Sequence record: PP355766.1
Length of the DNA: 64,000 nucleotides
Strand: one strand, 5' to 3'
Part shown: piece by piece, positions 1 through 64,000 of the stretch
Layout: each line of letters opens with the position of its first letter
How positions within the stretch are numbered: position 1 is the stretch's first letter
Program-made: the position numbers and the translations under genes
Notes under the pieces: generated by a model
What the model was told of the DNA's origin: nothing
Database searches by the model: none
What the model saw: only the letters and a program-made list of their open reading frames with translations

Positions 1-3000
1 ACCATCTGCACCATCCTTGCCTCTAGCGTCAAACTCATTGAGAATCCACGCAGTAGGGAAAGCACCTAACTCCACCTTAGCCCGACTTATGACGTTGGTT
101 CCGCCTGCCGCATTTACAGAGAATCTCAGCGAGATATAGTCTGTATTAGCCCCTGTGGTAATAGTTAGGGAGTGTCTCCCTGCCTTGTTAGTCTCCAGGT
201 AATTATTTCTAACAAAGGAGTTACCATCTCCATTGTCAAACTGAAGTACAAACAACCGAGCTTTCGTAGCTTCATCCACTTCCCAAGAAACCGTATACAT
301 AGTGCTCTTCTGAACAGGTATGAAGTACGTTCCAGGGCCAAAGTACGGTTGAGTATACGCATCAGTTTCGGCAGCCCCAGCAGTCACCCTAAATCTTAAC
401 TGGTCGTAGTTTTTACTAATTGAAGAACCACTTCCTTTTGCACTCTGGATAGAGGCCATCCACTCTTTAAATGACCAGAAGTTTTCACCTACACCAGAGG
501 CATCGATTCGCACAGGGTCAGACCAAGTACCAATGATAACATTAGTTCCACCATCAAATGTTGCAGTAGACATCCATAGAGGAGATCCGTCTGGTGGTGA
601 ATCGAACCAATCCGTAGGTTTGTTACCAGTTGGTTTAGCAGGTTTAGTCTCAGAGATACGGAAGATGATATTGGTGTAATTACCTGTCTTACCGTCAGGC
701 CCAATCTCACCTTTTTCACCAACTGCGCGGATTGCTGGACCCCAAACACCGTCAACGTTCTGACGCATGTATAGGTCGCCAGTCTGGAAGGTATCATGCC
801 AGTTACTAGCAGAGCTATCCTTAGACCACTGCACTAAAACTGATTTACCTACTAGACCAATACTATCTGAGTACTCTACTTGATACTCGGTTTTCTCTCC
901 CCCTTCTTCCAGCTTGATCATACTCCACGTAGTCGCTACGTTAAGAGTGAGGGCGGAAGGACGTAGGGTTAAGTAATTCATACCTGTTGGAACTACAAAA
1001 GTACGCTTAACTTTTATAGACGTCCCGGTATTCAGTTCTTCTATGTAAGTGGACTGAGACGAATCTGGGTTAGCCTGCCAGAATATAATATCTCTGGTCT
1101 GTACTTCGCTAGCCGCATCGATATTATAGGTTAGAGTGTAGCGTTTACCAGGAGTCACTGGATGAGAGAACGCACCGCCACCAACATACGGAGTTGCATA
1201 GCACCCTGGAGCCGAGTTATCGGTCCCGGAAGTACGGGTCAAGGTATGCGTTAGCTTCTCGATATCGTTCTTAGATGTGCCGGATTCCGTACCAGTCATT
1301 GCTGCCATCCACTTACGGACTGCGAACAGGTTAGGGTTGATAGTACCGTCCAGACGGACCGGGTTAGACCACGTACCCTGCAGCTGACCGCTAGCGTTCA
1401 TTGTGCCCTTAGTCATCCATAAAGGGCTGCCAACCGGAGGAGCATCACTCCAGCTACCTGGGTTGTTACCAGTAGGTGTTCCTGGCTTAGTATCCTGAAC
1501 GATAAACTTCATTGAAATGTAGTCACCATCAGTACCATCAGCACCGTCTTCACCAACTGCACGAATAGCGCCACCCCAAACCCCATTAACCTGCTGACGC
1601 ATGAAAATGTCGCCAGTTTGGAAACCAGCATGCCAATTAGTAGATCCATCCTTAGACCACTGGACGTTTACAGAGTTACCAGCAGGGCCTTGAGCACCAG
1701 TTGCACCAGTATCACCTTTGTCCCCTTTGTTACCCTGTGGACCTTGTGGACCTTGAGAACCTGTAGCACCAGTTGCACCGGTATCACCTTTCTCCCCATC
1801 CATTTCCAGAGCAAAAATGTGGATATCAGTAACGTAAGCTTTACCTAGGTCACTACCCGAAGACCCGGCCATCTGGATCCACGGCATTGCTATACCGGTA
1901 TTAGAACTGCCAACAGTAAACTCTTTTTCGATGTAGGACCAGCCACCAGGTACTACAGTACCTTGTGCAATAATGAGGGTTCCTTGCCAGTCAACAACTC
2001 CATCGGCCGCCCTTACAATTCGCATCCCCATGTTGATATTGACTTTGGATTCACTAGCCATTATCCACATACCTAGTCTATATTTCTGACCAGCTACTAC
2101 AGGGAATGAGTTAGCATCTTCTATACAGTCCCTAGCAGAGATTACCAAGGCCTTACTGAAGCCTGCGGCTACAATTGTGGCACCAGAAACCCCTTGGACA
2201 CTACCAGTCGACCAGGTACCCTTATTTCCATTCTCGAATGAAGTAGTAATAACGCGATCATAACCTTTTGCAAGGATAGATTTAGTAGTTGCCACTCTGC
2301 GAACCACGGCACCGTAAGTAGGGTGTACCGCACGTAAGTCGACCCAACCGTTGATAACATCAGTACCCGCCGGCATACCTTTTAAAGTATATTTGCCCGC
2401 TGAAGTAATATCAGCATCAAGGTTATTCTTCTCCATAGTACTGAAGGTGCATTCTGAGGTGATATCCTTCGCCCCATAGAATACTTTGAAGTCACCAGAA
2501 CCAGTACTGTAGTTTTGCACGTAACCAGCATAGTTCGCCAGAACTGTGGAACCTTCGTTGGTCAGAAGACCTACGAGAGCGTTAGAACCATCATCTAGGC
2601 GCACAATAGTGATCTGATCGGTAATACCATCACAAACAGCTGTAACTACTACAGACTTCGATGTTTTGAAGTTAGCGGCAGTCAGTGTAGCACCAGTATT
2701 ACTAGTACTTGTTAGTGTAATACTACCACCTTTCTCGTCTTTGGCAGACCACGTAACGTTAGCCGTAGTATTCTGACGGAAAGCCTGGAACAGGATGGTT
2801 GCATCGGACTTCAGTTTACCTTCTGCGTCGTACGTAAACGTCTGACCGAGAGAAGAGAGGCTGAATCCTTTTGCATTATCACCCTTAGCACCTTGCGGGC
2901 CTTGGTTACCCTGTGGACCCTGATTACCCTGAGGCCCTTGTGGACCCTGAGTACCTTGATCCCCCTTTTCACCGATACTGTCGGAAGCTTCTACGCTATA

Positions 3001-5751
3001 AGCGGTAGACTTAATGCCTTCTTCAAGTTTTAAGTTGGAGTAAGTAACCGTTGCTCCGGCAGTACGAACACCTGGACGGAAGCTCAGGAACTTAGTATCA
3101 GCACGAGTGATAATCTTAGCTTCCTGCTTACCTTTAGCTCCGGTCAGTAACTCTTGGAAATTAGTAAAACTTCCAGTAATACTAGAGAACTCTAGTAACA
3201 GGTCTCTCAAAGCAAAGCTGGTACTATCAGTACTAACCTCATAAGTGAAGATGTACGACGTGTTCGGCTTTACAGGAATCTCAACTATAGGCCCCTGCGA
3301 ACCTTGGAAAGGAACAGGGTGTGCACCCGGTCCTGTAGAAGAGGTGGTACTTTCTGTGTTGGTTATAGTAAAGCTGAGGGTATCAGGATTCTTAACCATG
3401 GTACCATTGCTCATTCCGGTCCACTGCTCCAGTGTTTTCTTAACTGGATACAGGTTTACCCCAATGCCTTCACCATCAATACGAACTGGCTCTGACCATG
3501 TACCAACTAGAGCGTTAGTCTGTCCGTTAAACTCGGCCTTAACCATCCATAGCGGGTTTCCCTGAGGAGGTGCATCTGACCAACCTGAAGGAGCCTGTCC
3601 CGTAGGAGTATCAGGTTTTTCAGCTGCCACACGGAAACGCATCCCAATGTAGTTACCTTTAGACCCCGGAGTACCATTAGTACCATCTTCCCCGACTGCA
3701 CGGATCGCTGAACTCCATCCACCGGTACCAACACGCTGACGCATGAAGATATCACCAGTAGTAAAGTTTGCATGCCAGTTAGTAGTACCATCTTTAGACC
3801 ACTGTACTTCTACTGAACCACCTGCCGGACCTTGTGGACCTTGTGGACCAGTAGCACCGGTGGCACCTTTCTCGCCGTCTACACGTAATGGTTCTGACCA
3901 GCCTTCTACCTTCAGTGCATTAGTATTACCATCGAATCTACCAGAACACATCCAAAGAGGGGTTCCAGTTGGTGGGGTACGGCTCCAACCACTAGGATCA
4001 TTGATATTACCTGGCTTCGTGGGCTTACTAGCATTAATCTGGTAAATCTGAACAGTGTAGTCCCCGTTGGAGCCATCAGTACCACCAGTACCTGGAACAC
4101 CAGACCACTGAGACGCGGCTGAGTAGTTGGTACCATCTACCAGAGCAGGAGGGCTCTTTTTAGGGTCAAGGGTACCCTGAACAACGTAAACGTTCTGGTT
4201 CTGTTCAGTACGGTTAGGTGGGAATGCGGACCATCCAGCTGGTGGATAAACTTGGTCAAGCGGGCGACTTGGCAGAGATGTCCCAAGTTTGTAAGCAAAT
4301 ACAGTCTGCTTACCCTGCATACCTGTTTCAAGGTCTACATCACCTCCCGGAGTACCAATCACAACGTTACCAGAAATACGAAGAGTGTCGCCATCCCAGC
4401 GTACATACTGAGTGTTATTACCAAGGTCAAACTTAGCCTTACCATCAGTGTTGTCAACACCCATCCAGACACCGCCTGCGTTATTACCGTACTTCTTACC
4501 CTGAGTGAAGATTGCCGGGTTGTCTTTACCGGTCAGGTTAGTAAGAATTACGTTAGCAGCATTAATGTCTTTAGTAATAACTTTACCATCGACGTTTACA
4601 ATCTTATTAACAGGGTCGAATGAAATCGGCGCTTTACCATTTTCATCGAGTATACCAAGAACTACTGCACCTGTAGCAGCATCGACTAAGAAAGTCTGCT
4701 CCCACTGATTAGTGTTAGAGTTCCAAAGTTTACCCTTGATACCTGCGTAGGTCATCTCTACACCGGTCTCGTTAATGAATGCGTTGTCGAAAGTAGTGCT
4801 CTCGTCTATAATATAAGTAACCTCGTTAGAGTTAGTTATAGACTGAGTATCCGGACCCCAAGCAACCGATAGCACACGAAAACGGTGGCGGATCTTATAA
4901 GGGAAGCTAGTGATAGTACCAGCTTTAGCTGCACCTACGTTTAGCTTATTAGCCTTAGTCCATCCAGTTTTTGCAAACTCATCGTTACTTATATACTGGA
5001 TGATGAATTCACGAACGTTAGCACCAGTGCCACGAGTCCAATCCCATTCTAGACGAACGTCAAAACGCTCCATACCGTCTTGAATGTGGGCAGTTTTGAA
5101 ACGCAGGTTAGTTGGGGCTGATGGAGGAGTGAAATTGTAGGTCAGGTTAAATAGGGAAGGCCAGGTATCATACCCAGAAACATCCACAGTGACACCGTCT
5201 GGCATAGTAACAACACCAGATACGCGGATATTATACCTACCAACAGGAACACCACCAAAGATGATCTGCTCAGTGATTGGGCCACGGTAGTATTTAGTCC
5301 AGGTACTAGAACCTTCCGGTTTCATTTCAATGGTAACGTATTCAGCTTCACCAGAAAGCTCTACGACAACCATAGGGGCACCAACACCCACGTCAACAGA
5401 TTCTGCAAAAGAAGACACCTTGGTGATCTTCGGAGCAGTTTTCATTTTGAAGTTAACAGTGCTAGAGAGGTTCATACCTACTTTAGCAGCCATCAGCTCT
5501 GCATCGACCATTGAGTCGTAGAAAGCACCCTGAGCAGAGTAGGTAGCGCCAGCGATTAAATTGTTAATTGTGGCAATGAAAGTATCAACGCCAGTAAAAT
5601 CCCTACGGGTGGTTACCCCACCCGTAGTTAGCCAGAAAGTTCTACCGATTACATCGTAATCGGAAAAGATTGAGTGCTGAATACTCGCAATCGTGTAACC
5701 GGTCACGATATTCTGCAATACCATTTGAGCTGGTGCTATGTTTGAAATCAT
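1..5751 (-). CDS. pb4: Giant central straight tail fibre (pb4-like N-terminus, collagen-like segments, repeated beta-sandwich modules); partial, runs off the left edge
   Basis: ATG at 5751-5749 abuts the pb3 TAA. Starts MISNIAPAQMVLQNIVTGYTIASIQHSIFSDYDVIGR, like T5 pb4. Hand-translated stretches are open down to base 1 (…NEFDARGKDGADG); no stop seen, consistent with its absence from the ORF track. Confidence 0.9.
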   Translation of the reverse strand, partial: MISNIAPAQMVLQNIVTGYTIASIQHSIFSDYDVIGRTFWLTTGGVTTRRDFTGVDTFIATINNLIAGATYSAQGAFYDSMVDAELMAAKVGMNLSSTVNFKMKTAPKITKVSSFAESVDVGVGAPMVVVELSGEAEYVTIEMKPEGSSTWTKYYRGPITEQIIFGGVPVGRYNIRVSGVVTMPDGVTVDVSGYDTWPSLFNLTYNFTPPSAPTNLRFKTAHIQDGMERFDVRLEWDWTRGTGANVREFIIQYISNDEFAKTGWTKANKLNVGAAKAGTITSFPYKIRHRFRVLSVAWGPDTQSITNSNEVTYIIDESTTFDNAFINETGVEMTYAGIKGKLWNSNTNQWEQTFLVDAATGAVVLGILDENGKAPISFDPVNKIVNVDGKVITKDINAANVILTNLTGKDNPAIFTQGKKYGNNAGGVWMGVDNTDGKAKFDLGNNTQYVRWDGDTLRISGNVVIGTPGGDVDLETGMQGKQTVFAYKLGTSLPSRPLDQVYPPAGWSAFPPNRTEQNQNVYVVQGTLDPKKSPPALVDGTNYSAASQWSGVPGTGGTDGSNGDYTVQIYQINASKPTKPGNINDPSGWSRTPPTGTPLWMCSGRFDGNTNALKVEGWSEPLRVDGEKGATGATGPQGPQGPAGGSVEVQWSKDGTTNWHANFTTGDIFMRQRVGTGGWSSAIRAVGEDGTNGTPGSKGNYIGMRFRVAAEKPDTPTGQAPSGWSDAPPQGNPLWMVKAEFNGQTNALVGTWSEPVRIDGEGIGVNLYPVKKTLEQWTGMSNGTMVKNPDTLSFTITNTESTTSSTGPGAHPVPFQGSQGPIVEIPVKPNTSYIFTYEVSTDSTSFALRDLLLEFSSITGSFTNFQELLTGAKGKQEAKIITRADTKFLSFRPGVRTAGATVTYSNLKLEEGIKSTAYSVEASDSIGEKGDQGTQGPQGPQGNQGPQGNQGPQGAKGDNAKGFSLSSLGQTFTYDAEGKLKSDATILFQAFRQNTTANVTWSAKDEKGGSITLTSTSNTGATLTAANFKTSKSVVVTAVCDGITDQITIVRLDDGSNALVGLLTNEGSTVLANYAGYVQNYSTGSGDFKVFYGAKDITSECTFSTMEKNNLDADITSAGKYTLKGMPAGTDVINGWVDLRAVHPTYGAVVRRVATTKSILAKGYDRVITTSFENGNKGTWSTGSVQGVSGATIVAAGFSKALVISARDCIEDANSFPVVAGQKYRLGMWIMASESKVNINMGMRIVRAADGVVDWQGTLIIAQGTVVPGGWSYIEKEFTVGSSNTGIAMPWIQMAGSSGSDLGKAYVTDIHIFALEMDGEKGDTGATGATGSQGPQGPQGNKGDKGDTGATGAQGPAGNSVNVQWSKDGSTNWHAGFQTGDIFMRQQVNGVWGGAIRAVGEDGADGTDGDYISMKFIVQDTKPGTPTGNNPGSWSDAPPVGSPLWMTKGTMNASGQLQGTWSNPVRLDGTINPNLFAVRKWMAAMTGTESGTSKNDIEKLTHTLTRTSGTDNSAPGCYATPYVGGGAFSHPVTPGKRYTLTYNIDAASEVQTRDIIFWQANPDSSQSTYIEELNTGTSIKVKRTFVVPTGMNYLTLRPSALTLNVATTWSMIKLEEGGEKTEYQVEYSDSIGLVGKSVLVQWSKDSSASNWHDTFQTGDLYMRQNVDGVWGPAIRAVGEKGEIGPDGKTGNYTNIIFRISETKPAKPTGNKPTDWFDSPPDGSPLWMSTATFDGGTNVIIGTWSDPVRIDASGVGENFWSFKEWMASIQSAKGSGSSISKNYDQLRFRVTAGAAETDAYTQPYFGPGTYFIPVQKSTMYTVSWEVDEATKARLFVLQFDNGDGNSFVRNNYLETNKAGRHSLTITTGANTDYISLRFSVNAAGGTNVISRAKVELGAFPTAWILNEFDARGKDGADG

Positions 5752-8598
5752 TTAGATATATGCCCATGCAACCGACTTCTCGCCCTTTGGTCCCTCCGCC
5801 TGAATTCTTGGCTGAAGTGCTCTGTAAATCCCCAAAGTGTTCGAGTTGTTGGCCTTGTAGTCGAGCTTATTGTAGCCCAACAGGTAGCTGTAGTTATATA
5901 AACTGGTGATCTTAGCGGATCTAAGCAGTTTATTAGTGTTGTCCCTTATTTCAAGCGTGTAGAAAATCCCTGAAATCAGCCCCTCTTCTTGCAGCTTATC
6001 CCATCCTAGCTCTAAGTCAGGTCCCACCCATTCCGCAGGGTCAGGAGCAAGGTTAAGCACCCGGAAGTTTTCCACCATACTAAGGTTCTTAGCTGAGTTC
6101 AAATCTACAGAAATTGTTACTGGGGAGCTACGACGACCATTGATATCAACAGCGCGGATCTCGAAAATAGTCAGTCCAGCCGGCTCACCCACGATATCTT
6201 GGAACATCCTAACGTTAGGCGTGAAAGCAGTCTGCTGCACAATATAAGGATCCACACGGTCCGATTTACGTATTGAGTAATAGACTACGTTAGGTGTCAA
6301 GCTAGGAAGCCATGAAAGCTCTCCGTTTTTGCCAACATCACCTACCATTCCACCAGGTGTGGGGGTATACTTAAAGTCTCTTGGAGGCAGGACATTATTG
6401 GATATTTCAGGAACGGCCTCGCTACTGTTATCCACCTGCGTTGAGTTAATAAATACATCCTCACCATACTCCTGAAGAGTTACGTTTATCTTACCATCTC
6501 TTGTGTTCTCCACCGTATCGACTAAGAAGAACTTCTTGTACCAGCCGTACCGATCGTAGGTGAATACTACAGGATCATTAGGCTCTATACCAAGGAATTT
6601 GTAAGGTAAAGAGAAGCTCAGAGAACGAGAGTAACGAGACTTTTTAAGCTCCCTATCTGCCAGACTTCTGGCAGTGTAGTAGTTGGTTATGTTAGCAAAA
6701 GAAAGTTGAAGTTTCTTGTCAACCCCACGATCTTCATTCTTAAACTTAGAATTATAGAACGTTATAGAGTTGGTTTTCCAGTTCAGGGTAGGATCAATCA
6801 GAGACGCCTGAACTGAGTTGTACTTATTACGGCCTGTGGTATCTGAAAGATCCAGGTCCCCATAAGTATCTAGGAAATTAAGTTCTAGTGGAGTTTTTGA
6901 GTCTTTCTCCACGGTGATGCGGAAGATACCCGATAGGTTGTTCAGCGCCCCCTGGAAGGATTCTAATAGCTCCTGTACGTTCTTAAACACAGAGTTGGAG
7001 TTATCCAAGATTGTGTTCATTTGCATTATTTGTCTGTTTTCGGCTGTCCAGCTATCCCACCCAACGTATCTCCAGAAAGGTTGCCAACTAGTTTGATAAG
7101 AGGTGTCTATAATGTTTAATAGATCGGCCTCTTTTCTCCAGTCACCAATCACCATTCTATCTATCGGGATACTTGCACCAAAGGTAGTGGAGGTTAGGTA
7201 GTCAAAGGTCTGCCATACGCCATTTTGGCTGGTTTTATCCATTTTAACAGAACCGTCTGCCTGGTACACTTTTACCTTACGACCGCTTAACTCTGCGGAC
7301 ACTTCAGGAATATCGGTCCTGTTCTCGGTAATAGTAAACCGTATAACAGCGTAAGCAGTATCTAATAGCTTGTATCTAGAATCCCAGTACTCCGGTCCAT
7401 TACCATTTTCTCCCTGTAGGAAGAAATTGTTAGCAGCAGCAATGTCTCTTAGTACCGTAGCTACCGTCTGGTCTGGCTTACCGTGGAATGTCCAGATTCG
7501 TATATCCCCGTTACCGTCATTGTACTTGTATTCTTGACCATGCTCTGAGAGAGATGTTGATGGAAGTCCTGTGGAGATTCTTGCCATAGTATCTCCCGAT
7601 ACTCTTTTTTGTCCGAAGCATGTACGAGAGGTACTGTCAGTTTGATCAGTACAGATCATAGGGGCGTCTCCAAACTGGAAGTCGAGGAACCCTTCAATCT
7701 CACCCTCACAGAACGCGTAAACCACATACACAACGTTTGGATTGTTTCTTTCTGTATCCGCGAAAACCGGAATACCAGGAACTTTTTGAGTACCGTATAC
7801 TACAGGAATAAACTTGGCTGCAAGGTTGAAGTCCAGGTCTACTTCTTTAGTGACAGTCTCATAATACTTTTTAAGGCTGTAGCTCTTGGAGAGACCAAAT
7901 AATTTCTTTTTAGATTCCAGCTTGTATCGTTCTTCTTTTACTTGATATTTAGCTAGGAAGTTAACGCTCTTGTTGGCATGGAAGAATCCATAGTCCTCTT
8001 GATATTCCGGTCGTTTGGCACCGTGAGAAGGTAGTAATTCTCCATTTACAATCTCGAGCCCTCGGTGGGAGGCGTCATCTGTGAAGCGCCCGGCAACCCT
8101 CTCAAAATCGTAGAATTCGTTAGAACAGTTCCAAGTTATAACAGAGGTACCAATTCCGGATACTGTATTACTTTCTTTAATACCACCACCCACAATCTTA
8201 CCCCTAAAGAAGAGTAATGGGCCGTTGGTATCTGGGTCCACTGGAAGGATTTCCCCATTGTCGTCGATGATCGCCTGATATATAGAGATAGAGCGATCTA
8301 AAAATGATACACCACTTTGCACGAGCTTAATGACTTCATTGGCATCCGTACCAGTAACACTGAAGCTCAAACTACCGACGGTTAACGTACGGTTTTGTTT
8401 GTGACTGCTAATTGTTTTAATTTTCCCTGATTGGAAGAGTATACCACCATAATTGATATCTCTCATGTAGTCCGTCATATAAGCATAAACAGCGTTATTA
8501 CCCGTGGACCCCGGGAGTTCGATAGAGACAAGATACGCTAATCGTATCTTGTCATTGTTGGCAAGGTAGGCTTTCGCAGAAGGAAGGATCTGTCTCAT
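5752..8598 (-). CDS. pb3: Baseplate hub protein
   Basis: 948 aa; size, position between pb9 and pb4, and sequence resemble T5 pb3. Confidence 0.92.
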   Translation of the reverse strand: MRQILPSAKAYLANNDKIRLAYLVSIELPGSTGNNAVYAYMTDYMRDINYGGILFQSGKIKTISSHKQNRTLTVGSLSFSVTGTDANEVIKLVQSGVSFLDRSISIYQAIIDDNGEILPVDPDTNGPLLFFRGKIVGGGIKESNTVSGIGTSVITWNCSNEFYDFERVAGRFTDDASHRGLEIVNGELLPSHGAKRPEYQEDYGFFHANKSVNFLAKYQVKEERYKLESKKKLFGLSKSYSLKKYYETVTKEVDLDFNLAAKFIPVVYGTQKVPGIPVFADTERNNPNVVYVVYAFCEGEIEGFLDFQFGDAPMICTDQTDSTSRTCFGQKRVSGDTMARISTGLPSTSLSEHGQEYKYNDGNGDIRIWTFHGKPDQTVATVLRDIAAANNFFLQGENGNGPEYWDSRYKLLDTAYAVIRFTITENRTDIPEVSAELSGRKVKVYQADGSVKMDKTSQNGVWQTFDYLTSTTFGASIPIDRMVIGDWRKEADLLNIIDTSYQTSWQPFWRYVGWDSWTAENRQIMQMNTILDNSNSVFKNVQELLESFQGALNNLSGIFRITVEKDSKTPLELNFLDTYGDLDLSDTTGRNKYNSVQASLIDPTLNWKTNSITFYNSKFKNEDRGVDKKLQLSFANITNYYTARSLADRELKKSRYSRSLSFSLPYKFLGIEPNDPVVFTYDRYGWYKKFFLVDTVENTRDGKINVTLQEYGEDVFINSTQVDNSSEAVPEISNNVLPPRDFKYTPTPGGMVGDVGKNGELSWLPSLTPNVVYYSIRKSDRVDPYIVQQTAFTPNVRMFQDIVGEPAGLTIFEIRAVDINGRRSSPVTISVDLNSAKNLSMVENFRVLNLAPDPAEWVGPDLELGWDKLQEEGLISGIFYTLEIRDNTNKLLRSAKITSLYNYSYLLGYNKLDYKANNSNTLGIYRALQPRIQAEGPKGEKSVAWAYI

Positions 8599-9209
8599 AG
8601 ACTTTCTCTCAGAACTAGGTTAACCCCGTCGTATACACCATCAACTGTGATCTCTTCGCTGAATGAATCTCCGTTCATTAATTTAGTTTGGAAAAGAATC
8701 CCATTGAAACGTGGTCTCTCGGAGCCGTTGGTAGTGAGCAACAGATCAGGGTATAGATTAAGTGTCCATACTCCTGCTACGTTTTTAAAAGATGTAATCT
8801 TATACACCTTTGGATGTGTGGTTAACTGGAATAAATCACCAGGCTTGGGCTCTCCAGATAGGGAGCTCGTATTGGTAATAACCAGTGTGGAGCCTTTTTG
8901 TCCAGCGGCAATGCGACAGTTGTTCGCATCCCCTCTCACTCGGTAAGACTCATAGTGTGGGAGTATAACGTCGAGATAGCCTCTGGTACGCTTATACTCT
9001 AGAATTGCTGACGAAAGTACAGCATACTCATCGGGAAACATCACAGGATAACTAATGTTAAGACCCCAATACTGAGTGGCTGTTTTAACTTCGTTAACCT
9101 TGCCGTTTGGTAGCTCATCTCTGATCATCGGATCGTTATCGATCAGAGTAGCTTTATCAAACCCAAGGCCGTTATACTGAGGATGTGTAAAGGGATCTGG
9201 TAATCTCAT
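8595..9209 (-). CDS. pb9: Distal tail protein (Dit)
   Basis: 204 aa starting MRLPDP; T5 pb9 size and synteny. Confidence 0.92.
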   Translation of the reverse strand: MRLPDPFTHPQYNGLGFDKATLIDNDPMIRDELPNGKVNEVKTATQYWGLNISYPVMFPDEYAVLSSAILEYKRTRGYLDVILPHYESYRVRGDANNCRIAAGQKGSTLVITNTSSLSGEPKPGDLFQLTTHPKVYKITSFKNVAGVWTLNLYPDLLLTTNGSERPRFNGILFQTKLMNGDSFSEEITVDGVYDGVNLVLRESL

Positions 9210-9236
9210 GTTTTGTTTTCTCCTCTCAATGTTAAT

Positions 9237-9265
9237 ATTATAGTCATATCAAGAAAAATTTTCAA
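9237..9265 (-). promoter_or_regulatory. sigma70-type promoter for pb9-pb3-pb4
   Basis: TTGAAA-N17-TATAAT. Confidence 0.75.
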
Positions 9266-9290
9266 GATAATTTTATAAATTCCAAAAAGA

Positions 9291-9314
9291 AGGGAGGACA
9301 ATTACGTCCTCCCT
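9291..9314 (-). terminator. Intrinsic terminator after pb2
   Basis: AGGGAGGAC/GTCCTCCCT stem plus T-tract on the minus strand. Confidence 0.8.
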
Positions 9315-9323
9315 TTAGTTTAG

Positions 9324-12300
9324 TTAATTCAGGTTCTTTAAGCTCAGCCCTTGTTCATTCAAGGCTAACTCTACAGCTGCCTGGAATGCCGCAGGATTTT
9401 CCAATGCGTACTCCATAAAGCTCTTAGCGTCCATTGCCTGGATGTTCAGATTAACCGGTCTTCTAGCACCACCAGAAGAAGTTTCGGAAGCCACTTTATC
9501 CGCTGGAGTTACCTTGGTAGGCACCATAGGAGTTGCAACTTCCGTTCCATGTTCACCCATCTTATAGGAGACACCTGGGTAGGTATTACCACCTTCTGCA
9601 CGAGGGATAAATCCGTTAGCACTACCTATGCCTTTATCACCGCGAACGTAAGATAGTTCACCTGCGTTTGCACCCATGCTAACGTCTACGTTTTTCTGGC
9701 GCTCACCTAAGGTTAGGTAAGAGGCGGTTTCACCACCAGATCCTGCTATATCGGTCATTCCGGTAGCACTAGATGCCTGAGCTAGAGATAAAGCACCTGC
9801 AAGCCCAGCCGCGATCATCAGAGGAATAGAGAACGGATACGGAACAGCTGTTGCTGCCTGCATTACCGCTACTGCTGTCTGGATAATGATTTGCTTCTTA
9901 GCAGATTCCTGCTGAAGTTTAATCTTCTCCGCTTCCATCTTTTTGATCTTGTTCTTAGACTGCTCAGATTTACCATCACGCTTCTGCTCTGCCGCGATAG
10001 CTGCATCGATTGCCGAAATCTGCTGGTTAGTACCGTAGCTAATCATCTGGCTGACTGTCTGCATACCTGCTGCAATCATGGACGTAGTATCTAGAGATCC
10101 TTGAGAGAACTGGATCATAGCGTTAGCTAAGTTCCCCATACTTTGAGCAGTAGCAGTAGCCTCTGAGTTTAGCTGAGAGAGCTTACTGATAGCCGTGTCG
10201 TATGATGCCATCTGGTTTTCCATATCGGCAAATTTCTTGTCCTCTCCTTCCAGACCAGTAGTAGGCGTATAGTCTGCGCCCAACGACTGTCCTACACGAT
10301 CCATCATCTGTGCGTTACGCTGAGCTTTGAGTGCTGCCATTTGAGCAACGGTATTTGCAATCTCACGACTCCAACGTGCCTGCTCATCAGCGTTACCTTT
10401 CGTGAATTCCTTCATTTCCTGGTAGAACGCTAACTGCTCCTGCATTTTCTGCGATTCGCCCATTAGAGGCTTCATGCTTTGATTGCGCTCAAATTCCTCT
10501 TTACGCATCTCGGCAGTTTTAGCGTTACGATCAAGCTGCTCTTTCCAGATCTCCCGTTCAATCGAAGCAATGTTACGTCTAGACTGTTCAGCTTCCTTCT
10601 CTTTATCAGCCTGAGTCTTCAGCAGAGCTAGTCTATCTTTCTCTACCTGTAGATTTAGTTTAAGGCTCGCCACGTTATACTGGGAATCTGTCATAGTACG
10701 GTTAGAGAGTAGGGCTATCTCCCTGTCAATACCAACTATCTTATCCTTGTAGAACTTCTCCTTCTTAGTAGATTCCATGCCCTGGTTTTTAATCTTGAAC
10801 TCTTCTGTTTCGAGAATAGTTAGTTCCTTTTGTAGGGCTTTGTTGTCCTTATTCGTAGCCAGTACTGCCTGCAGAGCAGCTTTCTTGGACTGGAGCTGTT
10901 GTAGCTCTAGTGCTCTACCTGCTTCTTCCGCCTTATCCTTATTACGAGTAGATGCGTAAACATCTGCTATACGTTTTTCCACTTCCAGCTTAGATTTGGC
11001 TTCGTCCCCCGCAATCTTCTGGTAGTTGGTCATAGCCTTGTAAGCGGTGTTCATTTCCGTTACAGAAGAGTACCCAAGATTCAGATCCTTAGTTAACTGG
11101 TTAGCTTTTTCAGTAGAGCCTCCCGCCAGGGCTTCCACTGCCTTAAGAGCATCCCCCAGGGCTGCTGTGGCCTTAGCCGCCGTATTAGAATCCTGTGCGA
11201 AGTTTTGGATATCATTACCCAAGTCTCCAGCAGTTTTCTTAATATTGTTGTACTCTTTGTTTATGGCAACTGCCCCACCTAGAGCATCTTTGTTGAAGGT
11301 GTAAATCCCGTCACTTGCTTCGACGTTCTGCGATATATTAAGCTGATTAGCTAGGTTAGGGTTTCCTTTCTGCGTTTTAGCTAGTGCAGTGTCTCTAGCG
11401 TCTCTCCACTTCTGGATGGCCCCAGATGAATCCTCTAGTTCCTGCTGCAACTTATATGCTTCTCGTCGCATATCCGCAGTTTCTTGAGTGAACCTCTTGT
11501 TAGCCTCGGAGGCCCCTAGAGTGAAGGAGTTTCCTAGACCCTGGTAGTTGGCACTCACGGCAATCTTAGTAGCCATGTCCATCTTAGATTCGCGCTCTAA
11601 GATATCCTTATTAAGGGCTGCAAGTCTCTTGCTGGCTTCTTCCTTAGCCTTTATAGCGTCATCCAATCCTTTCTGAGATGCTTCGAGGTTCATCACCACG
11701 GCGTTGTTATCTTTAACATCCATCTTGCCGATTGATTCCTTCTGAGCTTCTGCTGCTGCTGAGGAAATAGAGGCCTTAGAGGAATAAAACGCTGCGTTTA
11801 TAGACGCAATAACAGGTCCGAGATACTTAGCTGCTGCCTGCTGAACCTTACGTAATGCAGAGTCTGCGTTCGCAGCAAACTGTTCCCAAGGAGTAGCACG
11901 CAGTGCATCATCAAGATATCCGAAACGCTTAGTAGATTCTGCTACAACTGCGTTTGCATACGCTTGCTGTTTCTGGAACGAGGATAGACTCTGTATGTTA
12001 TAAGTCATACCCGTGTTAGCTGCGTTTAGTTGTTTAACATGTTCGGCGAATGCGTCATTCAGACGGATGGTTACACCCAGTTCGTCCAGAAGTTCGATTT
12101 CCTGCTTAGACACACCCTTGATTACACGGTTGAGTGCATCTGTCATGTCAACACCTAGAGTGGCTGCGGCTCTACGTGCAACTAGAGCAAACTCACCAAT
12201 CTGTTTAGAATCGAAACCATATGCGGCCGCAGTAGACGCCTGGCGCATAGCCTCTTCAAAGGATACAGCATAACCAGTAGCTTCCTGCAGTGCGATTGCT

Positions 12301-13781
12301 AAGGACTGAATTGGTGTACCTGTCTTAGCACCTACAATAGAACCGAATTGCTCAAGACGATTTAGCTGGTCCCCCATCTTTAACTGATCAAAAGCTGCTT
12401 TCAGTACGTAGAGGTTAGATGCTAATGCACCATATAAGAGCGGCATAGGCCCAGTTACCATAGCTAGAGCTGCGAAGTTTCTTGTAGCCCCACGAGCAGA
12501 TCCCGAGGTATTACCCAGCGCTCTTGATGCTCTTCCTGCGGCGCTACCAGTACCGGTTAACGTAGAGTTTAGACCACCTAGTCCTGTATTTACGTCCCGA
12601 ACTCCTGCGTTAAGGTCGGTCAGCTTGTCGGACACTTTGTCTGTGCTTCTGGCCATATCAGACATAGTGGTGTTCATCTTGTTACCCATAGCGTCAATAG
12701 CAGCTACTATCCGGTTCATCTCAGCTACCATAGTGCCCATATTAAAACCTGCAGCACCACCGCCACCACCCCCAGTTTGTCCTAAGCGAATGCGTTTTGC
12801 AATCAGCTTATCGATTGCAGCAGCGGATCTAATTGCAGCCGCCTCTATTGCATTTAGCTCTGGAACTACTTTCTGGAAGTTATTGATCATACGGGTAGAG
12901 GAAGACGCAGATTTAGTAGCCATATCCTGGAAGCCCTTAGAGAACCCCCTCTCAAGTATTTGGGAGGTAGACGCTAGCTTGGTTTCTAAAGCATTTAAGG
13001 ATTGTGTAATGGCCTTAAACTGATTAGGTAGCTGTAGTACTCCTCGTCCTGCTTGAATTTTGGCTAAAGCTGAGTTTACCTGATTAGCCGCTTTTACCAG
13101 TAGGTTGAGCTGTGGGATAACGCCTTTCACAGAGTTACCCAGTGGGTTTAGCCCACCTACACTGCTCATAGATGCGAAAGCCCTGCTTAACTGTCCTAGA
13201 TTGGCCTCTATACCCGATACCGAGGCTTCCAGATCTGCTTTCAGCTTAGTCATGGATGCACCAAGTTTATTAACGGATGTAGAAGTATTAGCCAGGTTAG
13301 TACCTGCTTTGATCTTAGAGAGCGCCGAAGCTGCCTGATTAGCGTTGGCAGAAAGCTCAGCTAAGATTTTGTTAACTTTGTCTAAGTGAGGAGACGACGA
13401 CGTCATCGCAGCAGTAATATCAACACCCATTTTATTAGCACTAGTACTAATATTATTTAACTGGGATGTGATCCTTAACACGGACTTCGCTAGTCCAACC
13501 TCAAACTCAGTGAACTTAGTCCCTAACATACCGATAGAGGAGGCTAGGGTTGTTAAACTAGTAGTTGATGCTAGTTTCTCCAGAGATTTCTGAGTCCTAG
13601 ATACCGAACGCTCCACTGTAGTGAACGTTGCAGGGAGCTTGCCCAGACTCTGGTTAAGCCCCTCAGAACTTTGAGTAGCACTCTCCAAGGCAGCTTCAAC
13701 ATCCCTGATCTGTTTAGCGGCTTTGGATCCACCACGCTGCTTGATGTCTACAAGTAACTCTCGTATTAGTCTATCTGTCAT
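9324..13781 (-). CDS. pb2: Tape measure protein
   Basis: About 1485 aa, Ala/Ser/Gln-rich helical; starts MTDRLIRELLVD like T5 pb2; start chosen at ATG 13781. Confidence 0.93.
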   Translation of the reverse strand: MTDRLIRELLVDIKQRGGSKAAKQIRDVEAALESATQSSEGLNQSLGKLPATFTTVERSVSRTQKSLEKLASTTSLTTLASSIGMLGTKFTEFEVGLAKSVLRITSQLNNISTSANKMGVDITAAMTSSSPHLDKVNKILAELSANANQAASALSKIKAGTNLANTSTSVNKLGASMTKLKADLEASVSGIEANLGQLSRAFASMSSVGGLNPLGNSVKGVIPQLNLLVKAANQVNSALAKIQAGRGVLQLPNQFKAITQSLNALETKLASTSQILERGFSKGFQDMATKSASSSTRMINNFQKVVPELNAIEAAAIRSAAAIDKLIAKRIRLGQTGGGGGGAAGFNMGTMVAEMNRIVAAIDAMGNKMNTTMSDMARSTDKVSDKLTDLNAGVRDVNTGLGGLNSTLTGTGSAAGRASRALGNTSGSARGATRNFAALAMVTGPMPLLYGALASNLYVLKAAFDQLKMGDQLNRLEQFGSIVGAKTGTPIQSLAIALQEATGYAVSFEEAMRQASTAAAYGFDSKQIGEFALVARRAAATLGVDMTDALNRVIKGVSKQEIELLDELGVTIRLNDAFAEHVKQLNAANTGMTYNIQSLSSFQKQQAYANAVVAESTKRFGYLDDALRATPWEQFAANADSALRKVQQAAAKYLGPVIASINAAFYSSKASISSAAAEAQKESIGKMDVKDNNAVVMNLEASQKGLDDAIKAKEEASKRLAALNKDILERESKMDMATKIAVSANYQGLGNSFTLGASEANKRFTQETADMRREAYKLQQELEDSSGAIQKWRDARDTALAKTQKGNPNLANQLNISQNVEASDGIYTFNKDALGGAVAINKEYNNIKKTAGDLGNDIQNFAQDSNTAAKATAALGDALKAVEALAGGSTEKANQLTKDLNLGYSSVTEMNTAYKAMTNYQKIAGDEAKSKLEVEKRIADVYASTRNKDKAEEAGRALELQQLQSKKAALQAVLATNKDNKALQKELTILETEEFKIKNQGMESTKKEKFYKDKIVGIDREIALLSNRTMTDSQYNVASLKLNLQVEKDRLALLKTQADKEKEAEQSRRNIASIEREIWKEQLDRNAKTAEMRKEEFERNQSMKPLMGESQKMQEQLAFYQEMKEFTKGNADEQARWSREIANTVAQMAALKAQRNAQMMDRVGQSLGADYTPTTGLEGEDKKFADMENQMASYDTAISKLSQLNSEATATAQSMGNLANAMIQFSQGSLDTTSMIAAGMQTVSQMISYGTNQQISAIDAAIAAEQKRDGKSEQSKNKIKKMEAEKIKLQQESAKKQIIIQTAVAVMQAATAVPYPFSIPLMIAAGLAGALSLAQASSATGMTDIAGSGGETASYLTLGERQKNVDVSMGANAGELSYVRGDKGIGSANGFIPRAEGGNTYPGVSYKMGEHGTEVATPMVPTKVTPADKVASETSSGGARRPVNLNIQAMDAKSFMEYALENPAAFQAAVELALNEQGLSLKNLN

Positions 13782-13800
13782 GATTTTTTCCAATAAAAAA

Positions 13801-13824
13801 GGCCTAGGGCATTAACCCTAGGCC
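13801..13824 (-). terminator. Intrinsic terminator upstream of pb2
   Basis: GGCCTAGGG/CCCTAGGCC stem plus T-tract. Confidence 0.75.
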
Positions 13825-13865
13825 AAGCCTCACGTGGAACGCCCGTTGGAGGAAAATGTAACTCA

Positions 13866-14294
13866 CTATCTGCTAGAAGACTTCATTTTAGACTTCTTAA
13901 TAGCTGCTTCAACACGTTTGCGAGAGGCTGCCACAGCATGTGAGTCGAATATGTTGATGATCTGGAGTATAAGACTCTTCTCATCTGGATCCTCGACACC
14001 GTAGACATCGAAGAAAACTAAAAGGGCACTCTTATCTTTACCTAAATAGGTTGGATAATCTCCTGGAATATAATTATCAGATAAGTTATTATAAATTGTA
14101 AGAGCAGTTTGAGCGATTTCAGGAAAGTCATGTATCTCCACAAACCGTTTGAGAACATCGGGGTTGGGTTCCTCCCCCAATGATTCACACATCGTTAGAT
14201 ACTGCTCTTTTGTTATTTTGGAGTCTCCTCCTTTAACACATCGTTCTGCGAAGGCGTCAATCTCCTTAAGCAGTCGGTTCCTGTTTTGAGTCAC
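13866..14294 (-). CDS. Tail assembly chaperone, downstream (frameshift) segment
   Basis: Overlaps the upstream chaperone in the +1 frame; GTG lacks a clear RBS; lies just before the TMP. Confidence 0.75.
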   Translation of the reverse strand: MTQNRNRLLKEIDAFAERCVKGGDSKITKEQYLTMCESLGEEPNPDVLKRFVEIHDFPEIAQTALTIYNNLSDNYIPGDYPTYLGKDKSALLVFFDVYGVEDPDEKSLILQIINIFDSHAVAASRKRVEAAIKKSKMKSSSR

Positions 14295-14688
14295 GAAAAG
14301 TGTCTAGGTGGAAGACGGTGCTATTCATCCAGGTTTCAAAGGCGCTAGAGTTACGTACCAGCATTACGGCGTTGTCGATGCTGAACTCTACTTTATCGCC
14401 CAGTCGGTCTTCAGGCACATCGATAAGCATCAGTTTTTCAACATCCGCTACTGTTAGGCCTTCCCAACCCTCAATCGCTACCTTGACGAATTCTTCTGCA
14501 AATTTATCGTCATTCTGAACCTTTACAGCAATACCGTTAACAAACTGAGTCTCCTGCGCAGCTTCCAGAATTTTCTTAGATAGCTTACGGGAAACGTAGT
14601 TAATTTTTAGCTTAAAGTGCGGTAAGCCTGGGTACGCGGTAGTAATCTGTTTGGTATCCAGGGCAATGTCTTTCAGGTTAATACTCAT
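14266..14688 (-). CDS. Tail assembly chaperone
   Basis: 140 aa, between minor tail protein and TMP; ends FHLDTFR as recalled for the T5 counterpart. Confidence 0.85.
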   Translation of the reverse strand: MSINLKDIALDTKQITTAYPGLPHFKLKINYVSRKLSKKILEAAQETQFVNGIAVKVQNDDKFAEEFVKVAIEGWEGLTVADVEKLMLIDVPEDRLGDKVEFSIDNAVMLVRNSSAFETWMNSTVFHLDTFRDSKQEPTA

Positions 14689-14691
14689 TTG

Positions 14692-15579
14692 TTAATCTCC
14701 AATTAGCTTTATTCGGACAGGGTCTGATTGCTCCGTAGGGACTACGTCGTAATCGATCTTGTACACGTCGGTTAAGTCTAGGCGTTTTGTGATTTTAGTG
14801 GATGGAAAGTCCACCACAATATATTTATTTCTGATTTGTACCGGTAGGCCCATATCAGGTTTAATGTTATGCGTAGAATCTATCTGAAGACTCTTCGCAT
14901 AGTACATCGATATCAAAGCGGATGAGTTCAATTCGTTAACGATTGCCCTCCTATTATTATAAATCTTGTTGATATCGAATAAACTTCTGTCGCCCCGCCA
15001 CTCGCATTGCTGCTGGAATGACATACCGGCTGACATAAGTCCTGGGAGCACTCTCCCATTCGAAGATACCTGAGGTAATGAAAATGGTAGCACCTCACCT
15101 TGATCAAGCGTATAGCTATTGAGTGGGTGTCCTACTTCCTCAAAGTATCCCGACTCGATACCAACGTTTAGCACCGGGACACTCTTATCTAGAGAAAAGT
15201 CGCAGGTGGTAGCAAAACAGTTATCGAAACGTAAGCTCGTGTTCTTGTTAATAATATATACGGAGAACATTTTAGGCTCAATATTATTACTGAACAAGGG
15301 CATCTGATACATTCCGTCTATCTCTATAAACCCCATCAACTCGAAAAATAGACCTTCGAGAGCATTGCTAGAGAAGTTAAGAGTTAGAGAAATTGAAGAA
15401 GGAGACTGAGCAGTTATCTTCGAATAGGCGTAGTTACTGCGTCTGTGAATCGTCCTACGATTTGCTTTAAACTCTTCGTAGGACGTTCCAGCAGTGTAAT
15501 CAGACAGGGCGTCAAATCCATACGCCCTGCCATCGTACTCGATGACTACTCTAGACTCCCGCATTAGGGAGTATAGCAT
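14692..15579 (-). CDS. Baseplate tube / minor tail protein (T5 p140-like)
   Basis: 295 aa starting MLYSLMRESRVVIEYDG; follows the major tail gene. Confidence 0.85.
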   Translation of the reverse strand: MLYSLMRESRVVIEYDGRAYGFDALSDYTAGTSYEEFKANRRTIHRRSNYAYSKITAQSPSSISLTLNFSSNALEGLFFELMGFIEIDGMYQMPLFSNNIEPKMFSVYIINKNTSLRFDNCFATTCDFSLDKSVPVLNVGIESGYFEEVGHPLNSYTLDQGEVLPFSLPQVSSNGRVLPGLMSAGMSFQQQCEWRGDRSLFDINKIYNNRRAIVNELNSSALISMYYAKSLQIDSTHNIKPDMGLPVQIRNKYIVVDFPSTKITKRLDLTDVYKIDYDVVPTEQSDPVRIKLIGD

Positions 15580-15588
15580 TAGTTATCC

Positions 15589-16716
15589 TTATGGAGTGAC
15601 AGGGTTACCGTCACCAGAGCTGATCAGCTTCGCGATTGAAGTCTTGGTGTACTTGGCAGAGAAACCCAGATAACCTTCATCCCCTGCGTCCATCTGAGTC
15701 GGAATAGCCTTGAACTCAATAGACACACCCAGCACGTCATCAGTTTCGATTGACGGGATGTTCAGGTTAGCGTGCTTAGCCACCAGAACAGCTGCCGGAC
15801 GAGCAGTATCGTACTCTCCACCCAGGATGATTGCAACTTCGAAGTCGTTCACAGCTTTCAGGTCGGAAACCAGATCTTTGTACAGCTGGATAGAGCCGTT
15901 GGCAGCATCATTCATATACGCTGTCAAGGAACCAGTCAGCTCGAAGGAACCAGTGAATGAACCGATCGGAACGTCAACACGAGACATGATGTTAGGAGTC
16001 AGGTACGTCACGTTGTTGTTCATGGTGAAAGAACCTCCCGTGATCGGGATGTTATAGGTTTTTCCGCCGGTAGCGTTGTTCTTCAGCTTAAGAATGGTCA
16101 GCTTGTTCTTGATATAAGAACTCTGAATCTTAGCATAAAGAGCATCGTCTATACCGATGGTTTTAGGATCGAACGGCTGTGTGGACAGAGTCTCTAAACG
16201 GGTGCCGTTGCCTGACCAGGTTACACGCCCGATATCATCAATATCTACGTTAACCTCAGCCTGCCCAACCTGGCAATTACGGATCACAGACCAAGAGCTA
16301 TCGGTCAGGATGTAGATGTTCAACATGGCCAGCTCGTGGTATCCATTGTCTTTAAAGTTGACAACCAGGTTAGTAGCGTTCTGGAATACGCCAGTAGTAC
16401 CTGCTAGATTCACGGCAGCGCCAGTTGACAGTCCATGCCACAGTAAGTAGTCCGGCAGGATCTGTTTACCTGCATCGTCATAAGGCAGGATATAAGTGGA
16501 GAAGCTCCACTCAGCAGCATTCAATGAATCGTTAAAGCGCTGCGAACCACGGGTCGGCTTAGGGCCAGCCTCATTTAGGGTAATATCAGTGGAGTTACTG
16601 TCCTGACTCCAGGAGACGTCATCCTGAACTAGGATCTCCTGAGTGTTGGTCTTAGTGAACCCCGTAGTAACGGTTGACACGAAGATTCGTGTATTACGTA
16701 ATAGTTGTACAGACAT
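15589..16716 (-). CDS. pb6: Major tail tube protein lacking the C-terminal Ig-like domain
   Basis: 375 aa starting MSVQLLRNTRIFVST; T5 pb6 is about 464 aa including the Ig domain. Confidence 0.92.
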   Translation of the reverse strand: MSVQLLRNTRIFVSTVTTGFTKTNTQEILVQDDVSWSQDSNSTDITLNEAGPKPTRGSQRFNDSLNAAEWSFSTYILPYDDAGKQILPDYLLWHGLSTGAAVNLAGTTGVFQNATNLVVNFKDNGYHELAMLNIYILTDSSWSVIRNCQVGQAEVNVDIDDIGRVTWSGNGTRLETLSTQPFDPKTIGIDDALYAKIQSSYIKNKLTILKLKNNATGGKTYNIPITGGSFTMNNNVTYLTPNIMSRVDVPIGSFTGSFELTGSLTAYMNDAANGSIQLYKDLVSDLKAVNDFEVAIILGGEYDTARPAAVLVAKHANLNIPSIETDDVLGVSIEFKAIPTQMDAGDEGYLGFSAKYTKTSIAKLISSGDGNPVTP

Positions 16717-16739
16717 TTAAATTTCTCCTGAGCTGTAAC

Positions 16740-17225
16740 TTATCTATCCAGCGCTCTTCTCAGAGGCATATACCGGACTGTTACGTTAACTTGAGCAAAA
16801 CCAAACGGGGACAGTATACCCTCGTCTGTGGACACCGACGTGATCTGCATGTCAGTGGCTTCAGAATCGATAGTTGAACCATCAGGTTTCATTATAGTAT
16901 ATTGTAAATTTCCTCCAGTGTCAATAGAGGTTTTTACATCCGCTATGAGTTTCTCAAGTTGCATGTTAATATCATCCTTTTCTTTATCATAGATAAGAAT
17001 AGGAATTTCAAGGTAAACCCACTGCTGTGCAGACGGCAGGTAGTTTCCAGTTTCGGTACCCACGTGGACTGCTATGTAAGGGAACTCATTGATCTGCTCA
17101 AACGAATAAGTCTGGCGGGATACGTTCCCATACATATTAGTAAAGAACTCTGTGGGATTACTCCCGTCCATGTCCTTCTTCAGTCGTTCCACTAGGGCAT
17201 CAGCAATACTTGTTCTGTAATTCAT
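16740..17225 (-). CDS. Tail terminator protein (T5 p142-like)
   Basis: 161 aa; synteny; MNYRTSIADAL. Confidence 0.85.
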   Translation of the reverse strand: MNYRTSIADALVERLKKDMDGSNPTEFFTNMYGNVSRQTYSFEQINEFPYIAVHVGTETGNYLPSAQQWVYLEIPILIYDKEKDDINMQLEKLIADVKTSIDTGGNLQYTIMKPDGSTIDSEATDMQITSVSTDEGILSPFGFAQVNVTVRYMPLRRALDR

Positions 17226-17986
17226 TATGTACCCTGATTTACTCTTATCCGGTATCTAGAGTGGATAAGGTCTCTTGCAGCCTTAGCGATTGCCTCGCCG
17301 ATCAGCTTCTGCGGGTTCCTAGCACCAGGGAAAGGCCGTAGGGAAAGTCCGCGGTAGGTAGAGACGGCAGGATTGAACACAGAGTAAGGCTTAAGCATGT
17401 AGTTATACGTGATGTTGAGGTCAGGATTCTTTGCCCCTGCATCTTCTCTTAACAGCACGTCTTTAATCTTCAAGGAATTAGCGAAACGCCCCGTTCTAAA
17501 TTTAAGGGGTGCCCCGGCTTTTTTCATATCCTTAACTAAATATTCTTTCGCTACGAGTTCAAGTAACGCTCTAAGGTTTGTGTTTGAGACGAAACGCCCA
17601 GAAGCGCCAGAAATAGCACCAGCGTAACCGTTGTCAGCATCTGAAGGATCTCCAAAGTTAACCTCTACCCTACCGGTAGATCGTTTTCTTCCTATTTTGG
17701 ATTTTTTACCAGTGATACTATTTAGAAGGTTATCGATAACACCAACGTCACCCTCAAGGTTAAGTGACGACGAGACAGCTTTTAAAATAGAGGACGTCCG
17801 AACATTCAGTAAATCCTCCGATACCGGCTTGGTAAATCGGAAGGATACCTTGCCTATGGTGCCATCTTTGTGGTTATCCATAGTTTCCGCACTATATATC
17901 ACGGTGTTCTTGGTAGAGTGGCTACCCCCACTCATAATGTCCAGCTGTTCTTTAACTATCTGTCGAGCTAGATCGCCCAACGCCAC
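17225..17986 (-). CDS. Tail completion protein (T5 p143-like)
   Basis: 253 aa; synteny. Confidence 0.8.
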   Translation of the reverse strand: MALGDLARQIVKEQLDIMSGGSHSTKNTVIYSAETMDNHKDGTIGKVSFRFTKPVSEDLLNVRTSSILKAVSSSLNLEGDVGVIDNLLNSITGKKSKIGRKRSTGRVEVNFGDPSDADNGYAGAISGASGRFVSNTNLRALLELVAKEYLVKDMKKAGAPLKFRTGRFANSLKIKDVLLREDAGAKNPDLNITYNYMLKPYSVFNPAVSTYRGLSLRPFPGARNPQKLIGEAIAKAARDLIHSRYRIRVNQGT

Positions 17987-18498
17987 TACAGCCTCCGGTA
18001 CACTTCGATTATAGTACGGATGTGTTCCGGTACGCCAGATTTAGTAGTATTGAAAGTAACGGTTTCTCCGCCAAATGTACGAGACTCGCGGTAGTCCTTT
18101 TTGACCCAATGATCGACTAGGAAGCATGCTGCTAGTACCAAGTCATCAGGGATAGAGGTAAAGCCGGTCTGAGTAAACTCTACTTCCATATACCCCTCTG
18201 GAGGAGAGAATTTCAGCAAGAGCGTACCATCCGGGTAGTTCTTATATTGCGACTTATCGATCTCCTGATCGTTAATCGTAATTTTAGTGATCGTGCTAGG
18301 CACGGGAGAAGATAGGAAGTACTTTTTGCGTGCTGGTTTAGTAGGCAGAACGTCTACAACGTTAGCAGTGTCGTCAATACCTAGAAGCTGAGTAATCAGA
18401 GCATTAGCCGCTTTGATTAACATTGGGATATTTGACTCTAAGTCAGGACGTTTAAGGCCTCCATATGTTCTCCAATCAGAATCTGTCATGAATTGCAT
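17986..18498 (-). CDS. Head completion protein (T5 p144-like)
   Basis: 170 aa directly downstream of the capsid gene. Confidence 0.85.
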   Translation of the reverse strand: MQFMTDSDWRTYGGLKRPDLESNIPMLIKAANALITQLLGIDDTANVVDVLPTKPARKKYFLSSPVPSTITKITINDQEIDKSQYKNYPDGTLLLKFSPPEGYMEVEFTQTGFTSIPDDLVLAACFLVDHWVKKDYRESRTFGGETVTFNTTKSGVPEHIRTIIEVYRRL

Positions 18499-18514
18499 AT
18501 TTTACCCAATAAAA

Positions 18515-18536
18515 AAGGAGAGCCGAAGCTCTCCTT
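18515..18536 (-). terminator. Terminator after the major capsid gene
   Basis: AAGGAGAGC-TTCG-GCTCTCCTT plus T-tract. Confidence 0.85.
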
Positions 18537-18556
18537 TAGTCGGCAGTATAGCCAAA

Positions 18557-19939
18557 TTAAGCAGCGTAAGCACCAGCAACTACGCCGTTCTCGAAGAAAC
18601 GCATCAGGTTCAGACGCTGAGTAACGTAGTACGCATCGCGCTGACGTTCAGCCTGACGCTCTTTCTCAACGGTGATTGCACGCTGACGAGGAACGATGAA
18701 GTTGTCACGGTAAACAACTACACAGAACTCAGCACTTGCAGCCTTAGCTGGGAAGAATTCAGAAACCAGTACCGGCAGACCGTAGATACGACCAACCTGA
18801 CCCTGCAGTTTGATAGCGGTGGTAGCGGTAACCTGTGCAACGTCCTGGAACTCTTCATCTTCGATCAGATCGTAATAAGCATCCATCGAAACAACCAGAG
18901 CCAGTTTGTTCAGATCCAGACCGTGGCGGCCCAGTGAACGACGCAGCTTGTGAATTTCTTTAGCGGTAACTTTAACAGAACCGTCAGCTTTAGCAGTAGT
19001 AGCAACTACTTTACCATCGTCTTTAGCGAACTGGATCAGACCTTTCGGAGTACCAGCAGCACCAGTACCGGTCAGGAACGCTTTTTCGATTGCGATAGCG
19101 TGAGCTTCAATCAGGCGACGACGCATGATCGGCAGCAGAGTGAAGATAGCATCTTCTTCTGTTTCGTCGGTCATATATGCTTTAGCAGCCAGTTTGTAAG
19201 TCTTGAAGGTGATTTCAGACAGCTTGGTTTTGTCTTCCGCACCAACAGTAGCAGGAGTACCGTAGGTAGAGGCGTCAACCCAGCTAGCTTCACCAGCTTC
19301 CGGCTCAACCATCATGGTCAGCAATTTGCTAGACATCGGCAGTTCTTCGAACATGGTACCGATAATCAGTTTAGCCTGAATGTCACGCAGGATACGCAGG
19401 GAGAAAATGGTTTCGTATGCTTCGGTAGAAACTTCGATAGAAGAAGAGCCGTTAACAGCTTTCAGGTGGGCTTCGCCACGCTTAGTACCGAATACATCTT
19501 TCTGCATTACGTAGGACAGAAGAACCAGTTTCTCAACTTCGTCTTCGAAATCTTCCTGCTTACCAAACATTGCTTTAGCAACGCCATCAGCTACGAAAGA
19601 GCGACTATTTTCACGTGCGGCCAGCAGAGATTTGATTTCTTCTTTCAGACCAGTGATTTCTTCCTGCTGGGAGTTCATTGCTTTAACGAACGCTTCAGCG
19701 GACTGTTTGGATTTCTCATCCAGGTTTTTTACGAGCTCCAGAGCTTCTGCCAGGTTTTTACGGTCTTCACCAGTTGCTTTAGCAACCAGGTCTTCCATAC
19801 GTTTGAGTTCTTTAGCTTCCTGCTCAGCAGCAAATTTGCGAGCTTCTTCAGCTTTCTGAGAGGCGGTTAGACCTTTAAGCTGCTCAGCAATGTCACCCAG
19901 GCCCAGATCTTTAGACAGTTGTGCGATATCGTAAGACAT
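18557..19939 (-). CDS. pb8: Major capsid protein precursor (N-terminal coiled-coil scaffold plus HK97 fold)
   Basis: 460 aa; about 160-aa Glu/Lys/Ala helical N-terminus, then the capsid domain; T5 size and synteny. Confidence 0.95.
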   Translation of the reverse strand: MSYDIAQLSKDLGLGDIAEQLKGLTASQKAEEARKFAAEQEAKELKRMEDLVAKATGEDRKNLAEALELVKNLDEKSKQSAEAFVKAMNSQQEEITGLKEEIKSLLAARENSRSFVADGVAKAMFGKQEDFEDEVEKLVLLSYVMQKDVFGTKRGEAHLKAVNGSSSIEVSTEAYETIFSLRILRDIQAKLIIGTMFEELPMSSKLLTMMVEPEAGEASWVDASTYGTPATVGAEDKTKLSEITFKTYKLAAKAYMTDETEEDAIFTLLPIMRRRLIEAHAIAIEKAFLTGTGAAGTPKGLIQFAKDDGKVVATTAKADGSVKVTAKEIHKLRRSLGRHGLDLNKLALVVSMDAYYDLIEDEEFQDVAQVTATTAIKLQGQVGRIYGLPVLVSEFFPAKAASAEFCVVVYRDNFIVPRQRAITVEKERQAERQRDAYYVTQRLNLMRFFENGVVAGAYAA

Positions 19940-19952
19940 TATTATTTCTCCA

Positions 19953-20549
19953 TTATCCTTTAGCGTAACCAGCGGCTACTAGGAATTTCTCTAAATTAGA
20001 AAGTTCAGGTTGTTCAACAGGCTGGACCTGCGAAGATTTTACAAAAGACTTACGAAGCTCCATATAATCATTATGGTTTACAGACTTCGAAAGGCTAAAA
20101 GTTGAGTCTTGGTTGCAGGGAACCGAGACTACAGAGATCTCGAGTAACTCCAGATCTTTAATAATGAACGTTTCAGTCATATCGTCCCATTCGGCATCTT
20201 TGATATAGAAGCCTACCGAGAACGTTTTAAGAACCTCATCACGTATTAATGAGTAAATCTGTAGATCAGCAGCACTTACCTCACCCTCAACCATAAGTCC
20301 GGACTCGGTTGGTACCAGGTCTAGGATCTTACCAATTGGGCGGCTGTGGTTATGGCCGAAAAGCATGATCGGGTTCTTCATAAAATTCTTGAGGGCGTTA
20401 CTGGTAGTCCACGCTTCGGAGAGAATAACGTCGCCGGCGCGGTCTTTGGTAATCGTGTTAGCATACCCTTTGATTTTTAAAGGAGGATTATCACCCTCAC
20501 CGACAGCTTTAACAGATTTAATCTCAGCATTAAGATTAATATTCTGCAT
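19953..20549 (-). CDS. pb11: Prohead protease
   Basis: HK97-type motifs MLFGHNH, SVGF, LEISVVSVP; ATG at 20549 with GGAG RBS. Confidence 0.92.
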   Translation of the reverse strand: MQNINLNAEIKSVKAVGEGDNPPLKIKGYANTITKDRAGDVILSEAWTTSNALKNFMKNPIMLFGHNHSRPIGKILDLVPTESGLMVEGEVSAADLQIYSLIRDEVLKTFSVGFYIKDAEWDDMTETFIIKDLELLEISVVSVPCNQDSTFSLSKSVNHNDYMELRKSFVKSSQVQPVEQPELSNLEKFLVAAGYAKG

Positions 20550-20595
20550 CGTTTGCTCCAAACACTTTCGTGTTGTTCCTCAGTTTTCAGATACT

Positions 20596-20624
20596 ATTAT
20601 TACATACCAAATCGCGAATGTCAA
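20596..20624 (-). promoter_or_regulatory. Promoter for protease-capsid
   Basis: TTGACA-N17-AATAAT. Confidence 0.7.
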
Positions 20625-20715
20625 AAGATATTTGAAAATCCCACACGGTGTGTGGAATTAGTGGGCAGTCGAAATTGGTTACACTGAAAATAGTTATGCA
20701 CTAGTGTAGAAAAAT

Positions 20716-20733
20716 GGGGAGCCGAAGCTCCCC
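20716..20733 (-). terminator. Terminator after the decoration gene
   Basis: GGGGAGC-TTCG-GCTCCCC plus T-tract. Confidence 0.8.
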
Positions 20734-20746
20734 CAGTTATCAAGTA

Positions 20747-21466
20747 TTATACAGGCGCAGTGGCCGCCTTAACTGTTACTGTAGCAGTGTCGGTCTTATT
20801 GCCGTCAGCTGTTTTAACAGTAATAACTACGGTACCATCTGCAGCTAAGTTGGAGGGAACAGTTACCGTACCATCCGCAGCTACGGTAGCTTTGGTGGTG
20901 TCAGCAGAAGTGTAAGTTACAGACTTATTAGTTGCGTTAGCTGGGGCTACAGTACCAGTAAGTTTGCCGGTCTTACCTGCTTCGATTGTAATAGTCTTAG
21001 GTGACATAGTGACACCAGTAACTGCTACAACAGGAGCCTTGACCTGAATAGAGACTTCGCTAGACTTACCACCTGCTGTAGCGGTGATCTTAACTATACC
21101 AGCTTTAGAAAGAGCAGTAACCAGACCTCCCGTGCTAACGGTAGCTAGGGTAGCGTCACTAGTCTTCCACGTTACAGTTTTATTATCTGCGTCTGCCGGT
21201 AAGACTGTTGCAGTGAGCTGTGCAGTCTTGGTGTAGTCTAAGGATGCGGGGGCACCTGAGATACTAACTGAAGCGACCGGGATCGGCTTGGTTGCTTCTG
21301 CGTACGCTTCCTCAAACTGTTTCCAGGTTCTACGATTAGTCGCAGCGTAGCCATACTCCTTACGCAGGATCTGGTAAGTAAGGTTTGCCTTAACGGTTGC
21401 GAACACGTTATGTGCCTCGGGGAGACCGTTAGGGAATAGTGCTTTTAAAGCGTTATAATCAATCAT
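20747..21466 (-). CDS. pb10: Capsid decoration protein with two Ig-like (Big_2-type) domains
   Basis: N-terminal MIDYNALKALFPNGLP as in T5 pb10, then two repeats of the ..ATV.P..A.NK.VT(W/Y).(T/S).D...ATV type. Confidence 0.88.
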   Translation of the reverse strand: MIDYNALKALFPNGLPEAHNVFATVKANLTYQILRKEYGYAATNRRTWKQFEEAYAEATKPIPVASVSISGAPASLDYTKTAQLTATVLPADADNKTVTWKTSDATLATVSTGGLVTALSKAGIVKITATAGGKSSEVSIQVKAPVVAVTGVTMSPKTITIEAGKTGKLTGTVAPANATNKSVTYTSADTTKATVAADGTVTVPSNLAADGTVVITVKTADGNKTDTATVTVKAATAPV

Positions 21467-22674
21467 TCTTTTTCCTCGTCTTTATTGGGAGCGCCACCTT
21501 CTTGTCCGCTTACTCCGGTAGCTGATCCAGCTACGTTGGCAGGGATGCGAATTTTCTTCATCTGCTCGTCAGCCAGTTCCTCATAACCAAGTTCTATACG
21601 ACCTTCGTTACCTGTAAGGATACCGTTGTTGACCAGTGCAGTTACGAATTTAGCCTCTTTCTCCTTGTCTGGAGTTAGTGCTACTACGTCTTTAGTATTG
21701 GGCGTTACTTTAAAACCGAAGAAGAACGTAAGCGAGCTACATACTTTATTGAGCATAGGCACAATAGTCATGTAGTAGAACAGCTCAATGTTCGGTCGAA
21801 TATTGGCGTTGTTACCTCCATCGATCAATAGCTGCGGGACCCCAAGAGCGATACATACGTCTTTATTAAAACGAGCGATATCGTTCTCGAAATCGAGATC
21901 TTTAAAGGAGGAGATTTGGGAGTACGGCTTAGCCTTCATCCCGCCGTCTAGAATGAGCACAGTTGATTGGCCGGTACTAGGGTTATAGTCCAGCTGAAGC
22001 TCTTCTTGTTTACGTTCACGGAGCTTTTTATTTAGGATTTCATCTGTTTCTAGAATAAGACCGATAACCGTGCCGTTGTCCAGGAACTTCTCCTTGAACT
22101 CAAGCATTTTCTCACGCTTAGTAAGCGAGTTGATTACAGTAGCTACGCGTGACTGACCTGTGATCTGGGAGTTAATACCGCCATTCTGGCCATTATCCTT
22201 GATGAAGATAATTTCATCAACGCGATAGTCGATCATATTATTAAAGACGAATTTGTTAACGAATTTTTTGTCATCTGCTTTTACTTCCATTAGGGCAGCA
22301 GGCAGATGATACAGAGACGAACCGTCCCAATGGATGTACGCACAACCTTCGAATAGAAGGTCAGACACTATTAGGCGTCTAAAAGTACTGGAGTCCATGT
22401 ACGGGTTAGGGCGAACATTAAGCAGCGTCTCAAGAGTTTTACTCCTGATCGTGCCATAGGTTGTTATTGTTTTATACTGTTCACCTACGGTGTAGGAGCA
22501 CTCAGCGGCGCTGTCAATTACCATGTTCGCGGATCTATTAAGGATCTCAATAGACGAATAGGCTTTGCCAGTCGTGAATGGCTTGACGTTAGTACGGTGA
22601 CTAACATCCTCCAAGTCCCTGATTATGCGTTGTCCGCGGTTTAGTTTAGTAACTAACCAGTCACGAATAGCCAT
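21463..22674 (-). CDS. pb7: Portal protein
   Basis: 403 aa; HK97-like portal; T5 size and synteny. Confidence 0.93.
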   Translation of the reverse strand: MAIRDWLVTKLNRGQRIIRDLEDVSHRTNVKPFTTGKAYSSIEILNRSANMVIDSAAECSYTVGEQYKTITTYGTIRSKTLETLLNVRPNPYMDSSTFRRLIVSDLLFEGCAYIHWDGSSLYHLPAALMEVKADDKKFVNKFVFNNMIDYRVDEIIFIKDNGQNGGINSQITGQSRVATVINSLTKREKMLEFKEKFLDNGTVIGLILETDEILNKKLRERKQEELQLDYNPSTGQSTVLILDGGMKAKPYSQISSFKDLDFENDIARFNKDVCIALGVPQLLIDGGNNANIRPNIELFYYMTIVPMLNKVCSSLTFFFGFKVTPNTKDVVALTPDKEKEAKFVTALVNNGILTGNEGRIELGYEELADEQMKKIRIPANVAGSATGVSGQEGGAPNKDEEKE

Positions 22675-23156
22675 TATAGGAACCTTGCGAATCCTGATTT
22701 CTCAGTCTTGACGTCAGTCGGAAGCCACTTCGCAAAGCCTGATCTTTCGCCAGTATTGCTTGTACGAGGTGCCTCTGGATTCATACATCTTTCACGTTGT
22801 TTCTCAACCCAAATCTTCTGTTTGTTAGCCGAAAACAACGGCGGTTCTTTCGTATAGACCTTGTGCAGGGTCTGATGATGAAAGACACATAAGGTGACCG
22901 TGTCCTCTACTAGCTCATGCCAATAATGTTTATAGAACTTATCCCGATTACTTAGGACGACTTCTGAGTCAGTGAAATCCAGTTGGAATTCTTTAGCAAA
23001 GTTTTTAACTAGTAAGGCCACAGTCGAGTAGTGGTGTAGCTCCAGGTTTTCCTGTGAGTCACAAATGGCGCAACGGTTGCCTCTTTTGTACTGGGCTTTG
23101 ATTCCATCACGCATTATGGAGATTGCATCTCTCTTATATTTTACATTGGAAGCCAA
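22674..23156 (-). CDS. Nicking endonuclease (HNH-like)
   Basis: CAIC…ELHH…VTLC..HH..LH Zn/HNH motifs; between portal and TerL as in T5; TTG start with AGAGGAG RBS. Confidence 0.85.
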   Translation of the reverse strand: MASNVKYKRDAISIMRDGIKAQYKRGNRCAICDSQENLELHHYSTVALLVKNFAKEFQLDFTDSEVVLSNRDKFYKHYWHELVEDTVTLCVFHHQTLHKVYTKEPPLFSANKQKIWVEKQRERCMNPEAPRTSNTGERSGFAKWLPTDVKTEKSGFARFL

Positions 23157-23258
23157 AGTGTTTCTCCTCTTAGTTGGGAAAATACTACTTCGGGTACAGC
23201 AATTAAATATTCCTCTCATTCACCCTGATGTCTATGAGATCTCTCAAGGTATGAATAT

Positions 23259-23287
23259 ATTATAACTGCCACACACGAAATTGTAAA
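23259..23287 (-). promoter_or_regulatory. Promoter for nickase-portal-decoration
   Basis: TTTACA-N17-TATAAT. Confidence 0.7.
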
Positions 23288-23300
23288 GTGAATTTTATAA

Positions 23301-23341
23301 AGTTGGAACGGAATTTGTACTCACTACTATCCGTTCCAACT
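23301..23341 (-). terminator. Hairpin after terL
   Basis: Perfect 12-bp inverted repeat AGTTGGAACGGA/TCCGTTCCAACT with a 17-nt loop. Confidence 0.6.
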
Positions 23342-23347
23342 CAGCTC

Positions 23348-24664
23348 TTATTTGCCACGGGAAATCGAGTAGATGCCGTAACGCAGTGCGTCACATAAGT
23401 GAGAGTTGGCATCATGACGAGGTTTCTCTCTGGAGAGCTTCTCCTCCCCTTCCTGGAAGTCCCACTTGTAGTTCTGGAGTGCGTGAATTAACGCAGTACA
23501 CGAGGCGTCGACAATGATCTTGCCCTGCTGGAATAGAGCAGCTAGGCACGCTAGGCCGTCTAGAACAGATTTCTTAGCCGGAGCGGAGGATATCTCATGC
23601 TCGTATGCCAAGTCCTGTCGGAACTGTGCGGCTGCGGAGTCAACAAAGATACGGTCTACATTATACCGGTCTATACAGTGTTGTATGTACATGGCATGCT
23701 GTGCTGTAGTCTTCTCTGCCTGCTGATATTCCTCAAGGATATAGTACACGTCCTGATCATAGTGGTACTTAATAGTAAGGACTGCTGTTGGGTCTCTATA
23801 ACCAACGTCGATACCTAGAATGGTTTCAAACTCGTGGTCTGCTGCAAAGAAGTGACCCATACCTGCGAGATCCTGTACATGCTCGGAAACGCTAAAGGTA
23901 TCGTAGATCTGACCCTCGAATACGGAGAAGTCCGCCTCATATTCCTGTTTGAAATAGTTCTTAGATACAGTCTTACGTGCTTCTTCGATATCTGCAAGAG
24001 ATACGCGGGGGTTATCTCGGTATGTACCATGGATTGATACCCACTGCGGAAGATCTTCTCGGAACCCCTGCTCGTAGAAGCGTTTGAACCAGTTACCACC
24101 ACGAGGAGTAGAGATAAACAGGGCTTTAGAGTTAGGTTTGTCCAGTGTAGGACGGAGCTGGATATCAAAAGCGTCACCACCAACGTCGGAGATTGCTGCC
24201 TCATCAAAGATAATAAAGTCGTATGAACGACCAACTGCGGAGTCAGCCTGTGCAGCAGAAGCCAGCTTAAAGAGCGAACCGTTAGCAAGTTCAATCTCTT
24301 TATCTTTGGCGTTCTCACGCTCAGTTTGAAGCCCGTATTTCTTAATCAGACCTTTGATCTGCGCCCACCCGATATTTGCCAGGGAGTAGTTCGGAGCTAC
24401 TACAAGCACCTTAACGTTCGGCTCTAGGAGTTTGAGGAAGCCTAGAGTATACGCAATGAACGACTTACCAACACGACGGGATACGCATGCTGTAACGAAA
24501 CGGTGACGTGGGTCTTCCAGTGCGTTTATGATTGCGCACTGCGGGCCGTTTGGAACGATCCCCTCGGTGGCCAGCAAGCCGGACACCGGGAATTTAAAGA
24601 ATCGTTTATCAACACCAAAATCCACCACGTCAGTCGTATTAATATAACTACGTGAGATTTCCAT
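23348..24664 (-). CDS. terL: Terminase large subunit
   Basis: Walker A SRRVGKS, Walker B FIIFDE, RNase-H motif LGIDVG; 438 aa. Confidence 0.96.
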   Translation of the reverse strand: MEISRSYINTTDVVDFGVDKRFFKFPVSGLLATEGIVPNGPQCAIINALEDPRHRFVTACVSRRVGKSFIAYTLGFLKLLEPNVKVLVVAPNYSLANIGWAQIKGLIKKYGLQTERENAKDKEIELANGSLFKLASAAQADSAVGRSYDFIIFDEAAISDVGGDAFDIQLRPTLDKPNSKALFISTPRGGNWFKRFYEQGFREDLPQWVSIHGTYRDNPRVSLADIEEARKTVSKNYFKQEYEADFSVFEGQIYDTFSVSEHVQDLAGMGHFFAADHEFETILGIDVGYRDPTAVLTIKYHYDQDVYYILEEYQQAEKTTAQHAMYIQHCIDRYNVDRIFVDSAAAQFRQDLAYEHEISSAPAKKSVLDGLACLAALFQQGKIIVDASCTALIHALQNYKWDFQEGEEKLSREKPRHDANSHLCDALRYGIYSISRGK

Positions 24665-25137
24665 TATTTACCTGCCCCCACAATGCGTGACAGGAGATCC
24701 GTGTAGTTAGAGTCGTGACCACCTGCCAAGTTGATCTGAGTATTAGTCTGGTGTACAGGAGCTTTAGCCTGCTTCACCTTCTCATACTCGATCTGCATCT
24801 TCATCTCATCCATCTTCATTTTGTGCATGAGTTTGAGGATATCCATAATATCCATCTCTGAACCCATTCCAGTTTCATCCAGTTCCTCCATTTTCATAGT
24901 TAGAACAGTGTCTAGAATGCCAAAGAATTTATCACGGTTACGGAAGCCAGATTCCATGAAGATATCCGTAAGGTACGCTTTGACCTCAGGTTTGCGCATA
25001 ATCTCCCGGAATTTAGGCTCTTCCATACCAACAGCTAACGCTGCTTTCGCAACGTCGCTGCCAGACTCCAAGTAGGCCTCTATAACTAGCATGCCTTCCG
25101 GAGACATTGCATCTGGTACAATTAAATCATTGCTCAT
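24664..25137 (-). CDS. terS: Terminase small subunit
   Basis: Upstream of terL; ATG at 25137 with AAGGAGG RBS (the ORF-track start is probably too long). Confidence 0.85.
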
Positions 25138-25147
25138 ATCGCCTCCT

Positions 25148-27124
25148 TTAGGCAAGCCTTTGCACAGCAATCCTAACCTCAGGAAGAATCACTCGCATGT
25201 TCATGATATTGATCATCTCAACGTTAACCCAAACCTCAACACTACCGTCAGCCCTAGCTATCAGCCAATAGATAATGGCATAATCGCCCTGAGTGGCAGA
25301 GTTGGTAGTAGCAGGCGCCCACATAGCCTTCATTTGCATGGCGTTGTTCCCAGGAATAACCCCACACTGGGTTACGGTCCCGCGTATAAAGTGGAACGGC
25401 ACACACATGTTAACTGGAAGACACATGATTTGATGCACACGTTTCTGGAAGTGATTTCCAAAAATTCTCAGCCTACTATCTACCTCGCTCCACTGGGTAA
25501 GATCTTCTAGAGGGTTATAACATCCAGTCCCTGCAGCAGCAATCCACTCATCGTTTTTCCAGTCTAGAGTGACGACGCAAGCCCCATTTCGGGAGTTATT
25601 AACCCCTAACCACAAGGTAGCCAGGTGGTGACTAGCATTACCGCTAGTACGTAGGTTCCCTCCAATATCAGCAGAGCCGGTACCGCCCACTAGGCGGAGA
25701 GGTCGAGTTGATTCAGACCATACTGGACCCCACTGGTTTCCGATTTCCGGTGGGTTAGATTTTACATACCACTGCGCATCAGATCTAAAATTGTAAACTC
25801 CTACAGTGGTTACATGCATCTCACTTATGTTACCTTGCCCAAACTCCGCACCATTATCTGGTCGAGTTAGAGGCTGATTGAAGTGAACATATCCATTATT
25901 ACCAACAGTAGGGTTGCCACTAAATCTAGCAACATTGGTCGCAATAACTCGGATATCAGGCCTATTACCTGGGCTGTAGTTTATATCGTTCTGGTTTATA
26001 AACTTCCACCCCGTGTTCATTAGGTTTATACCGTTTACAATGAACTCTCTAGGGCTGATTTTAATCTCCTGGTTGCGAGAGCCAAATACGTTCTCTGCGT
26101 AGAACCCCTGCCCATTGTATTTCATATTAGTAATATACCAGCGAACACGCTTAGGAACACGGAAGTTGTTATCCCTATAAATAGCGTTGTTACCCCAACC
26201 ACTACCAGCATTGTTGTTATCTGTGTTCTCCCACCCCATAAAGTTATTGGGCGGACCACGGAAAAAACCTGCTTTGTACTGAATCTCCTGATAAGACTCA
26301 GTCTGGATATTGTGAGAGTAAGGCCCACCGACCGGATTGGAACTCTGCCCATATCTAGGTCCCATATGTCCATACATATTACGGTTGAGTGTCTCACCAC
26401 GCAAACATATACTATTAACTCCTGTGGTACGCATCCATGGGTGGCGCATTGCATCTACACCGATGGTAAGAGGCCTATTGGGAGGAGACACAGAACCGGC
26501 TATATTGCCACTAAAAGCTCCCCTATAGAGTACCCAACCGGCTTTAATAATAGTCTCAAAATTAGGGGGTATAGGAGCTCCAACCGGCGGCCCAGGCCCT
26601 CTGTCCCCCCACTCGGAGTTTACTCCCCAAGTGTACATACACCCAGTACCATCACGCAACTTCTCATTAATAGTACCTGGCGTCTCTTCGAAATAGAAAC
26701 TAATATCCATGTGTAAGTCTGCAGAGGCACAAACGTTAGTCTTCATACTAGCCATAGTACCTGCAGAAACCTGGGAACCGACAGTATTACTAAAGTAAGC
26801 GTTATACGCTTTAGCGCCCACACCCAGGGATGTACCGTAAATGAAACGTCTAGTACCATCCTCAAACTCAACTTCAGTTAAGACAACCCTGTCGTAGTCT
26901 GCGGACAGTACCTGAATAATCCTGTCTGGCATTCTAGTACAACGATACCAATCACCACCATCCCAGAGGTCTCTTTCGTGAGTTTCTAAAACTACGACGT
27001 GAGGCATGTCACTATGGAATATAGTATCCCAACCTGGATTTGTATGGTTATTGACGTCTTTATTGTTGCCAGAGGTGAGAGACAATACTTTCTTGTCGCC
27101 TATCCTTCCTGCATAAAACCCCAT
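25148..27124 (-). CDS. oad: Receptor-binding tail tip protein pb5
   Basis: 658 aa; MGFYAG…TIFHSDM…[10 protein letters not shown]…GVGAKAY matches recalled T5 pb5 N-terminus; divergent centre. Confidence 0.92.
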
Positions 27125-27143
27125 AAAAACCTCAAAATCTCAC

Positions 27144-27172
27144 TTGCTAACAAGTGACTTTTATAATATAAT
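27144..27172 (+). promoter_or_regulatory. Rightward promoter at the llp-equivalent locus
   Basis: TTGCTA-N17-TATAAT. Confidence 0.75.
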
Positions 27173-27237
27173 ATTATTATAAATTAAATCAACCGCCAAG
27201 TAAACCAGATTTTTTAAAACCATCTAGGAGGACCACT

Positions 27238-27462
27238 ATGGAAGTAGTTATAGGAGCACTTGTTTTACTCTCAATCGTACTATTTGTCATCACCGTAAAG
27301 CAAGGTAAGATAATCAAACGGCTAGAACGCACTAACGGGGTGTTGCAAAAGTCTTATGACAACCAAACCCGCTTGCTGCATAAGGCACAGTTAAATCTGT
27401 CTGAATGCAAAGCGGAACTAGAATCAGCAAACAAAATCTACATTACTAAGGGTATGGTGTAA
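27238..27462 (+). CDS. Small membrane-anchored coiled-coil protein
   Basis: N-terminal hydrophobic helix; AGGAGG RBS; no lipobox Cys. Confidence 0.8.
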   Translation: MEVVIGALVLLSIVLFVITVKQGKIIKRLERTNGVLQKSYDNQTRLLHKAQLNLSECKAELESANKIYITKGMV

Positions 27463-27465
27463 AAC

Positions 27466-27927
27466 ATGACTATTGTATTAATTTTCACAACATTCTTTTT
27501 CCTGGCAGCAGTTTGGTTTGGTGTGCGAGCACATGACCTGCGGAACGCGGTAGTAGCGGCAGATCTTCGTAACAAAAGCCTGCACCAAGAGATCCTTCAA
27601 ACTCGGGCAGAACGTCAAGTAGCGATCTCGAAACACCAACGAGTCATGAACGATCTTCGGAATGACCCGAGCAACCCGTACTACATCCCTCCAGTGACAC
27701 CGCAGGTAGCGAGACGCAAGCAGAAGCGGGCAGGTTCGGATAATTCTCGGAAAGTTTCGGGAAGTCCTTCATCGAATTCGGGAAGTTCTCGGAGCGATGA
27801 CGGGTCGACTGCGGCAATCATAGCTACAACCGCGGCAGTTGCCACTTATAGCGGGTATGACTCGGGAAGTTCTTACTGCGACAGCGGCAGTAGCAGTAGT
27901 AGTTTTGATTCGGGTTGTTCATTCTGA
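27466..27927 (+). CDS. Membrane-anchored protein with Ser/Gly-rich tail
   Basis: N-terminal TM helix, coiled coil, low-complexity C-terminus. Confidence 0.8.
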   Translation: MTIVLIFTTFFFLAAVWFGVRAHDLRNAVVAADLRNKSLHQEILQTRAERQVAISKHQRVMNDLRNDPSNPYYIPPVTPQVARRKQKRAGSDNSRKVSGSPSSNSGSSRSDDGSTAAIIATTAAVATYSGYDSGSSYCDSGSSSSSFDSGCSF

Positions 27928-28090
27928 TGGCCTAAGTTTGCCTAATTACTCCCTTTAGCCTTTTCTCCAAATTTCATAAAGTTACACATGGAGGTGGGCT
28001 TAGAGGGTCGGGGGGTGGTATGGTAGTCCGATTACCCCCCTAGCTAACTATTAGTACCCTAACTATTTCGCTAGGGTACTATTAGCTTTC

Positions 28091-28813
28091 TTATGATGCG
28101 ATGGCTAATGATTGAATGAATTGTTGAGGCTTGACGCCATAATCATTTCTTTCCTCTTCGGTCATACCTTCCCAGCAATGAGCTAAACGCTCGCAAAGAT
28201 ATTGATAATCATTATCATCATCAAGCGCCTCATCTATGAATGACTCACCAGCAAGGCGCACACCAATAGACAGAATGTCATTGATTGCGGTAGCGTCCAT
28301 CGTTTGAAGGCCAGCAGCAGCAGCAGCGGCTAACACTCCTTTGTTATCGTCAATCATAGTGATCGTGGCATTCGGGTATTCAGCTTTAAGCATTTCGAAA
28401 TAATGCGTTTTATAGATACCATCTTTTGCATAGTACACCGATTTATAATCGGCATCACCAATATAGCGATGTAATACATCGCGGGACAAGATCTGGATAT
28501 TGCCACCGCGCCCCGCCCTGATACGTTGTTTCCGTAGGAAATAGTAATCACTTTTTCCCATATAGCGAGCGGTAACAATAATGTTTAATACAGTGGGATC
28601 ATTAAGCGATGCCCGCATATATTCAACCAGCGGTAAAAGAGTGTCGGTCATAATTGCATCATGTACGCAAGCCTTTTCCCGGTACATGTTTAAATCTAAG
28701 TTCCCTTTATCATCCATACACGGGAACACGCGGGCAAAGGAATTAATAACGGTGCCGTCTAAATCCCATAACTTGATTGTCTTGATTGCCAGTTTATTAA
28801 AAGCCATTTTCAT
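28091..28813 (-). CDS. dmp: Deoxynucleoside-5'-monophosphatase (pre-early)
   Basis: HAD motif WDLDGT, later IDDN; first FST gene as in T5. Confidence 0.92.
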   Translation of the reverse strand: MKMAFNKLAIKTIKLWDLDGTVINSFARVFPCMDDKGNLDLNMYREKACVHDAIMTDTLLPLVEYMRASLNDPTVLNIIVTARYMGKSDYYFLRKQRIRAGRGGNIQILSRDVLHRYIGDADYKSVYYAKDGIYKTHYFEMLKAEYPNATITMIDDNKGVLAAAAAAGLQTMDATAINDILSIGVRLAGESFIDEALDDDNDYQYLCERLAHCWEGMTEEERNDYGVKPQQFIQSLAIAS

Positions 28814-28879
28814 TTCTCCGGTTTCGGGGTTGTTGGTAATTAATCAAGCGAGCTATATTATAACTCGCTTTGTTAATTA

Positions 28880-29332
28880 TCAGAAGAATAAAGTTAAGGC
28901 ATCGGCTAATTCAGCCGGTTTAATCCGGGTAGCCAGCACCGGGACGATTGCGAGGGGCGGGGTGTATTCGCTTTCCCCGTAGTTCATCACGTCGCCGAGT
29001 AAATAGGTATCATCATAATCATTTTCGCTTACGACGATAAACATAAGGCCAGCGGCTACCGCGTCAATCTCCACGGTTTCGCAAATATCAGCCTCATAAA
29101 GAATCGAATCAGCGGCTACCAGTTGGGAGATAATGCCCGACTCTTTAAAATCAGCGGGGCGCGGGAGAATATCGGTCACGGCTTTTAATACAGTGGCGCC
29201 GTCAACGGTAATGATTTTTTGATAGCTAACATGCGGGCGCCCTTCGCTATCGCGGGTAATAACCAGACTGTTTTCTACGACGTTGGACGCGGTGAAAGAT
29301 TTACGGTTGTTATAGATGAAAGTAAGTTTCAT
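28880..29332 (-). CDS. Pre-early hypothetical protein
   Basis: 150 aa; CTGGAG RBS; between dmp and A1. Confidence 0.8.
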   Translation of the reverse strand: MKLTFIYNNRKSFTASNVVENSLVITRDSEGRPHVSYQKIITVDGATVLKAVTDILPRPADFKESGIISQLVAADSILYEADICETVEIDAVAAGLMFIVVSENDYDDTYLLGDVMNYGESEYTPPLAIVPVLATRIKPAELADALTLFF

Positions 29333-29395
29333 TTGTTTCTCCAGCTTATTTATTTAGGGGGTTATTTATTGCCGGGATATTCTCCCGGCTTTTTA

Positions 29396-31078
29396 TTATG
29401 CAAAGAAAGCGCCGTCTTTAAAGTCAATCAAAGTACGCTGCCCGTTTTCATAGGTGATAAGATGAGTCTGTGACCAGCTAGACGCGCCAATGTTGTAGCC
29501 CATATCGAGGGAACCAGCGACGCCAGCAGTATAAACGCCACCGTAAATGCTAGGGGTATGCGTATGGCCAGTGTTCATCTTGCCGAGCTTGCGGAAGCCT
29601 TTCGGATTGCCGCGAGCGCCGTTAATGCCGTTGTGACCGTGGGAACCGCATTCGATGCCCGCGATTTTCATCGATTCGTCTGTAGTTAAGAAGATCGCAG
29701 CAAAATCGCAGCCAGCAACATTGCGCAGGGCATAATCCAGCACGTTAAAAGTATCGTCCTTGTTTTCGATTGCCTCATAAATCGCGGCATTCAGACGATA
29801 GTAAAGATGGGCGTTTGCCGGGTCTTGTTGAATGTTAGCTTTGCTATCATCCAGCCAGCGAGAAAGCGCTAGATCGTGGTTGGATTCAACAATGACCGTT
29901 TGACTAAATTCACGCTCCATTTGCTCCAGTACGCGGCCCGTATCAATCAGGTCGTCAATTACCTTGTCACGTCCGGCGGCGTACTGTTTCGCAAGGAAAA
30001 CACCACTAGCGCGGTTATGATGGTTGCGTGACGTGAAATCATGCACATCATGCACAATCTGGTAACGAGGGCGCAGGATATCCACTAGCGCGGTTTCGCT
30101 AGGGTTATATTCCCAGCTTGCCGCCGCGACAGCGTGATCCAGCTTTTCGGCGTGAATGTCACCATATTGCAGCGCGGCAACGTGGCCCGTTACTTCTTCG
30201 CCACCGTTAACCGTAAATTTATGGTTAAGATCGTAAAACATCCCGCTTTCGTCCATCGTTTCGATTTGGCGAGCAAAGAAGTTGCCGCTATCGTCGATCT
30301 CTACCAGCAAAGCGCCGTAGTTATGCAGCGCTTCGGCCTTTTGGCCCGCTTTTTGCTGAATATAATTTTTCAGCGTTGCCGTACCAGTTGAGTACATACG
30401 GCGCACAGTGTCGCCCTTCATTGCCGGGACACTTTCGGCGGTGATTTTAGCGTGACCGATAGCCAGTCCTTTCAGGCCGTAGGCGGTCGCAGTCTCGCCA
30501 AAGCCGGACAGCGGAAAATCAGCAGTAGGCAGAATGTTAATTTCCGCCATGAATGCAAAGCCTGTTTCACGGTTGCCCAAAAACACGTTTTCATCACAAA
30601 TGAAATCTGAGAAAGCATCATCATATTTCAGTTCATCGTTGCCCTGCCCGTTTTGGAAGCCTTTTTTGTTGTAGGCGTATTTGCTTACTAACAGAGTAGC
30701 ACCGAGATATTTCGCGGCCTCCTGTAAGGTTTTCCAGAAATTAGCATGAGGGAACGTATTGTTTTGAATCGAAGTCAAAAGAAAACGGCGGCCCGGAATT
30801 ACCTTCCAGCTTTCGACGCTGGAGTTAAGCTGACCAGCGGCAACGGGGCGGGAATCTTCCACCGCAACACGTTGGGCGCGTTTTTCAGCAGCAGGTTTAA
30901 CAGGCTTGTTATTATCCAGCCAATCGCAAATTTCGCTAGAATGTTTCGCCGTCCCGTAATGCTCTTTGCTCAATTCGTCGCAGATCTCCAGCTTTTTAGC
31001 GCGCAGACGTTTACCCCAAAAGTTGAGGTTATTTGCAGCGGTTAAAATAGCTTTCTGTTTCTCGATTGCAATGATCAT
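29396..31078 (-). CDS. A1: A1 protein (DNA transfer / host DNA degradation; metallophosphoesterase-like)
   Basis: 560 aa; motifs GDIHAE, HDVHD, ESNHD, SHGH, GHTH; matches recalled T5 A1. Confidence 0.93.
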   Translation of the reverse strand: MIIAIEKQKAILTAANNLNFWGKRLRAKKLEICDELSKEHYGTAKHSSEICDWLDNNKPVKPAAEKRAQRVAVEDSRPVAAGQLNSSVESWKVIPGRRFLLTSIQNNTFPHANFWKTLQEAAKYLGATLLVSKYAYNKKGFQNGQGNDELKYDDAFSDFICDENVFLGNRETGFAFMAEINILPTADFPLSGFGETATAYGLKGLAIGHAKITAESVPAMKGDTVRRMYSTGTATLKNYIQQKAGQKAEALHNYGALLVEIDDSGNFFARQIETMDESGMFYDLNHKFTVNGGEEVTGHVAALQYGDIHAEKLDHAVAAASWEYNPSETALVDILRPRYQIVHDVHDFTSRNHHNRASGVFLAKQYAAGRDKVIDDLIDTGRVLEQMEREFSQTVIVESNHDLALSRWLDDSKANIQQDPANAHLYYRLNAAIYEAIENKDDTFNVLDYALRNVAGCDFAAIFLTTDESMKIAGIECGSHGHNGINGARGNPKGFRKLGKMNTGHTHTPSIYGGVYTAGVAGSLDMGYNIGASSWSQTHLITYENGQRTLIDFKDGAFFA

Positions 31079-31161
31079 TATCTAAATTCTCCAGTTAATG
31101 GGATATAGGCAGAATTGCCAAATATAACGCCTTGTTGCTGGTGGCGTTATAATTTGCGACT

Positions 31162-31389
31162 CTAAACTATTGCCGGAATAATACTGGCGGATATTCCAAA
31201 AGCTACCGCTAGAATAATAAAGATTATTGACCAGCGGCGGCAAATACTCGCTTTCTTGAACCAGAAGTCACGGCGTAATAAATCCGTTTGTTCGCTGCCT
31301 ATTTCCATGAAGTTATAGTATCCATAGAGACAAGCGGCGGCGAAAAAGCCAGCGATAAGAATTAAGGATTCAGTAGGGAAAAAGATCAT
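31162..31389 (-). CDS. Pre-early membrane protein
   Basis: 75 aa with two hydrophobic helices; between A1 and A2 as in T5. Confidence 0.75.
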   Translation of the reverse strand: MIFFPTESLILIAGFFAAACLYGYYNFMEIGSEQTDLLRRDFWFKKASICRRWSIIFIILAVAFGISASIIPAIV

Positions 31390-31655
31390 TTTACAACCTC
31401 CTTTTCTTCTACGCTGAAAGCGTAGTTAAGAAGGTAAATTTCGCGGGAAGATAATTCCAGCATTTCCGGCTTAAATACTTCGCGGTTAATAGCCATACCG
31501 TAAGTATCCGCATCAGGGTTAACCCACAAAACAATATATTCAGGTACTTTAACGCTTGGGGGCGTCATAACCTTATTATCCTGATAACCCGTCTGGATTA
31601 ATTCATCCACGACGGTTCCCGTTAATTTAATAACGGCACCTTTAATTAAAGCCAT
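31386..31655 (-). CDS. Pre-early hypothetical protein
   Basis: ATG at 31655 with CTGGAG RBS. Confidence 0.75.
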   Translation of the reverse strand: MALIKGAVIKLTGTVVDELIQTGYQDNKVMTPPSVKVPEYIVLWVNPDADTYGMAINREVFKPEMLELSSREIYLLNYAFSVEEKEVVK

Positions 31656-31722
31656 TTTTATTTCTCCAGTTATGGGGGACAAAATATTTAATTATGCGCC
31701 CCGCTAGGGAGGCGCATTATAA

Positions 31723-32127
31723 TTATTCTGCCGATTCTTTTACTTCGTCCTGAACGCCAACCATACGGGCGATAACGTCCAGTTGGTCGAGCTTCATTTG
31801 TTCCAGACTTGCCAAACCATCGGCATCATCAATCAGGCCGTCAGCAATGGCGTGCTGAGTGAGAACGCGCACATAGTGAGCTTTACGCAGGGAGGAACCG
31901 CCGCCGACTTTGCGCGGCTTATCGGACTTCTGATAAACCTTTGCGCTAACCAGTTTAGAGCGCACTTTAACATGCGATTCAGCACCGACAGCCTTTGCAA
32001 TATCGATAAGACCTTGCGAGTTGGCTACCTCCAGACCATCGGATGCAATAATGCCTTCATACATAGAAATGGCAGTAGCGGCGTTGGCTTCGTTCCATGC
32101 GAATTTTTCGGTTTTAGTAGCAGTCAT
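31723..32127 (-). CDS. A2: A2 protein (second-step transfer, DNA-binding)
   Basis: KFAWNE…VRSKL.SAK.YQKSDKPRKVGGGSS.RKAHYVRV matches recalled T5 A2. Confidence 0.95.
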   Translation of the reverse strand: MTATKTEKFAWNEANAATAISMYEGIIASDGLEVANSQGLIDIAKAVGAESHVKVRSKLVSAKVYQKSDKPRKVGGGSSLRKAHYVRVLTQHAIADGLIDDADGLASLEQMKLDQLDVIARMVGVQDEVKESAE

Positions 32128-32425
32128 GATATATCTCCAGTTTTATTTAAGGGTTTAGAATAACTAGAATGTTATTCCTAATAAGCTGTTAATAATAGCG
32201 GTTAACCTCATCACCGTAATATTCCGGCACTATCGTTAAAAGTATTATACAGCTTATTCAGAAAACACTTTAAAGCTATTTCTTTCAAAATATATTAGCG
32301 CATTATTCGTCGCTTTATTTTGCCGCTCTTAATTGCCGCGGTAGCATGATATGTACCGTCGAAAGGATATATTATAAATATACCGAATCGCCGGGTGAGG
32401 CGGTTTAATTAATACCATTTAGCCG

Positions 32426-32686
32426 TTAAGCGACGGCTAACCATTTATCATCTTTGCGAATGACTTTCACCACGTCGCCGGAATCTACCCGGACGCTGTA
32501 AATCTTCGCATCGCTGTTTTTTGCTTTTTCCGTTTCGGCGTATACCGCATTAATTTTATCAAACGGGATCATCGCCGCCCCTTTGATATATCCGATTTTT
32601 TCGTTTTCGCCCGGCTTACTTACGTCGCCAGTAACGAAAGGAATAAAAACGGAATCACCGATCATTGGGGTTTTAACGTTTTGCAT
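32426..32686 (-). CDS. Pre-early hypothetical protein
   Basis: 86 aa; CTGGAG RBS; own promoter. Confidence 0.8.
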   Translation of the reverse strand: MQNVKTPMIGDSVFIPFVTGDVSKPGENEKIGYIKGAAMIPFDKINAVYAETEKAKNSDAKIYSVRVDSGDVVKVIRKDDKWLAVA

Positions 32687-32827
32687 GTTTCTTACTCCAG
32701 TTTAGTTTATTGGGTTATCCGGTTAACACTCTGATATTCTAGAGCGTTAACAGAAAACTCAATTACCCTTACTGAGAGAATCGACTTTTCCAGATTTTTA
32801 AAGAGCGGTGTTGCTTATTGAGATTCT

Positions 32828-32856
32828 ATAATAAAGCGTTATCGGCAGACTGTCAA
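32828..32856 (-). promoter_or_regulatory. Pre-early promoter
   Basis: TTGACA-N17-TATTAT. Confidence 0.8.
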
Positions 32857-33041
32857 GCGTTATTTTGTAAAGATTTTAAATAACGCATCATGTTATCCCA
32901 AATCATCGGCAAGCCTTGCTGACCTCCGCGCTGGTAAGAGCGGTAACGCCGCGCCATATCGCGTTGCATTTTGACCAGTTCCGAACTTGCCATTTTGTTC
33001 AATTTTGCTGCCGGTTTAGATGATATTACAAAGCGTTTCAT
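32853..33041 (-). CDS. Pre-early basic microprotein (62 aa)
   Basis: AAAGGT RBS; follows the 55-aa ORF. Confidence 0.65.
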   Translation of the reverse strand: MKRFVISSKPAAKLNKMASSELVKMQRDMARRYRSYQRGGQQGLPMIWDNMMRYLKSLQNNA

Positions 33042-33056
33042 GTTGTCAACCTTTAA

Positions 33057-33224
33057 TTAGTGGAGTGTATGATTTCGTTTAGTTTGCATAATGATTTGGC
33101 CGTCTTTATGAATGAAGGCTAAATCTACGTCGTACACGTTTGAGTAAGTCTCTATAAAGTGTTCGGCGTCTGCTACTGTAAACTCGTTTACAATCTCGCT
33201 ACTCATTACGTTTTCTTTTAACAT
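33057..33224 (-). CDS. Pre-early microprotein (55 aa, MLKENVMSSEIVNEF…)
   Basis: Hand-translated; TAAGGA RBS; below the ORF-track cutoff. Confidence 0.6.
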   Translation of the reverse strand: MLKENVMSSEIVNEFTVADAEHFIETYSNVYDVDLAFIHKDGQIIMQTKRNHTLH

Positions 33225-33296
33225 GTTTTCGGTTTCCTTATAAAGTAAAGAAGCCGATAACGCTTTTTATAGAATCCCAAATTGTTAAAGAGCAGT

Positions 33297-33423
33297 GTAG
33301 GGCGGGGACAGACTATCTTGTTTCGGCGTTTCCTTTCGCGGTAGTCGGGGCAATGTTGCCGCCTCCAGATACCTAACTACTAGTGAAACGCTTTCGTGTT
33401 TCCGTTTCGTCTTGCCGCCCTAC
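33297..33423 (-). ncRNA. Candidate structured pre-early RNA or leader
   Basis: 9-bp closing helix GTAGGGCGG/CCGCCCTAC, internal hairpins, six GAAA motifs, promoter directly upstream. Confidence 0.55.
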
Positions 33424-33430
33424 GAGATAA

Positions 33431-33458
33431 ATAATAACACAATGACGTTTAGCCGCAA
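33431..33458 (-). promoter_or_regulatory. Pre-early promoter
   Basis: TTGCGG-N16-TATTAT. Confidence 0.55.
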
Positions 33459-33818
33459 GCGGAGAATTGTAAAGAAGCGTAAAGAGAAAATGACCCTCAC
33501 CATGAATAGGAAACGCGCACACGTTGCACAGCTATTAAAGAAAGTCAACGAATATTTTTACTATTTTTCTTCAAAAGGGGTTGACAAAACCTATTTCACA
33601 CGAGGTGAGGAGATCGCCACATACCCGGTATGATTCATCGGCTTTTATCTAAAACCGCTTAGAATCGATTCTAGAGCGTTTTAGACCCTGTTAATAACTT
33701 ATACAAAAAGCAAAAATGAAATTTAATTAGTTATCCACTAGACAAATGATTATTTCTATGAAAACGCAAAAATAATGCTTGCGTTTATTTTATGCTGCAC
33801 TCCTGTTTTCCGGGCAAG

Positions 33819-33916
33819 TTATCCACAGCACAAAATAACTTGACAAGCTGAGAAGCGGTATAACGAGATATCCCCAGACTTATCCACAGGTTATCCTACT
33901 GTATATTTATACAGTA
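33819..33916. promoter_or_regulatory. DnaA boxes plus LexA (SOS) box, left copy
   Basis: TTATCCACA at 33819-33827 and 33880-33888; TACTGTATATTTATACAGTA at 33897-33916. Confidence 0.8.
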
Positions 33917-34030
33917 TATTCCGGCAGCGGTAATACTCTAATATGCCCCTAGAACGCTCTATAACGCATTCTAAGCGCTTTAAATTTAGAGGCCATATTA
34001 AAGGCCGTTGCTAGAGGGCGCGGAAAAATA

Positions 34031-34059
34031 AAAAGCCCGCTCATTATAAGCAGGCTTTT
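34031..34059. terminator. Bidirectional-type terminator ending the 34-37 kb operon
   Basis: AAAAGCC…GGCTTTT stem with A and T tails. Confidence 0.7.
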
Positions 34060-34073
34060 AATTCGTTAGCTAA

Positions 34074-34316
34074 CTATTCCGTATAGGTAATGTTATCATG
34101 GTCAGTAAATGAAAACGGCGTTTCATCCGTACTCCATTCATCCCATAACTTAGCAGACTCATGATTTCGCAGTTTAGCAATAGCAGGCAAAATACTAGCT
34201 TGCTCATTATTAACAATAGGGGCGGCTAACTTTGCATACTCCTCCGGGGTTAATTCCACCTCATAGGTGAGATTAGTAACCCTTTGCGTACTAACTAATA
34301 CACGTATCTTTTCCAT
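34074..34316 (-). CDS. Pre-early hypothetical protein
   Basis: 80 aa; coupled to the upstream gene (TAATG). Confidence 0.7.
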   Translation of the reverse strand: MEKIRVLVSTQRVTNLTYEVELTPEEYAKLAAPIVNNEQASILPAIAKLRNHESAKLWDEWSTDETPFSFTDHDNITYTE

Positions 34317-34663
34317 TATCGAAATACCGTTTCAATTGTTTCGCCGCTAGAGCAGACTGACCCGCCGCGATAAAACAGGCGTTCGGTTTTATATTTGGTT
34401 AGCAGATCATAGAGATCCAGATCATCGGAAAGCGGGTAAGATTCCCCCAGCGCGGAAACGGAAACAGGTTTACCCGCCACCAGATCACGGCAAATCAGAA
34501 TCAGCAAAGGCCAGCTAATATTGATAGCATCGCCCCGCAACCCAATTTTGAGGGTAGCCACTTCGTCAATATGCCTTGCATTCTGGCGGCTAACGTATTG
34601 GATAACGGTTTCCATCGTTTTATAGTGAGCCAGAAAATATTTGTTGACATAGATGTAAATCAT
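34316..34663 (-). CDS. Pre-early hypothetical protein
   Basis: 115 aa; ATGA overlap. Confidence 0.75.
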   Translation of the reverse strand: MIYIYVNKYFLAHYKTMETVIQYVSRQNARHIDEVATLKIGLRGDAINISWPLLILICRDLVAGKPVSVSALGESYPLSDDLDLYDLLTKYKTERLFYRGGSVCSSGETIETVFR

Positions 34664-35187
34664 AGGTATACGACCCCGCTAACCTTCCAACCGGATTTTA
34701 AACCTTCCTCAATATGAAGGATAGTTTCAGCATCCGGGATATAGATAAACGTTTTCAATTCGCGCAGATTAATAACTGCCTTTCCGTCAGCTATCTGGAT
34801 GTAACCCAAATAGATTGCCCGCTCTAGAACGGAATGAAGGGGCGAACCACCATTAACGAGGTTGCAGGAATGACCGGGCCAGTACATATAAAACGACCCT
34901 TCTACCCCAGCATTACAGTATTTTTCGTCGCCGTCGTCTTCTTCCCAATCATCCTCGCCTAACATACTTTCGGCATGTTCGCAAGCCTTTTCCCAGGAAA
35001 GGGAATCGACGTCAATTCCACGACCTAAAAAATGAAGGTCAGTCCAGGACGTACCGCAAACGTTAGTATCACATTTGAGGACGGCGGCGACTTCCTGAGA
35101 TTCAATTAGCCCGCCCTCTAAATATAAACCTTCTTCCGCTTCTACCGTACAATTAATGCCCGGTACGCAAGATTTCACATGAAACAT
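34660..35187 (-). CDS. Pre-early acidic hypothetical protein
   Basis: 175 aa; CTGGAG RBS. Confidence 0.8.
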   Translation of the reverse strand: MFHVKSCVPGINCTVEAEEGLYLEGGLIESQEVAAVLKCDTNVCGTSWTDLHFLGRGIDVDSLSWEKACEHAESMLGEDDWEEDDGDEKYCNAGVEGSFYMYWPGHSCNLVNGGSPLHSVLERAIYLGYIQIADGKAVINLRELKTFIYIPDAETILHIEEGLKSGWKVSGVVYL

Positions 35188-35238
35188 GGTTTTCTCCAGT
35201 AATGGGGGCGGCTAGAGATTTAGCCGCCGGGAGGGATA

Positions 35239-35733
35239 TTACAGCTTATCGCGGAAAGTATCAAGCCGGTTGTTTAGCTCTTTAATCGCGTCGGCATGGA
35301 TTTCGTCATACGTTGACACGATATCCGCCAGCTCATCCATAGTTAGCGAACTAACAATAACGGACGTTTTCACCTCCAGCTTTTCCGGCTCCGGTTCCGC
35401 TGGTGGCGTATCCAAAAACGTTAGCGAGCCTAAGCTAACAAGGTATACTTCCATTTCAGTCGCGCCGTTTTCGCAATCGATTTCAAAGGTACTATCGCCA
35501 ATACAGATATCAAAGCCATAGCCATATACCCCGATAATCCGCAAGGGGATTCCCAGCATATCATCGGTGTCCGGGTAGCAGTCCCGGCGGTCAATCTGGC
35601 GAGCCAGATTATCTAAATTTTTAGGCTCAACGAAAATAGCATTTTTGCCACGATCGCCATTATCACGCAGGTGATGCCAGATATCGGCAAGCGTCATCTT
35701 TTTACCTTCAAAAGTAGCGGTTAACCGTTCCAT
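35239..35733 (-). CDS. Pre-early hypothetical protein
   Basis: 164 aa; CTGGAG RBS. Confidence 0.8.
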   Translation of the reverse strand: MERLTATFEGKKMTLADIWHHLRDNGDRGKNAIFVEPKNLDNLARQIDRRDCYPDTDDMLGIPLRIIGVYGYGFDICIGDSTFEIDCENGATEMEVYLVSLGSLTFLDTPPAEPEPEKLEVKTSVIVSSLTMDELADIVSTYDEIHADAIKELNNRLDTFRDKL

Positions 35734-35798
35734 AACGTTCTCCAGTTAGTTAGCAGGGTAATTATTATAGCGCCCCATTATAGAGGCGCTAGATATAA

Positions 35799-36764
35799 TT
35801 ATTCTGCTACGTCGTTTTCAATCAGGCTAGAAAGATTGACGCCTTTCAATACTTCGTCAATCATTTCGCCTACATTGAAACTTTGTACCAGTTCAAGCAT
35901 AGCGGCTTGCATTGCAGCATCCGCCGCGATCACCGCTTTGCGGTTGTTCGGCGCGTACTGGCTAACCGCGAAGTTCAGCAGGTTAGCAATTACCACACGG
36001 CCTACGGCGGTGTCAACATAACCGCGAACCATAAACGGCGCTTTGCTGGCGGCGATGCCGGAAACTTTTTTCAGGACGATGGAACCAGCTTCCAGTTTAG
36101 CAGCATTTACAGCAGCGTTTTTGTTAGCGGCAACGATAGCGGTAGCGGTAGATTTGATAGTATTCATTTGTAATGCTCCAGTCTCAAAATTATTAGGGTT
36201 AACTACATTTTCAGTAACAGCCGGGGCGACTTCTTCTAGCTCGCCATCATAACGATAATTTCCAGTCCTTGCCCCTTCTTCGATATCAATATCGTAAGGG
36301 TCACATGGTAACAGGATACTCCCGTCCTTGTCAAGCACAAAAATCATCATTTCGCTAGAAATGCGTGCTGGTGGTAGTTCCAGATGATCGCACAGATTTT
36401 TAACCCATGCGCGGGCATCGGTGAAAGCAAGCAGTTCGCTTTCATGGTAGCAAAAACGTCTCGACGCTTGCTTACCCTCGGACGCCTTATACAAATAAGC
36501 GTCCGTAGTGGTAGATACTATCAGATCAATAGGCTGGCTGTCAACCAAATATTGATCATCGTGATAAATAACAATCGCCGCGCCGGGGTTGGCTAGAACG
36601 TAGTCACGGCAACGCTCAAAGGCATAGCCGGATCTACTTTCCATATTTGCGCGATAAACGGCCAAAATATGACCAATAGAGGCGCACTTACTGCCGTCTA
36701 ACAGGTTGCGAGCGCCACCGCGAACCATCGGCAAATTAGCAACGGGGGTAAATTTCTGTAACAT
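35799..36764 (-). CDS. Pre-early protein with Ala-rich C-terminal domain and a probable internal start
   Basis: 321 aa; AAGGAG RBS; second CTGGAG-N8-ATG at 36167. Confidence 0.85.
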   Translation of the reverse strand: MLQKFTPVANLPMVRGGARNLLDGSKCASIGHILAVYRANMESRSGYAFERCRDYVLANPGAAIVIYHDDQYLVDSQPIDLIVSTTTDAYLYKASEGKQASRRFCYHESELLAFTDARAWVKNLCDHLELPPARISSEMMIFVLDKDGSILLPCDPYDIDIEEGARTGNYRYDGELEEVAPAVTENVVNPNNFETGALQMNTIKSTATAIVAANKNAAVNAAKLEAGSIVLKKVSGIAASKAPFMVRGYVDTAVGRVVIANLLNFAVSQYAPNNRKAVIAADAAMQAAMLELVQSFNVGEMIDEVLKGVNLSSLIENDVAE

Positions 36765-36796
36765 CTTCTGTTACTCCTTTGTTTGGCTGAGAATCT

Positions 36797-36826
36797 ATTA
36801 TAGCAAGATTCCCAGCTTTTTAGCAA
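36797..36826 (-). promoter_or_regulatory. Pre-early promoter
   Basis: TTGCTA-N18-TATAAT. Confidence 0.7.
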
Positions 36827-36836
36827 TCATTATTTT

Positions 36837-37175
36837 CTAGAAGCAGATACCACGGCCCCGGCCTACCTCATCCCGATTCTCATCGAAAATGATCACGTTG
36901 GCATTGAACGTGCTACGGTTAACGATCATCTGTATTCCGTCCTTGCCCGGTTCCGGTTCCACCATGAATCCCCAAGTGCCGGAGTCAACCGCCACGGAAT
37001 CAAAATCCTGATTCCGTAACACTGCCGTAACAGTACCCTCCTTTGCAAAGGTCACACTGACACGGCATTCAATAGGCCGTACTTTTTCAGGGGTAACGAT
37101 AGCCGGGGCGCTAACCTCCGCAAGTGCAGCACCTGAAAGCATAGCAAGGCCAAAGCCAACAATAGCGAGTCTCAT
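36837..37175 (-). CDS. Pre-early exported protein (signal-peptide-like N-terminus)
   Basis: MRLAIVGFGLAMLSGAALA-E; CTGGAG RBS before ATG 37175. Confidence 0.75.
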   Translation of the reverse strand: MRLAIVGFGLAMLSGAALAEVSAPAIVTPEKVRPIECRVSVTFAKEGTVTAVLRNQDFDSVAVDSGTWGFMVEPEPGKDGIQMIVNRSTFNANVIIFDENRDEVGRGRGICF

Positions 37176-37218
37176 AACATTCTCCAGTTTTTGGGGTTGT
37201 TCCCGTTCAAGAGATCGC

Positions 37219-37291
37219 ATTATGGCGGAATCGGATTTGCTTGTCTACTACTAAAAATAGTAGTTGCTTCCTGCTAGAGTTATGTTATTAT
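37219..37291. promoter_or_regulatory. Divergent promoter pair
   Basis: Minus strand TAGACA-N17-CATAAT (37219-37247); plus strand TTGCTT-N16-TATTAT (37264-37291). Confidence 0.65.
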
Positions 37292-37319
37292 TATGACTCC
37301 AAACAAAGGAGATCGAAAA

Positions 37320-37433
37320 ATGGCTTTTTCAATGTTGGCGCTCGGTTTAGTCGGTTCTATGATGGTTTTGGGCTTTATCGCTTTTTGCGGCTATGCCCTC
37401 TATGATACTTTGTTTAATAAGGAGGCTTTTTAA
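37320..37433 (+). CDS. Membrane microprotein (37 aa)
   Basis: AAAGGAG RBS; single hydrophobic helix; hand-translated. Confidence 0.7.
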   Translation: MAFSMLALGLVGSMMVLGFIAFCGYALYDTLFNKEAF

Positions 37434-37603
37434 TGAGAACTTTGCGCGGTGGTAGTCCCAAAAGCCGTAGCCACAATACTTACCAGTTGAACGTTATTCG
37501 TGATGGTCAGAAGAAAGGCGGTGACGGTGGCGGCGGTGAGTGGGGTTTTCGTGTCATCATGGTTATTATTATGACCCTAGTCTTTTTGCAGAGCTGCCAA
37601 TAA
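37433..37603 (+). CDS. Membrane microprotein (56 aa, C-terminal TM)
   Basis: TAATG coupling; AAGGAGG RBS inside the upstream ORF. Confidence 0.7.
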   Translation: MRTLRGGSPKSRSHNTYQLNVIRDGQKKGGDGGGGEWGFRVIMVIIMTLVFLQSCQ

Positions 37604-37713
37604 TGAGCGGCCTAATGTTTTTGGGCGTGATAGTTATTAGCGCAATCCTTACCCTGCTAATAGTTTCAGTTGTAAACCACTTTTGGCCTGAGTGTTTCCA
37701 CGGCGATATGTAA
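37603..37713 (+). CDS. Membrane microprotein (36 aa)
   Basis: TAATG coupling; single hydrophobic helix. Confidence 0.65.
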   Translation: MSGLMFLGVIVISAILTLLIVSVVNHFWPECFHGDM

Positions 37714-37835
37714 GAGTGTCGCCGCCCTCCTCCACCGCGTGACCCCTTACTAAAATACCTACCCCAAAATTAAATCGCTCACAGCGCGTTCTAGAGCGCT
37801 TAAAATCGATATCAGCAGATAGTGTTGTCGGGAAA

Positions 37836-37945
37836 TACTGTATAAATATACAGTAGGATAACCTGTTGATAAGTCTGTTGATAACTCGCTACCGATCGAT
37901 TGAGGCGTCAAGCTAATTTACAATTTTGTATAACTCTGGGGATAA
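37836..37945. promoter_or_regulatory. LexA box plus DnaA-like boxes, right (inverted) copy
   Basis: TACTGTATAAATATACAGTA at 37836-37855; TGTTGATAA at 37864 and 37876; TGGGGATAA at 37937. Confidence 0.8.
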
Positions 37946-37977
37946 CTTAAATGATAGTGTTTCTCACTTCCTTTTCG

Positions 37978-38074
37978 AAATGCGAATCGTTCGCATTCGC
38001 ATTCAGCTCGGTAAACGCAAATCATTCTCATTCGCATTCAACTTCTCAAATGCGAATCATTCTCATTCGTATTT
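37978..38074. repeat. Three 27-bp direct repeats with exact 35-bp period (injection-stop-signal region)
   Basis: AAATGCGAATCGTTCGCATTCGCATTC-like copies at 37978, 38013 and 38048. Confidence 0.85.
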
Positions 38075-38105
38075 GCATTTCCGACCCCCGGCCCTTCCTG
38101 CGCTT

Positions 38106-38665
38106 ATGTGCGAATCCGACAATTTGTCAAGCAAAATATTACGTGAGGCTGCTAGGGTATGTGCAAATCCGATGAAAATTTATTTTTACCGCCCTGGGGG
38201 CATGTGCAAATCCGATACTAATATGTGCGTATCCGATAATAATTTTTAGGGGGAAGGCGCGCAGGTTGCTGCGGCGCAGCGGTGGGCGCGAGTCTGGGTG
38301 AGTATGTGCAAATCCGACGGGTATTTTTGAGGGCGGGATAAACGGGGTTAATTGGGGCAATTCGGGAATGATGGGGGCAAGGGGGCAGATAAGGGAAAAT
38401 ATTATGAGTTAAATGGGGGTAAAGGGGTTGACACAGAAAAAATTCCTGTGGCTCTAAAAAACAAGCGAACTCACGGTGACACACCGTGTAAAAAGGCTTG
38501 AAATTTCAGGAGATATTTTATATTCGCAGAATCGAAGATTTTGATCCACAGCTACCGTTTGCTAGTATATATGTGCATATCCGACAAGCGTTTGAGTATG
38601 TGCAAATCCGATGATGATTTTTATATGTGCATATCCGACATAGCTAGAGGTTAGTGCAAATCCGA
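38106..38665. repeat. Nine copies of ATGTGC(A/G)(A/T)ATCCGA
   Basis: Starts at 38106, 38159, 38202, 38223, 38304, 38571, 38598, 38625 and 38653 (last copy partial). Confidence 0.9.
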
Positions 38666-38674
38666 TGATATTTT

Positions 38675-38816
38675 GTGACGCTTAGGACTTAGGCGAATGA
38701 TGTGAGTTTGTGTGAAACTTCGTGAGGACTTTGTGGAGTGACGCTTAGGACTTGGGAGAATAGCGAGGTAGCTAGAATTTGGTGTGAGGACTTCGTGAGA
38801 TGTGTGGAACTTCGTG
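38675..38816. repeat. G/T-rich short repeats
   Basis: GTGACGCTTAGGACTT x2 (38675, 38738); ACTTCGTG x3 (38717, 38790, 38809). Confidence 0.8.
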
Positions 38817-39065
38817 GAATTGTGTGAGTTTCTGGGCAGCTAGCGGGTAGTTTTTGGGTTGGAAAATAACCGCCCTCCCCTTAGGTGTGTAGAAAGAACC
38901 GCCCTGTATAGAAAGATGACTAGAGTTCAACCCTAGAGCCGCGAAACGATGGTGTGTAAGGATTGCCTACTTTTAAACGTGAGTAATCGTGAGTTCATTC
39001 CCACGTTTCCTTTGTTTTCTTTATTGTGTCTTTTATTTTAGTTATAGATCCCCCTATTTCTCCCG

Positions 39066-39177
39066 ATGTAGCCGTGCTAGGCATCGCAGATTGTATCGTA
39101 TGGCTGGTCACTCTTTGTACTCGCTTCGGAACTCCGCGCTACTAAAGTTAGCCATGATAATCTGTGCCTAGCTACAT
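39066..39177 (-). ncRNA. Candidate rod-like hairpin RNA (or DNA cruciform)
   Basis: Nested helices ATGTAGC/GCTACAT, TAGGCA/TGCCTA, CAGATT/AATCTG, ATGGCT/AGCCAT, CTTT/AAAG; promoter upstream; no long ORF. Confidence 0.6.
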
Positions 39178-39209
39178 AAATTTATGAATTGTATGTAATC
39201 TATGAGATT

Positions 39210-39239
39210 ATTATAACACGTGCACAAAATAACTGTCAA
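39210..39239 (-). promoter_or_regulatory. Promoter firing toward the injection-stop zone
   Basis: TTGACA-N18-TATAAT, downstream of the terminator at 39268-39292. Confidence 0.7.
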
Positions 39240-39267
39240 GAACATTTTGTAAGAGTTTGAAAAAGTG

Positions 39268-39292
39268 ACAGGGACTTGGCGAGAGTCCCTGT
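39268..39292 (-). terminator. Terminator ending the early operon
   Basis: ACAGGGACT/AGTCCCTGT stem plus nearby T-tract. Confidence 0.75.
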
Positions 39293-39299
39293 GATTAGC

Positions 39300-40037
39300 T
39301 TAGAGTTGATCTTTCCTTATGAATCTACCTTGGCTTAACATTGCGATGTACAATGCTTCCGGGGAAGTCTCTAGGTGGTCTAACTCTTTAATGTCGAACG
39401 AACCTTTTGGTAACTCGCCAGGCTCGTCATGATCATATAAATACTCGACAGCATCTCCTAGCATGAGAGCATTCCCGATCTTCTTGATCTTCGAGTATCT
39501 CTCTTTTACTAATGCTATTAACGCTAAATCCTCTTTGGTTAAGTTTAACTGTCTAGAGAGTTTAACTGTCGTCTTCGTTATCTGTACAGCAATATCCAGA
39601 ACTGAGGCTTGGTAATCTTTCCAGTCCTCAACCTTTTGAGCGTCACGTTGAAGATGTGGAAAATCGATATAGTCCTGGCATTTTCCATCAGGAATATGGT
39701 AACTGGGGAAGTCTTCTACTGCCTGTTGCCACGTAACTGTCTTCACCTTATCATGCGGATATGGCTCATCCATTATAACGTGGAAGGAGTTGGCCATGAA
39801 TTTCTTCTCAGTAACCGGATACATCTTGTGAACTTTATTCAAGTCCACGTAACCAGGAGCTAACGTTGTTTTCTTAGCATCCTTAGAATAAACAGGCTTG
39901 CCATTCTTCATCTCCGCTGGTCTTAGCTCCCCCGCTATTAGTACCGCGGATTTTTCCTCAAACGTTAGCTCTGAGAAGTTTTTACCTTTGGACTCCTTGG
40001 CTAGGGTGAATATAGTCTTCAGCTTCTCTAGATTCAT
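39300..40037 (-). CDS. Early hypothetical protein
   Basis: 245 aa; coupled operon. Confidence 0.8.
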   Translation of the reverse strand: MNLEKLKTIFTLAKESKGKNFSELTFEEKSAVLIAGELRPAEMKNGKPVYSKDAKKTTLAPGYVDLNKVHKMYPVTEKKFMANSFHVIMDEPYPHDKVKTVTWQQAVEDFPSYHIPDGKCQDYIDFPHLQRDAQKVEDWKDYQASVLDIAVQITKTTVKLSRQLNLTKEDLALIALVKERYSKIKKIGNALMLGDAVEYLYDHDEPGELPKGSFDIKELDHLETSPEALYIAMLSQGRFIRKDQL

Positions 40038-40468
40038 AGGTCACGCCCTGCTGTCTTAGGCAGTTCTCCGTAAAGGATTTCAATTGCCTCTTCACGCGTT
40101 AGCTGGCCATCTATACTATCTAACAAACGAGCAGCCTCCTCTTGGAAGTCTTGTACCAGGGATGCCTTAAACATACGCTTATTGGTGCCTGTAACTTTAG
40201 TCAGGCGTCTAACCGTACCAACTAACGCGTATAGCAGGTAGTTCTCCTCTATAGACTCTCCTTCTGCAGCCCAATCTGCTGCAGTTAATCTCCCTGTACG
40301 GGTAACATCAATGACCTCCCGGGAATGTGTTGCTCCATTAGTAGTGATTAGATGTACCTCTACATACATATCCCCGTTCTGCTCATTATAATAACTGAAG
40401 ACACAAACACGTGTTGCAGAGGTTAACATTTCGTTTAAGTGCATTACTTTTTTGAGTTCATCAAACAT
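40034..40468 (-). CDS. Early hypothetical protein
   Basis: 144 aa; A12 tract between SD and ATG. Confidence 0.75.
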   Translation of the reverse strand: MFDELKKVMHLNEMLTSATRVCVFSYYNEQNGDMYVEVHLITTNGATHSREVIDVTRTGRLTAADWAAEGESIEENYLLYALVGTVRRLTKVTGTNKRMFKASLVQDFQEEAARLLDSIDGQLTREEAIEILYGELPKTAGRDL

Positions 40469-40520
40469 TTTTTTTTTTTACCTTATCGTTACCACTTTCA
40501 AAGGACAGTGGCCATCCTAT

Positions 40521-40841
40521 TTAACTTTCTTCATTCCACCTAGGATGTGAGAACGGCTCTCTACCTGTCAAGCGTTCAATCATCCTACGGTGCTCCCGCT
40601 CTCTGTGTTCCTTAAACACCTGAAGAGCGGCGAAACTGTCCACTGGCGTGTACGGCACGCCGTTAACTTTGAGGATATCCTCGCCTCTGATTTTGAATAG
40701 CGGGTTGTCCTGCTGGGCCTTAGCATGGCATTCGCTCAAGTACTCTGCGAAAGGTTTGCCATCTTCCCGAGTACACAGGGTACGAAGAAGATAGCTACAA
40801 TTCTCCCCAACCGGAGTCCATACTTCATATTTCTCGTTCAT
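40521..40841 (-). CDS. Early hypothetical protein
   Basis: 106 aa; GAGG RBS. Confidence 0.75.
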   Translation of the reverse strand: MNEKYEVWTPVGENCSYLLRTLCTREDGKPFAEYLSECHAKAQQDNPLFKIRGEDILKVNGVPYTPVDSFAALQVFKEHREREHRRMIERLTGREPFSHPRWNEES

Positions 40842-40853
40842 TGTGTTATCCTC

Positions 40854-41363
40854 TTACATAAAGAAATCTTCATCGGATTCAGCTATTTCTTTATAAAAGC
40901 CGTGATATGCGGCAACTGCCTCGCTAGGTGCTGCCATGTCGAATAAGCGTGCTCTTTGTTTTAATTCTGCTTTATTTTGGCACTGCCTAATCATTTCTTC
41001 TACTTCTTGCTGCAGCCGTTCGTCTACACGAACCACCAGCTCACCGTCGTGAATCGCCCCGACTTTATAGGTTAGCATCGTGAGATAGCCAGGGTGCTGT
41101 CGAGACTTCTTGAGAACCACGTTAGTATACGCTGTTAACTCATGGACGAATACTGCACCTGGGAATGCGTAAGGAGTTAGCTTCTTACGAGCTTTTACTG
41201 CCTTAATATCTATTAAATGAAAGAAGTCTTTCGGAGTCTTGGATATGTCGTCCGGTACTTCTACTTGGAACTGATTCCAGAGGATACGTACTTTGTTCTC
41301 CGACATGCCATAGACAATGTACGTTTCGTTAGCTTCTTCAAAATCAACTGTACAGAATAACAT
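40854..41363 (-). CDS. Early hypothetical protein
   Basis: 169 aa. Confidence 0.75.
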   Translation of the reverse strand: MLFCTVDFEEANETYIVYGMSENKVRILWNQFQVEVPDDISKTPKDFFHLIDIKAVKARKKLTPYAFPGAVFVHELTAYTNVVLKKSRQHPGYLTMLTYKVGAIHDGELVVRVDERLQQEVEEMIRQCQNKAELKQRARLFDMAAPSEAVAAYHGFYKEIAESDEDFFM

Positions 41364-41375
41364 ATCCTAGCCCTC

Positions 41376-41777
41376 TTACTTGTTGTAGAACTCTGTAGCG
41401 CTATCCCATTTTATGAGACTCTCGACATTGGCTTGATCCCAGATATTTCTGGAGTTAGTCAGTGCAGAGACATGCGGCTGAATAAGTTCGAACTTCTCAA
41501 CCGTGGCCCCACTAGTTAGCAGTAACGAGGTTAATGCTTCGAACTTAACGGTATCGCTACCAGATAGCTCGCTTACCGCTTTAACCTTGTCAATTATAGA
41601 GATCATCTTAGCTTCTTCACCTACGAACGTAAAGCGCAGATTGCGGAAGCGGAAGGAGATTCCAGCTTGCAATCCATGCAACCCTGTTGTGGTTGCATTT
41701 GGCATAAACTTGATCTCGGAGACTGATTGGTCAGTCAGATAGTTGGTGCTCGGATTATTCAGGGAATCGTATTTCAT
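41376..41777 (-). CDS. Early hypothetical protein
   Basis: 133 aa; GGAGG RBS. Confidence 0.75.
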   Translation of the reverse strand: MKYDSLNNPSTNYLTDQSVSEIKFMPNATTTGLHGLQAGISFRFRNLRFTFVGEEAKMISIIDKVKAVSELSGSDTVKFEALTSLLLTSGATVEKFELIQPHVSALTNSRNIWDQANVESLIKWDSATEFYNK

Positions 41778-42231
41778 CTTTAACCTCCAAAGGCTTTATC
41801 AATTTACTGGAGTTATTATACCAAATAATGGAGTCTCCGTCAATTGAAAATTTGTGGTAGTATGCTGGCACGGTGTAACTTCCATAATCCGTAACTCTAG
41901 TAACCATGCGGTGTCTGCATTTTTGGCAACCGTTACCCTCAAGGTGACTTCTAGCAGTTTGCATGAAGTAATCCTGGTGGTCTGGGCACCATATTTCCAC
42001 CAGCTGATTTAGGCTGTGAAACACTAGCTTCTCATATCCGAAGAATACTCCATGAGCGTCTAGAGCACGGTTAATAAAGATGAGGTTCTTAGCATCTTGC
42101 CTGAAATCTGGCCTTAGCTGCTTTATCTTATTATGGTTGATCGAACCGTCGCGTTTAAGGAACTGATTAATGGGGAAGGATTTAGCTTCCCATACTAGCT
42201 CTTGATTTATCTTCTGTCTTAATTCTTCCAT
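41755..42231 (-). CDS. Zn-binding protein with one DUF723/CapR-like repeat
   Basis: YEKL…VEIWCPDHQDYFMQTARSHLEGNGCQKC motif; no nuclease domain seen. Confidence 0.65.
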   Translation of the reverse strand: MEELRQKINQELVWEAKSFPINQFLKRDGSINHNKIKQLRPDFRQDAKNLIFINRALDAHGVFFGYEKLVFHSLNQLVEIWCPDHQDYFMQTARSHLEGNGCQKCRHRMVTRVTDYGSYTVPAYYHKFSIDGDSIIWYNNSSKLIKPLEVKDEIRFPE

Positions 42232-42246
42232 AGTTGAAACCACGAA

Positions 42247-42271
42247 AGGCCAGAGCAATTAGCCCTGGCCT
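42247..42271 (-). terminator. Terminator (near-duplicate of 50192-50217)
   Basis: AGGCCAGAGC…GCCCTGGCCT. Confidence 0.6.
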
Positions 42272-42276
42272 CTTTG

Positions 42277-42564
42277 TTAGGTGAACAGATCCAGAAACTC
42301 CTCTGGATAATCGGAAGGATCTCCAAAGTCGATGTGATCTGCGTTAATCGGGTAGCCTTCCTTCGTCTTGATGCCCTGAAGAACATGGGCCAGCACGTCA
42401 AAGTCTACACTGCTGTTATTAGTGCAGCTTGCCCAGGCTTCCTGACGGTGGACGCATTTGCCATCCACCATAACCTCAACACCGTAGCCAGTATTCCAGC
42501 AACCGTATTCGCAATCCCCAGAATCTTCTTCCAGGAAGTTTACCACAACGCGTTTCTTAGCCAT
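42277..42564 (-). CDS. Early acidic hypothetical protein
   Basis: 95 aa. Confidence 0.75.
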   Translation of the reverse strand: MAKKRVVVNFLEEDSGDCEYGCWNTGYGVEVMVDGKCVHRQEAWASCTNNSSVDFDVLAHVLQGIKTKEGYPINADHIDFGDPSDYPEEFLDLFT

Positions 42565-42575
42565 TTGTCACCCTC

Positions 42576-42980
42576 TTAGTGAATAGTGCCGTCGATGCCT
42601 TCCACATGGATATCAATTGCCATTTTCAGCATCGACTCCGATTTATCGAACTCTTTCTTCGAAGCTAGGAGTGCTTCACCGCGAGCTTTTCCATACTCTG
42701 CAATAGCGTTCAGTGTATGTTTCAGGATATCGTCGGCGGATAAGCCCTGAGTTTGCCAGTGGACTTGAGCTGTGGCGATATTCACCATAAACTTACTCAG
42801 CTCAACACGTTCTTCGTCTAACGCCTGCATTACATGAGTTTTGCAGTTATAGAAGGAGTTCAGACAAATGTCTTCTTCGGTCAGACCGTCAACCAGAAGG
42901 AGCTTCTCAACTTGTGCCAGGCGATCAAGCCACGGATTTTGGAGCGTCAAATTTTTCACTTGCATGGTATAAGTTCCCAT
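42576..42980 (-). CDS. Early hypothetical protein
   Basis: 134 aa; start uncertain. Confidence 0.7.
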   Translation of the reverse strand: MGTYTMQVKNLTLQNPWLDRLAQVEKLLLVDGLTEEDICLNSFYNCKTHVMQALDEERVELSKFMVNIATAQVHWQTQGLSADDILKHTLNAIAEYGKARGEALLASKKEFDKSESMLKMAIDIHVEGIDGTIH

Positions 42981-43392
42981 CGTTAATTGGTGCGAATGAT
43001 TTTGCGTTGCGTTCAGGACGCTGTTTAGCGATCCAGCCCAGCATCATCTGTCGAGGTAGGACAACTGCTGTGTTCAGTAACACTTCGTAGATCCAGTAGC
43101 GTGCGTTCTGATACTTACCGAACTCATACGCTTTCTTGAACAAGCCCCAAACTACGCTAAGCTCTAGCGTCTCTGCATTTGCAGTCTGCCGGAATGGTAT
43201 CACTTTGGAGCCAATGAGTTCTTTCAGAGCGGAGTTGATATCCTGATGGCTGAACGTGGTCTCATGGAACTCGTTGAAGAAACGATAATCCAGAGCGTTA
43301 TTAGCGTTGACAAACATCTGGATGAACAGATCGCTGAACTCTTGGTGCTCACGATTAAAATATTGATTTAAAACTTCAGTTGATGCGGCCAT
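42925..43392 (-). CDS. Early hypothetical protein
   Basis: 155 aa. Confidence 0.75.
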   Translation of the reverse strand: MAASTEVLNQYFNREHQEFSDLFIQMFVNANNALDYRFFNEFHETTFSHQDINSALKELIGSKVIPFRQTANAETLELSVVWGLFKKAYEFGKYQNARYWIYEVLLNTAVVLPRQMMLGWIAKQRPERNAKSFAPINDGNLYHASEKFDAPKSVA

Positions 43393-43603
43393 CTTTCCAC
43401 CCGTTAATTGCTACGAGATACATCTCGTAAATGAATACAGTGACTGGATGAATTGCTTCCATGTAGAACGTCGCCGGGACGTTATGGAAGACTGAAACCA
43501 CCATGGAGAGGAATAATGCCCAGCCTAGGAAACGGCTGGGGAGTTCTCGCCATACCTGGAAGTTACAATCCAGGAAGTTATAGATTCGAAGCTGATTAAG
43601 CAT
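43376..43603 (-). CDS. Small membrane protein
   Basis: 75 aa; hydrophobic core. Confidence 0.65.
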   Translation of the reverse strand: MLNQLRIYNFLDCNFQVWRELPSRFLGWALFLSMVVSVFHNVPATFYMEAIHPVTVFIYEMYLVAINGWKDGRIN

Positions 43604-43937
43604 TGGTCAGTCTCCAGTAATAGTGACGAGTATTAAACTCGAAAGGTTCGTCAGTGATCTTAGTGTGCAGCGTAATGATATCCGGGGAGTAGGACTTTGC
43701 CAGATCCTTGCGAACCATCACAGTGTTAAACGGGGCGCCATCAGCACGTTGCACCACGATTGCCAAGCCTAGAGGAGGAAGCTCACTCAAAGGACGCCAT
43801 GAGTCCTTCTCAGCAAGCTCAATCTTGGCGATTAGGGCAATTGACTCAACGATATCTTCATCACAAAGCAAATCGTGGTCTACTACCTGACGCAGAGCAT
43901 CTACTAACACTTGGCGTTCTTTAGAGTTAAGATTCAT
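43596..43937 (-). CDS. Early hypothetical protein
   Basis: 113 aa. Confidence 0.75.
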   Translation of the reverse strand: MNLNSKERQVLVDALRQVVDHDLLCDEDIVESIALIAKIELAEKDSWRPLSELPPLGLAIVVQRADGAPFNTVMVRKDLAKSYSPDIITLHTKITDEPFEFNTRHYYWRLTNA

Positions 43938-44182
43938 TTTTCTTCCTTCTTAATGGTATTTTCAATATCGTCCAGCAATGCTGTGCAGTTATCGTAGTTA
44001 ACTTTGCCCCGGCCAAAGATTCTCAAAACACAGGCGTAGTACCCGGTTAACAGAAGTGCCAGAGGATACAGAGGAACCAGCATTGCTGCCTTGATAGTAC
44101 CTTTTAAACCGAAGCTGTGGTACTTCCCGGACAGGTAGCCAACAACTACCAAGTAGAGTGCTGCAATAATAGGTGAGATCAT
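43934..44182 (-). CDS. Small membrane protein
   Basis: 82 aa; two hydrophobic segments. Confidence 0.7.
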   Translation of the reverse strand: MISPIIAALYLVVVGYLSGKYHSFGLKGTIKAAMLVPLYPLALLLTGYYACVLRIFGRGKVNYDNCTALLDDIENTIKKEEK

Positions 44183-44460
44183 TTCTTAATCTCCGTGATC
44201 AACCGCATTTTGGTTGTCTTCGACATTGTGGAATCCTGACCGATAATCTCTTCAATCTTAGCCAGGCGAACTAAGAGTCGTTCAGCCGCAGCAGAGAATT
44301 CATCAGCGTCTCGTACTTGATCCATCAACTTTTCGTGGAGTCCGTTATTGGTTAGCCTCATCCTTCGGTTAGCTTCCCGCAGTATTGATACCCAAACCGC
44401 CAGACCCGTTCCAGTTACGAGGGCTGCTATTAACAGCCCGGAGAGAATTTCTAGTACCAT
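44179..44460 (-). CDS. Membrane-anchored coiled-coil protein
   Basis: 93 aa; N-terminal TM. Confidence 0.7.
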   Translation of the reverse strand: MVLEILSGLLIAALVTGTGLAVWVSILREANRRMRLTNNGLHEKLMDQVRDADEFSAAAERLLVRLAKIEEIIGQDSTMSKTTKMRLITEIKK

Positions 44461-44765
44461 TACTTTTTCTTCGCCTTTTCACGTTTCAGGTCACGTTCGA
44501 AGCTCTCAGCACGACGTTCAGCAACCTGCTGGTGTTCTTTGGCCCAGCGCGCTTCATTTTTAGCGAGGTTGTAGGCCGCAGCGTTTTTGTTAGTACCTTC
44601 GTACAGAGCACGAAGTGCCGGGAGAGACAGTTTGGCAATCTGGCCTTCGAACCCATCCATATCCAGCAGGATTACCAGTACCGCAACCATTTCGTCTTTG
44701 GTCAGGGTGTTAGCTTGTTCGTCAGCAGTTTTACCAGTGGTGTAAGAGATAGTGTTCTTAGCCAT
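44460..44765 (-). CDS. Early coiled-coil protein
   Basis: 101 aa; first gene after the promoter. Confidence 0.75.
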   Translation of the reverse strand: MAKNTISYTTGKTADEQANTLTKDEMVAVLVILLDMDGFEGQIAKLSLPALRALYEGTNKNAAAYNLAKNEARWAKEHQQVAERRAESFERDLKREKAKKK

Positions 44766-44800
44766 AATGATTTCCGTCCGTTTCGTTAATTTATGCGTAT

Positions 44801-44829
44801 ATTATACCGAAATTCTAACTACTTAGCAA
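44801..44829 (-). promoter_or_regulatory. T5-type strong early promoter
   Basis: AAAAATTCAC-TTGCTA-N17-TATAAT. Confidence 0.85.
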
Positions 44830-44847
44830 GTGAATTTTTAAACTTTT

Positions 44848-45276
44848 TTACCAATCGATCCGGTAAGCGTAAACTTCAGAATGAATGTGTTCTTCTACCA
44901 GTTTCTTAATTTCCGGCCAGTTCTTTTGAATCTCGTCTAGAACATAGTCGTTCGAAGCGTCTTCCCATTCGTCAGGAGTTCGCATGAAAGAGTTCGCATA
45001 CTCTAGCACACTCTCCAGAACATCGGTCAGGTAAACTATTTCCCCACGATTGCAGTAGGCGTGTTGATAATCCCGGCGATCTTCATTAAATGGAGAGTCG
45101 CTGAGATAGTCTCCCATATGAAGAAGCTCATCGGCGAACTCCTCAAATGCCTTGACACGAGCGGACAGCGGTATGTTTTCATCACGCATCAGCAGGTTAA
45201 AAGAGGCACGGGCGGTGTTAACTGCGTGGCGAAGGGATTCCATATTTGCATTCAGTTCGATCATTGCGTTTTTCAT
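44848..45276 (-). CDS. Early hypothetical protein
   Basis: 142 aa; GAGG RBS. Confidence 0.75.
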   Translation of the reverse strand: MKNAMIELNANMESLRHAVNTARASFNLLMRDENIPLSARVKAFEEFADELLHMGDYLSDSPFNEDRRDYQHAYCNRGEIVYLTDVLESVLEYANSFMRTPDEWEDASNDYVLDEIQKNWPEIKKLVEEHIHSEVYAYRIDW

Positions 45277-45304
45277 ATTTGCTTCCTCATCAATTTATAA
45301 AGCT

Positions 45305-45333
45305 ATTATACAGAAAAATTGGCTCGGAAGCAA
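45305..45333 (-). promoter_or_regulatory. T5-type strong early promoter
   Basis: TTGCTT-N17-TATAAT…ATAAATT. Confidence 0.85.
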
Positions 45334-45339
45334 CTGAAT

Positions 45340-45459
45340 TTAAAATACAAATGCTACGAGCGCCCAGATTCCGCCTACAATTGCTGCACCAATTAATGCA
45401 GCTACGATCAGAAGGCCAAAGAACGCCTTGGCCATATCATTTCCCATTCCAGTATACAT
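45340..45459 (-). CDS. Membrane microprotein (39 aa)
   Basis: MYTGMGNDMAKAFFGLLIVAALIGAAIVGGIWALVAFVF; GGAGG RBS; hand-translated. Confidence 0.65.
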   Translation of the reverse strand: MYTGMGNDMAKAFFGLLIVAALIGAAIVGGIWALVAFVF

Positions 45460-45461
45460 GG

Positions 45462-45830
45462 TTATTCCTCCACTACCAATCTTCTCATGTAGTCGTTCCA
45501 CCCTGCACAGAAGGGAGAGACACCACGGAGTAGCTCGGTAGACTGGTGCTGCTTATAGTGATCTTCGGCAGCCTTAGCCCCGCGTTTCTTCTCCGCCCTT
45601 TTATTAAACTCTTCCAGCACGATACGTCCTTCTAGAGCTTCTTTAGCGATAGGATACTCCGGCCAATCCTCCTCTAGAACGAGGTAGTTCGGGAATCCTA
45701 CCTTGCCGTCAGCCTCCCGGCCCTTAAAGATAAGTGATAGGCTGTCGTTTATCTCCCGAATAGCAGTGCTGGTTAGATACTTGGCGGCATCTGACTGCTT
45801 AAATACAATATAGCGAGATTCGAGTTTCAT
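45462..45830 (-). CDS. Early hypothetical protein
   Basis: 122 aa; GAGG RBS. Confidence 0.75.
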   Translation of the reverse strand: MKLESRYIVFKQSDAAKYLTSTAIREINDSLSLIFKGREADGKVGFPNYLVLEEDWPEYPIAKEALEGRIVLEEFNKRAEKKRGAKAAEDHYKQHQSTELLRGVSPFCAGWNDYMRRLVVEE

Positions 45831-45838
45831 GATTTACC

Positions 45839-46072
45839 TCAGGCAGTGAATAGAATGTCGTCCAGTAGATCGTCCATTGGGCGATCCTTATGGATCTCCC
45901 AAAATTCCTTGGGTTCCCAGGTTTCAGTGTCCGGGGCAATAGTAACCGAGATATTCGCGTCATCTGTAAACACGGAGTTTCCATTGTCCAGCATTGCGAC
46001 ACATTTCTGCAACTCGAAACCACCAGCAACTACGAATACTTCACCTTCTTCCAAATCTTTGAAAAGTTTCAT
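45839..46072 (-). CDS. Early acidic hypothetical protein
   Basis: 77 aa. Confidence 0.7.
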   Translation of the reverse strand: MKLFKDLEEGEVFVVAGGFELQKCVAMLDNGNSVFTDDANISVTIAPDTETWEPKEFWEIHKDRPMDDLLDDILFTA

Positions 46073-46082
46073 GCTTCACCTA

Positions 46083-46913
46083 TTAAATAATGTCAGCGGA
46101 ACCACAGGGATCATCACGATTTGTGGTGAATGTATATAATTGACCTAGAACTGGCGACGCCACGGTCATGCGACCGTTAAAGGTGCCACCTGTGTCCAGA
46201 TAGACACGGTTCTTCCAGCGAATCGGGAACGGAACACCAGTATGGCCATGAAACGTGTAGTCTACTCCCACGATTTCAGGCACATCTACTGCACACTCCT
46301 CGGAGAAGCTGGCGTAGCGATCGAAGTACGGATGCTTCTCCCCACTACGATACAGATTAAACCCAACTTCTTGGATTACATCACGATCCCACAGCAGTAC
46401 ACCCAAACGACGTAAATCTGGTGTAGATTCGTGTTCGTGCACAATATCATCCCACACCGGTACAGTTACGTCCATACCTCGAGTCTGATAGCGCAGAGGG
46501 ATACCCGCATGGACTACCCCATAACGCTTGCCACGGTGCTCAACTGTCATCATGTACGGCATTTTGCTGTCCATGTCTTCCGCGATACCTTTCAGGGTGT
46601 CCGTATCGAAACCTTCCGTGATAGTCCAGCTGCCACCGTTATACATCCAGTTGGCATAGTCGTCTTGAATCATGAACTCGTCATGATTACCACGAACGGA
46701 GCGGAATTTCGGGTTGTACAGGAACTTCGCTAGAACCTGTAAGTTTTTCGGGCCACGGTCGATAAGATCCCCTACGCAGAACACGTAGTCACGACCTTCT
46801 TCATACCCAGCAAGTTTCAGGGCATCCATCATCATATCGTACTCGCCATGAATATCCCCAATGAAGAAGATATTAGCATTGTCGGGCACGGTAACTGTTT
46901 CATGAACGTTCAT
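46083..46913 (-). CDS. Ser/Thr protein phosphatase (calcineurin-like metallophosphoesterase)
   Basis: GDIHG, GDLIDRG, RGNHD, HAG, HGHT, DTG motifs. Confidence 0.92.
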   Translation of the reverse strand: MNVHETVTVPDNANIFFIGDIHGEYDMMMDALKLAGYEEGRDYVFCVGDLIDRGPKNLQVLAKFLYNPKFRSVRGNHDEFMIQDDYANWMYNGGSWTITEGFDTDTLKGIAEDMDSKMPYMMTVEHRGKRYGVVHAGIPLRYQTRGMDVTVPVWDDIVHEHESTPDLRRLGVLLWDRDVIQEVGFNLYRSGEKHPYFDRYASFSEECAVDVPEIVGVDYTFHGHTGVPFPIRWKNRVYLDTGGTFNGRMTVASPVLGQLYTFTTNRDDPCGSADII

Positions 46914-47263
46914 TAATACCTCGTCTCTTCTTTAGGTTGTGTAGGTTCGCTCTTTGTGGTAAGGTTTCTATATGAGCCGTTTATTTTGTCGTAGAACTTA
47001 CTCTTAGTAAATCCGTCATACTCCCAGAAGATAATAATTCGGTTATCAGTGGCTTTTGCCAGCTCAAAGCCTCTTTCTTTAGCCCAACGAATACAAGAAT
47101 AGTCCAGCTCACCTACTTTAACCGTAATCCCTGACAGTCCCTCTTCTACGTTGGAGACTATTGCTTTTATCAGTTCAGGTATCTGAGCTTTTTTAATGCT
47201 GTATGTATGGGCGCGGTTTTTACAGGCCATTTTTGTTGCCCACCTTCTGTTTACGTAATCCAT
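46913..47263 (-). CDS. Early hypothetical protein
   Basis: 116 aa. Confidence 0.65.
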   Translation of the reverse strand: MDYVNRRWATKMACKNRAHTYSIKKAQIPELIKAIVSNVEEGLSGITVKVGELDYSCIRWAKERGFELAKATDNRIIIFWEYDGFTKSKFYDKINGSYRNLTTKSEPTQPKEETRY

Positions 47264-47683
47264 TTAGCACTCCACATCGTCGTGTTCATAGCCATAGTTG
47301 GTGCAGGTGTTAGCTTCATCATCGTCCTTACAGAACGCAACGTAGCAGTCAACAACTTCCCAGAACGCTTCGTTGATCAAAGCATTTTGGTGGGTTAGGT
47401 CTAACTCATCCCACTCTTCTTCGCTCTGGAAGTCTGTATGTACATGAGCATCACAGCCTACAGCGCCTAGAGATACGACAATAACTAACTCGTCCTCTAC
47501 CATTTCCACGTAAGCCTCTGCATACTCCCAGGCGGCTTCGTTAACAAGCTGATTCTTCTGGGCAGCATCGAGAGCTTGCCACTCTTCTTTTGTGTACCCC
47601 AGATCAACGAAGGTAGTGCCGACCGCAAAACCATTATTCAGGATAAGATATGCTTGCTTAGTCATTATGTAATCCTCTCTCAA
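47264..47683 (-). CDS. Highly acidic protein with a tandem-duplicated domain
   Basis: Two …EEW..LD...N.L(V/I)NEA.WE…YV units. Confidence 0.75.
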   Translation of the reverse strand: MREDYIMTKQAYLILNNGFAVGTTFVDLGYTKEEWQALDAAQKNQLVNEAAWEYAEAYVEMVEDELVIVVSLGAVGCDAHVHTDFQSEEEWDELDLTHQNALINEAFWEVVDCYVAFCKDDDEANTCTNYGYEHDDVEC

Positions 47684-47695
47684 TTCAATATAAAT

Positions 47696-47724
47696 ATTAT
47701 ATCAAAATTTTAAGCGTTTAGCAA
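47696..47724 (-). promoter_or_regulatory. T5-type early promoter
   Basis: TTGCTA-N17-TATAAT. Confidence 0.85.
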
Positions 47725-47733
47725 ATAATAAAA

Positions 47734-47761
47734 AACCCCGGTCTCGTATTGAGCCGGGGTT
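47734..47761 (-). terminator. Terminator after thioredoxin
   Basis: AACCCCGG/CCGGGGTT plus T-tract. Confidence 0.75.
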
Positions 47762-47766
47762 AGGTA

Positions 47767-48051
47767 TTATTCTTCTACGTAGTCGATAAAGTCTTGGATA
47801 GCTTTACTAACTACCGCAGAGCGAAGTGAGGCACCACTCAAGATATGGTGTGCTTCTTCACGTCCGTTCTCCACATCCACTAGAACTACTGCGGGTACAG
47901 TGCGAAGACCGAATTTACGTAGGGAGTCTACGTCGTCCGTGCGTTTTTCAACGGGCAGGTTGAACTCAGCAGTGAGTTTATCAAAAACTGGTTCAAATTG
48001 CTTGCATGGTACGCAGCTAGAACCTTTAAGGAATACAATCTTCTTAGACAT
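47767..48051 (-). CDS. Thioredoxin
   Basis: CVPC active site; 94 aa; T5 synteny. Confidence 0.88.
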   Translation of the reverse strand: MSKKIVFLKGSSCVPCKQFEPVFDKLTAEFNLPVEKRTDDVDSLRKFGLRTVPAVVLVDVENGREEAHHILSGASLRSAVVSKAIQDFIDYVEE

Positions 48052-48448
48052 TATTAATACTCTCCAATAGTGTTTTCATTGTTTTTACGGTTGCGGTATC
48101 TAGGTCTAGCTTTTCTCCGAAAGCTTCCATTACAGCTTCCTGATACGGCTTTTTCAGACGACCCTCAGGCACTGCTACTTTTTTAACATCTCCTGCCTTG
48201 ACTTTTGCCAAAATAGTGGTTAAAGTTGGCATAGAAAGTTTCTGGCCCTCAATGTTAACGCCGAGCAGTTCAGTTAGCGCATTGTTAAGGTCAATTCGGG
48301 TCATTTTCTTACCGTTGGACATAACACCCTCCGATTTCTTAGCAATTTTCTTAAACTCCGGTGACTCACGATCCCGCAGAGCTATATTTAACTCGTAGGG
48401 AGCTACTTTAAAATGCTCGCACATTTGAGTGTAGAATCTGTCCGACAT
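48044..48448 (-). CDS. Early hypothetical protein
   Basis: 134 aa, Lys-rich; GAGGAG RBS. Confidence 0.75.
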   Translation of the reverse strand: MSDRFYTQMCEHFKVAPYELNIALRDRESPEFKKIAKKSEGVMSNGKKMTRIDLNNALTELLGVNIEGQKLSMPTLTTILAKVKAGDVKKVAVPEGRLKKPYQEAVMEAFGEKLDLDTATVKTMKTLLESINNV

Positions 48449-48479
48449 TTTGTATCTCCTCTCTCGAATTTATAAATAT

Positions 48480-48508
48480 ATTATACGCTAAATCGAGCAG
48501 AAAGTCAA
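48480..48508 (-). promoter_or_regulatory. T5-type early promoter
   Basis: TTGACT-N17-TATAAT. Confidence 0.85.
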
Positions 48509-48520
48509 TTGAATTTTTCA

Positions 48521-48943
48521 TTAATCGCAGTACTTGCCTCGTCTTACGAAAAATAGTGTAATGGGGTAGACTGAGTACATCAACACAGGAGAAGTAAGGG
48601 TTAGGATAGACGTCACCCCACCTGCGTACATTAGTGGTATAAATGCTAGCGTTACAGCTAGGACTATCATACCAAATAGTAGCGCTAAGGACAATGAGAA
48701 GCAATTCTCTAGCCCTAACCAGAGCCAGCAGAACCCTGTTCCCCTCTTTTTCTCACATGGGCAGCGGAACACACCGAAAATACCAAATACGAAGTGTAGA
48801 AGCCATCTAGCAACCCTAGCTAAGCGTGTTCTGCGAAAATAAATGGCACCGCGTATTAAAATCCATGTTGCGGAAAAGAATACTATACCGAATTGAAATA
48901 TCTTGAGTAGCATTATAGTTACTAAACTTGCAAACATAACCAC
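48521..48943 (-). CDS. Polytopic membrane protein
   Basis: 140 aa; several hydrophobic helices; AGGAGG RBS. Confidence 0.7.
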   Translation of the reverse strand: MVMFASLVTIMLLKIFQFGIVFFSATWILIRGAIYFRRTRLARVARWLLHFVFGIFGVFRCPCEKKRGTGFCWLWLGLENCFSLSLALLFGMIVLAVTLAFIPLMYAGGVTSILTLTSPVLMYSVYPITLFFVRRGKYCD

Positions 48944-48970
48944 CTCCTATTTGCTTGCTCCATACAAAGA

Positions 48971-48990
48971 AGGGGAGCCGAAGCTCCCCT
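48971..48990 (-). terminator. Terminator after endolysin
   Basis: AGGGGAGC-TTCG-GCTCCCCT plus T-rich tail. Confidence 0.8.
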
Positions 48991-48995
48991 TAATG

Positions 48996-49409
48996 TCACA
49001 GTAACTCTACGTGTCCGCCGTCATAAGTACCACGTTGGATTTCATCACGGTAGTCGCCAGAGTTATTCCAATCCGCTCCGAAACGAACGGCAATGTTCAT
49101 CTCATTTGCGGCCTTTTTAAATGCACCGACAATAGCCCAGAATGCTTCTAAATCGTTCCAGTCAATTTTACCATTGATATACGGAGCGAAATCAATGGCT
49201 TTGCCTGTGACGTGCTTAGATTTGCTAGGATCTTTCAAGAATGAAGTACCATTAGCAATATTCTGAGCACTCTGTTGTACGGTACGTTTACCTTGGATAA
49301 TGGTAAAATCGTGCGGTGAGAGTTCCAGAGCACGAATAGCTAGAGCCTTGAGTTTAGGATCTACAGTATCGAGCTGCTGGAGACTACGGTTTCCAAATCT
49401 GAAACTCAT
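48996..49409 (-). CDS. lys: Endolysin, L-alanyl-D-glutamate peptidase (M15)
   Basis: QSAQNIANGTSFLKDPSKSKH…AIDFAPY…DGGHVEL matches recalled T5 endolysin. Confidence 0.96.
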   Translation of the reverse strand: MSFRFGNRSLQQLDTVDPKLKALAIRALELSPHDFTIIQGKRTVQQSAQNIANGTSFLKDPSKSKHVTGKAIDFAPYINGKIDWNDLEAFWAIVGAFKKAANEMNIAVRFGADWNNSGDYRDEIQRGTYDGGHVELL

Positions 49410-50068
49410 ATTGATCTCCCTAGTGATCTCTGCGGTGATGCGCAGATTTTTGCCATATAGTCATTAAACATACCCATGTCTTCGTCTTGTAGGGGATACT
49501 TCTCCCATGCGACGGCAACATATCCAGCGTAGATGTTATTAAGGTTAAAATATGGGCACGTGTACACATACTCAAAGTTTGCACTCTTGAACGGTGGCAA
49601 ACCCGTTCCAGACCACTTCGATAAACCTTGTTTATTCCTTGCATCTATTGCAAAGTTTAGACCGTCTAAATGCGCTCGGTAGAGCATAGACGTCTTGTCA
49701 ACTGCTTTGTCGGATACGTCGGACTTATCCAACTGAACGTTGCTTTCCCAAGCTATGATAGTTTGGTAATCATTTATAGCCTCAGGCTTGTATTTAACCA
49801 CGAAGACAGCATCAGCTCGAGTCTGTGAGAATAGGATCATTGCCTTCTCTCGTGCCACATTTGGAAACTCTAGTGTGCGTTGTATTTTAACATCTTGTAG
49901 GACCGCCGAAGTAGAGAAAGTCTTTAAGTACGACATGACTTCACTCGTATTAGCTATAAAGAGGTAGATAACTAGACCAACCAGTAAGGTTAGCAAACGT
50001 TTAAGAAGAGAAGCTGGATCCTTCGCTTCTTGTAGTAACAGCGATATCAACTGTATAAATTTATCCAT
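49406..50068 (-). CDS. Holin (T4 T-like, single N-terminal TM)
   Basis: 220 aa; overlaps the endolysin start; T5 synteny. Confidence 0.88.
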   Translation of the reverse strand: MDKFIQLISLLLQEAKDPASLLKRLLTLLVGLVIYLFIANTSEVMSYLKTFSTSAVLQDVKIQRTLEFPNVAREKAMILFSQTRADAVFVVKYKPEAINDYQTIIAWESNVQLDKSDVSDKAVDKTSMLYRAHLDGLNFAIDARNKQGLSKWSGTGLPPFKSANFEYVYTCPYFNLNNIYAGYVAVAWEKYPLQDEDMGMFNDYMAKICASPQRSLGRSI

Positions 50069-50093
50069 TAAGAACCTCCTCTAACCATTTATA

Positions 50094-50122
50094 ATTATAC
50101 CCTTTATTGGAGGAAGTTGCAA
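50094..50122 (-). promoter_or_regulatory. Promoter for holin-endolysin
   Basis: TTGCAA-N17-TATAAT. Confidence 0.75.
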
Positions 50123-50191
50123 TAAAAATTTATAGTTATTGCTCGGATCATACTTTGAGACAAATGTCAAGTAGAATTTAGATAAAGAAAA

Positions 50192-50217
50192 AGGCCAGAG
50201 CTAAAAAGCCCTGGCCT
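50192..50217 (-). terminator. Terminator after the Clp-like gene
   Basis: AGGCCAGAGC…GCCCTGGCCT plus T-tract. Confidence 0.7.
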
Positions 50218-50225
50218 ACTTAGTT

Positions 50226-50837
50226 TTATTGACCCGCAGCCTTACGAGCTTCTTGCTCTCGGTGCGCAGCCATACGATCTACACGTTCGTTGATCTCTTT
50301 GGAGGTCAGCCAAATGTCCTTACCACCTTCTATCATCTCAGTGATCTCTTCTAGAGAGAAGAACGGGTAGTACAAGTCCAGCATCATATCCTCAAAGAAT
50401 GAGTTGAACTGATCGGCATAGTGCTGGATCTCATTTTTGCCCTTACCATAGTGCGCACCACGATAAGTATGGCCCATCAACATAACGTAAGGGTGTACCA
50501 GCCAGCCGTGGCAGGCTAGGAAGATTGAGCAAGCAGCTGATGCTGATGGCCCAACCAGATGCCCAATCACAGTTCCCTGGCAGTTCATGATAAGGTTACA
50601 CAACTGAACTGCTGTATCAACGTACCCGCCGGGACTATTAATATAAAGATTAAGAGTGTCTCCCTCTTGCATAGTTGCCAGAGTGACTGATAGGTCGCGG
50701 TAGTAGTCTACATCGACTATCGGCCCATCGAGGTGATAGTGGTAAATATTATACTCTGCCTTAGTCGCCACCAGGGAAGCGAAGTAATTAGTAGTCTTAT
50801 TGCCACCTTTCTGCTCTACGTTATTAATTTGTCCCAT
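50226..50837 (-). CDS. ClpP-like protease
   Basis: LYINSPGG, ASAACSI (Ser), MGH (His) motifs. Confidence 0.88.
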   Translation of the reverse strand: MGQINNVEQKGGNKTTNYFASLVATKAEYNIYHYHLDGPIVDVDYYRDLSVTLATMQEGDTLNLYINSPGGYVDTAVQLCNLIMNCQGTVIGHLVGPSASAACSIFLACHGWLVHPYVMLMGHTYRGAHYGKGKNEIQHYADQFNSFFEDMMLDLYYPFFSLEEITEMIEGGKDIWLTSKEINERVDRMAAHREQEARKAAGQ

Positions 50838-50846
50838 ACTGTTACC

Positions 50847-51608
50847 TTATATAAAGAGAATCCTCTCGTCGCAAAACGCGTTTACATTTTTACGGAAATT
50901 TTCCAGTCCGTCAAAGTTGTTTGTGACCACATCATCAATAAACTCAGGTGCAACACCTCTAGCAGAGGCATGAGTAGACTGAATAGCGTGGATGTTGTTA
51001 GGGGCGTGAACTTTAAGAATACTAGAGTTCTGCGCACCGGGGAAGTTCCGAACTAGTGCGGCTTCATTATCAAAACGAACATCAGAAATAATGCTAATGT
51101 CAGCTTTGGTAGCAGTGATACGATCTACCACAATATTTAACCACAAGTTCTCATCCACCAGAGCGCGTCCTAACTCCGTGCCAACAAATTCTAGCATTTT
51201 ACGAGGGGACGTGTATAATGGGTACAGCGGGGTCTCGTGACCCTGGTAGAAGTCAGGCGCAGATTTTACAATCAACGGATACAGTGTTGACGCCTCAAAC
51301 TGAGGCCAAACGTAAGGGAAATCGGCATACTTGTCGATACCAAAACGTTTCCAGACGTTGGCAGTACGTTCGAGGGCTTCCTGAGTTACCCAAAACCACT
51401 GCTTAACTTCTTTTGTCCTGCGCTCTGCCAGCTTTTCTGGCGTGACTCCAAGGATTACAGCCGCAAGTTCGTAAACGGGAGCTGCAAAACTGAATTTACT
51501 GATAGAATACTCCGGACCGAGGACTTCCCAGGCCCAAACCTTAGCCATGTCAGCAAAGGTGTCTTTGCCTGCGCCGGCATCACCAACTAATCCTAAAACG
51601 TATTTCAT
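50847..51608 (-). CDS. dnk: Deoxynucleoside monophosphate kinase
   Basis: GDAGAGKDT P-loop, R.MLEFVGTELGR, ISDVRFDNE. Confidence 0.93.
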   Translation of the reverse strand: MKYVLGLVGDAGAGKDTFADMAKVWAWEVLGPEYSISKFSFAAPVYELAAVILGVTPEKLAERRTKEVKQWFWVTQEALERTANVWKRFGIDKYADFPYVWPQFEASTLYPLIVKSAPDFYQGHETPLYPLYTSPRKMLEFVGTELGRALVDENLWLNIVVDRITATKADISIISDVRFDNEAALVRNFPGAQNSSILKVHAPNNIHAIQSTHASARGVAPEFIDDVVTNNFDGLENFRKNVNAFCDERILFI

Positions 51609-51934
51609 TTTGTTTCCTTATTGAATGGTTTGCAACGATATTCATTAAGCGACACGCGATAGGTACACGTTAATGCAGTCAGATTGGCAATATAAGTGTA
51701 GACCTGCTCATTACACTTGCCCATTGTGATCCAATCTTGGTAAGGTATGCGAACATACACTTTACCTTCTTCGTTTATGAACTCAAAATTAAACGGGCAA
51801 GTCTGTAGGCTTGCTGGCCACGGTAGGTGTTGCGGCTCTATCCCCGTTACTGAGCTACTTGGGTCTGGCCGTTCTGCACACCCGGATGCGATAATTGCAG
51901 CCGAGAGCAGGAGTCCATATTTCCAGTTACGCAT
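51605..51934 (-). CDS. Outer-membrane spanin (Rz1-like lipoprotein)
   Basis: Lipobox IASG-C, Pro-rich segment, overlaps the i-spanin end. Confidence 0.85.
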   Translation of the reverse strand: MRNWKYGLLLSAAIIASGCAERPDPSSSVTGIEPQHLPWPASLQTCPFNFEFINEEGKVYVRIPYQDWITMGKCNEQVYTYIANLTALTCTYRVSLNEYRCKPFNKETK

Positions 51935-52308
51935 GAAAGTCTCTCCTGGAACTCATTAACTTTGTCTTTTGCTACTTTGGTAGCAAGTTTAGGTTTAGCG
52001 GCAACCACACCCTCTTTTGCCCTAGCTGCATCCAGTTTATTGATACGTCCGTCCAGGTCTTCCTGGTTCTTGGCTAGGTTGGTTATATAGGTAGTAGTGT
52101 TGCGATCTCGATTTCGAATCTCTGTTTGGAGATTACCAACTGTCTTTTCTAGTTGTTCATTACGGTTTGATAGGGACTGTAAAGAACTGGACATATCTGT
52201 TAGCTTATTGGTAATGTAGTAGGCACCTCCGAAGGTGCCTGCTGCAATTGCCAGAAACAGAATTGCTCCAGTCTTACCGCTCCATATTCCTGAAAGAAAC
52301 TTTAGCAT
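51847..52308 (-). CDS. Inner-membrane spanin (Rz-like)
   Basis: N-terminal TM plus long coiled coil; start uncertain. Confidence 0.85.
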   Translation of the reverse strand: MLKFLSGIWSGKTGAILFLAIAAGTFGGAYYITNKLTDMSSSLQSLSNRNEQLEKTVGNLQTEIRNRDRNTTTYITNLAKNQEDLDGRINKLDAARAKEGVVAAKPKLATKVAKDKVNEFQERLSCVTGNMDSCSRLQLSHPGVQNGQTQVAQ

Positions 52309-52987
52309 CGAAGCCCTTAGCAATTAACCGATCACGATCAGACGTAGATTCGGTCTTTGGTTCCCCTTGACCCAGCACACCGAAGATATATGATTCTAGG
52401 GTCTGGTGCCAGCGATACAGGTTTGGATCAATTTCCTGCCACGGAAAATCTTCCGCATGGAAGTTGAAATCAGTTTTAACGGTAATGTTTACCGTCGGGT
52501 CAGTCTCGGACTTTGAAGCATCCCATGCCATCGCAATGGGCTTGTTGAAAGTCTCTAGGAACTTAGAAGCTGTAGCAGTTGCGTTACGGACGTGGGCGTC
52601 AATCTTTTCGAGTGTGTTAGTTTCCCAGCCCAGACGAACAGATAACCCCTCTTCTTCCATAAGCTCGATAACTTTGGAAAGCTCGAAGGTTTGGCAGTGG
52701 TAGCCAATCCAGGTGTTACCGCCATTAGGGCGATACGTATGGTATCCATACAGCCAACGCAAAGTGCCACAAATTAATACCGGACGAACCTCTAGGGTAC
52801 CTACCTGATAGATCCCAGACTTGCCGTTCCTTGTAGTCTCAAACAGATTGGCATAGAAAATGATCTGTTCGAAATCTGCCGGTACGTTCACAACCTGCTT
52901 AATCTCTTCTCGGTGCCAAACGCGTTCTGCGTCGTACATGGTGCCCTGCAGGTCATATACATCTTTAAATTTAGAGATAATACGCAT
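52274..52987 (-). CDS. Early hypothetical protein
   Basis: 237 aa from ATG 52987 (GAGGAG RBS). Confidence 0.8.
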   Translation of the reverse strand: MRIISKFKDVYDLQGTMYDAERVWHREEIKQVVNVPADFEQIIFYANLFETTRNGKSGIYQVGTLEVRPVLICGTLRWLYGYHTYRPNGGNTWIGYHCQTFELSKVIELMEEEGLSVRLGWETNTLEKIDAHVRNATATASKFLETFNKPIAMAWDASKSETDPTVNITVKTDFNFHAEDFPWQEIDPNLYRWHQTLESYIFGVLGQGEPKTESTSDRDRLIAKGFDAKVSFRNMER

Positions 52988-53014
52988 CTTTGTTCTCCTC
53001 TCATTTATAAAACC

Positions 53015-53043
53015 ATTATACAACATTTTAAGCGAGAGTGCAA
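53015..53043 (-). promoter_or_regulatory. T5-type early promoter
   Basis: TTGCAC-N17-TATAAT. Confidence 0.85.
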
Positions 53044-53061
53044 GTAATTTTTAAAAAAGAA

Positions 53062-53089
53062 AAGCCCAACACCTTTCGATGTCGGGCTT
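53062..53089 (-). terminator. Intrinsic terminator
   Basis: AAGCCCAACA/TGTCGGGCTT plus T-tract. Confidence 0.7.
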
Positions 53090-53095
53090 GGGTAG

Positions 53096-53488
53096 TTAGC
53101 GATTTAACGGGTGGTGTTCCACACAGTAATCGTTAAAGATCTTGGCTCGCTTGATACTATCCGGTTTATACTTAGCGAACGGGCCTTTCAACGCCCCCTG
53201 TACGATGAAGATGGCCTTACACAGTCTGCCGATGGCCTTGCGACTCATACAGCGTAGCTCTGCGGCATGCTTACCGTTACGAAGCTCTAGGATCTTATCG
53301 AAGGACTTCAGGACACTCGATGCATCTTTGGCACCACCTCCTGCGATGATGGCCTCGATATCTTTACGGGTGGCAAACTTAGCCAGGAACTCGAAGGCTT
53401 TAGCTGACAGCAGCTTAGCAGAGTCCAGACCATGATTGATACCAACTGCCATCCACGCTGATACTGCCAGTATAAATAAAGTAAACAT
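53096..53488 (-). CDS. Protein with N-terminal hydrophobic helix
   Basis: 130 aa; GAGG RBS. Confidence 0.7.
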   Translation of the reverse strand: MFTLFILAVSAWMAVGINHGLDSAKLLSAKAFEFLAKFATRKDIEAIIAGGGAKDASSVLKSFDKILELRNGKHAAELRCMSRKAIGRLCKAIFIVQGALKGPFAKYKPDSIKRAKIFNDYCVEHHPLNR

Positions 53489-53607
53489 TTTGCTTCCTCA
53501 GTTTGTCTTTGAATTAGTTAATGGTCAGCGACCAACTCACCACTTCGTTCATCGCGGGCACGACTCCGGATAGGAACAGGAAGGTGACTCCTATAACGGC
53601 CCTACCG

Positions 53608-54057
53608 TTATACGTGTGGATTCATGTTACACATCATCCTAGTCTTCTCTACTTCCCGTCGTGCTTTGCGACGTTGCCGCCGTAGTTTGTATTCATTTTC
53701 AATAACCTTATGGAAATGGTCATTGATGTTATCTTCTGGCAACATCAAACGAATTGTTGCCAACTGCTCGATCTGAACCCGAAGGTGGGAGTTAGGCATA
53801 CAAAGCTCTTGCATCTCCACGAACCCGGATAATCCTAGAGCAGTCATAGAGGCTTTAGCGTATACTTTGTCCTCTTTTAGACTTAGTTCAACGGTTATCC
53901 GGTAGCGATTGTCAAATACAGTGCACCACTCTGAGGGTGCTGCACCAGCTCTTGCCCAGACACAGTAAGGAGCTTCCTCAAAAGCGCACTCCTCATTAAT
54001 CCAGTCTAGGGTCTCCTGAAGTTTAGGATGGAGGTTACTCATCGCTATCATCCTCAT
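53608..54057 (-). CDS. Early hypothetical protein
   Basis: 149 aa. Confidence 0.75.
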   Translation of the reverse strand: MRMIAMSNLHPKLQETLDWINEECAFEEAPYCVWARAGAAPSEWCTVFDNRYRITVELSLKEDKVYAKASMTALGLSGFVEMQELCMPNSHLRVQIEQLATIRLMLPEDNINDHFHKVIENEYKLRRQRRKARREVEKTRMMCNMNPHV

Positions 54058-54307
54058 CTTCTACCTGACGACCATAGCGGTCCAGGGTCACAGCGGGCTT
54101 GCCGTAGGTTTTGTTAGTGTAGATCTTAGTTTCTCCAAAACGGGTTTCGGATTTACGAAACTTACCAGCTTCTTTAGTAATCCCGTTCGTTGTCACACGA
54201 ACACGCCCATTATCAGAGATCTCTACTTTGTTACGCTCTGCGGCCAGAGATACTCCGGAGTACATCATGCTGAACACGATGATTGCTGCAATTGAACGCT
54301 TACTCAT
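54035..54307 (-). CDS. Small exported protein
   Basis: MSKRSIAAIIVFSMMYSGVSLA signal-peptide-like; start 54307. Confidence 0.7.
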   Translation of the reverse strand: MSKRSIAAIIVFSMMYSGVSLAAERNKVEISDNGRVRVTTNGITKEAGKFRKSETRFGETKIYTNKTYGKPAVTLDRYGRQVEDEDDSDE

Positions 54308-54623
54308 AGTCTTCACCTTCGTTATCTTGTTCGTCAACTTCACCTTCGAGGTCTGGCTCACAGTCCCGGCAGATTTCCTCTATTTGGTTCTCCGCCCTTT
54401 CAAAAGCAGGGCACCACCACCCACAATTCACGCACCGAAAGATCTCCATATCTTCCGCGGTCTGCCAGAAGAGATCCTCGATAACACCTTCGTGAAGATT
54501 ATACCCGTTAGCCACCAGCTCTTCTTCGATAACATTGAGAGCTTCAGTTTCGCTTACACAGGAACCTTGTACATACCCGTGCATTAACGGGCGGATAATG
54601 CTTTCAATACTTAGTTTGCTCAT
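54300..54623 (-). CDS. Acidic Zn-ribbon protein
   Basis: CVNC…CRDC; GGAG RBS. Confidence 0.75.
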   Translation of the reverse strand: MSKLSIESIIRPLMHGYVQGSCVSETEALNVIEEELVANGYNLHEGVIEDLFWQTAEDMEIFRCVNCGWWCPAFERAENQIEEICRDCEPDLEGEVDEQDNEGEDYE

Positions 54624-54651
54624 GAAGCTCTCCCTATCAATTTATGTAACT

Positions 54652-54680
54652 ATTATATCGAAAAATCGCCTACAGTGCAA
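54652..54680 (-). promoter_or_regulatory. T5-type early promoter
   Basis: TTGCAC-N17-TATAAT. Confidence 0.85.
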
Positions 54681-55107
54681 CTGAATTTTTCAATACTTTG
54701 GCTTCGGCACGCTTTCTTTTGTATTCGGCAGCTCCTTTTTCGAGTTCTGAATTAAGGTAGTCAACCATGGTATCCCACTTGCGATTTATCCAGTGACGAG
54801 TACCATAATGCGAGAATACCTGTACGGTATAGTCTACCGGACTGGCGTCTTTGACGCTATACCAGGCCTCAGGACTAAACTGCTTGAGATCGTCCAGCTG
54901 TGGAGTTGGCATATCCAGAGCTTTTTGATGGTACAGTTTTGTCAGGTCAAATACTTTCTGCTGGTAACGTTCATGGTCACGATAGTAACCAGAGAGTCGC
55001 TCCACTAGAGATTGGGCTGCTTCCAGATTACGAGAGGTTACAACGCAAATACGATCCGGCAACCCCTGCTCCATGAATTCATGTACTACACAATATCCGA
55101 GATCCAT
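54670..55107 (-). CDS. Early hypothetical protein
   Basis: 145 aa. Confidence 0.75.
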   Translation of the reverse strand: MDLGYCVVHEFMEQGLPDRICVVTSRNLEAAQSLVERLSGYYRDHERYQQKVFDLTKLYHQKALDMPTPQLDDLKQFSPEAWYSVKDASPVDYTVQVFSHYGTRHWINRKWDTMVDYLNSELEKGAAEYKRKRAEAKVLKNSVAL

Positions 55108-55108
55108 A

Positions 55109-55318
55109 TTAACAGCTCCAGCTACACTTAGGACACGGGCAGGACAGTGCGTGTACGCACATCTTGCCGTTCTTATCTACACCAGTACCATGACATTTGG
55201 TACATGCTGCGTGTAAACACACCGGTCGTTGCTCTTCTACTAACTTCTTAATAAACGGAGCGCTTTCAACCATTTTGCACAATTCTTCGTGAGAGTATCC
55301 AAGACCTGTACTAATCAT
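55109..55318 (-). CDS. Cys-rich small protein
   Basis: CTKCHGTG…C..CPCPKC. Confidence 0.7.
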   Translation of the reverse strand: MISTGLGYSHEELCKMVESAPFIKKLVEEQRPVCLHAACTKCHGTGVDKNGKMCVHALSCPCPKCSWSC

Positions 55319-55647
55319 TTTCTACCTCTGCGTTTCGGAGTGGGCCAGGAATTAGTCTTGCCGTGAGTAACCTCCTGGCGGGAGCTACGTGGCATAAAGT
55401 TATTACCAATCGGATGTTCGTGTTCCATTTCCCGAGCGTAGGATTCTAACTCTAGAAAGCTGGCTTGGGACTCTCGTTCCATTCTTTCTAGGTCAGTGAA
55501 GCTGGGAAATCCGCCGATGCCGCCGTAGCCAATAAGCATTATTTTCGGCACCTCGACATTACGTTCTTCCAGTCGTTTACGAACAAGTTCTATTGCTTCC
55601 CGAGCAATTTTATCGTCCATTACGTTCCTCCTTCGGTAAGTAATCAT
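55315..55647 (-). CDS. Early hypothetical protein
   Basis: About 100 aa; AGGAGG RBS near MDDKIA. Confidence 0.7.
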   Translation of the reverse strand: MITYRRRNVMDDKIAREAIELVRKRLEERNVEVPKIMLIGYGGIGGFPSFTDLERMERESQASFLELESYAREMEHEHPIGNNFMPRSSRQEVTHGKTNSWPTPKRRGRK

Positions 55648-55876
55648 GCAGCTCTACATAAGAGATGTTCTTTCTTTCTTTATACTCTGGCTTACCATAC
55701 ATACCGTGCACTTCTACCACTTTGGCGCGACGAGGATTATTAAACATAACGTTTCCCGGTATGACCACTACATCACCTATCTCTGGCGAGTATTTCCAAT
55801 AACTAGGTACGCGGTAAACATACGTTCTGTTACTGTTGGGGAATTTAATTCCAACGTGGCGAATAGTTGAAGCCAT
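55610..55876 (-). CDS. Early hypothetical protein (SH3-like beta pattern)
   Basis: VGIKF…YVY…IGDVVV; start uncertain. Confidence 0.65.
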   Translation of the reverse strand: MASTIRHVGIKFPNSNRTYVYRVPSYWKYSPEIGDVVVIPGNVMFNNPRRAKVVEVHGMYGKPEYKERKNISYVELHDYLPKEERNGR

Positions 55877-56225
55877 GATACAGAGCCTTAGCCGCCTGCC
55901 GCGGCATGTTAAGTTTTTCAGCCAGTTCAGACCAGAAGTCTTTACCACTAACCATGTTATATGCTACGATGTTCCCATCGAAATCTTTGAGACGCTCGGC
56001 CTCTGCCTCTAAAGCTGGTCGGTTCTTCTCAACTTCGAGCTGAAACTCATTCAGACGCATGAAGTTGCTCTTGTCGCCTAGAAAACGGACGTAGGCTCCG
56101 GCAACACCATCTATTGAGGAAGCACCGCATTTACAAGTCTGCATCTTGTGATCGACCAGCTCCAGGGTGTCACGGCAGCATTTTACGAAATATACAACTT
56201 TACTCATAATCATTATATCCTTCAA
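55845..56225 (-). CDS. Cys-containing hypothetical protein
   Basis: 126 aa; CC…CKCG. Confidence 0.7.
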   Translation of the reverse strand: MKDIMIMSKVVYFVKCCRDTLELVDHKMQTCKCGASSIDGVAGAYVRFLGDKSNFMRLNEFQLEVEKNRPALEAEAERLKDFDGNIVAYNMVSGKDFWSELAEKLNMPRQAAKALYHGFNYSPRWN

Positions 56226-56427
56226 CTGTAAACCAGCGTTTAACTTGTGTGAAGCTCACCCAAATGCCCTCATTTGCGTCGCTTCGTACTTTGTAGCCTG
56301 CTCTACTATCATGTAGCTCGACGAAGTAGAGCTTACCTGGGGTGAAGTATTGAAACTTGTGGCCTCCAACAATTTTATACTGAAGGCCAACTCCAGGGGT
56401 GAAGCGTAAGAGACTAGCTTTCACCAT
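56200..56427 (-). CDS. Early hypothetical protein
   Basis: 75 aa from ATG 56427 (GGAG RBS). Confidence 0.65.
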   Translation of the reverse strand: MVKASLLRFTPGVGLQYKIVGGHKFQYFTPGKLYFVELHDSRAGYKVRSDANEGIWVSFTQVKRWFTVEGYNDYE

Positions 56428-56956
56428 ATTTCTTCTCCAAACGTTTTTCACGCAGCTCAGCTTTTCTCTTAGCTACACGTTCCCGCAGTGTGCCGTGTTC
56501 TTTCTCATAGCGCAGGTGATGCTTGTTAAAATCACGCTTCATACGAACAGTATGCCAGTACTCTTGGCTAGCAATGAAGATAGCCGGGCGAGACAGCCTA
56601 GGAACATCGTATAGCTCAAACATGCGTGCCATTTCTTTATATTCGGCGTAGTTCATAACTCGATCGCCAGGGGCAATCTGATTATCCCAAACCCACTTTT
56701 CGTGATCCCAATCCGTATAGAACGCTCTGATAACGCCAGGGGTTACTTCAATTTCGTACCACGCTGTCTTAGACACACGATCGTGATACAGCCCTGGGCG
56801 GTTGAATACGGGGTTTCGCTCTTTTTCTCGCCAATCATAGAACGTACCGTCTAGTGCTTGCTCAACAGTGCGTCGAGTTGCCTTGCCCCAGATGTAGAAG
56901 GAATCAACAAGGCTAGAACGAAAGACTCGGATACCACGTAGAGATTGCTTATTCAT
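56414..56956 (-). CDS. Early hypothetical protein
   Basis: 180 aa. Confidence 0.75.
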   Translation of the reverse strand: MNKQSLRGIRVFRSSLVDSFYIWGKATRRTVEQALDGTFYDWREKERNPVFNRPGLYHDRVSKTAWYEIEVTPGVIRAFYTDWDHEKWVWDNQIAPGDRVMNYAEYKEMARMFELYDVPRLSRPAIFIASQEYWHTVRMKRDFNKHHLRYEKEHGTLRERVAKRKAELREKRLEKKYGES

Positions 56957-57228
56957 TATTTAATCCCCAATGCGAGAAGATGGTTAGACAGCTTATCCAG
57001 GGCTTCCAGAGCAGCTTTGTTGTTTTCACTCAAGTTGCTAATAGTCTTCTGGAGACTATCAATAACAAAGTCCCGAACTGCTAACTCCGCAGCAATCGCA
57101 GACTTACTATTAAGCCCTTCGGCGGTCATTGCGTTGACGTGTCGGGTATAATAACCACCAGCGAAATCCAGCTCGTCAATAGCACGTTCGGCGTAATGCA
57201 ATTCATTCAGTTCATTGAGTTCGTTCAT
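56956..57228 (-). CDS. Early coiled-coil protein
   Basis: 90 aa; AAGGAG RBS. Confidence 0.75.
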   Translation of the reverse strand: MNELNELNELHYAERAIDELDFAGGYYTRHVNAMTAEGLNSKSAIAAELAVRDFVIDSLQKTISNLSENNKAALEALDKLSNHLLALGIK

Positions 57229-57231
57229 TGA

Positions 57232-57450
57232 TTACTCCTTATCCATCATTTCGAGGCGTTCTTTGACGTATACCAGTCTGTTGTGCTGTTCTTTCGCTAA
57301 CTCTGCTAATCGGTAAATATCGGCCACTAACTGCATTGTGTGGTCGTCCATACCCTCAGGTGGAAGCGTATCTGCATACGCAGTACAGATAGCGATAAAC
57401 TCTTCTGTGTTTTCCATTGTTACTTTCATCTTGGAAACCTCTCTCATCAA
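57232..57450 (-). CDS. Early hypothetical protein
   Basis: About 65-72 aa; first gene after the promoter. Confidence 0.7.
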   Translation of the reverse strand: MMREVSKMKVTMENTEEFIAICTAYADTLPPEGMDDHTMQLVADIYRLAELAKEQHNRLVYVKERLEMMDKE

Positions 57451-57461
57451 TTTATAAATCT

Positions 57462-57490
57462 ATTATACGGCAAAATTGGCATTTTTGCAA
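57462..57490 (-). promoter_or_regulatory. T5-type early promoter
   Basis: TTGCAA-N17-TATAATAGATT. Confidence 0.85.
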
Positions 57491-57505
57491 GTGAATTTAT
57501 AAAGA

Positions 57506-57539
57506 AAAAGCCCCTCGCTCAAAGAGACAAGGGGCTTTT
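57506..57539. terminator. Terminator
   Basis: AAAAGCCCCT/AGGGGCTTTT. Confidence 0.8.
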
Positions 57540-57541
57540 GT

Positions 57542-57712
57542 TTAGAGGTCAGGAGGTGCCTCAGTATTCTTTTCTGGTTGTTGACGATATTTAACCGGGA
57601 TCATATCATATAGCATTTCAATCGATGTAAATGTGAATGGTACCCGCACATTAGATGGCGTAGTCAGAATCAGCAGTTGACGCTTTTCATCGATTTCTAT
57701 ACAGTTAGACAT
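57542..57712 (-). CDS. Microprotein (56 aa)
   Basis: MSNCIEIDEKRQLLIL…; GAGG RBS; hand-translated. Confidence 0.6.
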   Translation of the reverse strand: MSNCIEIDEKRQLLILTTPSNVRVPFTFTSIEMLYDMIPVKYRQQPEKNTEAPPDL

Positions 57713-57872
57713 CTTGACGATCCTCTTCTAAGGATTTTTGTGCTCTCAGAACAATCTGGTTTATTTGCTCCAGAGAGTCGAAGGAAAGTTGCAGGCCATG
57801 ACCTTCATCGGTGGCCTGTATAAATAAAATTCTCTTAGAGGCGTCTACGAAGACTTGAAATTCTTGTTCCAC
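57705..57872 (-). CDS. Microprotein (55 aa)
   Basis: GTG start, MEQEFQVFVDASKRIL…; GGAG RBS; hand-translated. Confidence 0.6.
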   Translation of the reverse strand: MEQEFQVFVDASKRILFIQATDEGHGLQLSFDSLEQINQIVLRAQKSLEEDRQDV

Positions 57873-57873
57873 T

Positions 57874-58254
57874 TTATTCTCCAAAAATTATTACAGGACA
57901 CTGGTTTTCTCTGGCTATACGAGAGACGTAACCATTTGCGCCATGCTTAATAGCCAAGCTAGGTTCGTCAAACATAATGCAGCTGAATCGACGACCTATA
58001 CGGTAGGGTTCTAACATGCTATACGTTGTAATTTTAACATGAGGTTGAAGCTCATTATACTTCTTCTCTAGGCGTGCCATTTCACGGACACCGGATGCTA
58101 CGTATACTGCTTGAATACCTTTAAATACTGCAAACTCATAGGCTGTATTAATAGCCTCAAACGTCTTGCCAGTAGCTCGTCCCGGATTGACTGATAGAGG
58201 CCAACGAAGGTCAAGCTCTAGGAACCGGAACAGTTGGTTACGATCTATGTACAT
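57874..58254 (-). CDS. Minimal P-loop-like protein
   Basis: GRATGKT and CIMFDE in 126 aa. Confidence 0.7.
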   Translation of the reverse strand: MYIDRNQLFRFLELDLRWPLSVNPGRATGKTFEAINTAYEFAVFKGIQAVYVASGVREMARLEKKYNELQPHVKITTYSMLEPYRIGRRFSCIMFDEPSLAIKHGANGYVSRIARENQCPVIIFGE

Positions 58255-58607
58255 GCTGGCTCCTTAAACCAAACAATGCGAAAACCTGTCTCGTCCTCTA
58301 GAGCCTGTACAATTTGCTCCAGTGTCAGAACTTTATCGGATGAGAATGTCCAAAGAAACTGTTGGAGTTCATTCCAGGACTCGGCCTCCATAATCGGAAC
58401 ACCGATTTCCTGGACGAAATAATCATCAGTACCACGAACGTCAATACGACCACCGGCGTATCGTTTGGCAAATACTTTTCGAGTTAGCTGCCCGCCATCT
58501 GCAAAACGATTCGGCTCGGTTACTTCCGTATACGGAATACCCATACGGATGTACCAATTGTTGGAGACTGGCCCCATAAAATTGGTGCTATAAGTGATCA
58601 TGATCAC
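58245..58607 (-). CDS. Hypothetical protein
   Basis: 120 aa; AAGGAG RBS. Confidence 0.75.
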   Translation of the reverse strand: MIMITYSTNFMGPVSNNWYIRMGIPYTEVTEPNRFADGGQLTRKVFAKRYAGGRIDVRGTDDYFVQEIGVPIMEAESWNELQQFLWTFSSDKVLTLEQIVQALEDETGFRIVWFKEPACT

Positions 58608-58617
58608 TCCTTTAAAC

Positions 58618-58694
58618 TGGCAAACCCCAGGAGACTCGAACTCCTACTGCACGGTTTTGGAGACCGGCGTGCTGTCCAGTAACACTCGGGGAAT
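58618..58694 (-). tRNA. tRNA-Trp(CCA), atypical acceptor stem
   Basis: Anticodon loop CT-CCA-AA, T arm AGGAG-TTCGAGT-CTCCT, encoded CCA; two T:T mismatches in the acceptor stem. Confidence 0.7.
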
Positions 58695-58698
58695 AAAG

Positions 58699-58890
58699 TT
58701 AGCTACCGTGGTAGACAGATACCGTCTTACCATTCTGATTCATAACGTAGGCTACCTCATCTTCTTTCAAGAAGATATGCTGATCAAGACCAGCAATAGA
58801 GATGCTCTTCTGCTTAGGGTTAAACCCAACGCTTGAACCATCGTGAATTTCTTCGCCACCGCTCGGTGACATTACTTTAACTGTTAACAT
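58699..58890 (-). CDS. Hypothetical protein (63 aa)
   Basis: AGGAG RBS. Confidence 0.7.
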   Translation of the reverse strand: MLTVKVMSPSGGEEIHDGSSVGFNPKQKSISIAGLDQHIFLKEDEVAYVMNQNGKTVSVYHGS

Positions 58891-59008
58891 TTGCTTCTCC
58901 TATAGTTTGCCATCTCTGGCTGTTAAGTGACGTCCTGACTATCCTAGAGTCGAGTTCCAGGCAGACGTCGGCACCCCGGACTACATAGGCTCTAGAACAG
59001 CAAATAAT

Positions 59009-59110
59009 TTAAGAGCTAAACATACTAAGACGTAGCGCACGCACACGATCTACGCAGGCTTCCATCTCAGCTAAGAGTGAGAACACTAGTTCTGCATCAA
59101 AGGCTTTCAT
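59009..59110 (-). CDS. Microprotein (33 aa, MKAFDAELVFSLLAEMEAC…)
   Basis: GAGGT RBS; hand-translated. Confidence 0.55.
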   Translation of the reverse strand: MKAFDAELVFSLLAEMEACVDRVRALRLSMFSS

Positions 59111-59209
59111 TGTTGTACCTCTCAAGTAGTATAGATAAAATGGCCTTACCGGCTCCCAGTTCCTTGTTTAATTCCCCGCAACGTCAGGGGACGGTCATTT
59201 TACCGAATT

Positions 59210-59285
59210 TGGAGCGACTAGGGGGAATCGAACCCCACTCAGTACCGCTTGGAAGGCGGACGCTGTAACCCGTACAGTTAATCGC
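59210..59285 (-). tRNA. tRNA-Gly(TCC)
   Basis: Acceptor GCGATTA/TAGTCGC, loop CT-TCC-AA, TTCGATT, CCA. Confidence 0.8.
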
Positions 59286-59288
59286 AAA

Positions 59289-59381
59289 TTATTTTATTAC
59301 GCAAGTGCAACCGCCCGAGAATATAGACCCGTAACACTTGTCGCACATAATGTCTTCTATTTTAAGAACTTTAAATCTCAT
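59289..59381 (-). CDS. Cys-rich microprotein (30 aa)
   Basis: MRFKVLKIEDIMCDKCYGSIFSGGCTCVIK; RBS weak. Confidence 0.45.
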   Translation of the reverse strand: MRFKVLKIEDIMCDKCYGSIFSGGCTCVIK

Positions 59382-59409
59382 AGAGAGTTATTACCTGTAG
59401 TAATATTTA

Positions 59410-59482
59410 TGGTGCTGGCTTCCGGAATTGAACCGGAATTTAACGACAATGTAAACTTAATCACACTGTAACCATAACCAGC
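59410..59482 (-). pseudogene. tRNA-like element: intact acceptor and T arms, degenerate D and anticodon arms
   Basis: GCTGGTT/AGCCAGC-A-CCA; TCCGG-TTCAATT-CCGGA; no pairing anticodon stem. Confidence 0.65.
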
Positions 59483-59488
59483 AAAAAA

Positions 59489-59564
59489 TGGTGCCCCAAG
59501 TAGGAATCGAACCCACGACCTACCGCTTACAAGGCGGTTGCTCTCCCGGCTGAGCTATTGAGGC
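59489..59564 (-). tRNA. tRNA-Thr(TGT)
   Basis: Canonical cloverleaf, CT-TGT-AA, CCA. Confidence 0.95.
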
Positions 59565-59569
59565 AAGAT

Positions 59570-59646
59570 TGGTCTCCCCTAAGTGATTTGAACACTTGAC
59601 CTGACGCTCCCAAAGCGCCCGCTCTGCCAGACTGAGCTAAGGGGAA
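59570..59646 (-). tRNA. tRNA-Pro(TGG)
   Basis: Canonical cloverleaf, TT-TGG-GA, CCA. Confidence 0.93.
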
Positions 59647-59651
59647 GAATA

Positions 59652-59731
59652 TGGCGGAGTTGCTACTTAAAGCGTTTCACGTACTATCGTTGCTCGTCAT
59701 GCTCTAGCAGAATATGACAGCGAAAACCCCG
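59652..59731 (-). ncRNA. CCA-ending small RNA with acceptor-like stem
   Basis: CGGGGTT/AACTCCG followed by CCA; internal GTCAT/ATGAC hairpin; no T arm. Confidence 0.4.
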
Positions 59732-59896
59732 TTATAAAGTATACATACGATTTAACACTTCAGCATTTGGCCGCATAGACTCCGCCTCTTTTTGAAATTG
59801 TTCATCCAGTAATTTCAGGCGTTTTCTAAGCATGTCCTGATCCTTTTCAGTCAGGACGACGTTTTTAGATATTTCAAATAGCTCCTGAAGTGTCAT
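59732..59896 (-). CDS. Microprotein (54 aa, MTLQELFEISKN…)
   Basis: GAGG RBS-like sequence in the tRNA-Leu 3' end; hand-translated. Confidence 0.6.
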   Translation of the reverse strand: MTLQELFEISKNVVLTEKDQDMLRKRLKLLDEQFQKEAESMRPNAEVLNRMYTL

Positions 59897-59900
59897 AGTT

Positions 59901-59986
59901 TGGTACCTCTGGAGGGACTCGAACCCTCAATCATTTAAGCGCCACGTTTTAAGCATGGTGTGTATTTCCAGTTCCACCACAGAGGT
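59901..59986 (-). tRNA. tRNA-Leu(TAA)
   Basis: Class II with long variable arm, CT-TAA-AA, CCA. Confidence 0.93.
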
Positions 59987-59994
59987 AAAATACG

Positions 59995-60333
59995 TTAGCG
60001 TAGCTCTAAGCCCTGGAAGTAGCGAGGGAACGGGCTGCCTACTTCAAAGCTGATCCCCCAGTTGAGTTCCACCAGCTCTGACTTATCCAAAAGCAGGTCA
60101 TTGCCTTCAAAGATGTAACCGTATACAGTTGGGAACATCGCTGCTAGATCTTCCATATTGGAATAAGCATTATGCTCTTCACGGAATTGCTCAAACTCTT
60201 CAAAGAACTTCTCAAGGAAGAACTCTGGTACAATGAACGTTACAACGTCAGTGCTGTCATCGATACGATAGACCGTTGCCTGGAATAAGCCGACACCGAC
60301 CAGGTTGATAGCAGGAGTAGTAAAAATATCCAT
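59995..60333 (-). CDS. Acidic hypothetical protein
   Basis: 112 aa. Confidence 0.75.
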   Translation of the reverse strand: MDIFTTPAINLVGVGLFQATVYRIDDSTDVVTFIVPEFFLEKFFEEFEQFREEHNAYSNMEDLAAMFPTVYGYIFEGNDLLLDKSELVELNWGISFEVGSPFPRYFQGLELR

Positions 60334-60335
60334 TA

Positions 60336-60530
60336 TTAATATACCTTGATTAAAGTGTTGTCGATGGTGTTCAGGAACTTAACTGCTGCATCTCTATTAG
60401 AGAATGTCTCCAGCACGATAATGTTGTTCTCAGGATCACCGTTGCGCACTCGTACCTGGTACGATACGATCACTTCCCAGCGGAACCATAAAGCTCGTGG
60501 ATTATATCGCATAAGAATTTTTTGGTTCAT
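60336..60530 (-). CDS. Hypothetical protein (64 aa)
   Basis: First gene after the promoter. Confidence 0.7.
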   Translation of the reverse strand: MNQKILMRYNPRALWFRWEVIVSYQVRVRNGDPENNIIVLETFSNRDAAVKFLNTIDNTLIKVY

Positions 60531-60561
60531 TAGGTAAGCCCTCTCATTAATTTATACAATT

Positions 60562-60590
60562 ATTATATTATAAATAAGAGCGTTTAGCAA
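60562..60590 (-). promoter_or_regulatory. T5-type early promoter
   Basis: AAAATTCAT-TTGCTA-N17-TATAAT. Confidence 0.85.
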
Positions 60591-60616
60591 ATGAATTTTA
60601 GAACTTTCGGGATATT

Positions 60617-60830
60617 GCCACCCTCAGTCGATGCCACTACTTGAGACGTTATAGGCAATCTATCTCAAGTTGTCTGCCCCATTGCTTTCAGTGATTTCTG
60701 CACGCAGAAATTCTTCTTGACTGGAGGACTTTACCACGTCAAACGGCCGGAAATCGGTGGCTTATTTTATCCTGTCACCCATCACCTGCTTGTCTGAGTT
60801 TAATCAGAGAGCCTGTAACGGGCTACTTGG
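60617..60830 (-). ncRNA. Candidate multibranch ncRNA
   Basis: GCCACC/GGTGGC closes three hairpins (ACTTGAGA/TCTCAAGT, ATTTCTGC/GCAGAAAT, TTGAC/GTCAA); no ORF. Confidence 0.55.
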
Positions 60831-60834
60831 GATT

Positions 60835-60969
60835 TGGAAGTATCAGTTGGATTCGAACCAACGCACCAGCTAACCTAGAGATCACCAGACGTTTCCAAGT
60901 CTGCTCACTAACGGCCAGCCGCTTTACCATGAGCCTTAGGACTATTCAGCTCCATAAGCTATTGATACT
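60835..60969 (-). ncRNA. 135-nt tRNA-like RNA with a branched insert in place of the anticodon loop
   Basis: Acceptor AGTATCA/TGATACT-T-CCA; T arm GTTGG-TTCGAAT-CCAAC; D-like AGCT-TATGG-AGCT; about 85-nt structured central arm. Confidence 0.75.
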
Positions 60970-60976
60970 ATTAATT

Positions 60977-61054
60977 TGGTGCAACCGGTTCGATTTGAAC
61001 GAACGACCCCTGGACTTTCAAACCAGTGCTCTCACCTCGCTGAGCTACAGTTGC
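60977..61054 (-). tRNA. tRNA-Phe(GAA)
   Basis: Cloverleaf, TT-GAA-AG, CCA. Confidence 0.9.
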
Positions 61055-61083
61055 GTAATTCATGCCTGCTCCTTTGAATCAAG

Positions 61084-61180
61084 AAGTCCACCCCGGTCTT
61101 TGGGTCTTTGCAGTACATCACGCTGCTCTGATGTTTGGTGGAACTTGGGAGACTACGTGTTACTCCCCTCACAGACCGGG
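61084..61180 (-). ncRNA. Candidate structured RNA between tRNA-Lys and tRNA-Phe
   Basis: CCCGGTCT/AGACCGGG closing helix with inner ACATCA/TGATGT and GGGAG/CTCCC hairpins. Confidence 0.45.
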
Positions 61181-61229
61181 ATTCCCCGCTATCCATGATG
61201 CTTAACCGATTAGCTGAAGTCCCATAATG

Positions 61230-61305
61230 TGGTAGACCGCCCGGGACTCGAACCCGGAACCTATCGCTTAAAAGGCGAGTGCTCTAACCATTGAGCTAGC
61301 GATCT
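61230..61305 (-). tRNA. tRNA-Lys(TTT)
   Basis: Cloverleaf, CT-TTT-AA, CCA. Confidence 0.95.
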
Positions 61306-61477
61306 ATGGATATGTTATTGTTACTGCACCGTTAAAGAGCTGTAACTCCCCCGTATTGCGGAGGTGAGATAATTGAAAGATATTTAAGTTATACTTCTCA
61401 GCAACTTCGCCCATAGTGGAGACGTAGAAGTTAAACCCCCTTACGTCTACTGTTACCACGTAATCTTTATCTTTCAT
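61304..61477 (-). CDS. Microprotein (57 aa, MKDKDYVVTVDV…)
   Basis: GAGGT RBS; start moved so it does not overlap tRNA-Cys. Confidence 0.6.
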   Translation of the reverse strand: MKDKDYVVTVDVRGFNFYVSTMGEVAEKYNLNIFQLSHLRNTGELQLFNGAVTITYP

Positions 61478-61490
61478 AAGTACCTCGATC

Positions 61491-61564
61491 TGGAGCACCA
61501 TCATGGATTTTAACCATGCTGCGAGGGTTTGCAAGCCTCTGCCTAGTCACTCGGCCAATGATGC
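61491..61564 (-). tRNA. tRNA-Cys(GCA)
   Basis: TT-GCA-AA, U73, CCA; unusual T loop TTAAAAT. Confidence 0.85.
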
Positions 61565-61644
61565 ATTGTTTAATTAGGGCGCACCGGAGTTCCACCGATT
61601 GCTAACGCTTCACCGCAACCTAAGTCGCTGTTCTTACCCTAAAT

Positions 61645-61722
61645 TGGCGGGAGAGGTGAGATTCGAACTCACTGTCATTCGCTTAACAGGCGACCGCCTA
61701 TACCACTTACTGCTTCTCTCCC
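61645..61722 (-). tRNA. tRNA-Asn(GTT)
   Basis: GGGAGAG/CTCTCCC, CT-GTT-AA, G73, CCA. Confidence 0.9.
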
Positions 61723-61727
61723 AAATA

Positions 61728-61771
61728 GATTTAACAACCAAAGCGCTTTCGTCCATTTAAGCTACAAGGCC
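61728..61771 (-). pseudogene. 5'-half tRNA relic (acceptor strand, D arm, TT-GTT-AA loop)
   Basis: GGCCTTG-TA-GCTT-AAATGGACGA-AAGC-G-CTTTGG-TTGTTAA, with no 3' half following. Confidence 0.5.
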
Positions 61772-61782
61772 TTTATGCCGCC

Positions 61783-61827
61783 TGTTGCGTACGCGGGATT
61801 CGAACCCGGATCTCTTTGATTGTCAAA
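61783..61827 (-). pseudogene. 3'-half tRNA relic (T arm plus acceptor strand)
   Basis: TCAAAG-AGATC-CGGG-TTCGAAT-CCCG-CGTACGC-AACA, with no 5' half upstream. Confidence 0.5.
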
Positions 61828-61829
61828 AT

Positions 61830-61917
61830 TGGTGGGGGAAGATGGAGTCGAACCACCCGAGCCGCAATGGCAACGATTTTACAGACCGCTCTGCTACCAC
61901 TTACAGAATATTCCCCC
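61830..61917 (-). tRNA. tRNA-Tyr(GTA)
   Basis: Class II with variable arm, CT-GTA-AA, CCA. Confidence 0.93.
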
Positions 61918-61989
61918 GTATTTGAAGAAGCTCTCGTGAGAACCTCTTCAAATACCTCGTCGAAACGAGATATTTGCTAACTTATTGTG

Positions 61990-62145
61990 ACTAGGGCTGA
62001 CCCTTGTGTCCGAGGATACCTCTAGACGGTCATATCTCTTAGCCCAGAGAGAAACTAGCTTTGGGTGTTTCGGGGTTACTCCTTCTCGGCTCTACTGTTA
62101 ACCCTTATTCGAACTACATACCGAGTTATGAGCGTACTCACTAGT
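61990..62145 (-). ncRNA. Candidate multibranch ncRNA between tRNA-Asp and tRNA-Tyr
   Basis: ACTAG/CTAGT closing; TGAG-TACG-CTCA, CTCGG/CCGAG, CCCA/TGGG and TGACC/GGTCA helices; no ORF. Confidence 0.5.
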
Positions 62146-62151
62146 TTAAAT

Positions 62152-62228
62152 TGGCGCGGCTAACGGGATTCGAACCCGTGGCTCCGACGTGACAGGCCGG
62201 TATGTTGACCGCTGAACACCATAGCCGC
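62152..62228 (-). tRNA. tRNA-Asp(GTC)
   Basis: Cloverleaf, CT-GTC-AC, G73, CCA. Confidence 0.95.
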
Positions 62229-62236
62229 TTAATTTG

Positions 62237-62350
62237 TTATTCCGGTTCGTATTCCATTAAGTCGTCTGACTCACAAGTTGGACACTCCCAATGGCATTCA
62301 CTTAACTCACCACAATCGGAACAAATGTATAACTTAACTTCATCTTCCAT
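62237..62350 (-). CDS. Rubredoxin-like Zn-ribbon microprotein (37 aa)
   Basis: MEDEVKLYICSDCGELSECHWECPTCESDDLMEYEPE; GAGG RBS; first after the promoter. Confidence 0.7.
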   Translation of the reverse strand: MEDEVKLYICSDCGELSECHWECPTCESDDLMEYEPE

Positions 62351-62380
62351 TTGCTTTTCCTCTTTCGTTTCAATATAAAT

Positions 62381-62409
62381 ATTATACTAAATTTCAGGGT
62401 ACTAGGCAA
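62381..62409 (-). promoter_or_regulatory. T5-type promoter driving the Asp-Tyr-Asn-Cys-Lys-Phe RNA operon
   Basis: AAAAATTCAT-TTGCCT-N17-TATAAT. Confidence 0.85.
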
Positions 62410-62421
62410 ATGAATTTTTCA

Positions 62422-62637
62422 TTAATCGTCTTCTTCGTCCCATGAGAGGGAGTGCATGAAGATCGGTAGAACTGTAGGTTCTACGTCAAGCGACGGGTAG
62501 AAGTAAGTTTTACCTTGAGACAGGTCAATGAACGTAGGGGTTCTACCCTCCTGCATGTGTTCATCAACCTTGTCTAGGGCGTCGTTTAACAGTTCGAAGC
62601 AGTCAGTATTCGCTCCGCAAACAACGATAAAATCCAT
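62422..62637 (-). CDS. Acidic hypothetical protein
   Basis: 71 aa. Confidence 0.7.
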   Translation of the reverse strand: MDFIVVCGANTDCFELLNDALDKVDEHMQEGRTPTFIDLSQGKTYFYPSLDVEPTVLPIFMHSLSWDEEDD

Positions 62638-63011
62638 TAACGACCCCCGTTCGGGAAACCGGAGGCAAGCAGGAAGCGAACAACGTCTTCCAGCGACGGG
62701 CCTTCTCCATCTTCTTCCAGATGGAAAGGCAGAATAGCGTACTGCATGTCAGCTGGTGCTACCGGGGTGAAGGTAGGCTCTGCGGGAGCTTCTGCCATGA
62801 ACACTGCGGTTCCGTCAACCAGACGATCGATCGCTTCACAGACTTCTAGCTGTTCTTCGATCTTGGCCTCGCGTTCGCGCATCAGAGCCAGCAGTTCAGT
62901 GCGGTATTCTTCGATACGGCGGTCTAGAGACTCGATGTTATTGGACAGGTTATCCTGTACAATCATCAGGCGGACTACAGCAGAATTTCCATTAGTTGGT
63001 CGTGTAAACAT
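62637..63011 (-). CDS. Coiled-coil hypothetical protein
   Basis: 124 aa. Confidence 0.75.
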   Translation of the reverse strand: MFTRPTNGNSAVVRLMIVQDNLSNNIESLDRRIEEYRTELLALMREREAKIEEQLEVCEAIDRLVDGTAVFMAEAPAEPTFTPVAPADMQYAILPFHLEEDGEGPSLEDVVRFLLASGFPNGGR

Positions 63012-63031
63012 GATATTTCCTCGATTGATTA

Positions 63032-63304
63032 TTAGATAAAGTCGCCGGTAGAGACTACCAGTTTAATGCTTTTACGGAAGATTTCGTGCATACCGTCGTG
63101 AACCATTACTGTCCCGACCAGTTTTGGAAGGTAGACTTCCACATCAATATTACCATATGGCATGGCGTGCTCGTCAGTAAGTTTAGTCCATAACTCCGGC
63201 TGAAGCTCGCAGTTATAGAACACCATCCATTCATGATCACCATCCCATCCGTCCCAGTTAAGAACCAGTGCGGATTCAATACCTGTTGCAGTAACCTTTG
63301 ACAT
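63032..63304 (-). CDS. Hypothetical protein
   Basis: 90 aa; GAGGAG RBS. Confidence 0.75.
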   Translation of the reverse strand: MSKVTATGIESALVLNWDGWDGDHEWMVFYNCELQPELWTKLTDEHAMPYGNIDVEVYLPKLVGTVMVHDGMHEIFRKSIKLVVSTGDFI

Positions 63305-63335
63305 TTGCTAACTCCTCTCGTTAATTTATGAATCT

Positions 63336-63364
63336 ATTATAGCAATTATAAGAGCGTTTAGCAA
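63336..63364 (-). promoter_or_regulatory. T5 PN25-like promoter
   Basis: TTGCTA-N17-TATAATAGATTCATAAATT. Confidence 0.9.
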
Positions 63365-63542
63365 ATGAATTTTTGAATTATCCGCTCCGAAGAGCGGTAA
63401 TCCAGGCTTGCAGCTGTTAGTTACACTTGGTTTGAAGTTGTCTAGGACATTAACTAGAGGTTGATGGCCTCCCCGTTTCTGCAACTAACATTTCACAGCT
63501 TCTCGGACGTTTGACGGCCCTGACCGAAGTCTCACTGTAAAT

Positions 63543-63618
63543 TGGTACTTGCTGCTGGTTTCGAACCAGCTACCCTCGCCGTGTAAAGACGATGCTCTCC
63601 CGATTGAGCTAAGCAAGT
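63543..63618 (-). tRNA. tRNA-Val(TAC)
   Basis: Cloverleaf, TT-TAC-AC, CCA. Confidence 0.95.
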
Positions 63619-63621
63619 ATT

Positions 63622-63698
63622 TGGTGGTCAATAGTGGATTCGAACCACTGTAGTCTCACGTATGAAGCGAGTGCATAAACCATCTCTGCCAACTGACC
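63622..63698 (-). tRNA. tRNA with CAT anticodon (Met elongator or Ile2)
   Basis: Cloverleaf, TT-CAT-AC, G1-C72 paired, CCA. Confidence 0.9.
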
Positions 63699-63703
63699 TT
63701 ATT

Positions 63704-63779
63704 TGGTACTCCGAACTGGACTCGAACCAGTGACCTAACGATTATCGGTCGTTTGCTCTACCAACTGAGCTATCGAAGC
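63704..63779 (-). tRNA. tRNA-Ile(GAT)
   Basis: Cloverleaf, CC-GAT-AA (C33), CCA. Confidence 0.92.
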
Positions 63780-63780
63780 A

Positions 63781-63939
63781 TTATTGTTCCTGCTGGCGGA
63801 CGCAGATTTCCTCGTCCGGGTGTATTTTAGCGATCCTAGCGTCTTCCTCGGCTTCATTGTAGGTGTCGTGAAAAGCCGGTGCCAAGAATACAATCTCTTT
63901 TGTGTGGGTATTAATTAGCATACCTTGATAGCGAGTCAT
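63781..63939 (-). CDS. Microprotein (52 aa, MTRYQGMLINTH…)
   Basis: GAGGT RBS; hand-translated. Confidence 0.6.
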   Translation of the reverse strand: MTRYQGMLINTHTKEIVFLAPAFHDTYNEAEEDARIAKIHPDEEICVRQQEQ

Positions 63940-64000
63940 AGTTACCTCAACGTTTACCATTACGAGGTGCTCCGGGACGTTTAGCAGCCCTCAACATGGA

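Follow-up and report, generated by a model that had tools for sequence, protein, structure and literature searches.

A predicted pre-early promoter and a conserved 5' stem with a swappable loop in the proposed leader of a T5-like Klebsiella phage

Genome setting of the cassette

The DNA analysed here, referred to as the window, comprises positions 1-64000 of PP355766.1 (Klebsiella phage vB_Kpn_AM_K4) and holds a circularly permuted Sugarlandvirus genome (T5-like, Demerecviridae). Its first 27.9 kb correspond to the right end of Sugarlandvirus genomes, with tail, terminase and portal genes, and the part from ~28.0 kb onwards to the left end, where dmp, A1 and A2 are all encoded on the minus strand. 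The record as a whole measures 288,685 bp, is classed under Straboviridae and has a junction near window 27.9-28.0 kb; it is probably a joined or mixed assembly. Twelve tRNA genes are clustered at 58621-63779 on the minus strand, as expected in the T5-like early region. The 127-nt structured cassette described below, delimited by its fold and by alignments, runs on the minus strand from 33423 to 33297, ~5.4 kb from the genome left end. It equals 5523-5649 of phage Sealy, within the terminal repeat that T5-like phages inject first, and synteny with dmp, A1 and A2 confirms the location in first-step-transfer DNA proposed in an earlier note on this stretch.

The cassette sits in a gene-free gap of 850 nt (33225-34073). 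In T5 terms this gap represents the 'Repeat Regions 1 and 2', which adjoin each other in phages without the HNH insertion (10.1101/866236), and by homology the cassette fits the position of T5 Repeat Region 1, located in the terminal repeat with A2/hdi on one side and the DnaA-box region on the other. At the far side of the gap, a strong intrinsic terminator with a 13-bp stem and a T run (34031-34059, minus strand), annotated in phage Sealy, closes the upstream operon, and the Rfam matches at 34.03 kb reflect this terminator. DnaA-box-like copies of TTATCCAC(A) at 33729-33746, 33817-33834 and 33880-33889 match the IRC-spacer-IRD region (Repeat Region 2), which Davison ties to the T5 injection stop (10.1101/866236). 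They are bracketed by an imperfect 48-nt inverted repeat (33637-33684 and 33949-33996) that probably corresponds by homology to T5 IRB/IRB'. In the Klebsiella phages Kpn9-P3 and FZ41 the end of an HNH endonuclease gene lies just upstream of the leader promoter, and T5 carries such a gene ~380 nt upstream of this promoter (618-1136 of locus L043).

Directly 3' of the cassette lies a leader tail (33275-33296, minus strand) that contains GCTCTTTAA and is found after every T5-like cassette. Together with the homologue of T5 inverted repeat A' (IRA'; 33253-33280, minus strand), recognised from the T5 IRA/IRA' annotation, this conserved tail lies in the 72 nt between the cassette end and the ORF start. 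A Shine-Dalgarno sequence, AAGGAAA (33233-33239), and a spacer, conserved in relatives (33225-33239, minus strand), precede the ATG at 33224 and place ribosome-binding site and start codon at +185 to +200. The first ORF, of 55 aa (33057-33224, minus strand; phrog_25172, E 1.5e-39), is annotated in relatives; next comes a 62-aa homologue of T5 Hdi (T5.008) at 32853-33041 on the minus strand (BLASTP 43% identity over 54 aa, E 1e-14; phrog_4718). T5 Hdi is a host division inhibitor and toxic (10.64898/2026.04.02.716235). A terminator scan found no terminator-like site after the cassette on the gene strand, and the layout of an intrinsic terminator is absent in that neither strand has a U run after the helix. 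Of the three roles that the earlier note had considered for the RNA, a leader for the downstream small ORFs is the only one that fits this anatomy, with no terminator and with a Shine-Dalgarno sequence and ORFs ahead.

The next pre-early promoter (32828-32856, minus strand) consists of TTGACA, 17 nt and TATTAT, with 11/12 consensus matches. It is a paralogue of the leader promoter, ~600 nt downstream and lacking the cassette, and corresponds in position to T5 P-D/E20. Both promoters share the upstream block (second copy at 32871) and the downstream leader tail, which is repeated at 32790-32811 after the second promoter. The partner of the IRA' homologue, at 32818-32846, overlaps the -10 of this promoter, the repeat being ~31 nt long, and the two copies (32818-32846 and 33253-33280) could form a long-range duplex within one long transcript.

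A predicted promoter ahead of the cassette

Upstream of the cassette the elements of a promoter follow one another on the minus strand. An A/T-rich block in the position of an UP element (33459-33478), which includes TTTACAA (33467-33473), is kept in 48 distinct T5-like upstream sequences. The -35-like hexamer TTGCGG (33453-33458) begins with TTG in every distinct upstream sequence, and reads TTGCGC or TTGCGG in T5-like phages and TTGACA or TTGACG in the copies found in Phapecoctavirus. The spacer, 16 nt in the window, is constant in length (16-17 nt) and variable in sequence across the 48 distinct T5-like sequences. It leads to an extended -10 element (33431-33439) composed of TGT and then TATTAT (33431-33436), the TG at -15/-14 being 33438-33439. 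Of 55 distinct sequences, nearly all have TATTAT or TAATAT as the -10 hexamer and 31 have the TGn extension, and the distance from the end of the -10 to the G is 7 nt in all copies. From this fixed distance the transcription start is predicted at G 33423 (minus strand), the first base of the closing helix. The -10 box that the earlier note had placed before the helix-opening G is thus found as TATTAT, seven bases and then G 33423.

A search with a 161-nt query returned 456 phage records, 55 of which cover most of the query; in the remaining records, T5 included, the alignment is limited to the segment from the -10 to ~+12, at 94-100% identity. The block from -10 to +1 is nearly invariant in T5-like phages and the sequence upstream shows conservation of the promoter type, in line with the earlier description of the RNA as promoter-driven. 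Judged from these comparisons, the pattern of conservation is the signature of a sigma-70 promoter. A consensus promoter scan of the window misses the site at 33431-33458 because the -35 matches the consensus at only 3/6 positions.

No mapped transcript 5' end at this site was found in the literature consulted on T5-like phages, in which P-H22, P-D/E20 and the gene 011 promoter are the only experimentally characterised promoters, and the Bas33 RNA-seq (PMC13250531) was reported per gene only. T5 coordinates 5015-5046 align to the -10/+1 block (AY587007.1 annotation, Wang et al. 2005). T5 records annotate no promoter at this site and give instead a 35-aa ORF, T5.009 (AY543070.1 4915-5022), which lies on the leader and whose ATG is missing in the window. 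Gene 009 occurs in <15% of Demerecviridae (10.64898/2026.04.02.716235) and T5.009 is probably not a gene. Since P-H22 and P-D/E20 lie inside or after hdi, T5 hdi needs a promoter upstream.

Sequence and fold of the cassette

On the minus strand the cassette is closed by a perfectly paired helix of 9 bp, P1 (GUAGGGCGG/CCGCCCUAC, 33415-33423 with 33297-33305), as the earlier note had read it. Within it the fold places a short helix, P1b (33409-33412 with 33310-33313), a hairpin, P2 (33385-33402), a variable central hairpin domain (33341-33380) and a purine-rich joiner (33314-33340), all on the same strand. P2 is the previously noticed GAAAC/GUUUC hairpin; it has a GAAA loop and contains a single A.C mismatch. 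P1 remains the closing helix of the domain in a fold of the entire 5' UTR. Two further helices proposed before stand only in part. GUAGU and ACUAC are able to pair, but RNAalifold favours a different pairing there, and GGCAA and UUGCC can form 4 bp only, as a longer helix would leave a loop of 2 nt.

The six GAAA motifs counted earlier are all present, at element positions 16, 22, 29, 87, 92 and 100, against 1.5 expected, and none of 5000 dinucleotide shuffles reaches six; the cassette is the densest GAAA stretch in the 64 kb on both strands. Perfect 9-bp inverted repeats at this spacing are, in contrast, at chance level (38 in the window versus 38.1 in shuffles), and the z-scores of the fold energy are similar on both strands (-3.0 on the gene strand, -2.8 on the opposite strand). 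The significance of the structure therefore comes from its conservation and not from the fold alone.

Coding does not account for the cassette, as had been stated before: only mechanical ORFs of 20-49 aa overlap it, and the cassettes of relatives differ by indels of 1-2 nt. Six Sugarlandvirus records have tiny CDSs called over it inconsistently, on either strand. ARAGORN found no tRNA-like gene on the cassette, and Rfam gave nothing on it at the gathering threshold or at E up to 10; five loci with other cargos likewise gave no match on the element at gathering and permissive thresholds. A match to a characterised family, which the earlier note had named as a reason to abandon its reading, was thus not encountered. 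The 127-base GAAA-rich fold is real.

Conservation and covariation of the helices

Conservation of P1 was assessed in ten sequences that span five cargo types, and all nine pairs are kept in 10/10 of them. Pair 6 is G-C in five sequences, A-U in four and G-U in one (phage polluks), pair 9 has one G-U, and the covariation score of the helix is reached by 11/500 shuffles. At the level of sequence comparison, pairing of the closing helix is shown by covariation. The term 'structured' in the earlier note holds in this sense, the helix being kept via compensatory and wobble changes across unrelated interiors.

Within the GAAA-rich type, represented by an alignment of ten distinct sequences, 98% of the cells are paired. 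P2 has one compensatory exchange, A-U to U-A, in Pantoea phage AAS21, in which the central hairpin is replaced by a different hairpin, and P1 and P1b have one-sided G-U changes. RNAalifold on this type recovers P1, P1b and P2 and not the GUAGU/ACUAC helix. Taken as a whole, the previously proposed structure has one compensatory pair only in this type, a result that 177/500 shuffles equal and that is not significant, and the share of variable columns among paired positions (4/60) does not differ significantly from that among unpaired ones (11/70; p 0.17). Substitutions that discriminate between the strands are too few for a decision, four favouring the gene strand and two apical changes the opposite one. 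Of the six GAAA motifs, three do not vary among ten relatives.

Interchangeable interiors

The interior of the cassette is hypervariable: its place is taken by at least five cargos, unrelated or truncated, or else by a short hairpin, even between identical or nearly identical flanks. The GAAA-rich interior of 109 nt is found in ~55 Sugarlandvirus records and in Pantoea phage AAS21. An unrelated interior, the Salmonella type, occurs in 23 records of Salmonella phages and in one Klebsiella phage that has the flanks of a Sugarlandvirus, and phage S114 has a shortened version of it. T5-type phages have a short form with two hairpins. Two further interiors (L106 and L102) come from metagenomes only, one of them lying between flanks nearly identical to those of the window; BLAST of both against phage records gave no match, and an IMG/VR scan for the 3' arm and tail revealed no additional forms. 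The Klebsiella phage in which Sugarlandvirus flanks are combined with the Salmonella-type cargo is Kpn9-P3. In the second alignment (A2) the row of L092, which has wrong coordinates, is disregarded.

The distance between the arms accordingly ranges from 4 nt to ~110 nt. In the short T5-type forms the first base is paired only by a weak 4-bp GUAG/CUAC helix. Some T5-type phages (four loci) carry the second leader hairpin, at ~+25 to +45, as its exact reverse complement, with the loop TAAACTTC where others have GAAGTTTA and with the stem kept. Four other cargo types share a related purine motif, GGAAAC with GRAA close behind, immediately downstream of the 5' arm.

The same +1 module in other phages

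Exact-pattern scans of IMG/VR, metagenomes and genomes led to T5-like loci and to contigs of ~150 kb, which match Phapecoctavirus and Certrevirus-like phages. These contigs carry many copies of a TTGACA-type promoter followed by 7 nt and the same +1 sequence, which there forms a hairpin of 7-8 bp with a 4-nt loop and is followed by the Shine-Dalgarno sequence and ATG of different small genes. At least six copies of the module lie on a metagenome contig of 8.2 kb, on which a promoter scan finds their hexamers independently. Between copies the hairpin is invariant and the -10 hexamers vary. Some Phapecoctavirus copies have 3-4 unpaired bases at the 5' end, and one copy is annotated as a terminator in a public record. 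Phapecoctavirus-type DNA, namely the 8.2-kb contig and two other loci, also has a variant hairpin behind other promoters of the series. The window contains a single copy only, even with 2-3 mismatches allowed, in keeping with one per T5-like terminal repeat. As far as sequence goes, the layout of the Phapecoctavirus module is that of the promoter-early stem-loop (PeSL) cassettes known from T4-type phages (Arbiol et al. 2010 PMC2839356; Comeau et al. 2014 PMC4122927).

A proposed protected 5' end of a pre-early mRNA

The reading that is favoured here, with somewhat better than even chances of being right, takes the cassette to be the 5' end of a pre-early mRNA, in which a promoter is joined to a conserved stem that would protect the 5' end and that carries an enlarged and swappable loop. 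A host sigma-70 promoter, as suggested by its conservation, would start transcription at G 33423 and proceed leftwards on the minus strand. The first nine bases of the transcript would pair with bases 119-127, burying the RNA 5' end and closing a 127-nt domain, and transcription would run on through the conserved tail into the 55-aa ORF and the Hdi homologue. That 5' secondary structure stabilises mRNA by way of RppH and RNase E is established (review PMC3997798). A paired 5' end would deny these enzymes their single-stranded terminus and could prolong the life of the mRNA in the first minutes of infection, and protection of the 5' end appears to be the most likely function. The ancestral form, to judge from relatives, would have been a +1 hairpin with a 4-nt loop, as in the other phages, and in the T5-like lineage this loop would have been enlarged and exchanged, the GAAA-rich interior being one of several cargos. 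Stem and promoter would thus form a fixed frame in which the interior is free to vary, and the interior may be without conserved function.

Comparable elements are the 5' stabilisers of E. coli ompA and papA (PMC3997798), which place a helix at or near the 5' end of a long 5' UTR, before the ribosome-binding site, as the cassette does if transcription begins at the predicted G. They differ from the cassette in that its helix closes a large multi-branch domain instead of forming a simple hairpin and in that its 5' end is predicted. With T5 Repeat Region 1 (Wang et al. 2005; 10.1101/866236) the cassette shares the locus, by homology, and IRA' in the leader tail, whereas the literature gives DNA repeats there, without promoter or hairpin annotation, and T5 itself has the short form without GAAA-rich cargo. 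The region has thus been described before as DNA repeats, and both promoter-stem-loop cassettes and 5' stabiliser hairpins are already known; the promoter call, the +1 module across three phage groups and the swappable loop were not found described in the literature and records consulted.

Several observations are not explained by the favoured reading, the GAAA enrichment among them. The invariance of the sequence from +1 to +12 exceeds the needs of promoter function or of 5' protection. This invariance, its sharing among unrelated phages, the turnover of cargos and the recurrent purine motif find no explanation in a leader model, and because of them a reading with functional cargos stays alive at low probability. 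According to this reading, which is judged unlikely, the loop of the conserved stem on the first pre-early transcript would offer a slot for unrelated structured RNAs of 80-110 nt, of which close relatives have at least four long types besides the short form. The cargos, that of the window among them, would then act as RNAs with a function of their own, for instance as decoys for host or defence proteins, produced in the first minutes after phage entry and subject to diversifying selection.

Alternative explanations

The resemblance to PeSL cassettes suggests a different account, in which the stem-loop attenuates read-through from upstream and, jointly with the conserved promoter, serves as a patch of homology for recombination that shuffles the sequences nearby, and in which the RNA fold of the interior is incidental. 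Like a PeSL, the locus has a sigma-70-type early promoter with an A/T-rich tract, both recognised by sequence and conservation; a G+C-rich stem-loop at the promoter, then a Shine-Dalgarno sequence and a small early ORF; and a mosaic, fast-changing neighbourhood. The adjacent stable stem-loop is represented by P1 and the inner hairpins, and in relatives by the short hairpin form. PeSLs act as terminators and promote shuffling, and crossovers have been seen even inside the loop (PMC2839356; PMC4122927), and cargos and first ORFs are indeed mosaic across lineages here, as in the case of the Salmonella-type cargo between Sugarlandvirus flanks. The multi-copy habit of PeSLs, which cluster in variable regions, and the annotation of one copy as a terminator are however found only in the Phapecoctavirus version of the module; the window and every T5-like repeat have one copy each. 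PeSLs come from T4-type myoviruses and the cassette from a T5-like siphovirus (Sugarlandvirus, Demerecviridae). Its stem begins at the predicted +1, the RNA 5' end, and not within or upstream of the promoter, and its loop is expanded to ~110 nt and is itself the variable part. Against this account speak the lack of a U run after the helix on both strands and the strong terminator that already closes the upstream operon 600 nt earlier. Selection on the gene-strand RNA is indicated, moreover, by the wobble intermediate found at pair 6 and by the G-U changes, and a PeSL-type account of the T5-like cassette is considered improbable.

The proposal that the 127-nt domain is a free-standing small RNA, released or terminated, whose GAAA and GGAAAC repeats titrate a host or defence protein, draws on the enrichment of GAAA (6 versus 1.5), on the invariance of three of these motifs among ten relatives and on the recurrence of GGAAAC with a nearby GRAA in four other cargo types. 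A helix that joins the 5' and 3' ends is also typical of stable processed RNAs, and fast cargo turnover between close relatives resembles an arms-race locus. Sponge RNAs such as CsrB/CsrC and 6S RNA share with the cassette a short purine motif repeated in a structured RNA, but the cassette has neither a terminator of its own nor an Rfam or tRNA-like match, only three of its six motifs are conserved and the other three are lost in relatives, and the sequence continues into a Shine-Dalgarno sequence and an ORF. GGA motifs do not exceed expectation (3 observed). Between these same flanks, other phages have a cargo without GAAA richness, or a short hairpin alone. The sponge or decoy envisaged in the earlier note is thus unsupported, the GAAA-rich interior being confined to Sugarlandvirus and one Pantoea phage, and nearly identical flanks holding unrelated interiors or a short hairpin; a discrete small RNA is rated slightly below the PeSL-type account.

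A leader acting on translation is a weaker candidate still, and is thought quite improbable. Its purine-rich single strands would constitute a ribosome standby or enhancer site, or the site of a regulator (e.g. CsrA), and would thereby control how the 55-aa ORF and the Hdi homologue are translated. The joiner (33325-33335 region) shares AAGGAAAC with the true Shine-Dalgarno sequence (33232-33239), which lies within a weak hairpin in the full-leader fold, and the toxicity of Hdi makes control of its dosage plausible. Such a pair of AAGGAAAC matches is, however, at chance level in the window (8/100 shuffles reach two matches), GGA of the CsrA type is not enriched, and cargos without the motif precede the same ORF. 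A signal at the level of DNA, suggested by the position of the site in the conserved untranslated Repeat Region 1 beside the DnaA-box region (10.1101/866236), is the least credible of all, given that an arm distance of 4 to ~110 nt fits a single-strand fold and not a duplex-binding dimer or cruciform, that the module also occurs in myoviruses without two-step injection, and that Davison judged the region too far left for the injection stop signal (10.1101/866236).

Significance for T5-like and other enterobacterial phages

If the cassette is the protected 5' end of a pre-early mRNA, the predicted promoter, which is absent from T5 annotations, would explain the expression of hdi and of the T5 009 region, and on the leader model the doubtful gene 009 would be leader RNA rather than a gene. 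The idea of a promoter-plus-stem-loop cassette, taken from T4-type phages, would be extended to three more phage groups, and the near-identical +1 module points to an exchange of regulatory cassettes among unrelated enterobacterial phages. A small hypervariable RNA slot in the DNA that enters first is also where an anti-defence RNA would be most useful.

Follow-up and report, generated by a model that had tools for sequence, protein, structure and literature searches.

We found that the 42-bp inverted element in this DNA is, by sequence and layout, the Sugarland-lineage copy of two repeats of phage T5, namely IRC-spacer-IRD (Repeat Region 2) and IRD'-spacer-IRC' (Repeat Region 3). The palindrome of these T5 repeats looks like a near-perfect, family-wide putative LexA site, which appears to be previously unreported. 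We propose that each copy is probably a conserved, accessory and non-essential platform, acting in cis and predicted to bind LexA together with DnaA.

The window (the whole 64-kb stretch of DNA that was analysed) belongs to a Klebsiella phage that is T5-like and falls in the Sugarland group. The terminal repeat of phage Sugarland (1-10138) corresponds to about 27966-38103 of the window, and the block between the two copies lies inside this region, in agreement with the pre-early placement given in an earlier note on the same DNA. In the part of the 288-kb source record that was examined for a second and third copy of the region, we found T4-like, uninformative DNA. The features of the region are listed in Table 1.

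Table 1. Features in and around the inverted element (positions in the window)
Feature	Position	Strand	Remarks
Family-wide quasi-palindromic motif TCTAAAACCGCTTAGAATCGATTCTAGAGCGTTTTAGA	33648..33685	.	T5 IRB type
Two more DnaA boxes	33731..33827	+	TTATCCACT at 33731 and TTATCCACA at 33819, either side of a hairpin
Left, A1-proximal arm	33861..33926	.	T5 IRD (Repeat Region 2) counterpart; repeat search and alignment with T5 and other genera
Phased DnaA-type boxes	33868..33899	+	ATATCCCCA, GAC, TTATCCACA, GG, TTATCCTAC
Left LexA-like box TACTGTATATTTATACAGTA	33897..33916	.	19/20 to consensus TACTGTATATATATACAGTA
Further copies of the TCTAAAACCGCTTAGAATCGATTCTAGAGCGTTTTAGA motif	33949-33996 and 37772-37801
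Intrinsic terminator closing the block operon	34031..34059	-	Immediately upstream of left box; scan; also annotated in phage Sugarland
Pre-early operon	34074..37220	-	Six ORFs
p175	34660-35187	-	Within block operon
DUF7566	35799-36764	-	T5 gene 011 homologue; within block operon
Predicted sigma-70 promoter of block operon	37219..37247	-	TAGACA-17-CATAAT; positional equivalent of T5 P11
Two small membrane-type ORFs	37293..37603	+	Inside block, on the strand opposite to the operon; Sugarland annotation
Right, distal arm	37826..37891	.	T5 IRD' (Repeat Region 3) counterpart; repeat search and alignment
Right LexA-like box TACTGTATAAATATACAGTA	37836..37855	.	19/20 to TACTGTATATATATACAGTA; same 20-mer as T5 'palindrome D'
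DnaA-type boxes	37864..37945	-	TTATCAACA at 37864 and 37876, TTATCCCCA at 37937
Direct-repeat arrays D1-D4	37978..38674	+	Right of distal element; T5 injection-stop-region DR counterpart; repeat search

Identity of the inverted element

The two copies of the 42-bp element were described in the earlier note as reverse complements, and this was confirmed: 33875-33916 and the reverse complement of 37836-37877 differ by a single mismatch (C versus A), which lies inside a DnaA box. In a repeat search, the inverted repeat grew to 66 nt at 88%, with 3,899 nt between the arms, and a weaker likeness of the two arms reaches about 95 nt further inward. By alignment, the full distal element reaches about 37963 and starts there with GAAACACT. 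In an ungapped anchored comparison, the offset of this GAAACACT start was equal to that in the copies of T5, a Salmonella phage and a Serratia phage.

The combination of inverted repeat and DnaA boxes is therefore not new, because its counterpart in T5 has already been described, which the earlier note missed. The T5 repeats, including 'palindrome D', have been reported in several studies (Heusterspreute 1987; Wang 2005; Davison 2015 and 2020). In the T5 genome, the motif CTGT-N8-ACAG occurs within IRD (6137-6152) and again as the annotated palindrome D (9332-9347). The window and T5 share the position in the terminal repeat and the order of elements (GAAACACT, DnaA pair, TTGAC, DnaA pair, palindrome). 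In addition, both have the same spacing between GAAACACT and the palindrome (a conserved 52-bp spacer), a variable coding block enclosed by the two copies, and arrays of direct repeats beyond the distal one. As in T5, the distal copy is immediately left of the direct-repeat-rich injection-stop region, and the arrays straddle the end of the terminal repeat. The T5-type injection-stop and pre-early setting that had been assigned to the sites was confirmed. Furthermore, the published block size between T5-type copies is 1.8-4.3 kb, and the 3,899 nt found here fall within this range. However, some differences from T5 were also found. The copies are 3.9 kb apart in the window and 3.2 kb apart in T5, the distal box is separated from the terminal-repeat end by about 250 bp in the window and about 800 bp in T5, and the proximal copy of the window is without the GAAACACT end. 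The operon of the Sugarland lineage is also inverted relative to A1.

The block has this inverted orientation in the Sugarland lineage versus every other lineage examined, and its content is highly variable. This lineage-specific inversion shows that the repeats are able to rearrange the pre-early cassette. One could then suppose that the repeats are chiefly recombination substrates or the relic of a mobile element, by which the variable block could be inverted or exchanged as a cassette, with the protein-binding motifs incidental. We consider this highly improbable, since there was just one genus-level inversion in about 45 loci, the proteins of the block contain no recombinase domain, purifying selection peaks exactly on CTGT, ACAG and the DnaA boxes, and the distal copy is retained even where the proximal one is lost. 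Meanwhile, the orientation of the block is fixed in each lineage, with all Sugarland-type loci one way and all other loci the opposite way. Neither an adjacent recombinase nor orientation polymorphism among close relatives, as expected for a programmed invertible segment of the Hin/Gin/Cin type, was found.

The LexA-like palindrome and its conservation

The LexA-like 20-mer is the inner (block-facing) end of each arm and lies next to the phased DnaA boxes. It had been claimed that each 20-mer is one base off the SOS consensus, and we obtained the same result, with 19 of 20 positions matching at both boxes (consensus TACTGTATATATATACAGTA as quoted in PMC8072944). Apart from these two boxes, the 64 kb contain no CTGT-N8-ACAG, and a search of the window for a third copy of the palindrome with up to 3 mismatches found none. 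In simulated sequences, the chance level was 0.04 sites at 16/20 or better per 64 kb. A hairpin or cruciform role of the palindrome was considered and rejected, because the fold is too weak (-4.7 to -4.9 kcal/mol, z about -1.4). With so weak a hairpin, binding of a protein is a more probable function of the palindrome than a structural one. In the searchable literature, we found nothing relevant that ties T5 or T5-like phages to LexA or SOS boxes.

The earlier note had proposed to survey both boxes in relatives, and the palindrome proved to be conserved family-wide. It was present in all but one of 40 T5-like loci from IMG/VR (39/40), with two exact copies in 31 of them, and no other CTGT-N8-ACAG was found in the 13-22 kb of each locus. 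The 50-nt core was found at 1,219 places in 548 GenBank phage records. Furthermore, relatives from Serratia, Proteus and Vibrio have an A1 of just 33-58% identity and still carry the palindrome, against a null expectation of 0.02-0.06 sites per locus.

Within the palindrome, CTGT and ACAG are the most conserved positions (1.89-1.95 of 2 bits), the central 8 bases carry 1.62-1.75 bits, and the two bases at the very centre are the most variable. The flanks carry about 1.5 bits on the DnaA side and 1.13-1.26 bits on the inner side, and the palindrome is better conserved than the DnaA boxes beside it. By comparison across the phage family, the boxes are under strong purifying selection, and the conservation footprint is of the kind predicted by LexA recognition. 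In some phages, the proximal box has decayed to ACAA, ACAT or CCAG. In addition, the perfect consensus centre was absent from all 61 unique copies, which is not explained by LexA binding alone. The centre of the box occurs in both orientations among phages. This suggests a symmetric function and fits a dimer site, not a -10 element.

A dimer site could also serve a phage protein. The palindrome might be the operator or cleavage site of a pre-early protein (a dimer of A2, or A1 and A2 in a complex, in line with the restriction-site model of Davison), and its likeness to a LexA site would be incidental or mimicry. A2 is annotated in PHROGs as a DNA-binding protein, contains a helix-turn-helix-like segment (IAKxVGAxSxxSVRSKL) that is invariant from the Klebsiella phage to Vibrio phages, and has an N-terminal three-helix bundle that was predicted with good confidence in a structure model of moderate overall quality (pLDDT 76). 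Davison also proposed the palindromes of the region as targets of A1/A2. However, a 19/20 match to LexA is very unlikely by chance at the level given above, and the A2 model had no significant structural match, LexA included (best Foldseek E = 2.1), and no sequence match in the PDB. Moreover, A2 is essential, and the proximal box is not. We therefore regard an A2 target as fairly unlikely.

The boxes share several characters with the SOS operators known from enterobacterial SOS genes, from colicin operons and from temperate phages, including CTGT-N8-ACAG, an AT-rich spacer, TA flanks and the 19/20 match. Unlike these operators, the phage sites form a mirror pair fused to arrays of DnaA boxes and belong to an obligately lytic phage. 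They also do not lie over a recognisable promoter; a weak 9/12 promoter-like match alone overlaps the box. DnaA boxes and LexA sites lie side by side in the ends of Tn5/IS50 and in the uvrB control region, and in Tn5 such pairs are located at the inverted ends with the DnaA box outermost. In contrast to both cases, the phage sites are far nearer to the consensus and are conserved across a whole virus family, and there is no transposase at the phage element.

DnaA boxes

All DnaA boxes listed in the earlier note were recovered, at 33731, 33819 and 33880 on the plus strand and at 37864, 37876 and 37937 on the minus strand. Six of the 23 TTATNCACA-type boxes (at most one mismatch) are concentrated in about 380 bp at the two elements, where about 0.1 would be expected by chance. 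The boxes have the same orientation within each cluster, and the clusters of the two elements are in mirror orientation. The last of the left DnaA-type boxes, TTATCCTAC, overlaps the left LexA-like box. The right side has the pair TTATCAACA-GAC-TTATCAACA and the left side the pair ATATCCCCA-GAC-TTATCCACA, each with a 3-bp gap, in agreement with Davison, who described the T5 repeat pair with its 8 DnaA boxes. Binding of DnaA at the T5 repeats, or a role there in replication or anchoring, has been put forward by Davison as a model only.

The arrays resemble those of oriC type in that several 9-mers of the same orientation are 2-3 bp apart and consensus sites are mixed with one-mismatch sites. 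Such gaps would place the boxes on one face of the helix. However, the phage element is not at a replication origin, and the origins of T5 map near the genome centre (Davison).

The enclosed block and its promoter

According to the earlier note, the left box lies downstream of a terminator and simple repression of a promoter is a poor fit. Both points agree with our results. The minus-strand terminator was found at 34059-34031, and the box is about 200 bp from the core of T5 P11 and about 590 bp from its predicted equivalent in the window. Thus, a classical operator of the block promoter was ruled out by the distance of 200-590 bp, which also weighs against the LexA reading of the box. The Rfam scan of 33000-39300 gave sub-threshold, terminator-like chance matches only.

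The 9/12 match mentioned above could mean that each copy is itself a weak inward sigma-70 promoter, with the -35 element in the DnaA box and the -10 element in the LexA box, giving a short transcript that is repressed by the SOS system and DnaA and ends at the nearby terminator or motif. In the scan, TTATCA-16-TATATT was found at 37872-37845 on the minus strand, with TTATCC-16-TATATT as its left equivalent, and terminator-like hairpins lie 130-240 nt further inward. Nevertheless, this is very unlikely, because the right match scores just 9/12 and its left equivalent 8/12, the flipped centre of many phages would destroy the would-be -10 element, and neither an Rfam family nor a conserved small ORF was found downstream.

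Possible role of the element

In the reading that we prefer, the two LexA-plus-DnaA platforms lie on either side of the variable half of the first-step-transfer (pre-early) DNA. In each of them, DnaA boxes of the same orientation are spaced at 11-12 bp intervals, and the array ends on the block side in a predicted 20-bp near-consensus LexA operator. A LexA dimer and a DnaA oligomer would occupy these sites once the DNA enters an uninduced cell, and the complex might be an accessory, non-essential modulator beside the injection-stop region. Through LexA, it would respond to the SOS state of the host, for instance once A1 begins the destruction of host DNA. The element would not serve the block promoter as a classical operator, and pairing of the copies would not be required.

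The earlier note had gone further and suggested that an injection stop is formed by LexA and DnaA, which clamp or loop the first-injected DNA from both copies, and that LexA cleavage after A1-induced breakdown of host DNA releases the second-step transfer or the enclosed genes. Several observations are compatible with this idea. The distal copy has the injection-stop repeats immediately to its right, and in T5 it precedes the calculated shear point by about 270-290 bp. In addition, conservation of the boxes is strong, A1 by itself degrades host DNA, and the mechanism of the second-step transfer is still unexplained. However, the T5 deltaL-deltaR mutant is viable with small plaques, and by mapping of the published primers its deletion covers 5393-9081, with the whole proximal repeat and its box gone. 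Some T5-like phages are also naturally without the proximal repeat and retain the distal copy (Davison). Furthermore, phage ESCO40 has both boxes intact, and its listed host is E. coli DH5a, a recA1 strain in which LexA is uncleavable. In addition, the enclosed P11 of T5 is already active in vivo as a pre-early promoter, 200 bp from the box. LexA is not known to bring distant sites together, which also counts against a clamp or loop. As an essential step, clamping with SOS-dependent release was thus not supported, and we consider the idea as a whole quite unlikely. The dispensable proximal copy and the relative with both boxes on a recA1 host indicate that any role is likely to be modulatory. 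Titration of LexA and DnaA, the other possibility raised in the earlier note, is implausible, because each injected DNA has just two LexA sites.

A more specific form of the modulatory role can be considered, although we judge it unlikely. T5-like phages might use LexA at palindrome D, beside a DnaA filament that adjoins the injection-stop site, as a sensor of the infection stage. LexA would be removed when the A1-driven destruction of host DNA activates RecA, and its loss would adjust when transfer restarts, how pre-early transcription is shut off, or how far transcripts read through into the stop region.

The stop and restart of DNA entry in T5-like phages were still called "poorly understood" as of 2026. 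Published entry models use the repeats, palindromes and DnaA boxes only, and the LexA-like palindrome adds a second candidate host factor together with the exact bases. If the sensor reading were true, T5-like phages would be the first strictly virulent phages that wire LexA into their entry programme, and the 50-year-old problem of two-step injection would gain a testable host factor.

Genomic setting

The window has the same sequence as the first 64 kb of Klebsiella phage vB_Kpn_AM_K4, and it shares about 94-96% identity with Sugarland-type phages (Demerecviridae). In Sugarland, the counterpart region lies downstream of dmp, A1, and A2 inside a terminal repeat of 10,138 bp, and therefore belongs to the first-step-transfer (pre-early) DNA. 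The block enclosed by the two arms contains six minus-strand and two small plus-strand ORFs without assigned functions, one of them encoding a DUF7566 protein. Beyond the distal arm, dense direct-repeat families extend across the point where the terminal repeat is predicted to end, as the DRC and DRD repeats of T5 do. In addition, PP355766.1 is a 288,685-bp GenBank record filed as Straboviridae. A T5-like genome of Sugarland type makes up its first ~110 kb, and 120-150 kb is T4-like (e.g., gyrB), so judging from its content the record appears to combine the genomes of two unrelated phages.

Coordinates of the features in the window, T5, and Vibrio phages
Feature	Position	Remarks
Inverted-repeat arms	33861-33926; 37826-37891	66 nt, 88% identity, spacing 3,899 nt
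Box centres	33905-33908; 37844-37847	centre of the left box TACTGTATATTTATACAGTA and of the right box TACTGTATAAATATACAGTA
Block	34074-37220
DUF7566 gene	35799-36764
Predicted P11 equivalent	37247-37219	TAGACA-17-CATAAT
Quasi-palindromic motif CTAAAACCGCTTAGAATCGATTCTAGAGCGTTTTAG	33648-33685; 33949-33996; 37772-37801; T5 IRB/IRB'; Vibrio phage L046 9236-10472	26-38 nt
Direct-repeat families	37978-38674	35-nt units 37978-38082; ATGTGCAAATCCGA-type repeats 38103-38674
T5 inverted repeats C + D	T5 6022-6152	Wang's annotation
T5 inverted repeats D' + C'	T5 9332-9462	Wang's annotation
T5 palindrome D	T5 9330-9349	20 bp; Wang's annotation
T5 second CTGT-N8-ACAG	T5 6137-6152	within IRD
deltaL-deltaR deletion	T5 5393-9081	published primers mapped onto T5 sequence
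Extra palindrome copy	L046 10944-10988; L047 4253-4297; L048 10834-10880	Vibrio T5-like phages

The inverted repeat and its likeness to T5

The earlier note had described a 42-mer inverted pair, and the window sequence bears this out: the copies are reverse complements with one mismatch. The repeat is in fact longer, with 66-nt arms and weaker similarity for ~95 nt further inward. The block-facing end of each arm is a LexA-like 20-mer (the box), and both boxes match the LexA consensus TACTGTATATATATACAGTA (as quoted in PMC8072944) at 19 of 20 positions, as had been claimed. No other CTGT-N8-ACAG occurs in the 64 kb, and no further box copy was found there with up to three mismatches, while simulated sequences gave 0.04 sites per window at ≥16/20. 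Furthermore, every DnaA box listed earlier was found. Of the 23 DnaA boxes in the window (≤1 mismatch), six lie at the two elements, within ~380 bp; those at the left are on the plus strand and those at the right on the minus strand.

The repeat with its DnaA boxes is already known from T5. Palindrome D of T5 is the same 20-mer as the right box of the window. Davison's preprint describes 131-bp T5-type repeats with eight DnaA boxes paired 3 bp apart, a constant 52-bp spacer, and a variable gap of 1.9-4.3 kb, and proposes membrane-bound DnaA as the stop; it mentions neither LexA nor SOS anywhere. In our anchored comparison the order was GAAACACT, DnaA pair, TTGAC, DnaA pair, a third DnaA-like 9-mer, and the palindrome, which the 9-mer overlaps. 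Order and overall length are equal in Klebsiella, Escherichia, Salmonella, and Serratia phages.

Conservation of the palindrome and its possible binder

The survey of the boxes across T5-like phages found the palindrome in 39 of 40 IMG/VR loci (13-22 kb each), with two exact copies in 31 and no other CTGT-N8-ACAG in any. The 50-nt core occurs at 1,219 places in 548 GenBank phage records. Moreover, the palindrome is kept in Serratia phage Kamaji, Proteus phage Stubb, and three Vibrio lineages, in which A1 has just 33-58% identity to that of the window; by chance 0.02-0.06 sites per locus would be expected.

Information content over 61 non-redundant box copies is highest at CTGT and ACAG, with 1.89-1.95 of 2 bits. 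It is 1.62-1.75 in the central eight bases, ~1.5 on the DnaA-side flank, and 1.13-1.26 on the inner flank, and variation is greatest at the two central bases. LexA recognition would be expected to leave such a footprint. The centre reads AA or TT in all loci and faces one way or the other with respect to the DnaA side, depending on the phage. The single-step intermediate between the two states would be the perfect consensus centre, which is absent from all 61 unique copies. The palindrome makes a weak hairpin and is therefore more easily understood as a binding site for protein than as a structural element. The phage protein A2 is a possible, though unsupported, binder. It has an invariant helix-turn-helix-like segment family-wide, and the model of its N-terminal helical bundle is of good confidence. 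A2 has no significant relative by structure or sequence, LexA included, and a 19/20 match to the LexA consensus by chance is very unlikely. We infer with fair confidence that LexA binds the palindrome.

The boxes and the promoters

As had been claimed, the left box is located downstream of a terminator (minus strand) that is also annotated in phage Sugarland, and simple promoter repression does not fit. In T5, the core of P11 (TTGCCT-17-TATCAT), a pre-early promoter active in vivo, is ~200 bp downstream of the box; in the window its predicted equivalent is ~590 bp from the distal box. Promoter-like sequence overlapping the box is only a weak match, and these distances rule out a classical operator role for the box. 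The flipping centre also argues against a -10 function. In two of the three Vibrio phages with an extra palindrome copy, an exact sigma-54 -24/-12-type element, TGGCAC-N5-TTGCT, comes after that copy; enterobacterial relatives have TTGACA at the matching position, without a clear -10.

Dispensability of the pair

A 2026 preprint reported the T5 mutant deltaL-deltaR, lacking hegG through gene 017, to be viable with small plaques. With this deletion the whole of Repeat Region 2 is lost, proximal box and P11 included; Repeat Region 3 with palindrome D is retained. According to Davison, some phages entirely lack the proximal repeat. The proximal box has decayed in several loci. In addition, ESCO40 has both boxes intact, and its listed host is E. 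coli DH5a, a recA1 strain in which LexA cleavage is impossible. Thus, the box pair is not essential, and these results weigh against the proposal that LexA and DnaA form an essential clamp released by SOS after A1 action. A modulatory role may be compatible with all of them.

Inversion of the block

The DUF7566 gene has homologues in T5 (gene 011), ESCO40, Kamaji, and Stubb. Gene 011 was described in a 2026 preprint as toxic, disturbing the nucleoid, and unclonable in native form. Across loci L001-L045, the DUF7566 gene lies ~270 bp from the proximal box and is directed away from A1 in all non-Sugarland loci having it; in the window and other Sugarland-type loci it is closer to the distal box and directed towards A1. 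Another block gene, p175, is unchanged in its order within the operon. Furthermore, for the proximal inner flank of the window the best match in T5 and ESCO40 is their distal inner flank. From this comparison we conclude that the Sugarland lineage carries the block the other way round, with respect to A1, from Tequintavirus/Epseptimavirus, Kamaji, and Stubb, which is a new finding. The gene orientation and flank match therefore indicate that the repeats mediated at least one inversion. A programmed switch was rejected, because no recombinase was found in the block and orientation is fixed within each lineage.

The motif CTAAAACCGCTTAGAATCGATTCTAGAGCGTTTTAG is conserved from Vibrio to Klebsiella phages, near the palindrome in every case. 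Its hairpin folds well (-9.9 kcal/mol, z = -3.95), and the Sugarland annotation lists one copy as a terminator.

Meaning of the element

The element is best read as a conserved accessory module, next to the injection-stop region, that would bind the host proteins LexA and DnaA. In the papers searched, which include 2020-2026 stop-signal work, palindrome D is nowhere read as a LexA site. Against those papers, the LexA reading is the new part, added to a repeat and DnaA boxes that were previously known.

Follow-up and report, generated by a model that had tools for sequence, protein, structure and literature searches.

The minus strand of the Klebsiella phage vB_Kpn_AM_K4 genome carries, in the gap between the terminal repeat and the leftward early operon, a promoter followed by a short leader and a long hairpin. 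Judged from comparison across the family, this unit is most likely an undescribed structured non-coding RNA gene common to T5-like phages (Demerecviridae). That it is functional as RNA is quite probable, and the full statement, namely that the family-wide unit gives rise to a stable, trans-acting, protein-binding RNA, has about an even chance of being correct. A dedicated promoter making a structured non-coding RNA was among the possibilities raised in a preliminary description of this DNA, and it is the best-supported reading here, on the basis of synteny, compensatory changes and a lean toward the transcribed strand; the 6S-like nature suggested at the same time was not supported (see below). 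Of the other roles raised in that description, a decoy for polymerase, RNase III or a defence sensor, a replication primer and a DNA hairpin are all kept as candidates.

The window, i.e., the whole 64,000-nt stretch that was analysed, derives from record PP355766.1 (vB_Kpn_AM_K4, Sugarlandvirus), to which its positions 38600-39400 are 100% identical at the same coordinates; 77 other Klebsiella T5-like phages are 80-94% identical over this segment. The best-annotated relative is Sugarland (Demerecviridae, Sugarlandvirus), whose coordinates correspond to those of the window minus 27,966. Since the terminal repeat of Sugarland is annotated at 1-10138, the end of the repeat in the window can be placed at about 38104. 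Late genes of the same genome occupy positions 1-27966 of the window, so that the record is circularly permuted, with one collapsed repeat. The gene order is that of T5: dmp, A1 and A2 are found on the minus strand within the repeat, followed by a 1.7-kb gap that holds no conserved genes and then by the long leftward early operon. The features of this region are the following:

39300-40037, minus strand: last gene of the leftward early operon.
39292-39268, minus strand: terminator-like hairpin ending the early operon, with a 9-bp stem (5 G-C pairs) and then a T-rich run.
39239-39210, minus strand: sigma-70 promoter with a 12/12 match, made of TTGACA (39239-39234), an 18-nt spacer and TATAAT (39215-39210).
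39197..39209, minus strand: palindrome AATCT-CAT-AGATT, directly after the -10 element and spanning the predicted start.
39178..39203, minus strand: A/U-rich leader containing a small hairpin, named P2 in relatives.
39177-39066, minus strand: irregular unbranched rod of 112 nt (P3), with an outer 7-bp helix AUGUAGC/GCUACAU.
39093..39155, minus strand: hypervariable core of the rod (limits accurate to a few nt), not alignable with that of related Klebsiella phages.
39065-39001, minus strand: GGGGG run (39055-39051) and then an A-rich tail, the counterpart of P4 in relatives.
38936-38920, minus strand: weak terminator-like hairpin (7-bp stem, 3 G-C pairs), some 290 nt downstream of the predicted start and a candidate 3' end.
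38260..38900, minus strand: stretch that would be C-rich and G-poor in the leftward transcript (C/G ratio 1.2-6.6 in 80-nt windows).
38105..38677, plus strand: eight repeat copies (family D1) with core GTGCNNATCCGA, starting approximately at the inferred repeat end.
37320-37603, plus strand: two small rightward pre-early genes.
36837-37175 and beyond, minus strand: leftward pre-early genes, about 1.8 kb downstream of the promoter.

The repeats at 38105..38677 correspond to what had been called stop-signal repeats; the reverse complement of the commonest form of their core is found three times in T5, beyond the repeat of that phage. By homology to the annotated repeat of Sugarland, the rod lies about 960 bp past the repeat end, in unique second-step DNA. 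Its earlier placement at the FST/SST boundary has to be revised accordingly, as the unit is not at the injection-stop site. The corresponding distance between repeat end and unit is 0.4-0.7 kb in T5, Sepoy, pork27 and saus132, and wherever repeats are annotated the unit is found 0.4-1 kb past the repeat end and always in unique DNA, hence in one copy per genome. Neighbouring proteins match only families of unknown function in Pfam and PHROGs, and a search for related loci with the neighbouring protein retrieved Sugarland only.

The promoter begins 29 nt past the terminator-like hairpin, and the separate TTGACA/TATAAT promoter previously noticed after the early-operon terminator is thereby confirmed. 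A TG one base upstream of TATAAT makes it an extended -10 promoter. When both strands of the 64-kb window were scanned, it was the only 12/12 site (n = 8 for 11/12 sites), and a search for further copies of the promoter-leader sequence in the window showed it to be single-copy. On the plus strand, no promoter matching at 9/12 or better is present between 37806 and 39726, the nearest one (37778-37806, 9/12) being 1.3 kb off, although transcription could also start at a site that does not resemble the consensus. Transcription from the minus-strand promoter is predicted to start around 39203, a position that assumes a distance of about 7 nt from the -10 element. The palindrome that spans this start could be either a DNA operator or a 5' hairpin; at its position T5 has AACTC-TAT-GAGTT, i.e., both halves are changed together relative to the window. 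The promoter is conserved in T5-like phages of Klebsiella, Salmonella and Escherichia.

The rod starts about 27 nt after the predicted start, in keeping with the approximately 25 nt estimated earlier. RNA folding of its 112 nt gives -34.8 kcal/mol (z -2.74; 2 of 200 shuffles are as good), and the inner 97 nt have a z of -3.7. The rod-like, unbranched shape that had been described is recovered, with the exception of the apical 4-bp CGGA/UCCG helix: this helix is impossible because it would leave a 2-nt loop, and the fold uses 2 bp and a 4-nt loop instead. As for coding potential, the claim that no ORF exceeds 15 codons fails if GTG and TTG starts are counted, as this reveals ORFs of 38 aa (38995-39111) and 52 aa (38772-38930) on the transcript strand. 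Neither can be conserved, because relatives replace the interior of the rod. Taken alone, the rod of the window is modestly beyond chance, and it is the comparative evidence that makes the case convincing.

In Klebsiella phages, good alignment is obtained for the promoter, leader and tail and for the outer 20 nt or so of each arm, while the central 60 nt or so of the rod is unalignable replacement sequence. When Klebsiella types are compared, flanks and downstream non-coding DNA are 86-91% identical, and the rod core is at background. The hairpins were sorted into four K types, four S types (Salmonella/Escherichia) and the T1, E1 and T5 types. At least 11 mutually unalignable interiors were found, each of which folds into one hairpin without branches (95-128 nt; z from -2.7 to -7.6). 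In every type, the 3' arm exceeds the 5' arm by 7-16 nt, and the predicted folds of all types contain bulges of 1-7 nt only. On the other side of the promoter, the upstream gene displays about 30% protein identity between genera. With a variable gene upstream and a replaced rod core downstream, the promoter-leader is thus a conserved island between two variable stretches.

The upstream region is also a hot spot at which genes are replaced and homing endonucleases inserted; three relatives have a homing-endonuclease gene between the upstream gene and the promoter.

A distant BLAST search with 39030-39300 returned 195 phage records. Outside Klebsiella, the match is limited to the promoter and the first transcribed bases, and it falls about 10-11 kb from a genome end in those Salmonella/Escherichia T5-like records that are numbered from a genome end. 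When public viral and metagenome contigs were scanned with a 20-nt stretch over the -10 and start region, about 30 T5-like contigs were recovered, all with a TG-extended TATAAT followed by the small hairpin P2, the long hairpin P3, P4 and an A-/U-rich stretch; P4 is in these contigs a short hairpin ending in a G-run. Carriers of the unit at the matching map position include Epseptimavirus, Tequintavirus and Sugarlandvirus phages, T5, a Pectobacterium phage and Vibrio Demerecviridae, and in all groups it occupies the interval that separates the end of the repeat from the last leftward early-operon gene.

In T5 itself (NC_005859), the minus strand carries a diverged copy within an unannotated stretch at about 10,600-10,880. 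Its promoter reads TTGACA-17-TATCAT with TG, and its hairpin folds with a z of -6.3. With this T5 region as a query, 436 records match at least part of it and 140 cover at least 80%; query positions 1-50 are 94-100% identical in nearly all of the listed Salmonella/Escherichia records that match this stretch alone. Two more distant copies were found via the A1 protein. In Pectobacterium phage DU_PP_V, a TTTACA-17-TATAAT promoter with TG is present in the same gap and is followed by a small hairpin, a 75-nt near-perfect hairpin (z -6.3) and an A-rich tail. In Vibrio phage 70E37.1, whose A1 protein is 33% identical to that of the window, a TTGACT-18-TATAAT promoter with TG precedes a small hairpin and then a long one of about 124 nt (z -3.0), and the base of the stem, CUCUAGAUG/CAUCUAGAG, resembles the CUCUAGG/CCUAGAG base of the Salmonella/Escherichia types. 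What the whole family has in common is thus a promoter with an extended -10 element, followed by one small hairpin and then by one long hairpin (75-128 nt, unbranched). A covariance model built on the S types (R1) gave E-values of 0.5-10 on the other types, mixed with chance matches. As this is not significant, the family is defined by synteny, flanks and architecture. That the stem base might be one of a series of DNA-binding sites was also considered and rejected, CTAG being enriched in the non-coding stretch of T5, and not in the Klebsiella, Vibrio or Pectobacterium phages.

Compensatory base changes among relatives, whose lack had been named as an argument against a functional structure, are present in three independent alignments. 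P2 of the S and T1 types shows both-side changes at 3 of 7 pairs, with a score of 0.156 versus 0.05 for shuffled alignments (0/500) and 0-0.011 for slid controls. In the S-type rods, 10 of 36 pairs are changed on both sides, all of them in the upper stem; paired cells amount to 91.1% versus 83.1% after shuffling (0/500), and the score is 0.25 versus 0.13 (0/500). The T5 type, with 67 pairs, displays three both-side changes, two changes to G-U and one break. Because these alignments are small and made of related sequences, such covariation numbers are supportive and not a formal proof; the signals nonetheless agree across independent lineages. The outer helix of the window, AUGUAGC/GCUACAU, becomes AUGAAGC/GCUUCGU in phage K7_rec11. 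Lastly, within clusters of near-identical sequences, variable columns are about eight times rarer among paired (16/1156) than among unpaired positions (74/682).

These data bear on whether the unit is a functionless by-product, such as a recombination scar or a leftover palindrome beside an orphan promoter. The neighbouring hot spot for gene replacement and homing-endonuclease insertion speaks for this view. However, the architecture is kept from Vibrio to Klebsiella phages, the helices co-vary, changes are several-fold depleted at paired columns, and conservation is far higher in the promoter and leader than in the protein encoded next to them; an origin of this kind is extremely improbable.

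Compensatory changes alone cannot tell the two strands apart, and the two strands were for this reason folded separately. Changes to G-U that preserve a pair number six on the sense strand and two on the antisense strand, versus one and four, respectively, for A-C mismatches. An earlier count of 6:0 for G-U versus A-C was biased, in that the sense strand alone had been folded, and it shrank to 6:2 and 1:4. Summed consensus energies are -236.6 for the sense and -226.5 for the antisense strand, and the sense hairpin is the more stable one in 8 of 10 types, the window type being among the exceptions (-35.5 for the complementary strand vs. -32.8). Static G-U counts are about equal between strands. 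The substitution asymmetry thus leans toward the transcribed strand, with few events.

This matters for a reading in which the element acts as DNA, i.e., as an attC-like hairpin or cruciform recognised by a protein in single-stranded or supercoiled DNA, the promoter serving only to unwind it. Folded as DNA, the two strands of the window rod are about equivalent (z -3.43 for the minus and -3.69 for the plus strand), with the plus strand slightly ahead, the stem base is a conserved inverted motif, and the compensatory changes would fit either strand. On the other hand, the many bulges and the longer 3' arm should disfavour cruciform extrusion, the leader hairpin P2 co-varies too, one-sided changes favour the transcribed strand, and the promoter points into the hairpin in every phage compared, very distant ones included. 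A DNA hairpin is accordingly regarded as very unlikely. Promoter orientation, the co-varying leader, the terminators found in several lineages and the strand asymmetry, taken together, make a transcript clearly the more probable product.

Downstream of the rod, the A-rich tail that had been reported is indeed present: the transcript strand is A-rich over 39065-39001, where A+T makes up about three quarters (about 77% for 39001-39050), and a GGGGGAUCU stretch within it is common to the window, T5 and pork27. P4 is terminator-like in some relatives, and the window phage lacks a U-tract after the corresponding stretch. The clearest case is the S4 type, in which a 14-bp stem and a U-rich run directly after the rod form a clear intrinsic terminator; S1-S3 and E1 types have a weaker 7-bp stem with an interrupted U-rich run. 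No convincing terminator was found right after the rod in the window phage or in T5, and the Klebsiella copies have no good one. The 640 nt or so beyond the tail would be C-rich and G-poor in the RNA and has no conserved ORF, the GC skew of the plus strand being +0.233 over 38000-38999. As C-rich, G-poor untranslated RNA would offer the conditions for Rho-dependent termination, 38260..38900 is a plausible zone for it. An 8-codon mini-ORF noticed in P4 of the S and E types was discarded, as no consistent frame exists in the K, T1 and T5 types; P4 is consequently read as conserved at the nucleotide level.

The lack of a strong terminator in the window phage is also what a leader of a longer leftward transcript would predict. 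The hairpin would in this case be a processing or stabilising site of the RNase III type, or a put-like antitermination structure, and read-through into the terminal repeat would re-express leftward pre-early genes or run antisense to the two rightward ones at 37320-37603. The structures come immediately after the promoter, leftward pre-early genes do start about 1.8 kb further on, and long bulged helices are typical of stems that are resistant to or processed by RNase III. But these 1.8 kb are repeat-rich DNA without conserved genes, and their C-rich untranslated RNA should provoke Rho termination. Furthermore, the S4 type has a strong terminator past its rod and other S and E types have terminator-like hairpins there. 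In the linear genome, moreover, a promoter of this kind is absent from the flank of the right-hand repeat copy. A leader function is unlikely.

Another view, somewhat more probable than the previous one but still improbable, is that of a unit acting in cis at the repeat-proximal edge, by leftward transcription or by an RNA-DNA hybrid at the G-run and A/T-rich tail and not via a free RNA. Possible roles are the priming of DNA synthesis, the opening of the repeat-rich region or concatemer processing, with the hairpin shaping or stalling the nascent RNA. Such a view would account for the fixed position 0.4-1 kb past the repeat end in every phage examined, for the conserved G-run and A/T-rich stretch that follow the rod, for the high conservation of the non-coding DNA downstream, for the dense repeats between the unit and the repeat end, and for the absence of a tight terminator in the window phage and T5. 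It is weakened by the composition of the locus: no GC-skew switch was detected there (the cumulative skew falls on both sides, with a local excursion over the repeats), and RNA past the tail would be C-rich and G-poor, which disfavours stable hybrids there. The terminator-like P4 hairpins of several lineages suggest, in addition, that transcription is meant to stop, and the published origins of T5 were located near the genome centre by electron microscopy, as cited in the Davison preprint (10.1101/866236). Last, a cis-acting unit would leave the hypervariable apex without a reason.

We return to an RNA gene as the preferred reading. Known families offered no counterpart: Rfam 15 covariance models, run at permissive E-values on the window and the loci of seven relatives, gave unrelated matches at chance level only (E 1.6-3.3), and a tRNA/tmRNA scan returned nothing at the locus. 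Neither an antisense target nor a duplicate of the rod turned up in the window, where chance 9-12-mers were the only matches in either orientation; with no match above 12 nt, a base-pairing sRNA acting in trans on a target within the window was rejected.

A scenario consistent with these observations can be proposed, in which we infer transcription, the RNA ends, stability, a protein-binding mode in trans and any partner. The very strong host-type promoter, located in the first unique DNA past the repeat and hence part of the earliest second-step DNA to be transferred into the cell, would fire leftward. The transcript would be made of a short leader with its small hairpin, the long bulged hairpin, the G-run and an A-/U-rich tail. 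Its 3' end would be set in some lineages by the terminator-like hairpin, and in the window phage more likely by Rho-dependent termination in the C-rich stretch, followed by trimming to the rod. The product would be an abundant, nuclease-resistant RNA that binds a protein in trans, as a scaffold, a decoy or a sponge; the protein would recognise the stem base and leader, with an apex that is free to diverge or driven to do so. In a more speculative and unlikely extension, the apex would be a specificity module under diversifying selection, either as a decoy or escaping target of a host immune sensor for structured phage RNA, or as a self/non-self determinant between co-infecting T5-like phages. 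The latter version would allow a phage to tell its own genome from that of a rival during second-step transfer, replication or packaging.

A full-text search retrieved no published description of a transcript or RNA gene at this locus, older subscription literature on T5 lying outside its scope, and no mapping of start sites or small RNAs was found for any T5-like phage in the literature searched. In T5, Repeat Region 3 was defined as 9194-10409 (Davison preprint, 10.1101/866236) and stops short of the copy reported here. A study of BF23 notes the boundary as a long non-coding region only (PMC10644984), a primer-extension study of T5 promoters (PMC7472727) does not provide coordinates for the one described here, and RNA-seq of Bas33 was reported per gene only (PMC13250531). 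T5 is a classic model phage, and the 1-2 kb of non-coding DNA at its first-step/second-step boundary is still unexplained. If the RNA gene is real, an unannotated, family-wide and probably very abundant transcript would be made from early second-step DNA, in T5 as well, with candidate roles in regulating the switch from pre-early to early expression, in countering host defence or in handling the terminal repeat. Several hundred Demerecviridae annotations, many of them for therapy candidates, show nothing or spurious small ORFs at the unit. The association of a conserved base and a swapped apex would be an unusual example of modular RNA evolution, and the specificity-module reading, if true, would make it the first RNA to be given a part in the two-step lifestyle that defines this phage family.

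Several known systems share part of this architecture. Integron attC sites also combine a conserved inverted base and a variable centre in an imperfect hairpin with unpaired bases. However, attC functions as single-stranded DNA, with an integrase and cassettes, and the phage locus has no integrase context, a promoter that points into the hairpin and a leader hairpin that co-varies. PeSL elements of T4-type phages are made of a terminator stem-loop and an early promoter, and are repeated many times per genome with flanking ORFs; the segment 39292-39210 has the same terminator-then-promoter form, next to similarly hyperplastic upstream genes, but the phage unit is single-copy and drives a long hairpin without an ORF. 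The put RNAs of HK022, like other promoter-proximal antitermination RNAs, are nascent-RNA stem-loops found directly after a strong phage promoter, as are the stem-loops described here. In contrast to put, no gene is present on this strand within 1.8 kb downstream, the structure is much longer, and terminator-like hairpins close the unit in several lineages.

The ColE1 RNA II primer and the promoter-containing origins of T4 and T7 associate a strong promoter with a structured RNA, a G-run and an A/T-rich stretch. The phage unit has a promoter followed by an A/T-rich stretch too (about 77% A+T), which is a weak criterion, but its locus lacks a skew switch and T5 origins have been reported near mid-genome. 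As to 6S RNA, the likeness is that of a rod-like, abundant non-coding RNA with its own sigma-70 promoter that could act by protein binding. The differences are the following: no Rfam 6S match was obtained for the window or the loci of seven relatives, 6S RNA is about 180 nt long versus about 112 nt for the phage rod, its large central bubble mimics an open promoter whereas the phage rods have no such bubble and contain bulges of 1-7 nt only, and the apex of the phage hairpin is hypervariable.

In CopA of plasmid R1 and RNA I of ColE1, long bulged hairpins keep their shape while the sequence, above all near the apex, varies between relatives and sets specificity. The phage rod, too, is long and bulged and ends in a small apical loop, its shape is maintained across divergent sequences, and both of its strands fold; unlike these antisense RNAs, it has neither a convincing opposing promoter nor a complementary site in the window, and it belongs to a lytic phage. 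Finally, cabRNA is a structured phage RNA sensed by a CBASS cyclase, and it stems from coding genes of a staphylococcal phage. The unit described here differs by its dedicated promoter and conserved base, and a link to defence is conjectural, but a structured phage RNA whose shape matters to immunity would explain a diversifying apex.

Record PP355766.1, which is 288,685 bp long and carries the label Straboviridae, probably joins two different phage genomes. Its first 64 kb correspond to a T5-like (Sugarlandvirus) genome that is circularly permuted and has a single collapsed terminal repeat; in the window, the late genes lead into dmp at about 27,967. Thirteen tRNA genes are also clustered on the minus strand at 58618-63779, as expected for a T5-like phage.

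The promoter side of the hairpin RNA candidate has been a site of gene insertion in three relatives, where genes for homing endonucleases of the HNH or GIY-YIG type, some of them fragmentary, lie exactly between the hairpin RNA promoter and the last early-operon gene:

Homing-endonuclease genes in relatives (locus coordinates)
Sepoy (L009), 972-1328
K7_rec11 (L006), 975-1364
JLBYU40 (L012), 972-1329

Within the hairpin itself, an apical loop with a G-C closing pair and a GAC start is common to the K3, S1, S2 and S3 types (L006, L009, L012, L017), even though the arms of these types cannot be aligned with one another. One example of this loop, GACCGA, is found in one Klebsiella and one Escherichia phage, and the 5-mer GCGAC is present in 6 of the 11 types of hairpin interior.

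As to coding potential, relatives of the S and E types (e.g., L009, L017 and L011) have an 8-codon ORF starting with MKWG, which overlaps P4, the short hairpin ending in a G-run, and is preceded by a possible Shine-Dalgarno-like stretch. This ORF is absent, or its counterparts lie in other frames, in the Klebsiella, T1 and T5 types. The deposited annotations of several relatives, including L006 and L009, additionally call plus-strand ORFs of 30-50 codons over the hairpin and repeat region; these are probably spurious, since the hairpin interiors are replaced among relatives.

One block downstream of the hairpin unit exceeds the unit in conservation. This block of about 50 nt, located 60-100 nt downstream of the unit (2560-2610 in the T5 locus, L013), recurs in Salmonella and Escherichia phages; its identity is 94-100% in nearly all the listed T5-like records that match this stretch only, among the 436 with a match to at least part of the T5 query region. 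A related stretch, GAUGAUACA, is found in a Pectobacterium phage.

Several repeats surround the terminal-repeat end inferred in the window:

Repeats around the inferred terminal-repeat end (window coordinates)
37978-38082, three tandem 35-nt units, just within the inferred end
38105-38677, eight copies of a repeat with the common core GTGCNNATCCGA, the first at about the inferred end
38343-38441, G-run repeats

Just past the terminal repeat of T5 (about 2300-2500 in L013), three copies of this core's commonest form are present in reverse-complement orientation. Together with the copies in the window, these T5 sequences suggest that the core repeats form a protein-binding array kept across genera.

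Follow-up and report, generated by a model that had tools for sequence, protein, structure and literature searches.

In the 64-kb window (the whole stretch of DNA that was analysed) a 135-nt tRNA-like RNA gene is found at 60969–60835 on the minus strand, within a phage tRNA cluster. It is a real, conserved RNA gene without annotation, and in our judgement it probably, though far from certainly, encodes a stable RNA that is shaped like a tRNA but does not decode, in effect a ‘tRNA scaffold’ occurring in nature, whose most likely role is that of a mimic. The sequence-only reading that preceded this analysis had described a tRNA-shaped RNA gene in a tRNA operon, and both the location and a cloverleaf with invariant elbow nucleotides agree with that description. 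The parts of the RNA are listed below. RNA nt N corresponds to window coordinate 60970−N (nt 1 = 60969, nt 135 = 60835); R1 is a covariance model built from the element, and A2 is an alignment of 16 copies, 14 of them distinct.

60835–60969, minus strand: the whole tRNA-like RNA (sequence reading; 166.5 bits with R1; 66 phage records)
60970–60976, minus strand: spacer AAUUAAU, 7 nt, between the CCA of tRNA-Phe and the element; element and spacer form a 142-nt cassette
60963–60969, minus strand: 5′ acceptor strand AGUAUCA, nt 1–7, pairing perfectly with nt 125–131
60839–60845, minus strand: 3′ acceptor strand UGAUACU, nt 125–131, closing a perfect 7-bp stem
60960–60962, minus strand: linker A8 U9 A10, with U9 invariant and in place of tRNA U8
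60921–60959, minus strand: expanded D arm, nt 11–49 (RNAalifold), with D stem 11–14/46–49
60920, minus strand: G50, the equivalent of tRNA position 26 (A2 and pair counts)
60869–60919, minus strand: long unbranched ‘anticodon’ arm, 51 nt, nt 51–101, with proximal helix 51–57/95–101
60886–60903, minus strand: capping hairpin CAGAC-UUGGAAAC-GUCUG, nt 67–84, 5 bp with an 8-nt loop, 100% paired
60863–60868, minus strand: short variable loop, 6 nt, nt 102–107, without the long variable arm of class II
60846–60862, minus strand: T arm GUUGG-UUCGAAU-CCAAC, nt 108–124, 100% paired
60835–60838, minus strand: discriminator U132 and encoded CCA, nt 133–135 (sequence reading)

Several of these parts had already been recognised from the letters, namely the perfect acceptor stem (read on the minus strand), the textbook T arm, which proves to be fully paired across relatives, and the capping hairpin with its 8-nt loop, which also has covariation support. 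U73 and the encoded CCA were likewise read correctly for the window but do not hold as a general trait: the KPN4/Sealy clade has UCA instead, CCA is encoded in the window clade only, and the discriminator across relatives is U, A or C and never G. At T-loop position 116 both G and A occur, in keeping with R57 of tRNA. Concerning the D loop, it contains in order A15 (as A14), an inserted hairpin (17–22/35–41) and G42 G43 U44 A45, which stand for G18 G19 N A21 of tRNA. The D-loop insert measures ~26 nt, and the D stem and the equivalents of the conserved A14, G18 G19 and A21 are present and covarying; the insert hairpin has a 12-nt apical loop (nt 23–34) in which GUCCUA is invariant. The internal loop of the long arm has a variable 5′ strand (nt 58–66) and a 3′ strand (nt 85–94) that reads GUGAUCUCUA and is invariant among Klebsiella phages.

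The window is 99–100% identical to Klebsiella T5-like phages (Sugarlandvirus, Demerecviridae) and coincides in sequence and coordinates with PP355766.1. Its 13 tRNA genes (ARAGORN) lie at 58.6–63.8 kb, every one of them on the minus strand. The operon-like placement noticed earlier, 7 nt after the CCA of tRNA-Phe, is confirmed by the ARAGORN position of that tRNA (60977–61054). Downstream of the element in the window lies a 275-nt structured noncoding block, and no minus-strand terminator-like site separating the element from its neighbours was found near it. The element is a member of the tRNA operon like any other.

The genome records inspected carry no RNA annotation at the element; in several of them small ‘hypothetical proteins’ are annotated on the opposite strand. 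ARAGORN calls neither a tRNA nor a tmRNA on the element, and Rfam at gathering thresholds finds nothing there. At permissive settings the sole Rfam match is to tRNA (RF00005; 21.8 bits vs a threshold of 29), and this sub-threshold match aligns nt 27–132 and leaves the 5′ acceptor strand unpaired. That the segment is instead a protein-coding region, encoding a 38-aa ‘hypothetical protein’ on the opposite strand as some GenBank records have it, is hardly credible. An ORF of 38 aa does exist at 60757–60873 on the plus strand, and CPT_Sugarland_076 is its Sugarland equivalent, but it has a GTG start, runs on the strand opposite to the operon and shares sequence with an RNA in which the substitutions obey base pairing. 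It also spans the junction between the element and the 275-nt block, and because these two are separated in the Sealy/KPN4 clade we regard the ORF as spurious.

Base pairing was counted in A2 for four fold models. In the fold of the sequence-only reading 92.9% of the cells are paired and 5 pairs are changed on both sides; the values are 93.1% and 7 for an Rfam-like fold, 95.4% and 9 for the single-sequence MFE fold, and 98.1% and 11 of 34 (30 cells) for the RNAalifold consensus, several of the double changes being single events inherited within a clade. In slid controls of the consensus fold, pairing drops to 22–41%. The aligned copies are closely related (mean column identity 90%), and shuffle statistics thus overstate the significance. 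These counts favour the consensus, which is a true cloverleaf with a hairpin inserted in the D loop and a stretched, unbranched anticodon arm. The branched domain that had earlier been drawn in place of the anticodon loop is therefore not retained: covariation points to an unbranched long arm and a second expansion in the D loop. The hairpin GCUCA…GCGGC/GCCGU…UGAGC, drawn as part of that domain, was abandoned, as its strands pair elsewhere with covariation, G50A breaks it, and it would share C67 with the next hairpin. A D-like hairpin AGCU-UAUGG-AGCU (nt 10–13/19–22) had also been proposed; the window sequence can form it, but across the copies it is 75% paired, shows no covariation and is broken in KPN4/Sealy.

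The Rfam-style fold, in which nt 27–132 form a tRNA with a 41-nt insert in the anticodon loop, was rejected; besides the unpaired 5′ acceptor strand, its D stem has no double changes. The single-sequence MFE fold was rejected as well, its helix 10–14/34–38 being less consistent than the D arm of the consensus. A tandem duplication of the 5′ part of a tRNA (nt 1–26 and 27–50) was also considered and discarded, the two segments being the two strands of one covarying hairpin. The motif GGUGAUC (nt 84–90) is complementary to the 3′ tail of 16S rRNA; it is treated as chance, since PM135 does not conserve it and no start codon lies at a suitable distance. Folding without constraints gives the cloverleaf as the MFE structure of the Sugarland and KPN4 variants; for Sealy its energy about equals the MFE, and for the window and FZ41 it comes within ~4 kcal/mol of the MFE.

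The compensatory changes are spread over the helices of the cloverleaf, and the acceptor stem, the T stem and the capping hairpin each contain compensatory double substitutions. In the acceptor stem, U5-A127 is C-G in 2 sequences and A7-U125 is G-C in 6. The D stem is 100% paired, with G11-C49 replaced by A-U (4 sequences) and U14-A46 by C-G (6); its strands are GCUU/AAGC in the window, those of KPN4 are ACUC/GAGU, and two of the four pairs are compensatory. The hairpin inserted in the D loop is 98.8% paired, and its G20-C37 exchanges with A-U both in the KPN4/Sealy clade and in Eos, which otherwise clusters with the window. G50 changes along with nt 102 (tRNA position 44), the combinations found being G.U, A.C, A-U and G-C. 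The proximal helix (51–57/95–101) is 96.9% paired; PM135 has C-G for both U53-A99 and G55.U97, and Sealy has G-C for G54.U98. Further changes in PM135 are A70-U81 to G-C in the capping hairpin and U110-A122 to A-U in the T stem. In the CCUA/UAGG stem put forward by the sequence-only reading (nt 30–33/93–96) all bases are invariant, and this pairing competes with C56C57-G95G96; if real, it would be a tertiary contact.

None of the 16 sequences, PM135 included, departs from U9, A15, G42, G43 and A45 or from the T loop, and since these are the nucleotides that build the core and elbow of a tRNA an L-shaped RNA is plausible. The acceptor stem, the T arm, the D stem and the elbow nucleotides are canonical and under purifying selection. 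The pattern of substitutions bears on the view that the element is a decaying pseudo-tRNA with no function of its own, a by-product of array shuffling driven by homing endonucleases. We find this distinctly improbable: among the 15 Klebsiella-phage copies all 34 variable positions (34/34) either fall in loops and linkers or keep the pairing, at least six separate pairs are compensatory, and the 33-nt core (nt 64–96) has one variable site only, all of which, together with the invariant elbow, speaks against decay. The points in favour of a pseudo-tRNA come from the distribution and the mobility of the element.

In a blastn search the element is found in 68 phage records, in 66 of them at a coverage of at least 80%; these 66 are Sugarland-type phages of Klebsiella or Raoultella, plus ‘Bacteriophage Eos’. 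Proteus phage PM135 gives a partial match that is 73% identical. With R1, the window copy scores 166.5 bits, the Sugarland copy 168.9 and the PM135 copy 102.5, and ordinary tRNAs score 30 bits or less. Two IMG/VR pattern scans for wider relatives returned only known genomes and chance coding matches. A metagenome scan gave 65 matches; three, on three contigs, are the element and the remainder are ordinary tRNA-Ser(GGA) genes. A distant blastn search with the PM135 copy found no new relatives; its many extra matches trace to the acquired 3′ end of that copy, which is the 3′ end of an ordinary tRNA. Though real, the family has a narrow taxonomic range, and this is a first point that would suit a pseudo-tRNA.

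A second such point is mobility. In the window clade the 142-nt cassette lies between the CCA of tRNA-Phe and the 275-nt block, with CCAAAT at both junctions. In the Sealy/KPN4 clade the 275-nt block follows tRNA-Phe directly, and the element is found between tRNA-Leu and tRNA-Pro with spacers of 5–7 nt. The element thus occupies two different array slots across the clades, and the CCAAAT microhomology at the junctions would fit the shuffling proposed for a pseudo-tRNA, as would its divergence, which is faster than that of true tRNAs (88% identity between the two Klebsiella-phage clades vs 93–100%). The PM135 copy, which adjoins an HNH gene, can be read in the same way. Its 3′ 32 nt (T arm, acceptor strand, CCA and spacer) repeat sequence found just upstream, at the end of the HNH gene, and match the 3′ end of common phage tRNAs; no complementary 5′ acceptor strand was found near the copy. 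The PM135 copy is chimeric and probably damaged: its cloverleaf is energetically poor, and because its acceptor stem cannot close it is either damaged or works differently. It still contributes compensatory changes in the inner helices.

The two array slots also bear on whether the element serves only as punctuation for RNA processing, that is, as an RNase P or 3′-end signal like the t-elements of plant mitochondria, a reading to which we assign little probability. The clearest selection is on the minihelix of acceptor and T arm, and in the window the element parts tRNA-Phe from the 275-nt structured noncoding block, as punctuation would. In KPN4/Sealy, however, it stands between two tRNAs that need no extra signal. 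Moreover, covariation also keeps the D-arm insert and the long arm, and neither the capping loop nor, among Klebsiella phages, the 3′ strand of the internal loop varies; none of these would be required of a punctuation signal.

The loop at the end of the long arm points towards tRNA-Ser(GGA). Its 8 nt consist of UUGGAAA followed by an eighth base, which is C (U in KPN4), and UUGGAAA is the anticodon loop of T5 tRNA-Ser2(GGA) and also of ~60 metagenomic tRNA-Ser(GGA) genes. Scanning 20 kb of the tRNA region of Sugarland revealed Ser(GCU) and Ser(UGA) and no Ser(GGA); T5 has all three. Gene order gives another parallel: HNH gene, element and tRNA-Ser(UGA) follow one another in PM135 as hegC, Ser2(GGA) and Ser1(UGA) do in T5. 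We treat these similarities as leads, not proof, for an origin from tRNA-Ser(GGA) or for mimicry of it. The same loop may just as well be seen as a GGAA (GNRA) tetraloop that a U73-A78 pair closes, in which case the anticodon resemblance would be accidental. Descent from a class II tRNA-Ser was considered and rejected: R1 gives tRNA-Ser(GCU) of PM135 46.9 bits, a score judged unreliable because the PM135 copy with its borrowed 3′ end is in the training set.

Taken at face value, the identical loop, the Ser(GGA) gap in the scanned Sugarland region, the T5-like gene order in PM135 and the intact acceptor, T arm and CCA would all suit a tRNA that works and can be charged. It would be either a very odd tRNA-Ser(GGA), whose 8-nt loop might make it a decoder of quadruplets or frameshifts, or a tRNA that loses its inserts after transcription. 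Such a tRNA seems quite unlikely to us. The loop caps a 51-nt arm instead of a 17-nt one, and the distance from anticodon to CCA cannot fit decoding. SerRS needs the long variable arm according to the tRNA-Ser identity rules, and here the variable loop has 6 nt; the discriminator, being U, A or C, is never G. As for removal of the inserts, the helices that would have to be excised are themselves kept by compensatory changes, and no excision of a single segment yields a canonical tRNA with helices compatible with the covariation. Group I introns, the type known to us from tRNA genes of bacteria and phages, far exceed the insert of the element in size, and we know of no bacterial or phage splicing system for inserts of this size.

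We therefore return to a non-decoding tRNA scaffold as the preferred reading. By analogy with tRNA biology, RNase P would cut the 5′ end and the 3′ end would be trimmed, with CCA either encoded or, in the clade which does not encode it, supplied by the host CCA-adding enzyme. The shape suggests that stability would come from the tRNA body. The lengthened arm and the elbow hairpin would prevent decoding on the ribosome, since the anticodon-like loop is shifted by about a dozen base-pair steps and a hairpin projects at the elbow. Against serylation stand the variable discriminator and the lack of a long variable arm. As a mimic, the RNA may expose its tRNA body and an anticodon loop resembling that of Ser(GGA) to some factor that binds tRNA, most likely a host defence nuclease that targets tRNA or a tRNA-modifying enzyme, which would be titrated or blocked.

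On this view the RNA may act as a decoy or sponge. Such a role would agree with the anti-defence function already known for tRNA arrays in T5-like phages: tRNAs of T5-type phages neutralise the tRNA-cleaving defence PARIS (PMC11464382), and they also neutralise retron-Eco7 and Septu (PMC13096335). The most specific version, a dedicated anti-defence decoy which is matured by the host and uses its Ser(GGA)-type loop and second, elbow hairpin to trap or jam a tRNA-directed immune nuclease or modifying enzyme, is rather unlikely as it stands and is put forward tentatively. We know of no defence aimed at tRNA-Ser(GGA). If the decoy reading is true, T5 RNA1 and RNA2 and the T4 species 1 and 2 RNAs would be parallel inventions of one strategy, and a phage RNA class left unexplained since the 1970s would gain a function.

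The element family combines an expanded cloverleaf supported by covariation, a look-alike of an anticodon loop and two natural insertion sites in the array. Dozens of Klebsiella phage genomes, some of them from phages considered for therapy, lack the gene in their annotation or wrongly show small proteins in its place. The tRNA-like stable RNAs of phage tRNA clusters are a decades-old question to which the element adds a clean example, and a timely one, as phage tRNA arrays counter the tRNA-cleaving defences PARIS, retron-Eco7 and Septu. For engineering, it offers a natural precedent for tRNA scaffolds with two insertion sites.

Compared with canonical tRNA (RF00005), the element has the 7-bp acceptor stem, discriminator and CCA end, as well as the 5-bp T stem with a 7-nt UUCRAAU loop. 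A canonical tRNA also has a 4-bp D stem and a D loop of ~7–11 nt; the element has such a stem, with the hairpin insert of ~26 nt in its loop. It departs from it in the anticodon arm and in length: a canonical arm has 5 bp and a 7-nt loop in an RNA of ~70–95 nt, whereas the arm here has 51 nt and an 8-nt loop in an RNA of 135 nt. With tRNA-Ser(GGA), including T5 tRNA-Ser2, it shares UUGGAAA on a 5-bp stem, the cloverleaf, the T loop and the elbow nucleotides; it differs in the extra loop nucleotide, the 51-nt arm and the D-loop insert, and it differs from class II tRNA-Ser in its 6-nt variable loop and in the lack of G73. The engineered tRNA scaffold that Ponchon and Dardel reportedly introduced in 2007 has a foreign structured RNA in place of the anticodon loop, and the chimera is said to pass through tRNA processing in E. 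coli and to gain the stability of a tRNA there. That scaffold is man-made and has a single insertion; the design logic is shared with the element, as an analogy only.

Partial mimicry of tRNA by a larger noncoding RNA is also seen in tmRNA and in YrlA-type Y RNAs, and the earlier statement that the element is neither of these stands. Unlike tmRNA, it has no tag reading frame and no pseudoknots, and both ARAGORN and the Rfam tmRNA search are negative, the tRNA match below threshold being all that Rfam returns. YrlA has its Ro-binding stem at the ends and its tRNA-like module inside, whereas the ends of the element form the acceptor stem; there is no Rfam Y RNA match in the element.

Identity with an already known T5 stable RNA was considered too. 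The T5 reference NC_005859 has eight stable RNAs annotated in the tRNA region, among them RNA1 (144 nt) and RNA2 (125 nt), labelled ‘tRNA-like stable RNA with unknown functions’. In blastn none of the eight is similar to the tRNA region of the window, and the element is neither identical nor detectably similar to any annotated T5 stable RNA. T5 RNA2 scores 12.8 bits with R1. Sugarland has, just after tRNA-Leu, a 123-nt RNA without annotation that is clearly homologous to T5 RNA2, and no RNA2 homologue is present in the window; since the two are separate loci within one genome, Sugarland, the RNA2 family is distinct from that of the element. The likeness is one of kind: T5 RNA1 and RNA2 belong to the same phage family and lie within the tRNA array, and RNA2 has a T arm, a long central arm and a D-like hairpin with GG. 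The acceptor stem of RNA2 has 8 bp, and its cap is a conserved 7-nt loop, UUCGAUU, which is unlike UUGGAAAC of the element.

The T4 species 1 RNA (rnaC, 139 nt; NC_000866, 70908–71046) ends the phage tRNA cluster and is annotated as a small stable RNA. It resembles the element in its acceptor-like terminal stem, which borders directly on a textbook T arm (CCGGG-UUCGAAU-CCCGG), in a pair of long hairpins at the places of the D and anticodon arms, and in its similar length. Unlike the element, it has two U.U mismatches in the terminal stem and neither a Ser-like loop nor an encoded CCA, and T4 belongs to a different phage family, Straboviridae; R1 finds no match to rnaC at E up to 10. Such tRNA-like stable RNAs in phage tRNA clusters (T4 species 1 and 2, T5 RNA1 and RNA2) were described decades ago. 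Their GenBank records give no function, our literature search found no paper assigning one to T5 RNA1/RNA2 or T4 rnaC/rnaD, and to our knowledge the T4 species 1 RNA has none assigned. The element has the genomic and structural traits of these RNAs, namely a place in a tRNA operon, an acceptor-like stem with a T arm and a non-canonical remainder. It is clearly of the same kind as T5 RNA1 and RNA2 and the T4 species 1 RNA, and forms a new family in this old descriptive class.

The slot between tRNA-Leu and tRNA-Pro is a hotspot of cassette exchange within the tRNA array. A short ORF fills it in the window, and in related phages it holds either a T5 RNA2-like RNA (Sugarland) or the 135-nt tRNA-like element (Sealy, KPN4). 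The occupants from the window and from phage Sugarland are:

Window 59732-59896, minus strand: 54-aa ORF filling the slot between tRNA-Leu and tRNA-Pro.
Sugarland tRNA region 7930-8052 (NC_042093 about 31929-32051), minus strand: 123-nt tRNA-like RNA, unannotated, directly after tRNA-Leu(UAA).

Concerning the element itself, RNA nt 50 and 102 (window 60920 and 60868, equivalent to tRNA positions 26 and 44) are G.U in seven sequences, A.C in six, G-C in two and A-U in one. An exchange of G.U for A.C is the pattern expected of an isosteric wobble or tertiary pair. In the Proteus phage PM135 sequence, a 32-nt segment comprising the T arm, the 3' strand of the acceptor, CCA and the spacer is present twice (2972-3003 and 3113-3145); one of the two lies at the end of an HNH homing-endonuclease gene, and the second forms the 3' end of the element. 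The repeat looks like the footprint of a homing-associated recombination that exchanged this 3' end.

The noncoding stretches around tRNA-Phe were also compared between the two Klebsiella-phage clades:

Window 61055-61229, minus strand: 175-nt spacer from tRNA-Lys to tRNA-Phe, 98-99% identical between the clades.
Window 60560-60834, minus strand: noncoding block lying downstream of the element, about 275 nt long, with an inter-clade identity of about 89.5%.
Window 60590-60562, minus strand: promoter-like site TTGCTA-17-TATAAT at the end of this block.

The inter-clade conservation of the 175-nt spacer equals that of the tRNAs and is far above the 88% of the element; the spacer carries no annotation and its fold is not significant (z = -0.48). 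The first 240 nt of the noncoding block (60595-60834) fold better than shuffled sequences (z = -2.4), and in Sealy and KPN4 the block comes directly after tRNA-Phe. The block could represent a further stable RNA or a leader. The Sugarland record annotates two small ORFs on the opposite strand across this region. The whole window equals positions 1-64000 of the GenBank record PP355766.1. At 288,685 bp, this record is over two times as long as related Sugarland-type genomes, which have roughly 110 kb; it probably represents a concatenated or mixed assembly.

Two further tRNA genes lie in the reference arrays:

T5 tRNA region 4943-5036: tRNA-Ser2 (GGA), its 5' end overlapped by the hegC gene.
Sugarland tRNA region 12654-12729, minus strand: second tRNA-Val(UAC), called by ARAGORN and absent from the record's annotation.

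The T5 Ser(GGA) gene, too, may encode something other than an ordinary serine tRNA. The Sugarland tRNA-Val(UAC) lies beneath a 'hypothetical protein' CDS (gp156). The T5 record remarks that an amber anticodon in Ser2 yields no suppressor, unlike in Ser1 and Ser3.

The 123-nt Sugarland RNA, which has no counterpart in the window, has UGAUGGGGAA and GUUCGAUUC in common with T5 RNA2, as well as a long 3' block. In both, a conserved 7-nt loop, UUCGAUU, caps the long arm, and the stem under this loop covaries. Judged by the shared blocks, the Sugarland RNA is clearly a homologue of T5 RNA2, and the T5 RNA2 family therefore reaches beyond Tequintavirus. The two RNAs differ in the sequence of the acceptor stem, where pairing is nevertheless kept.
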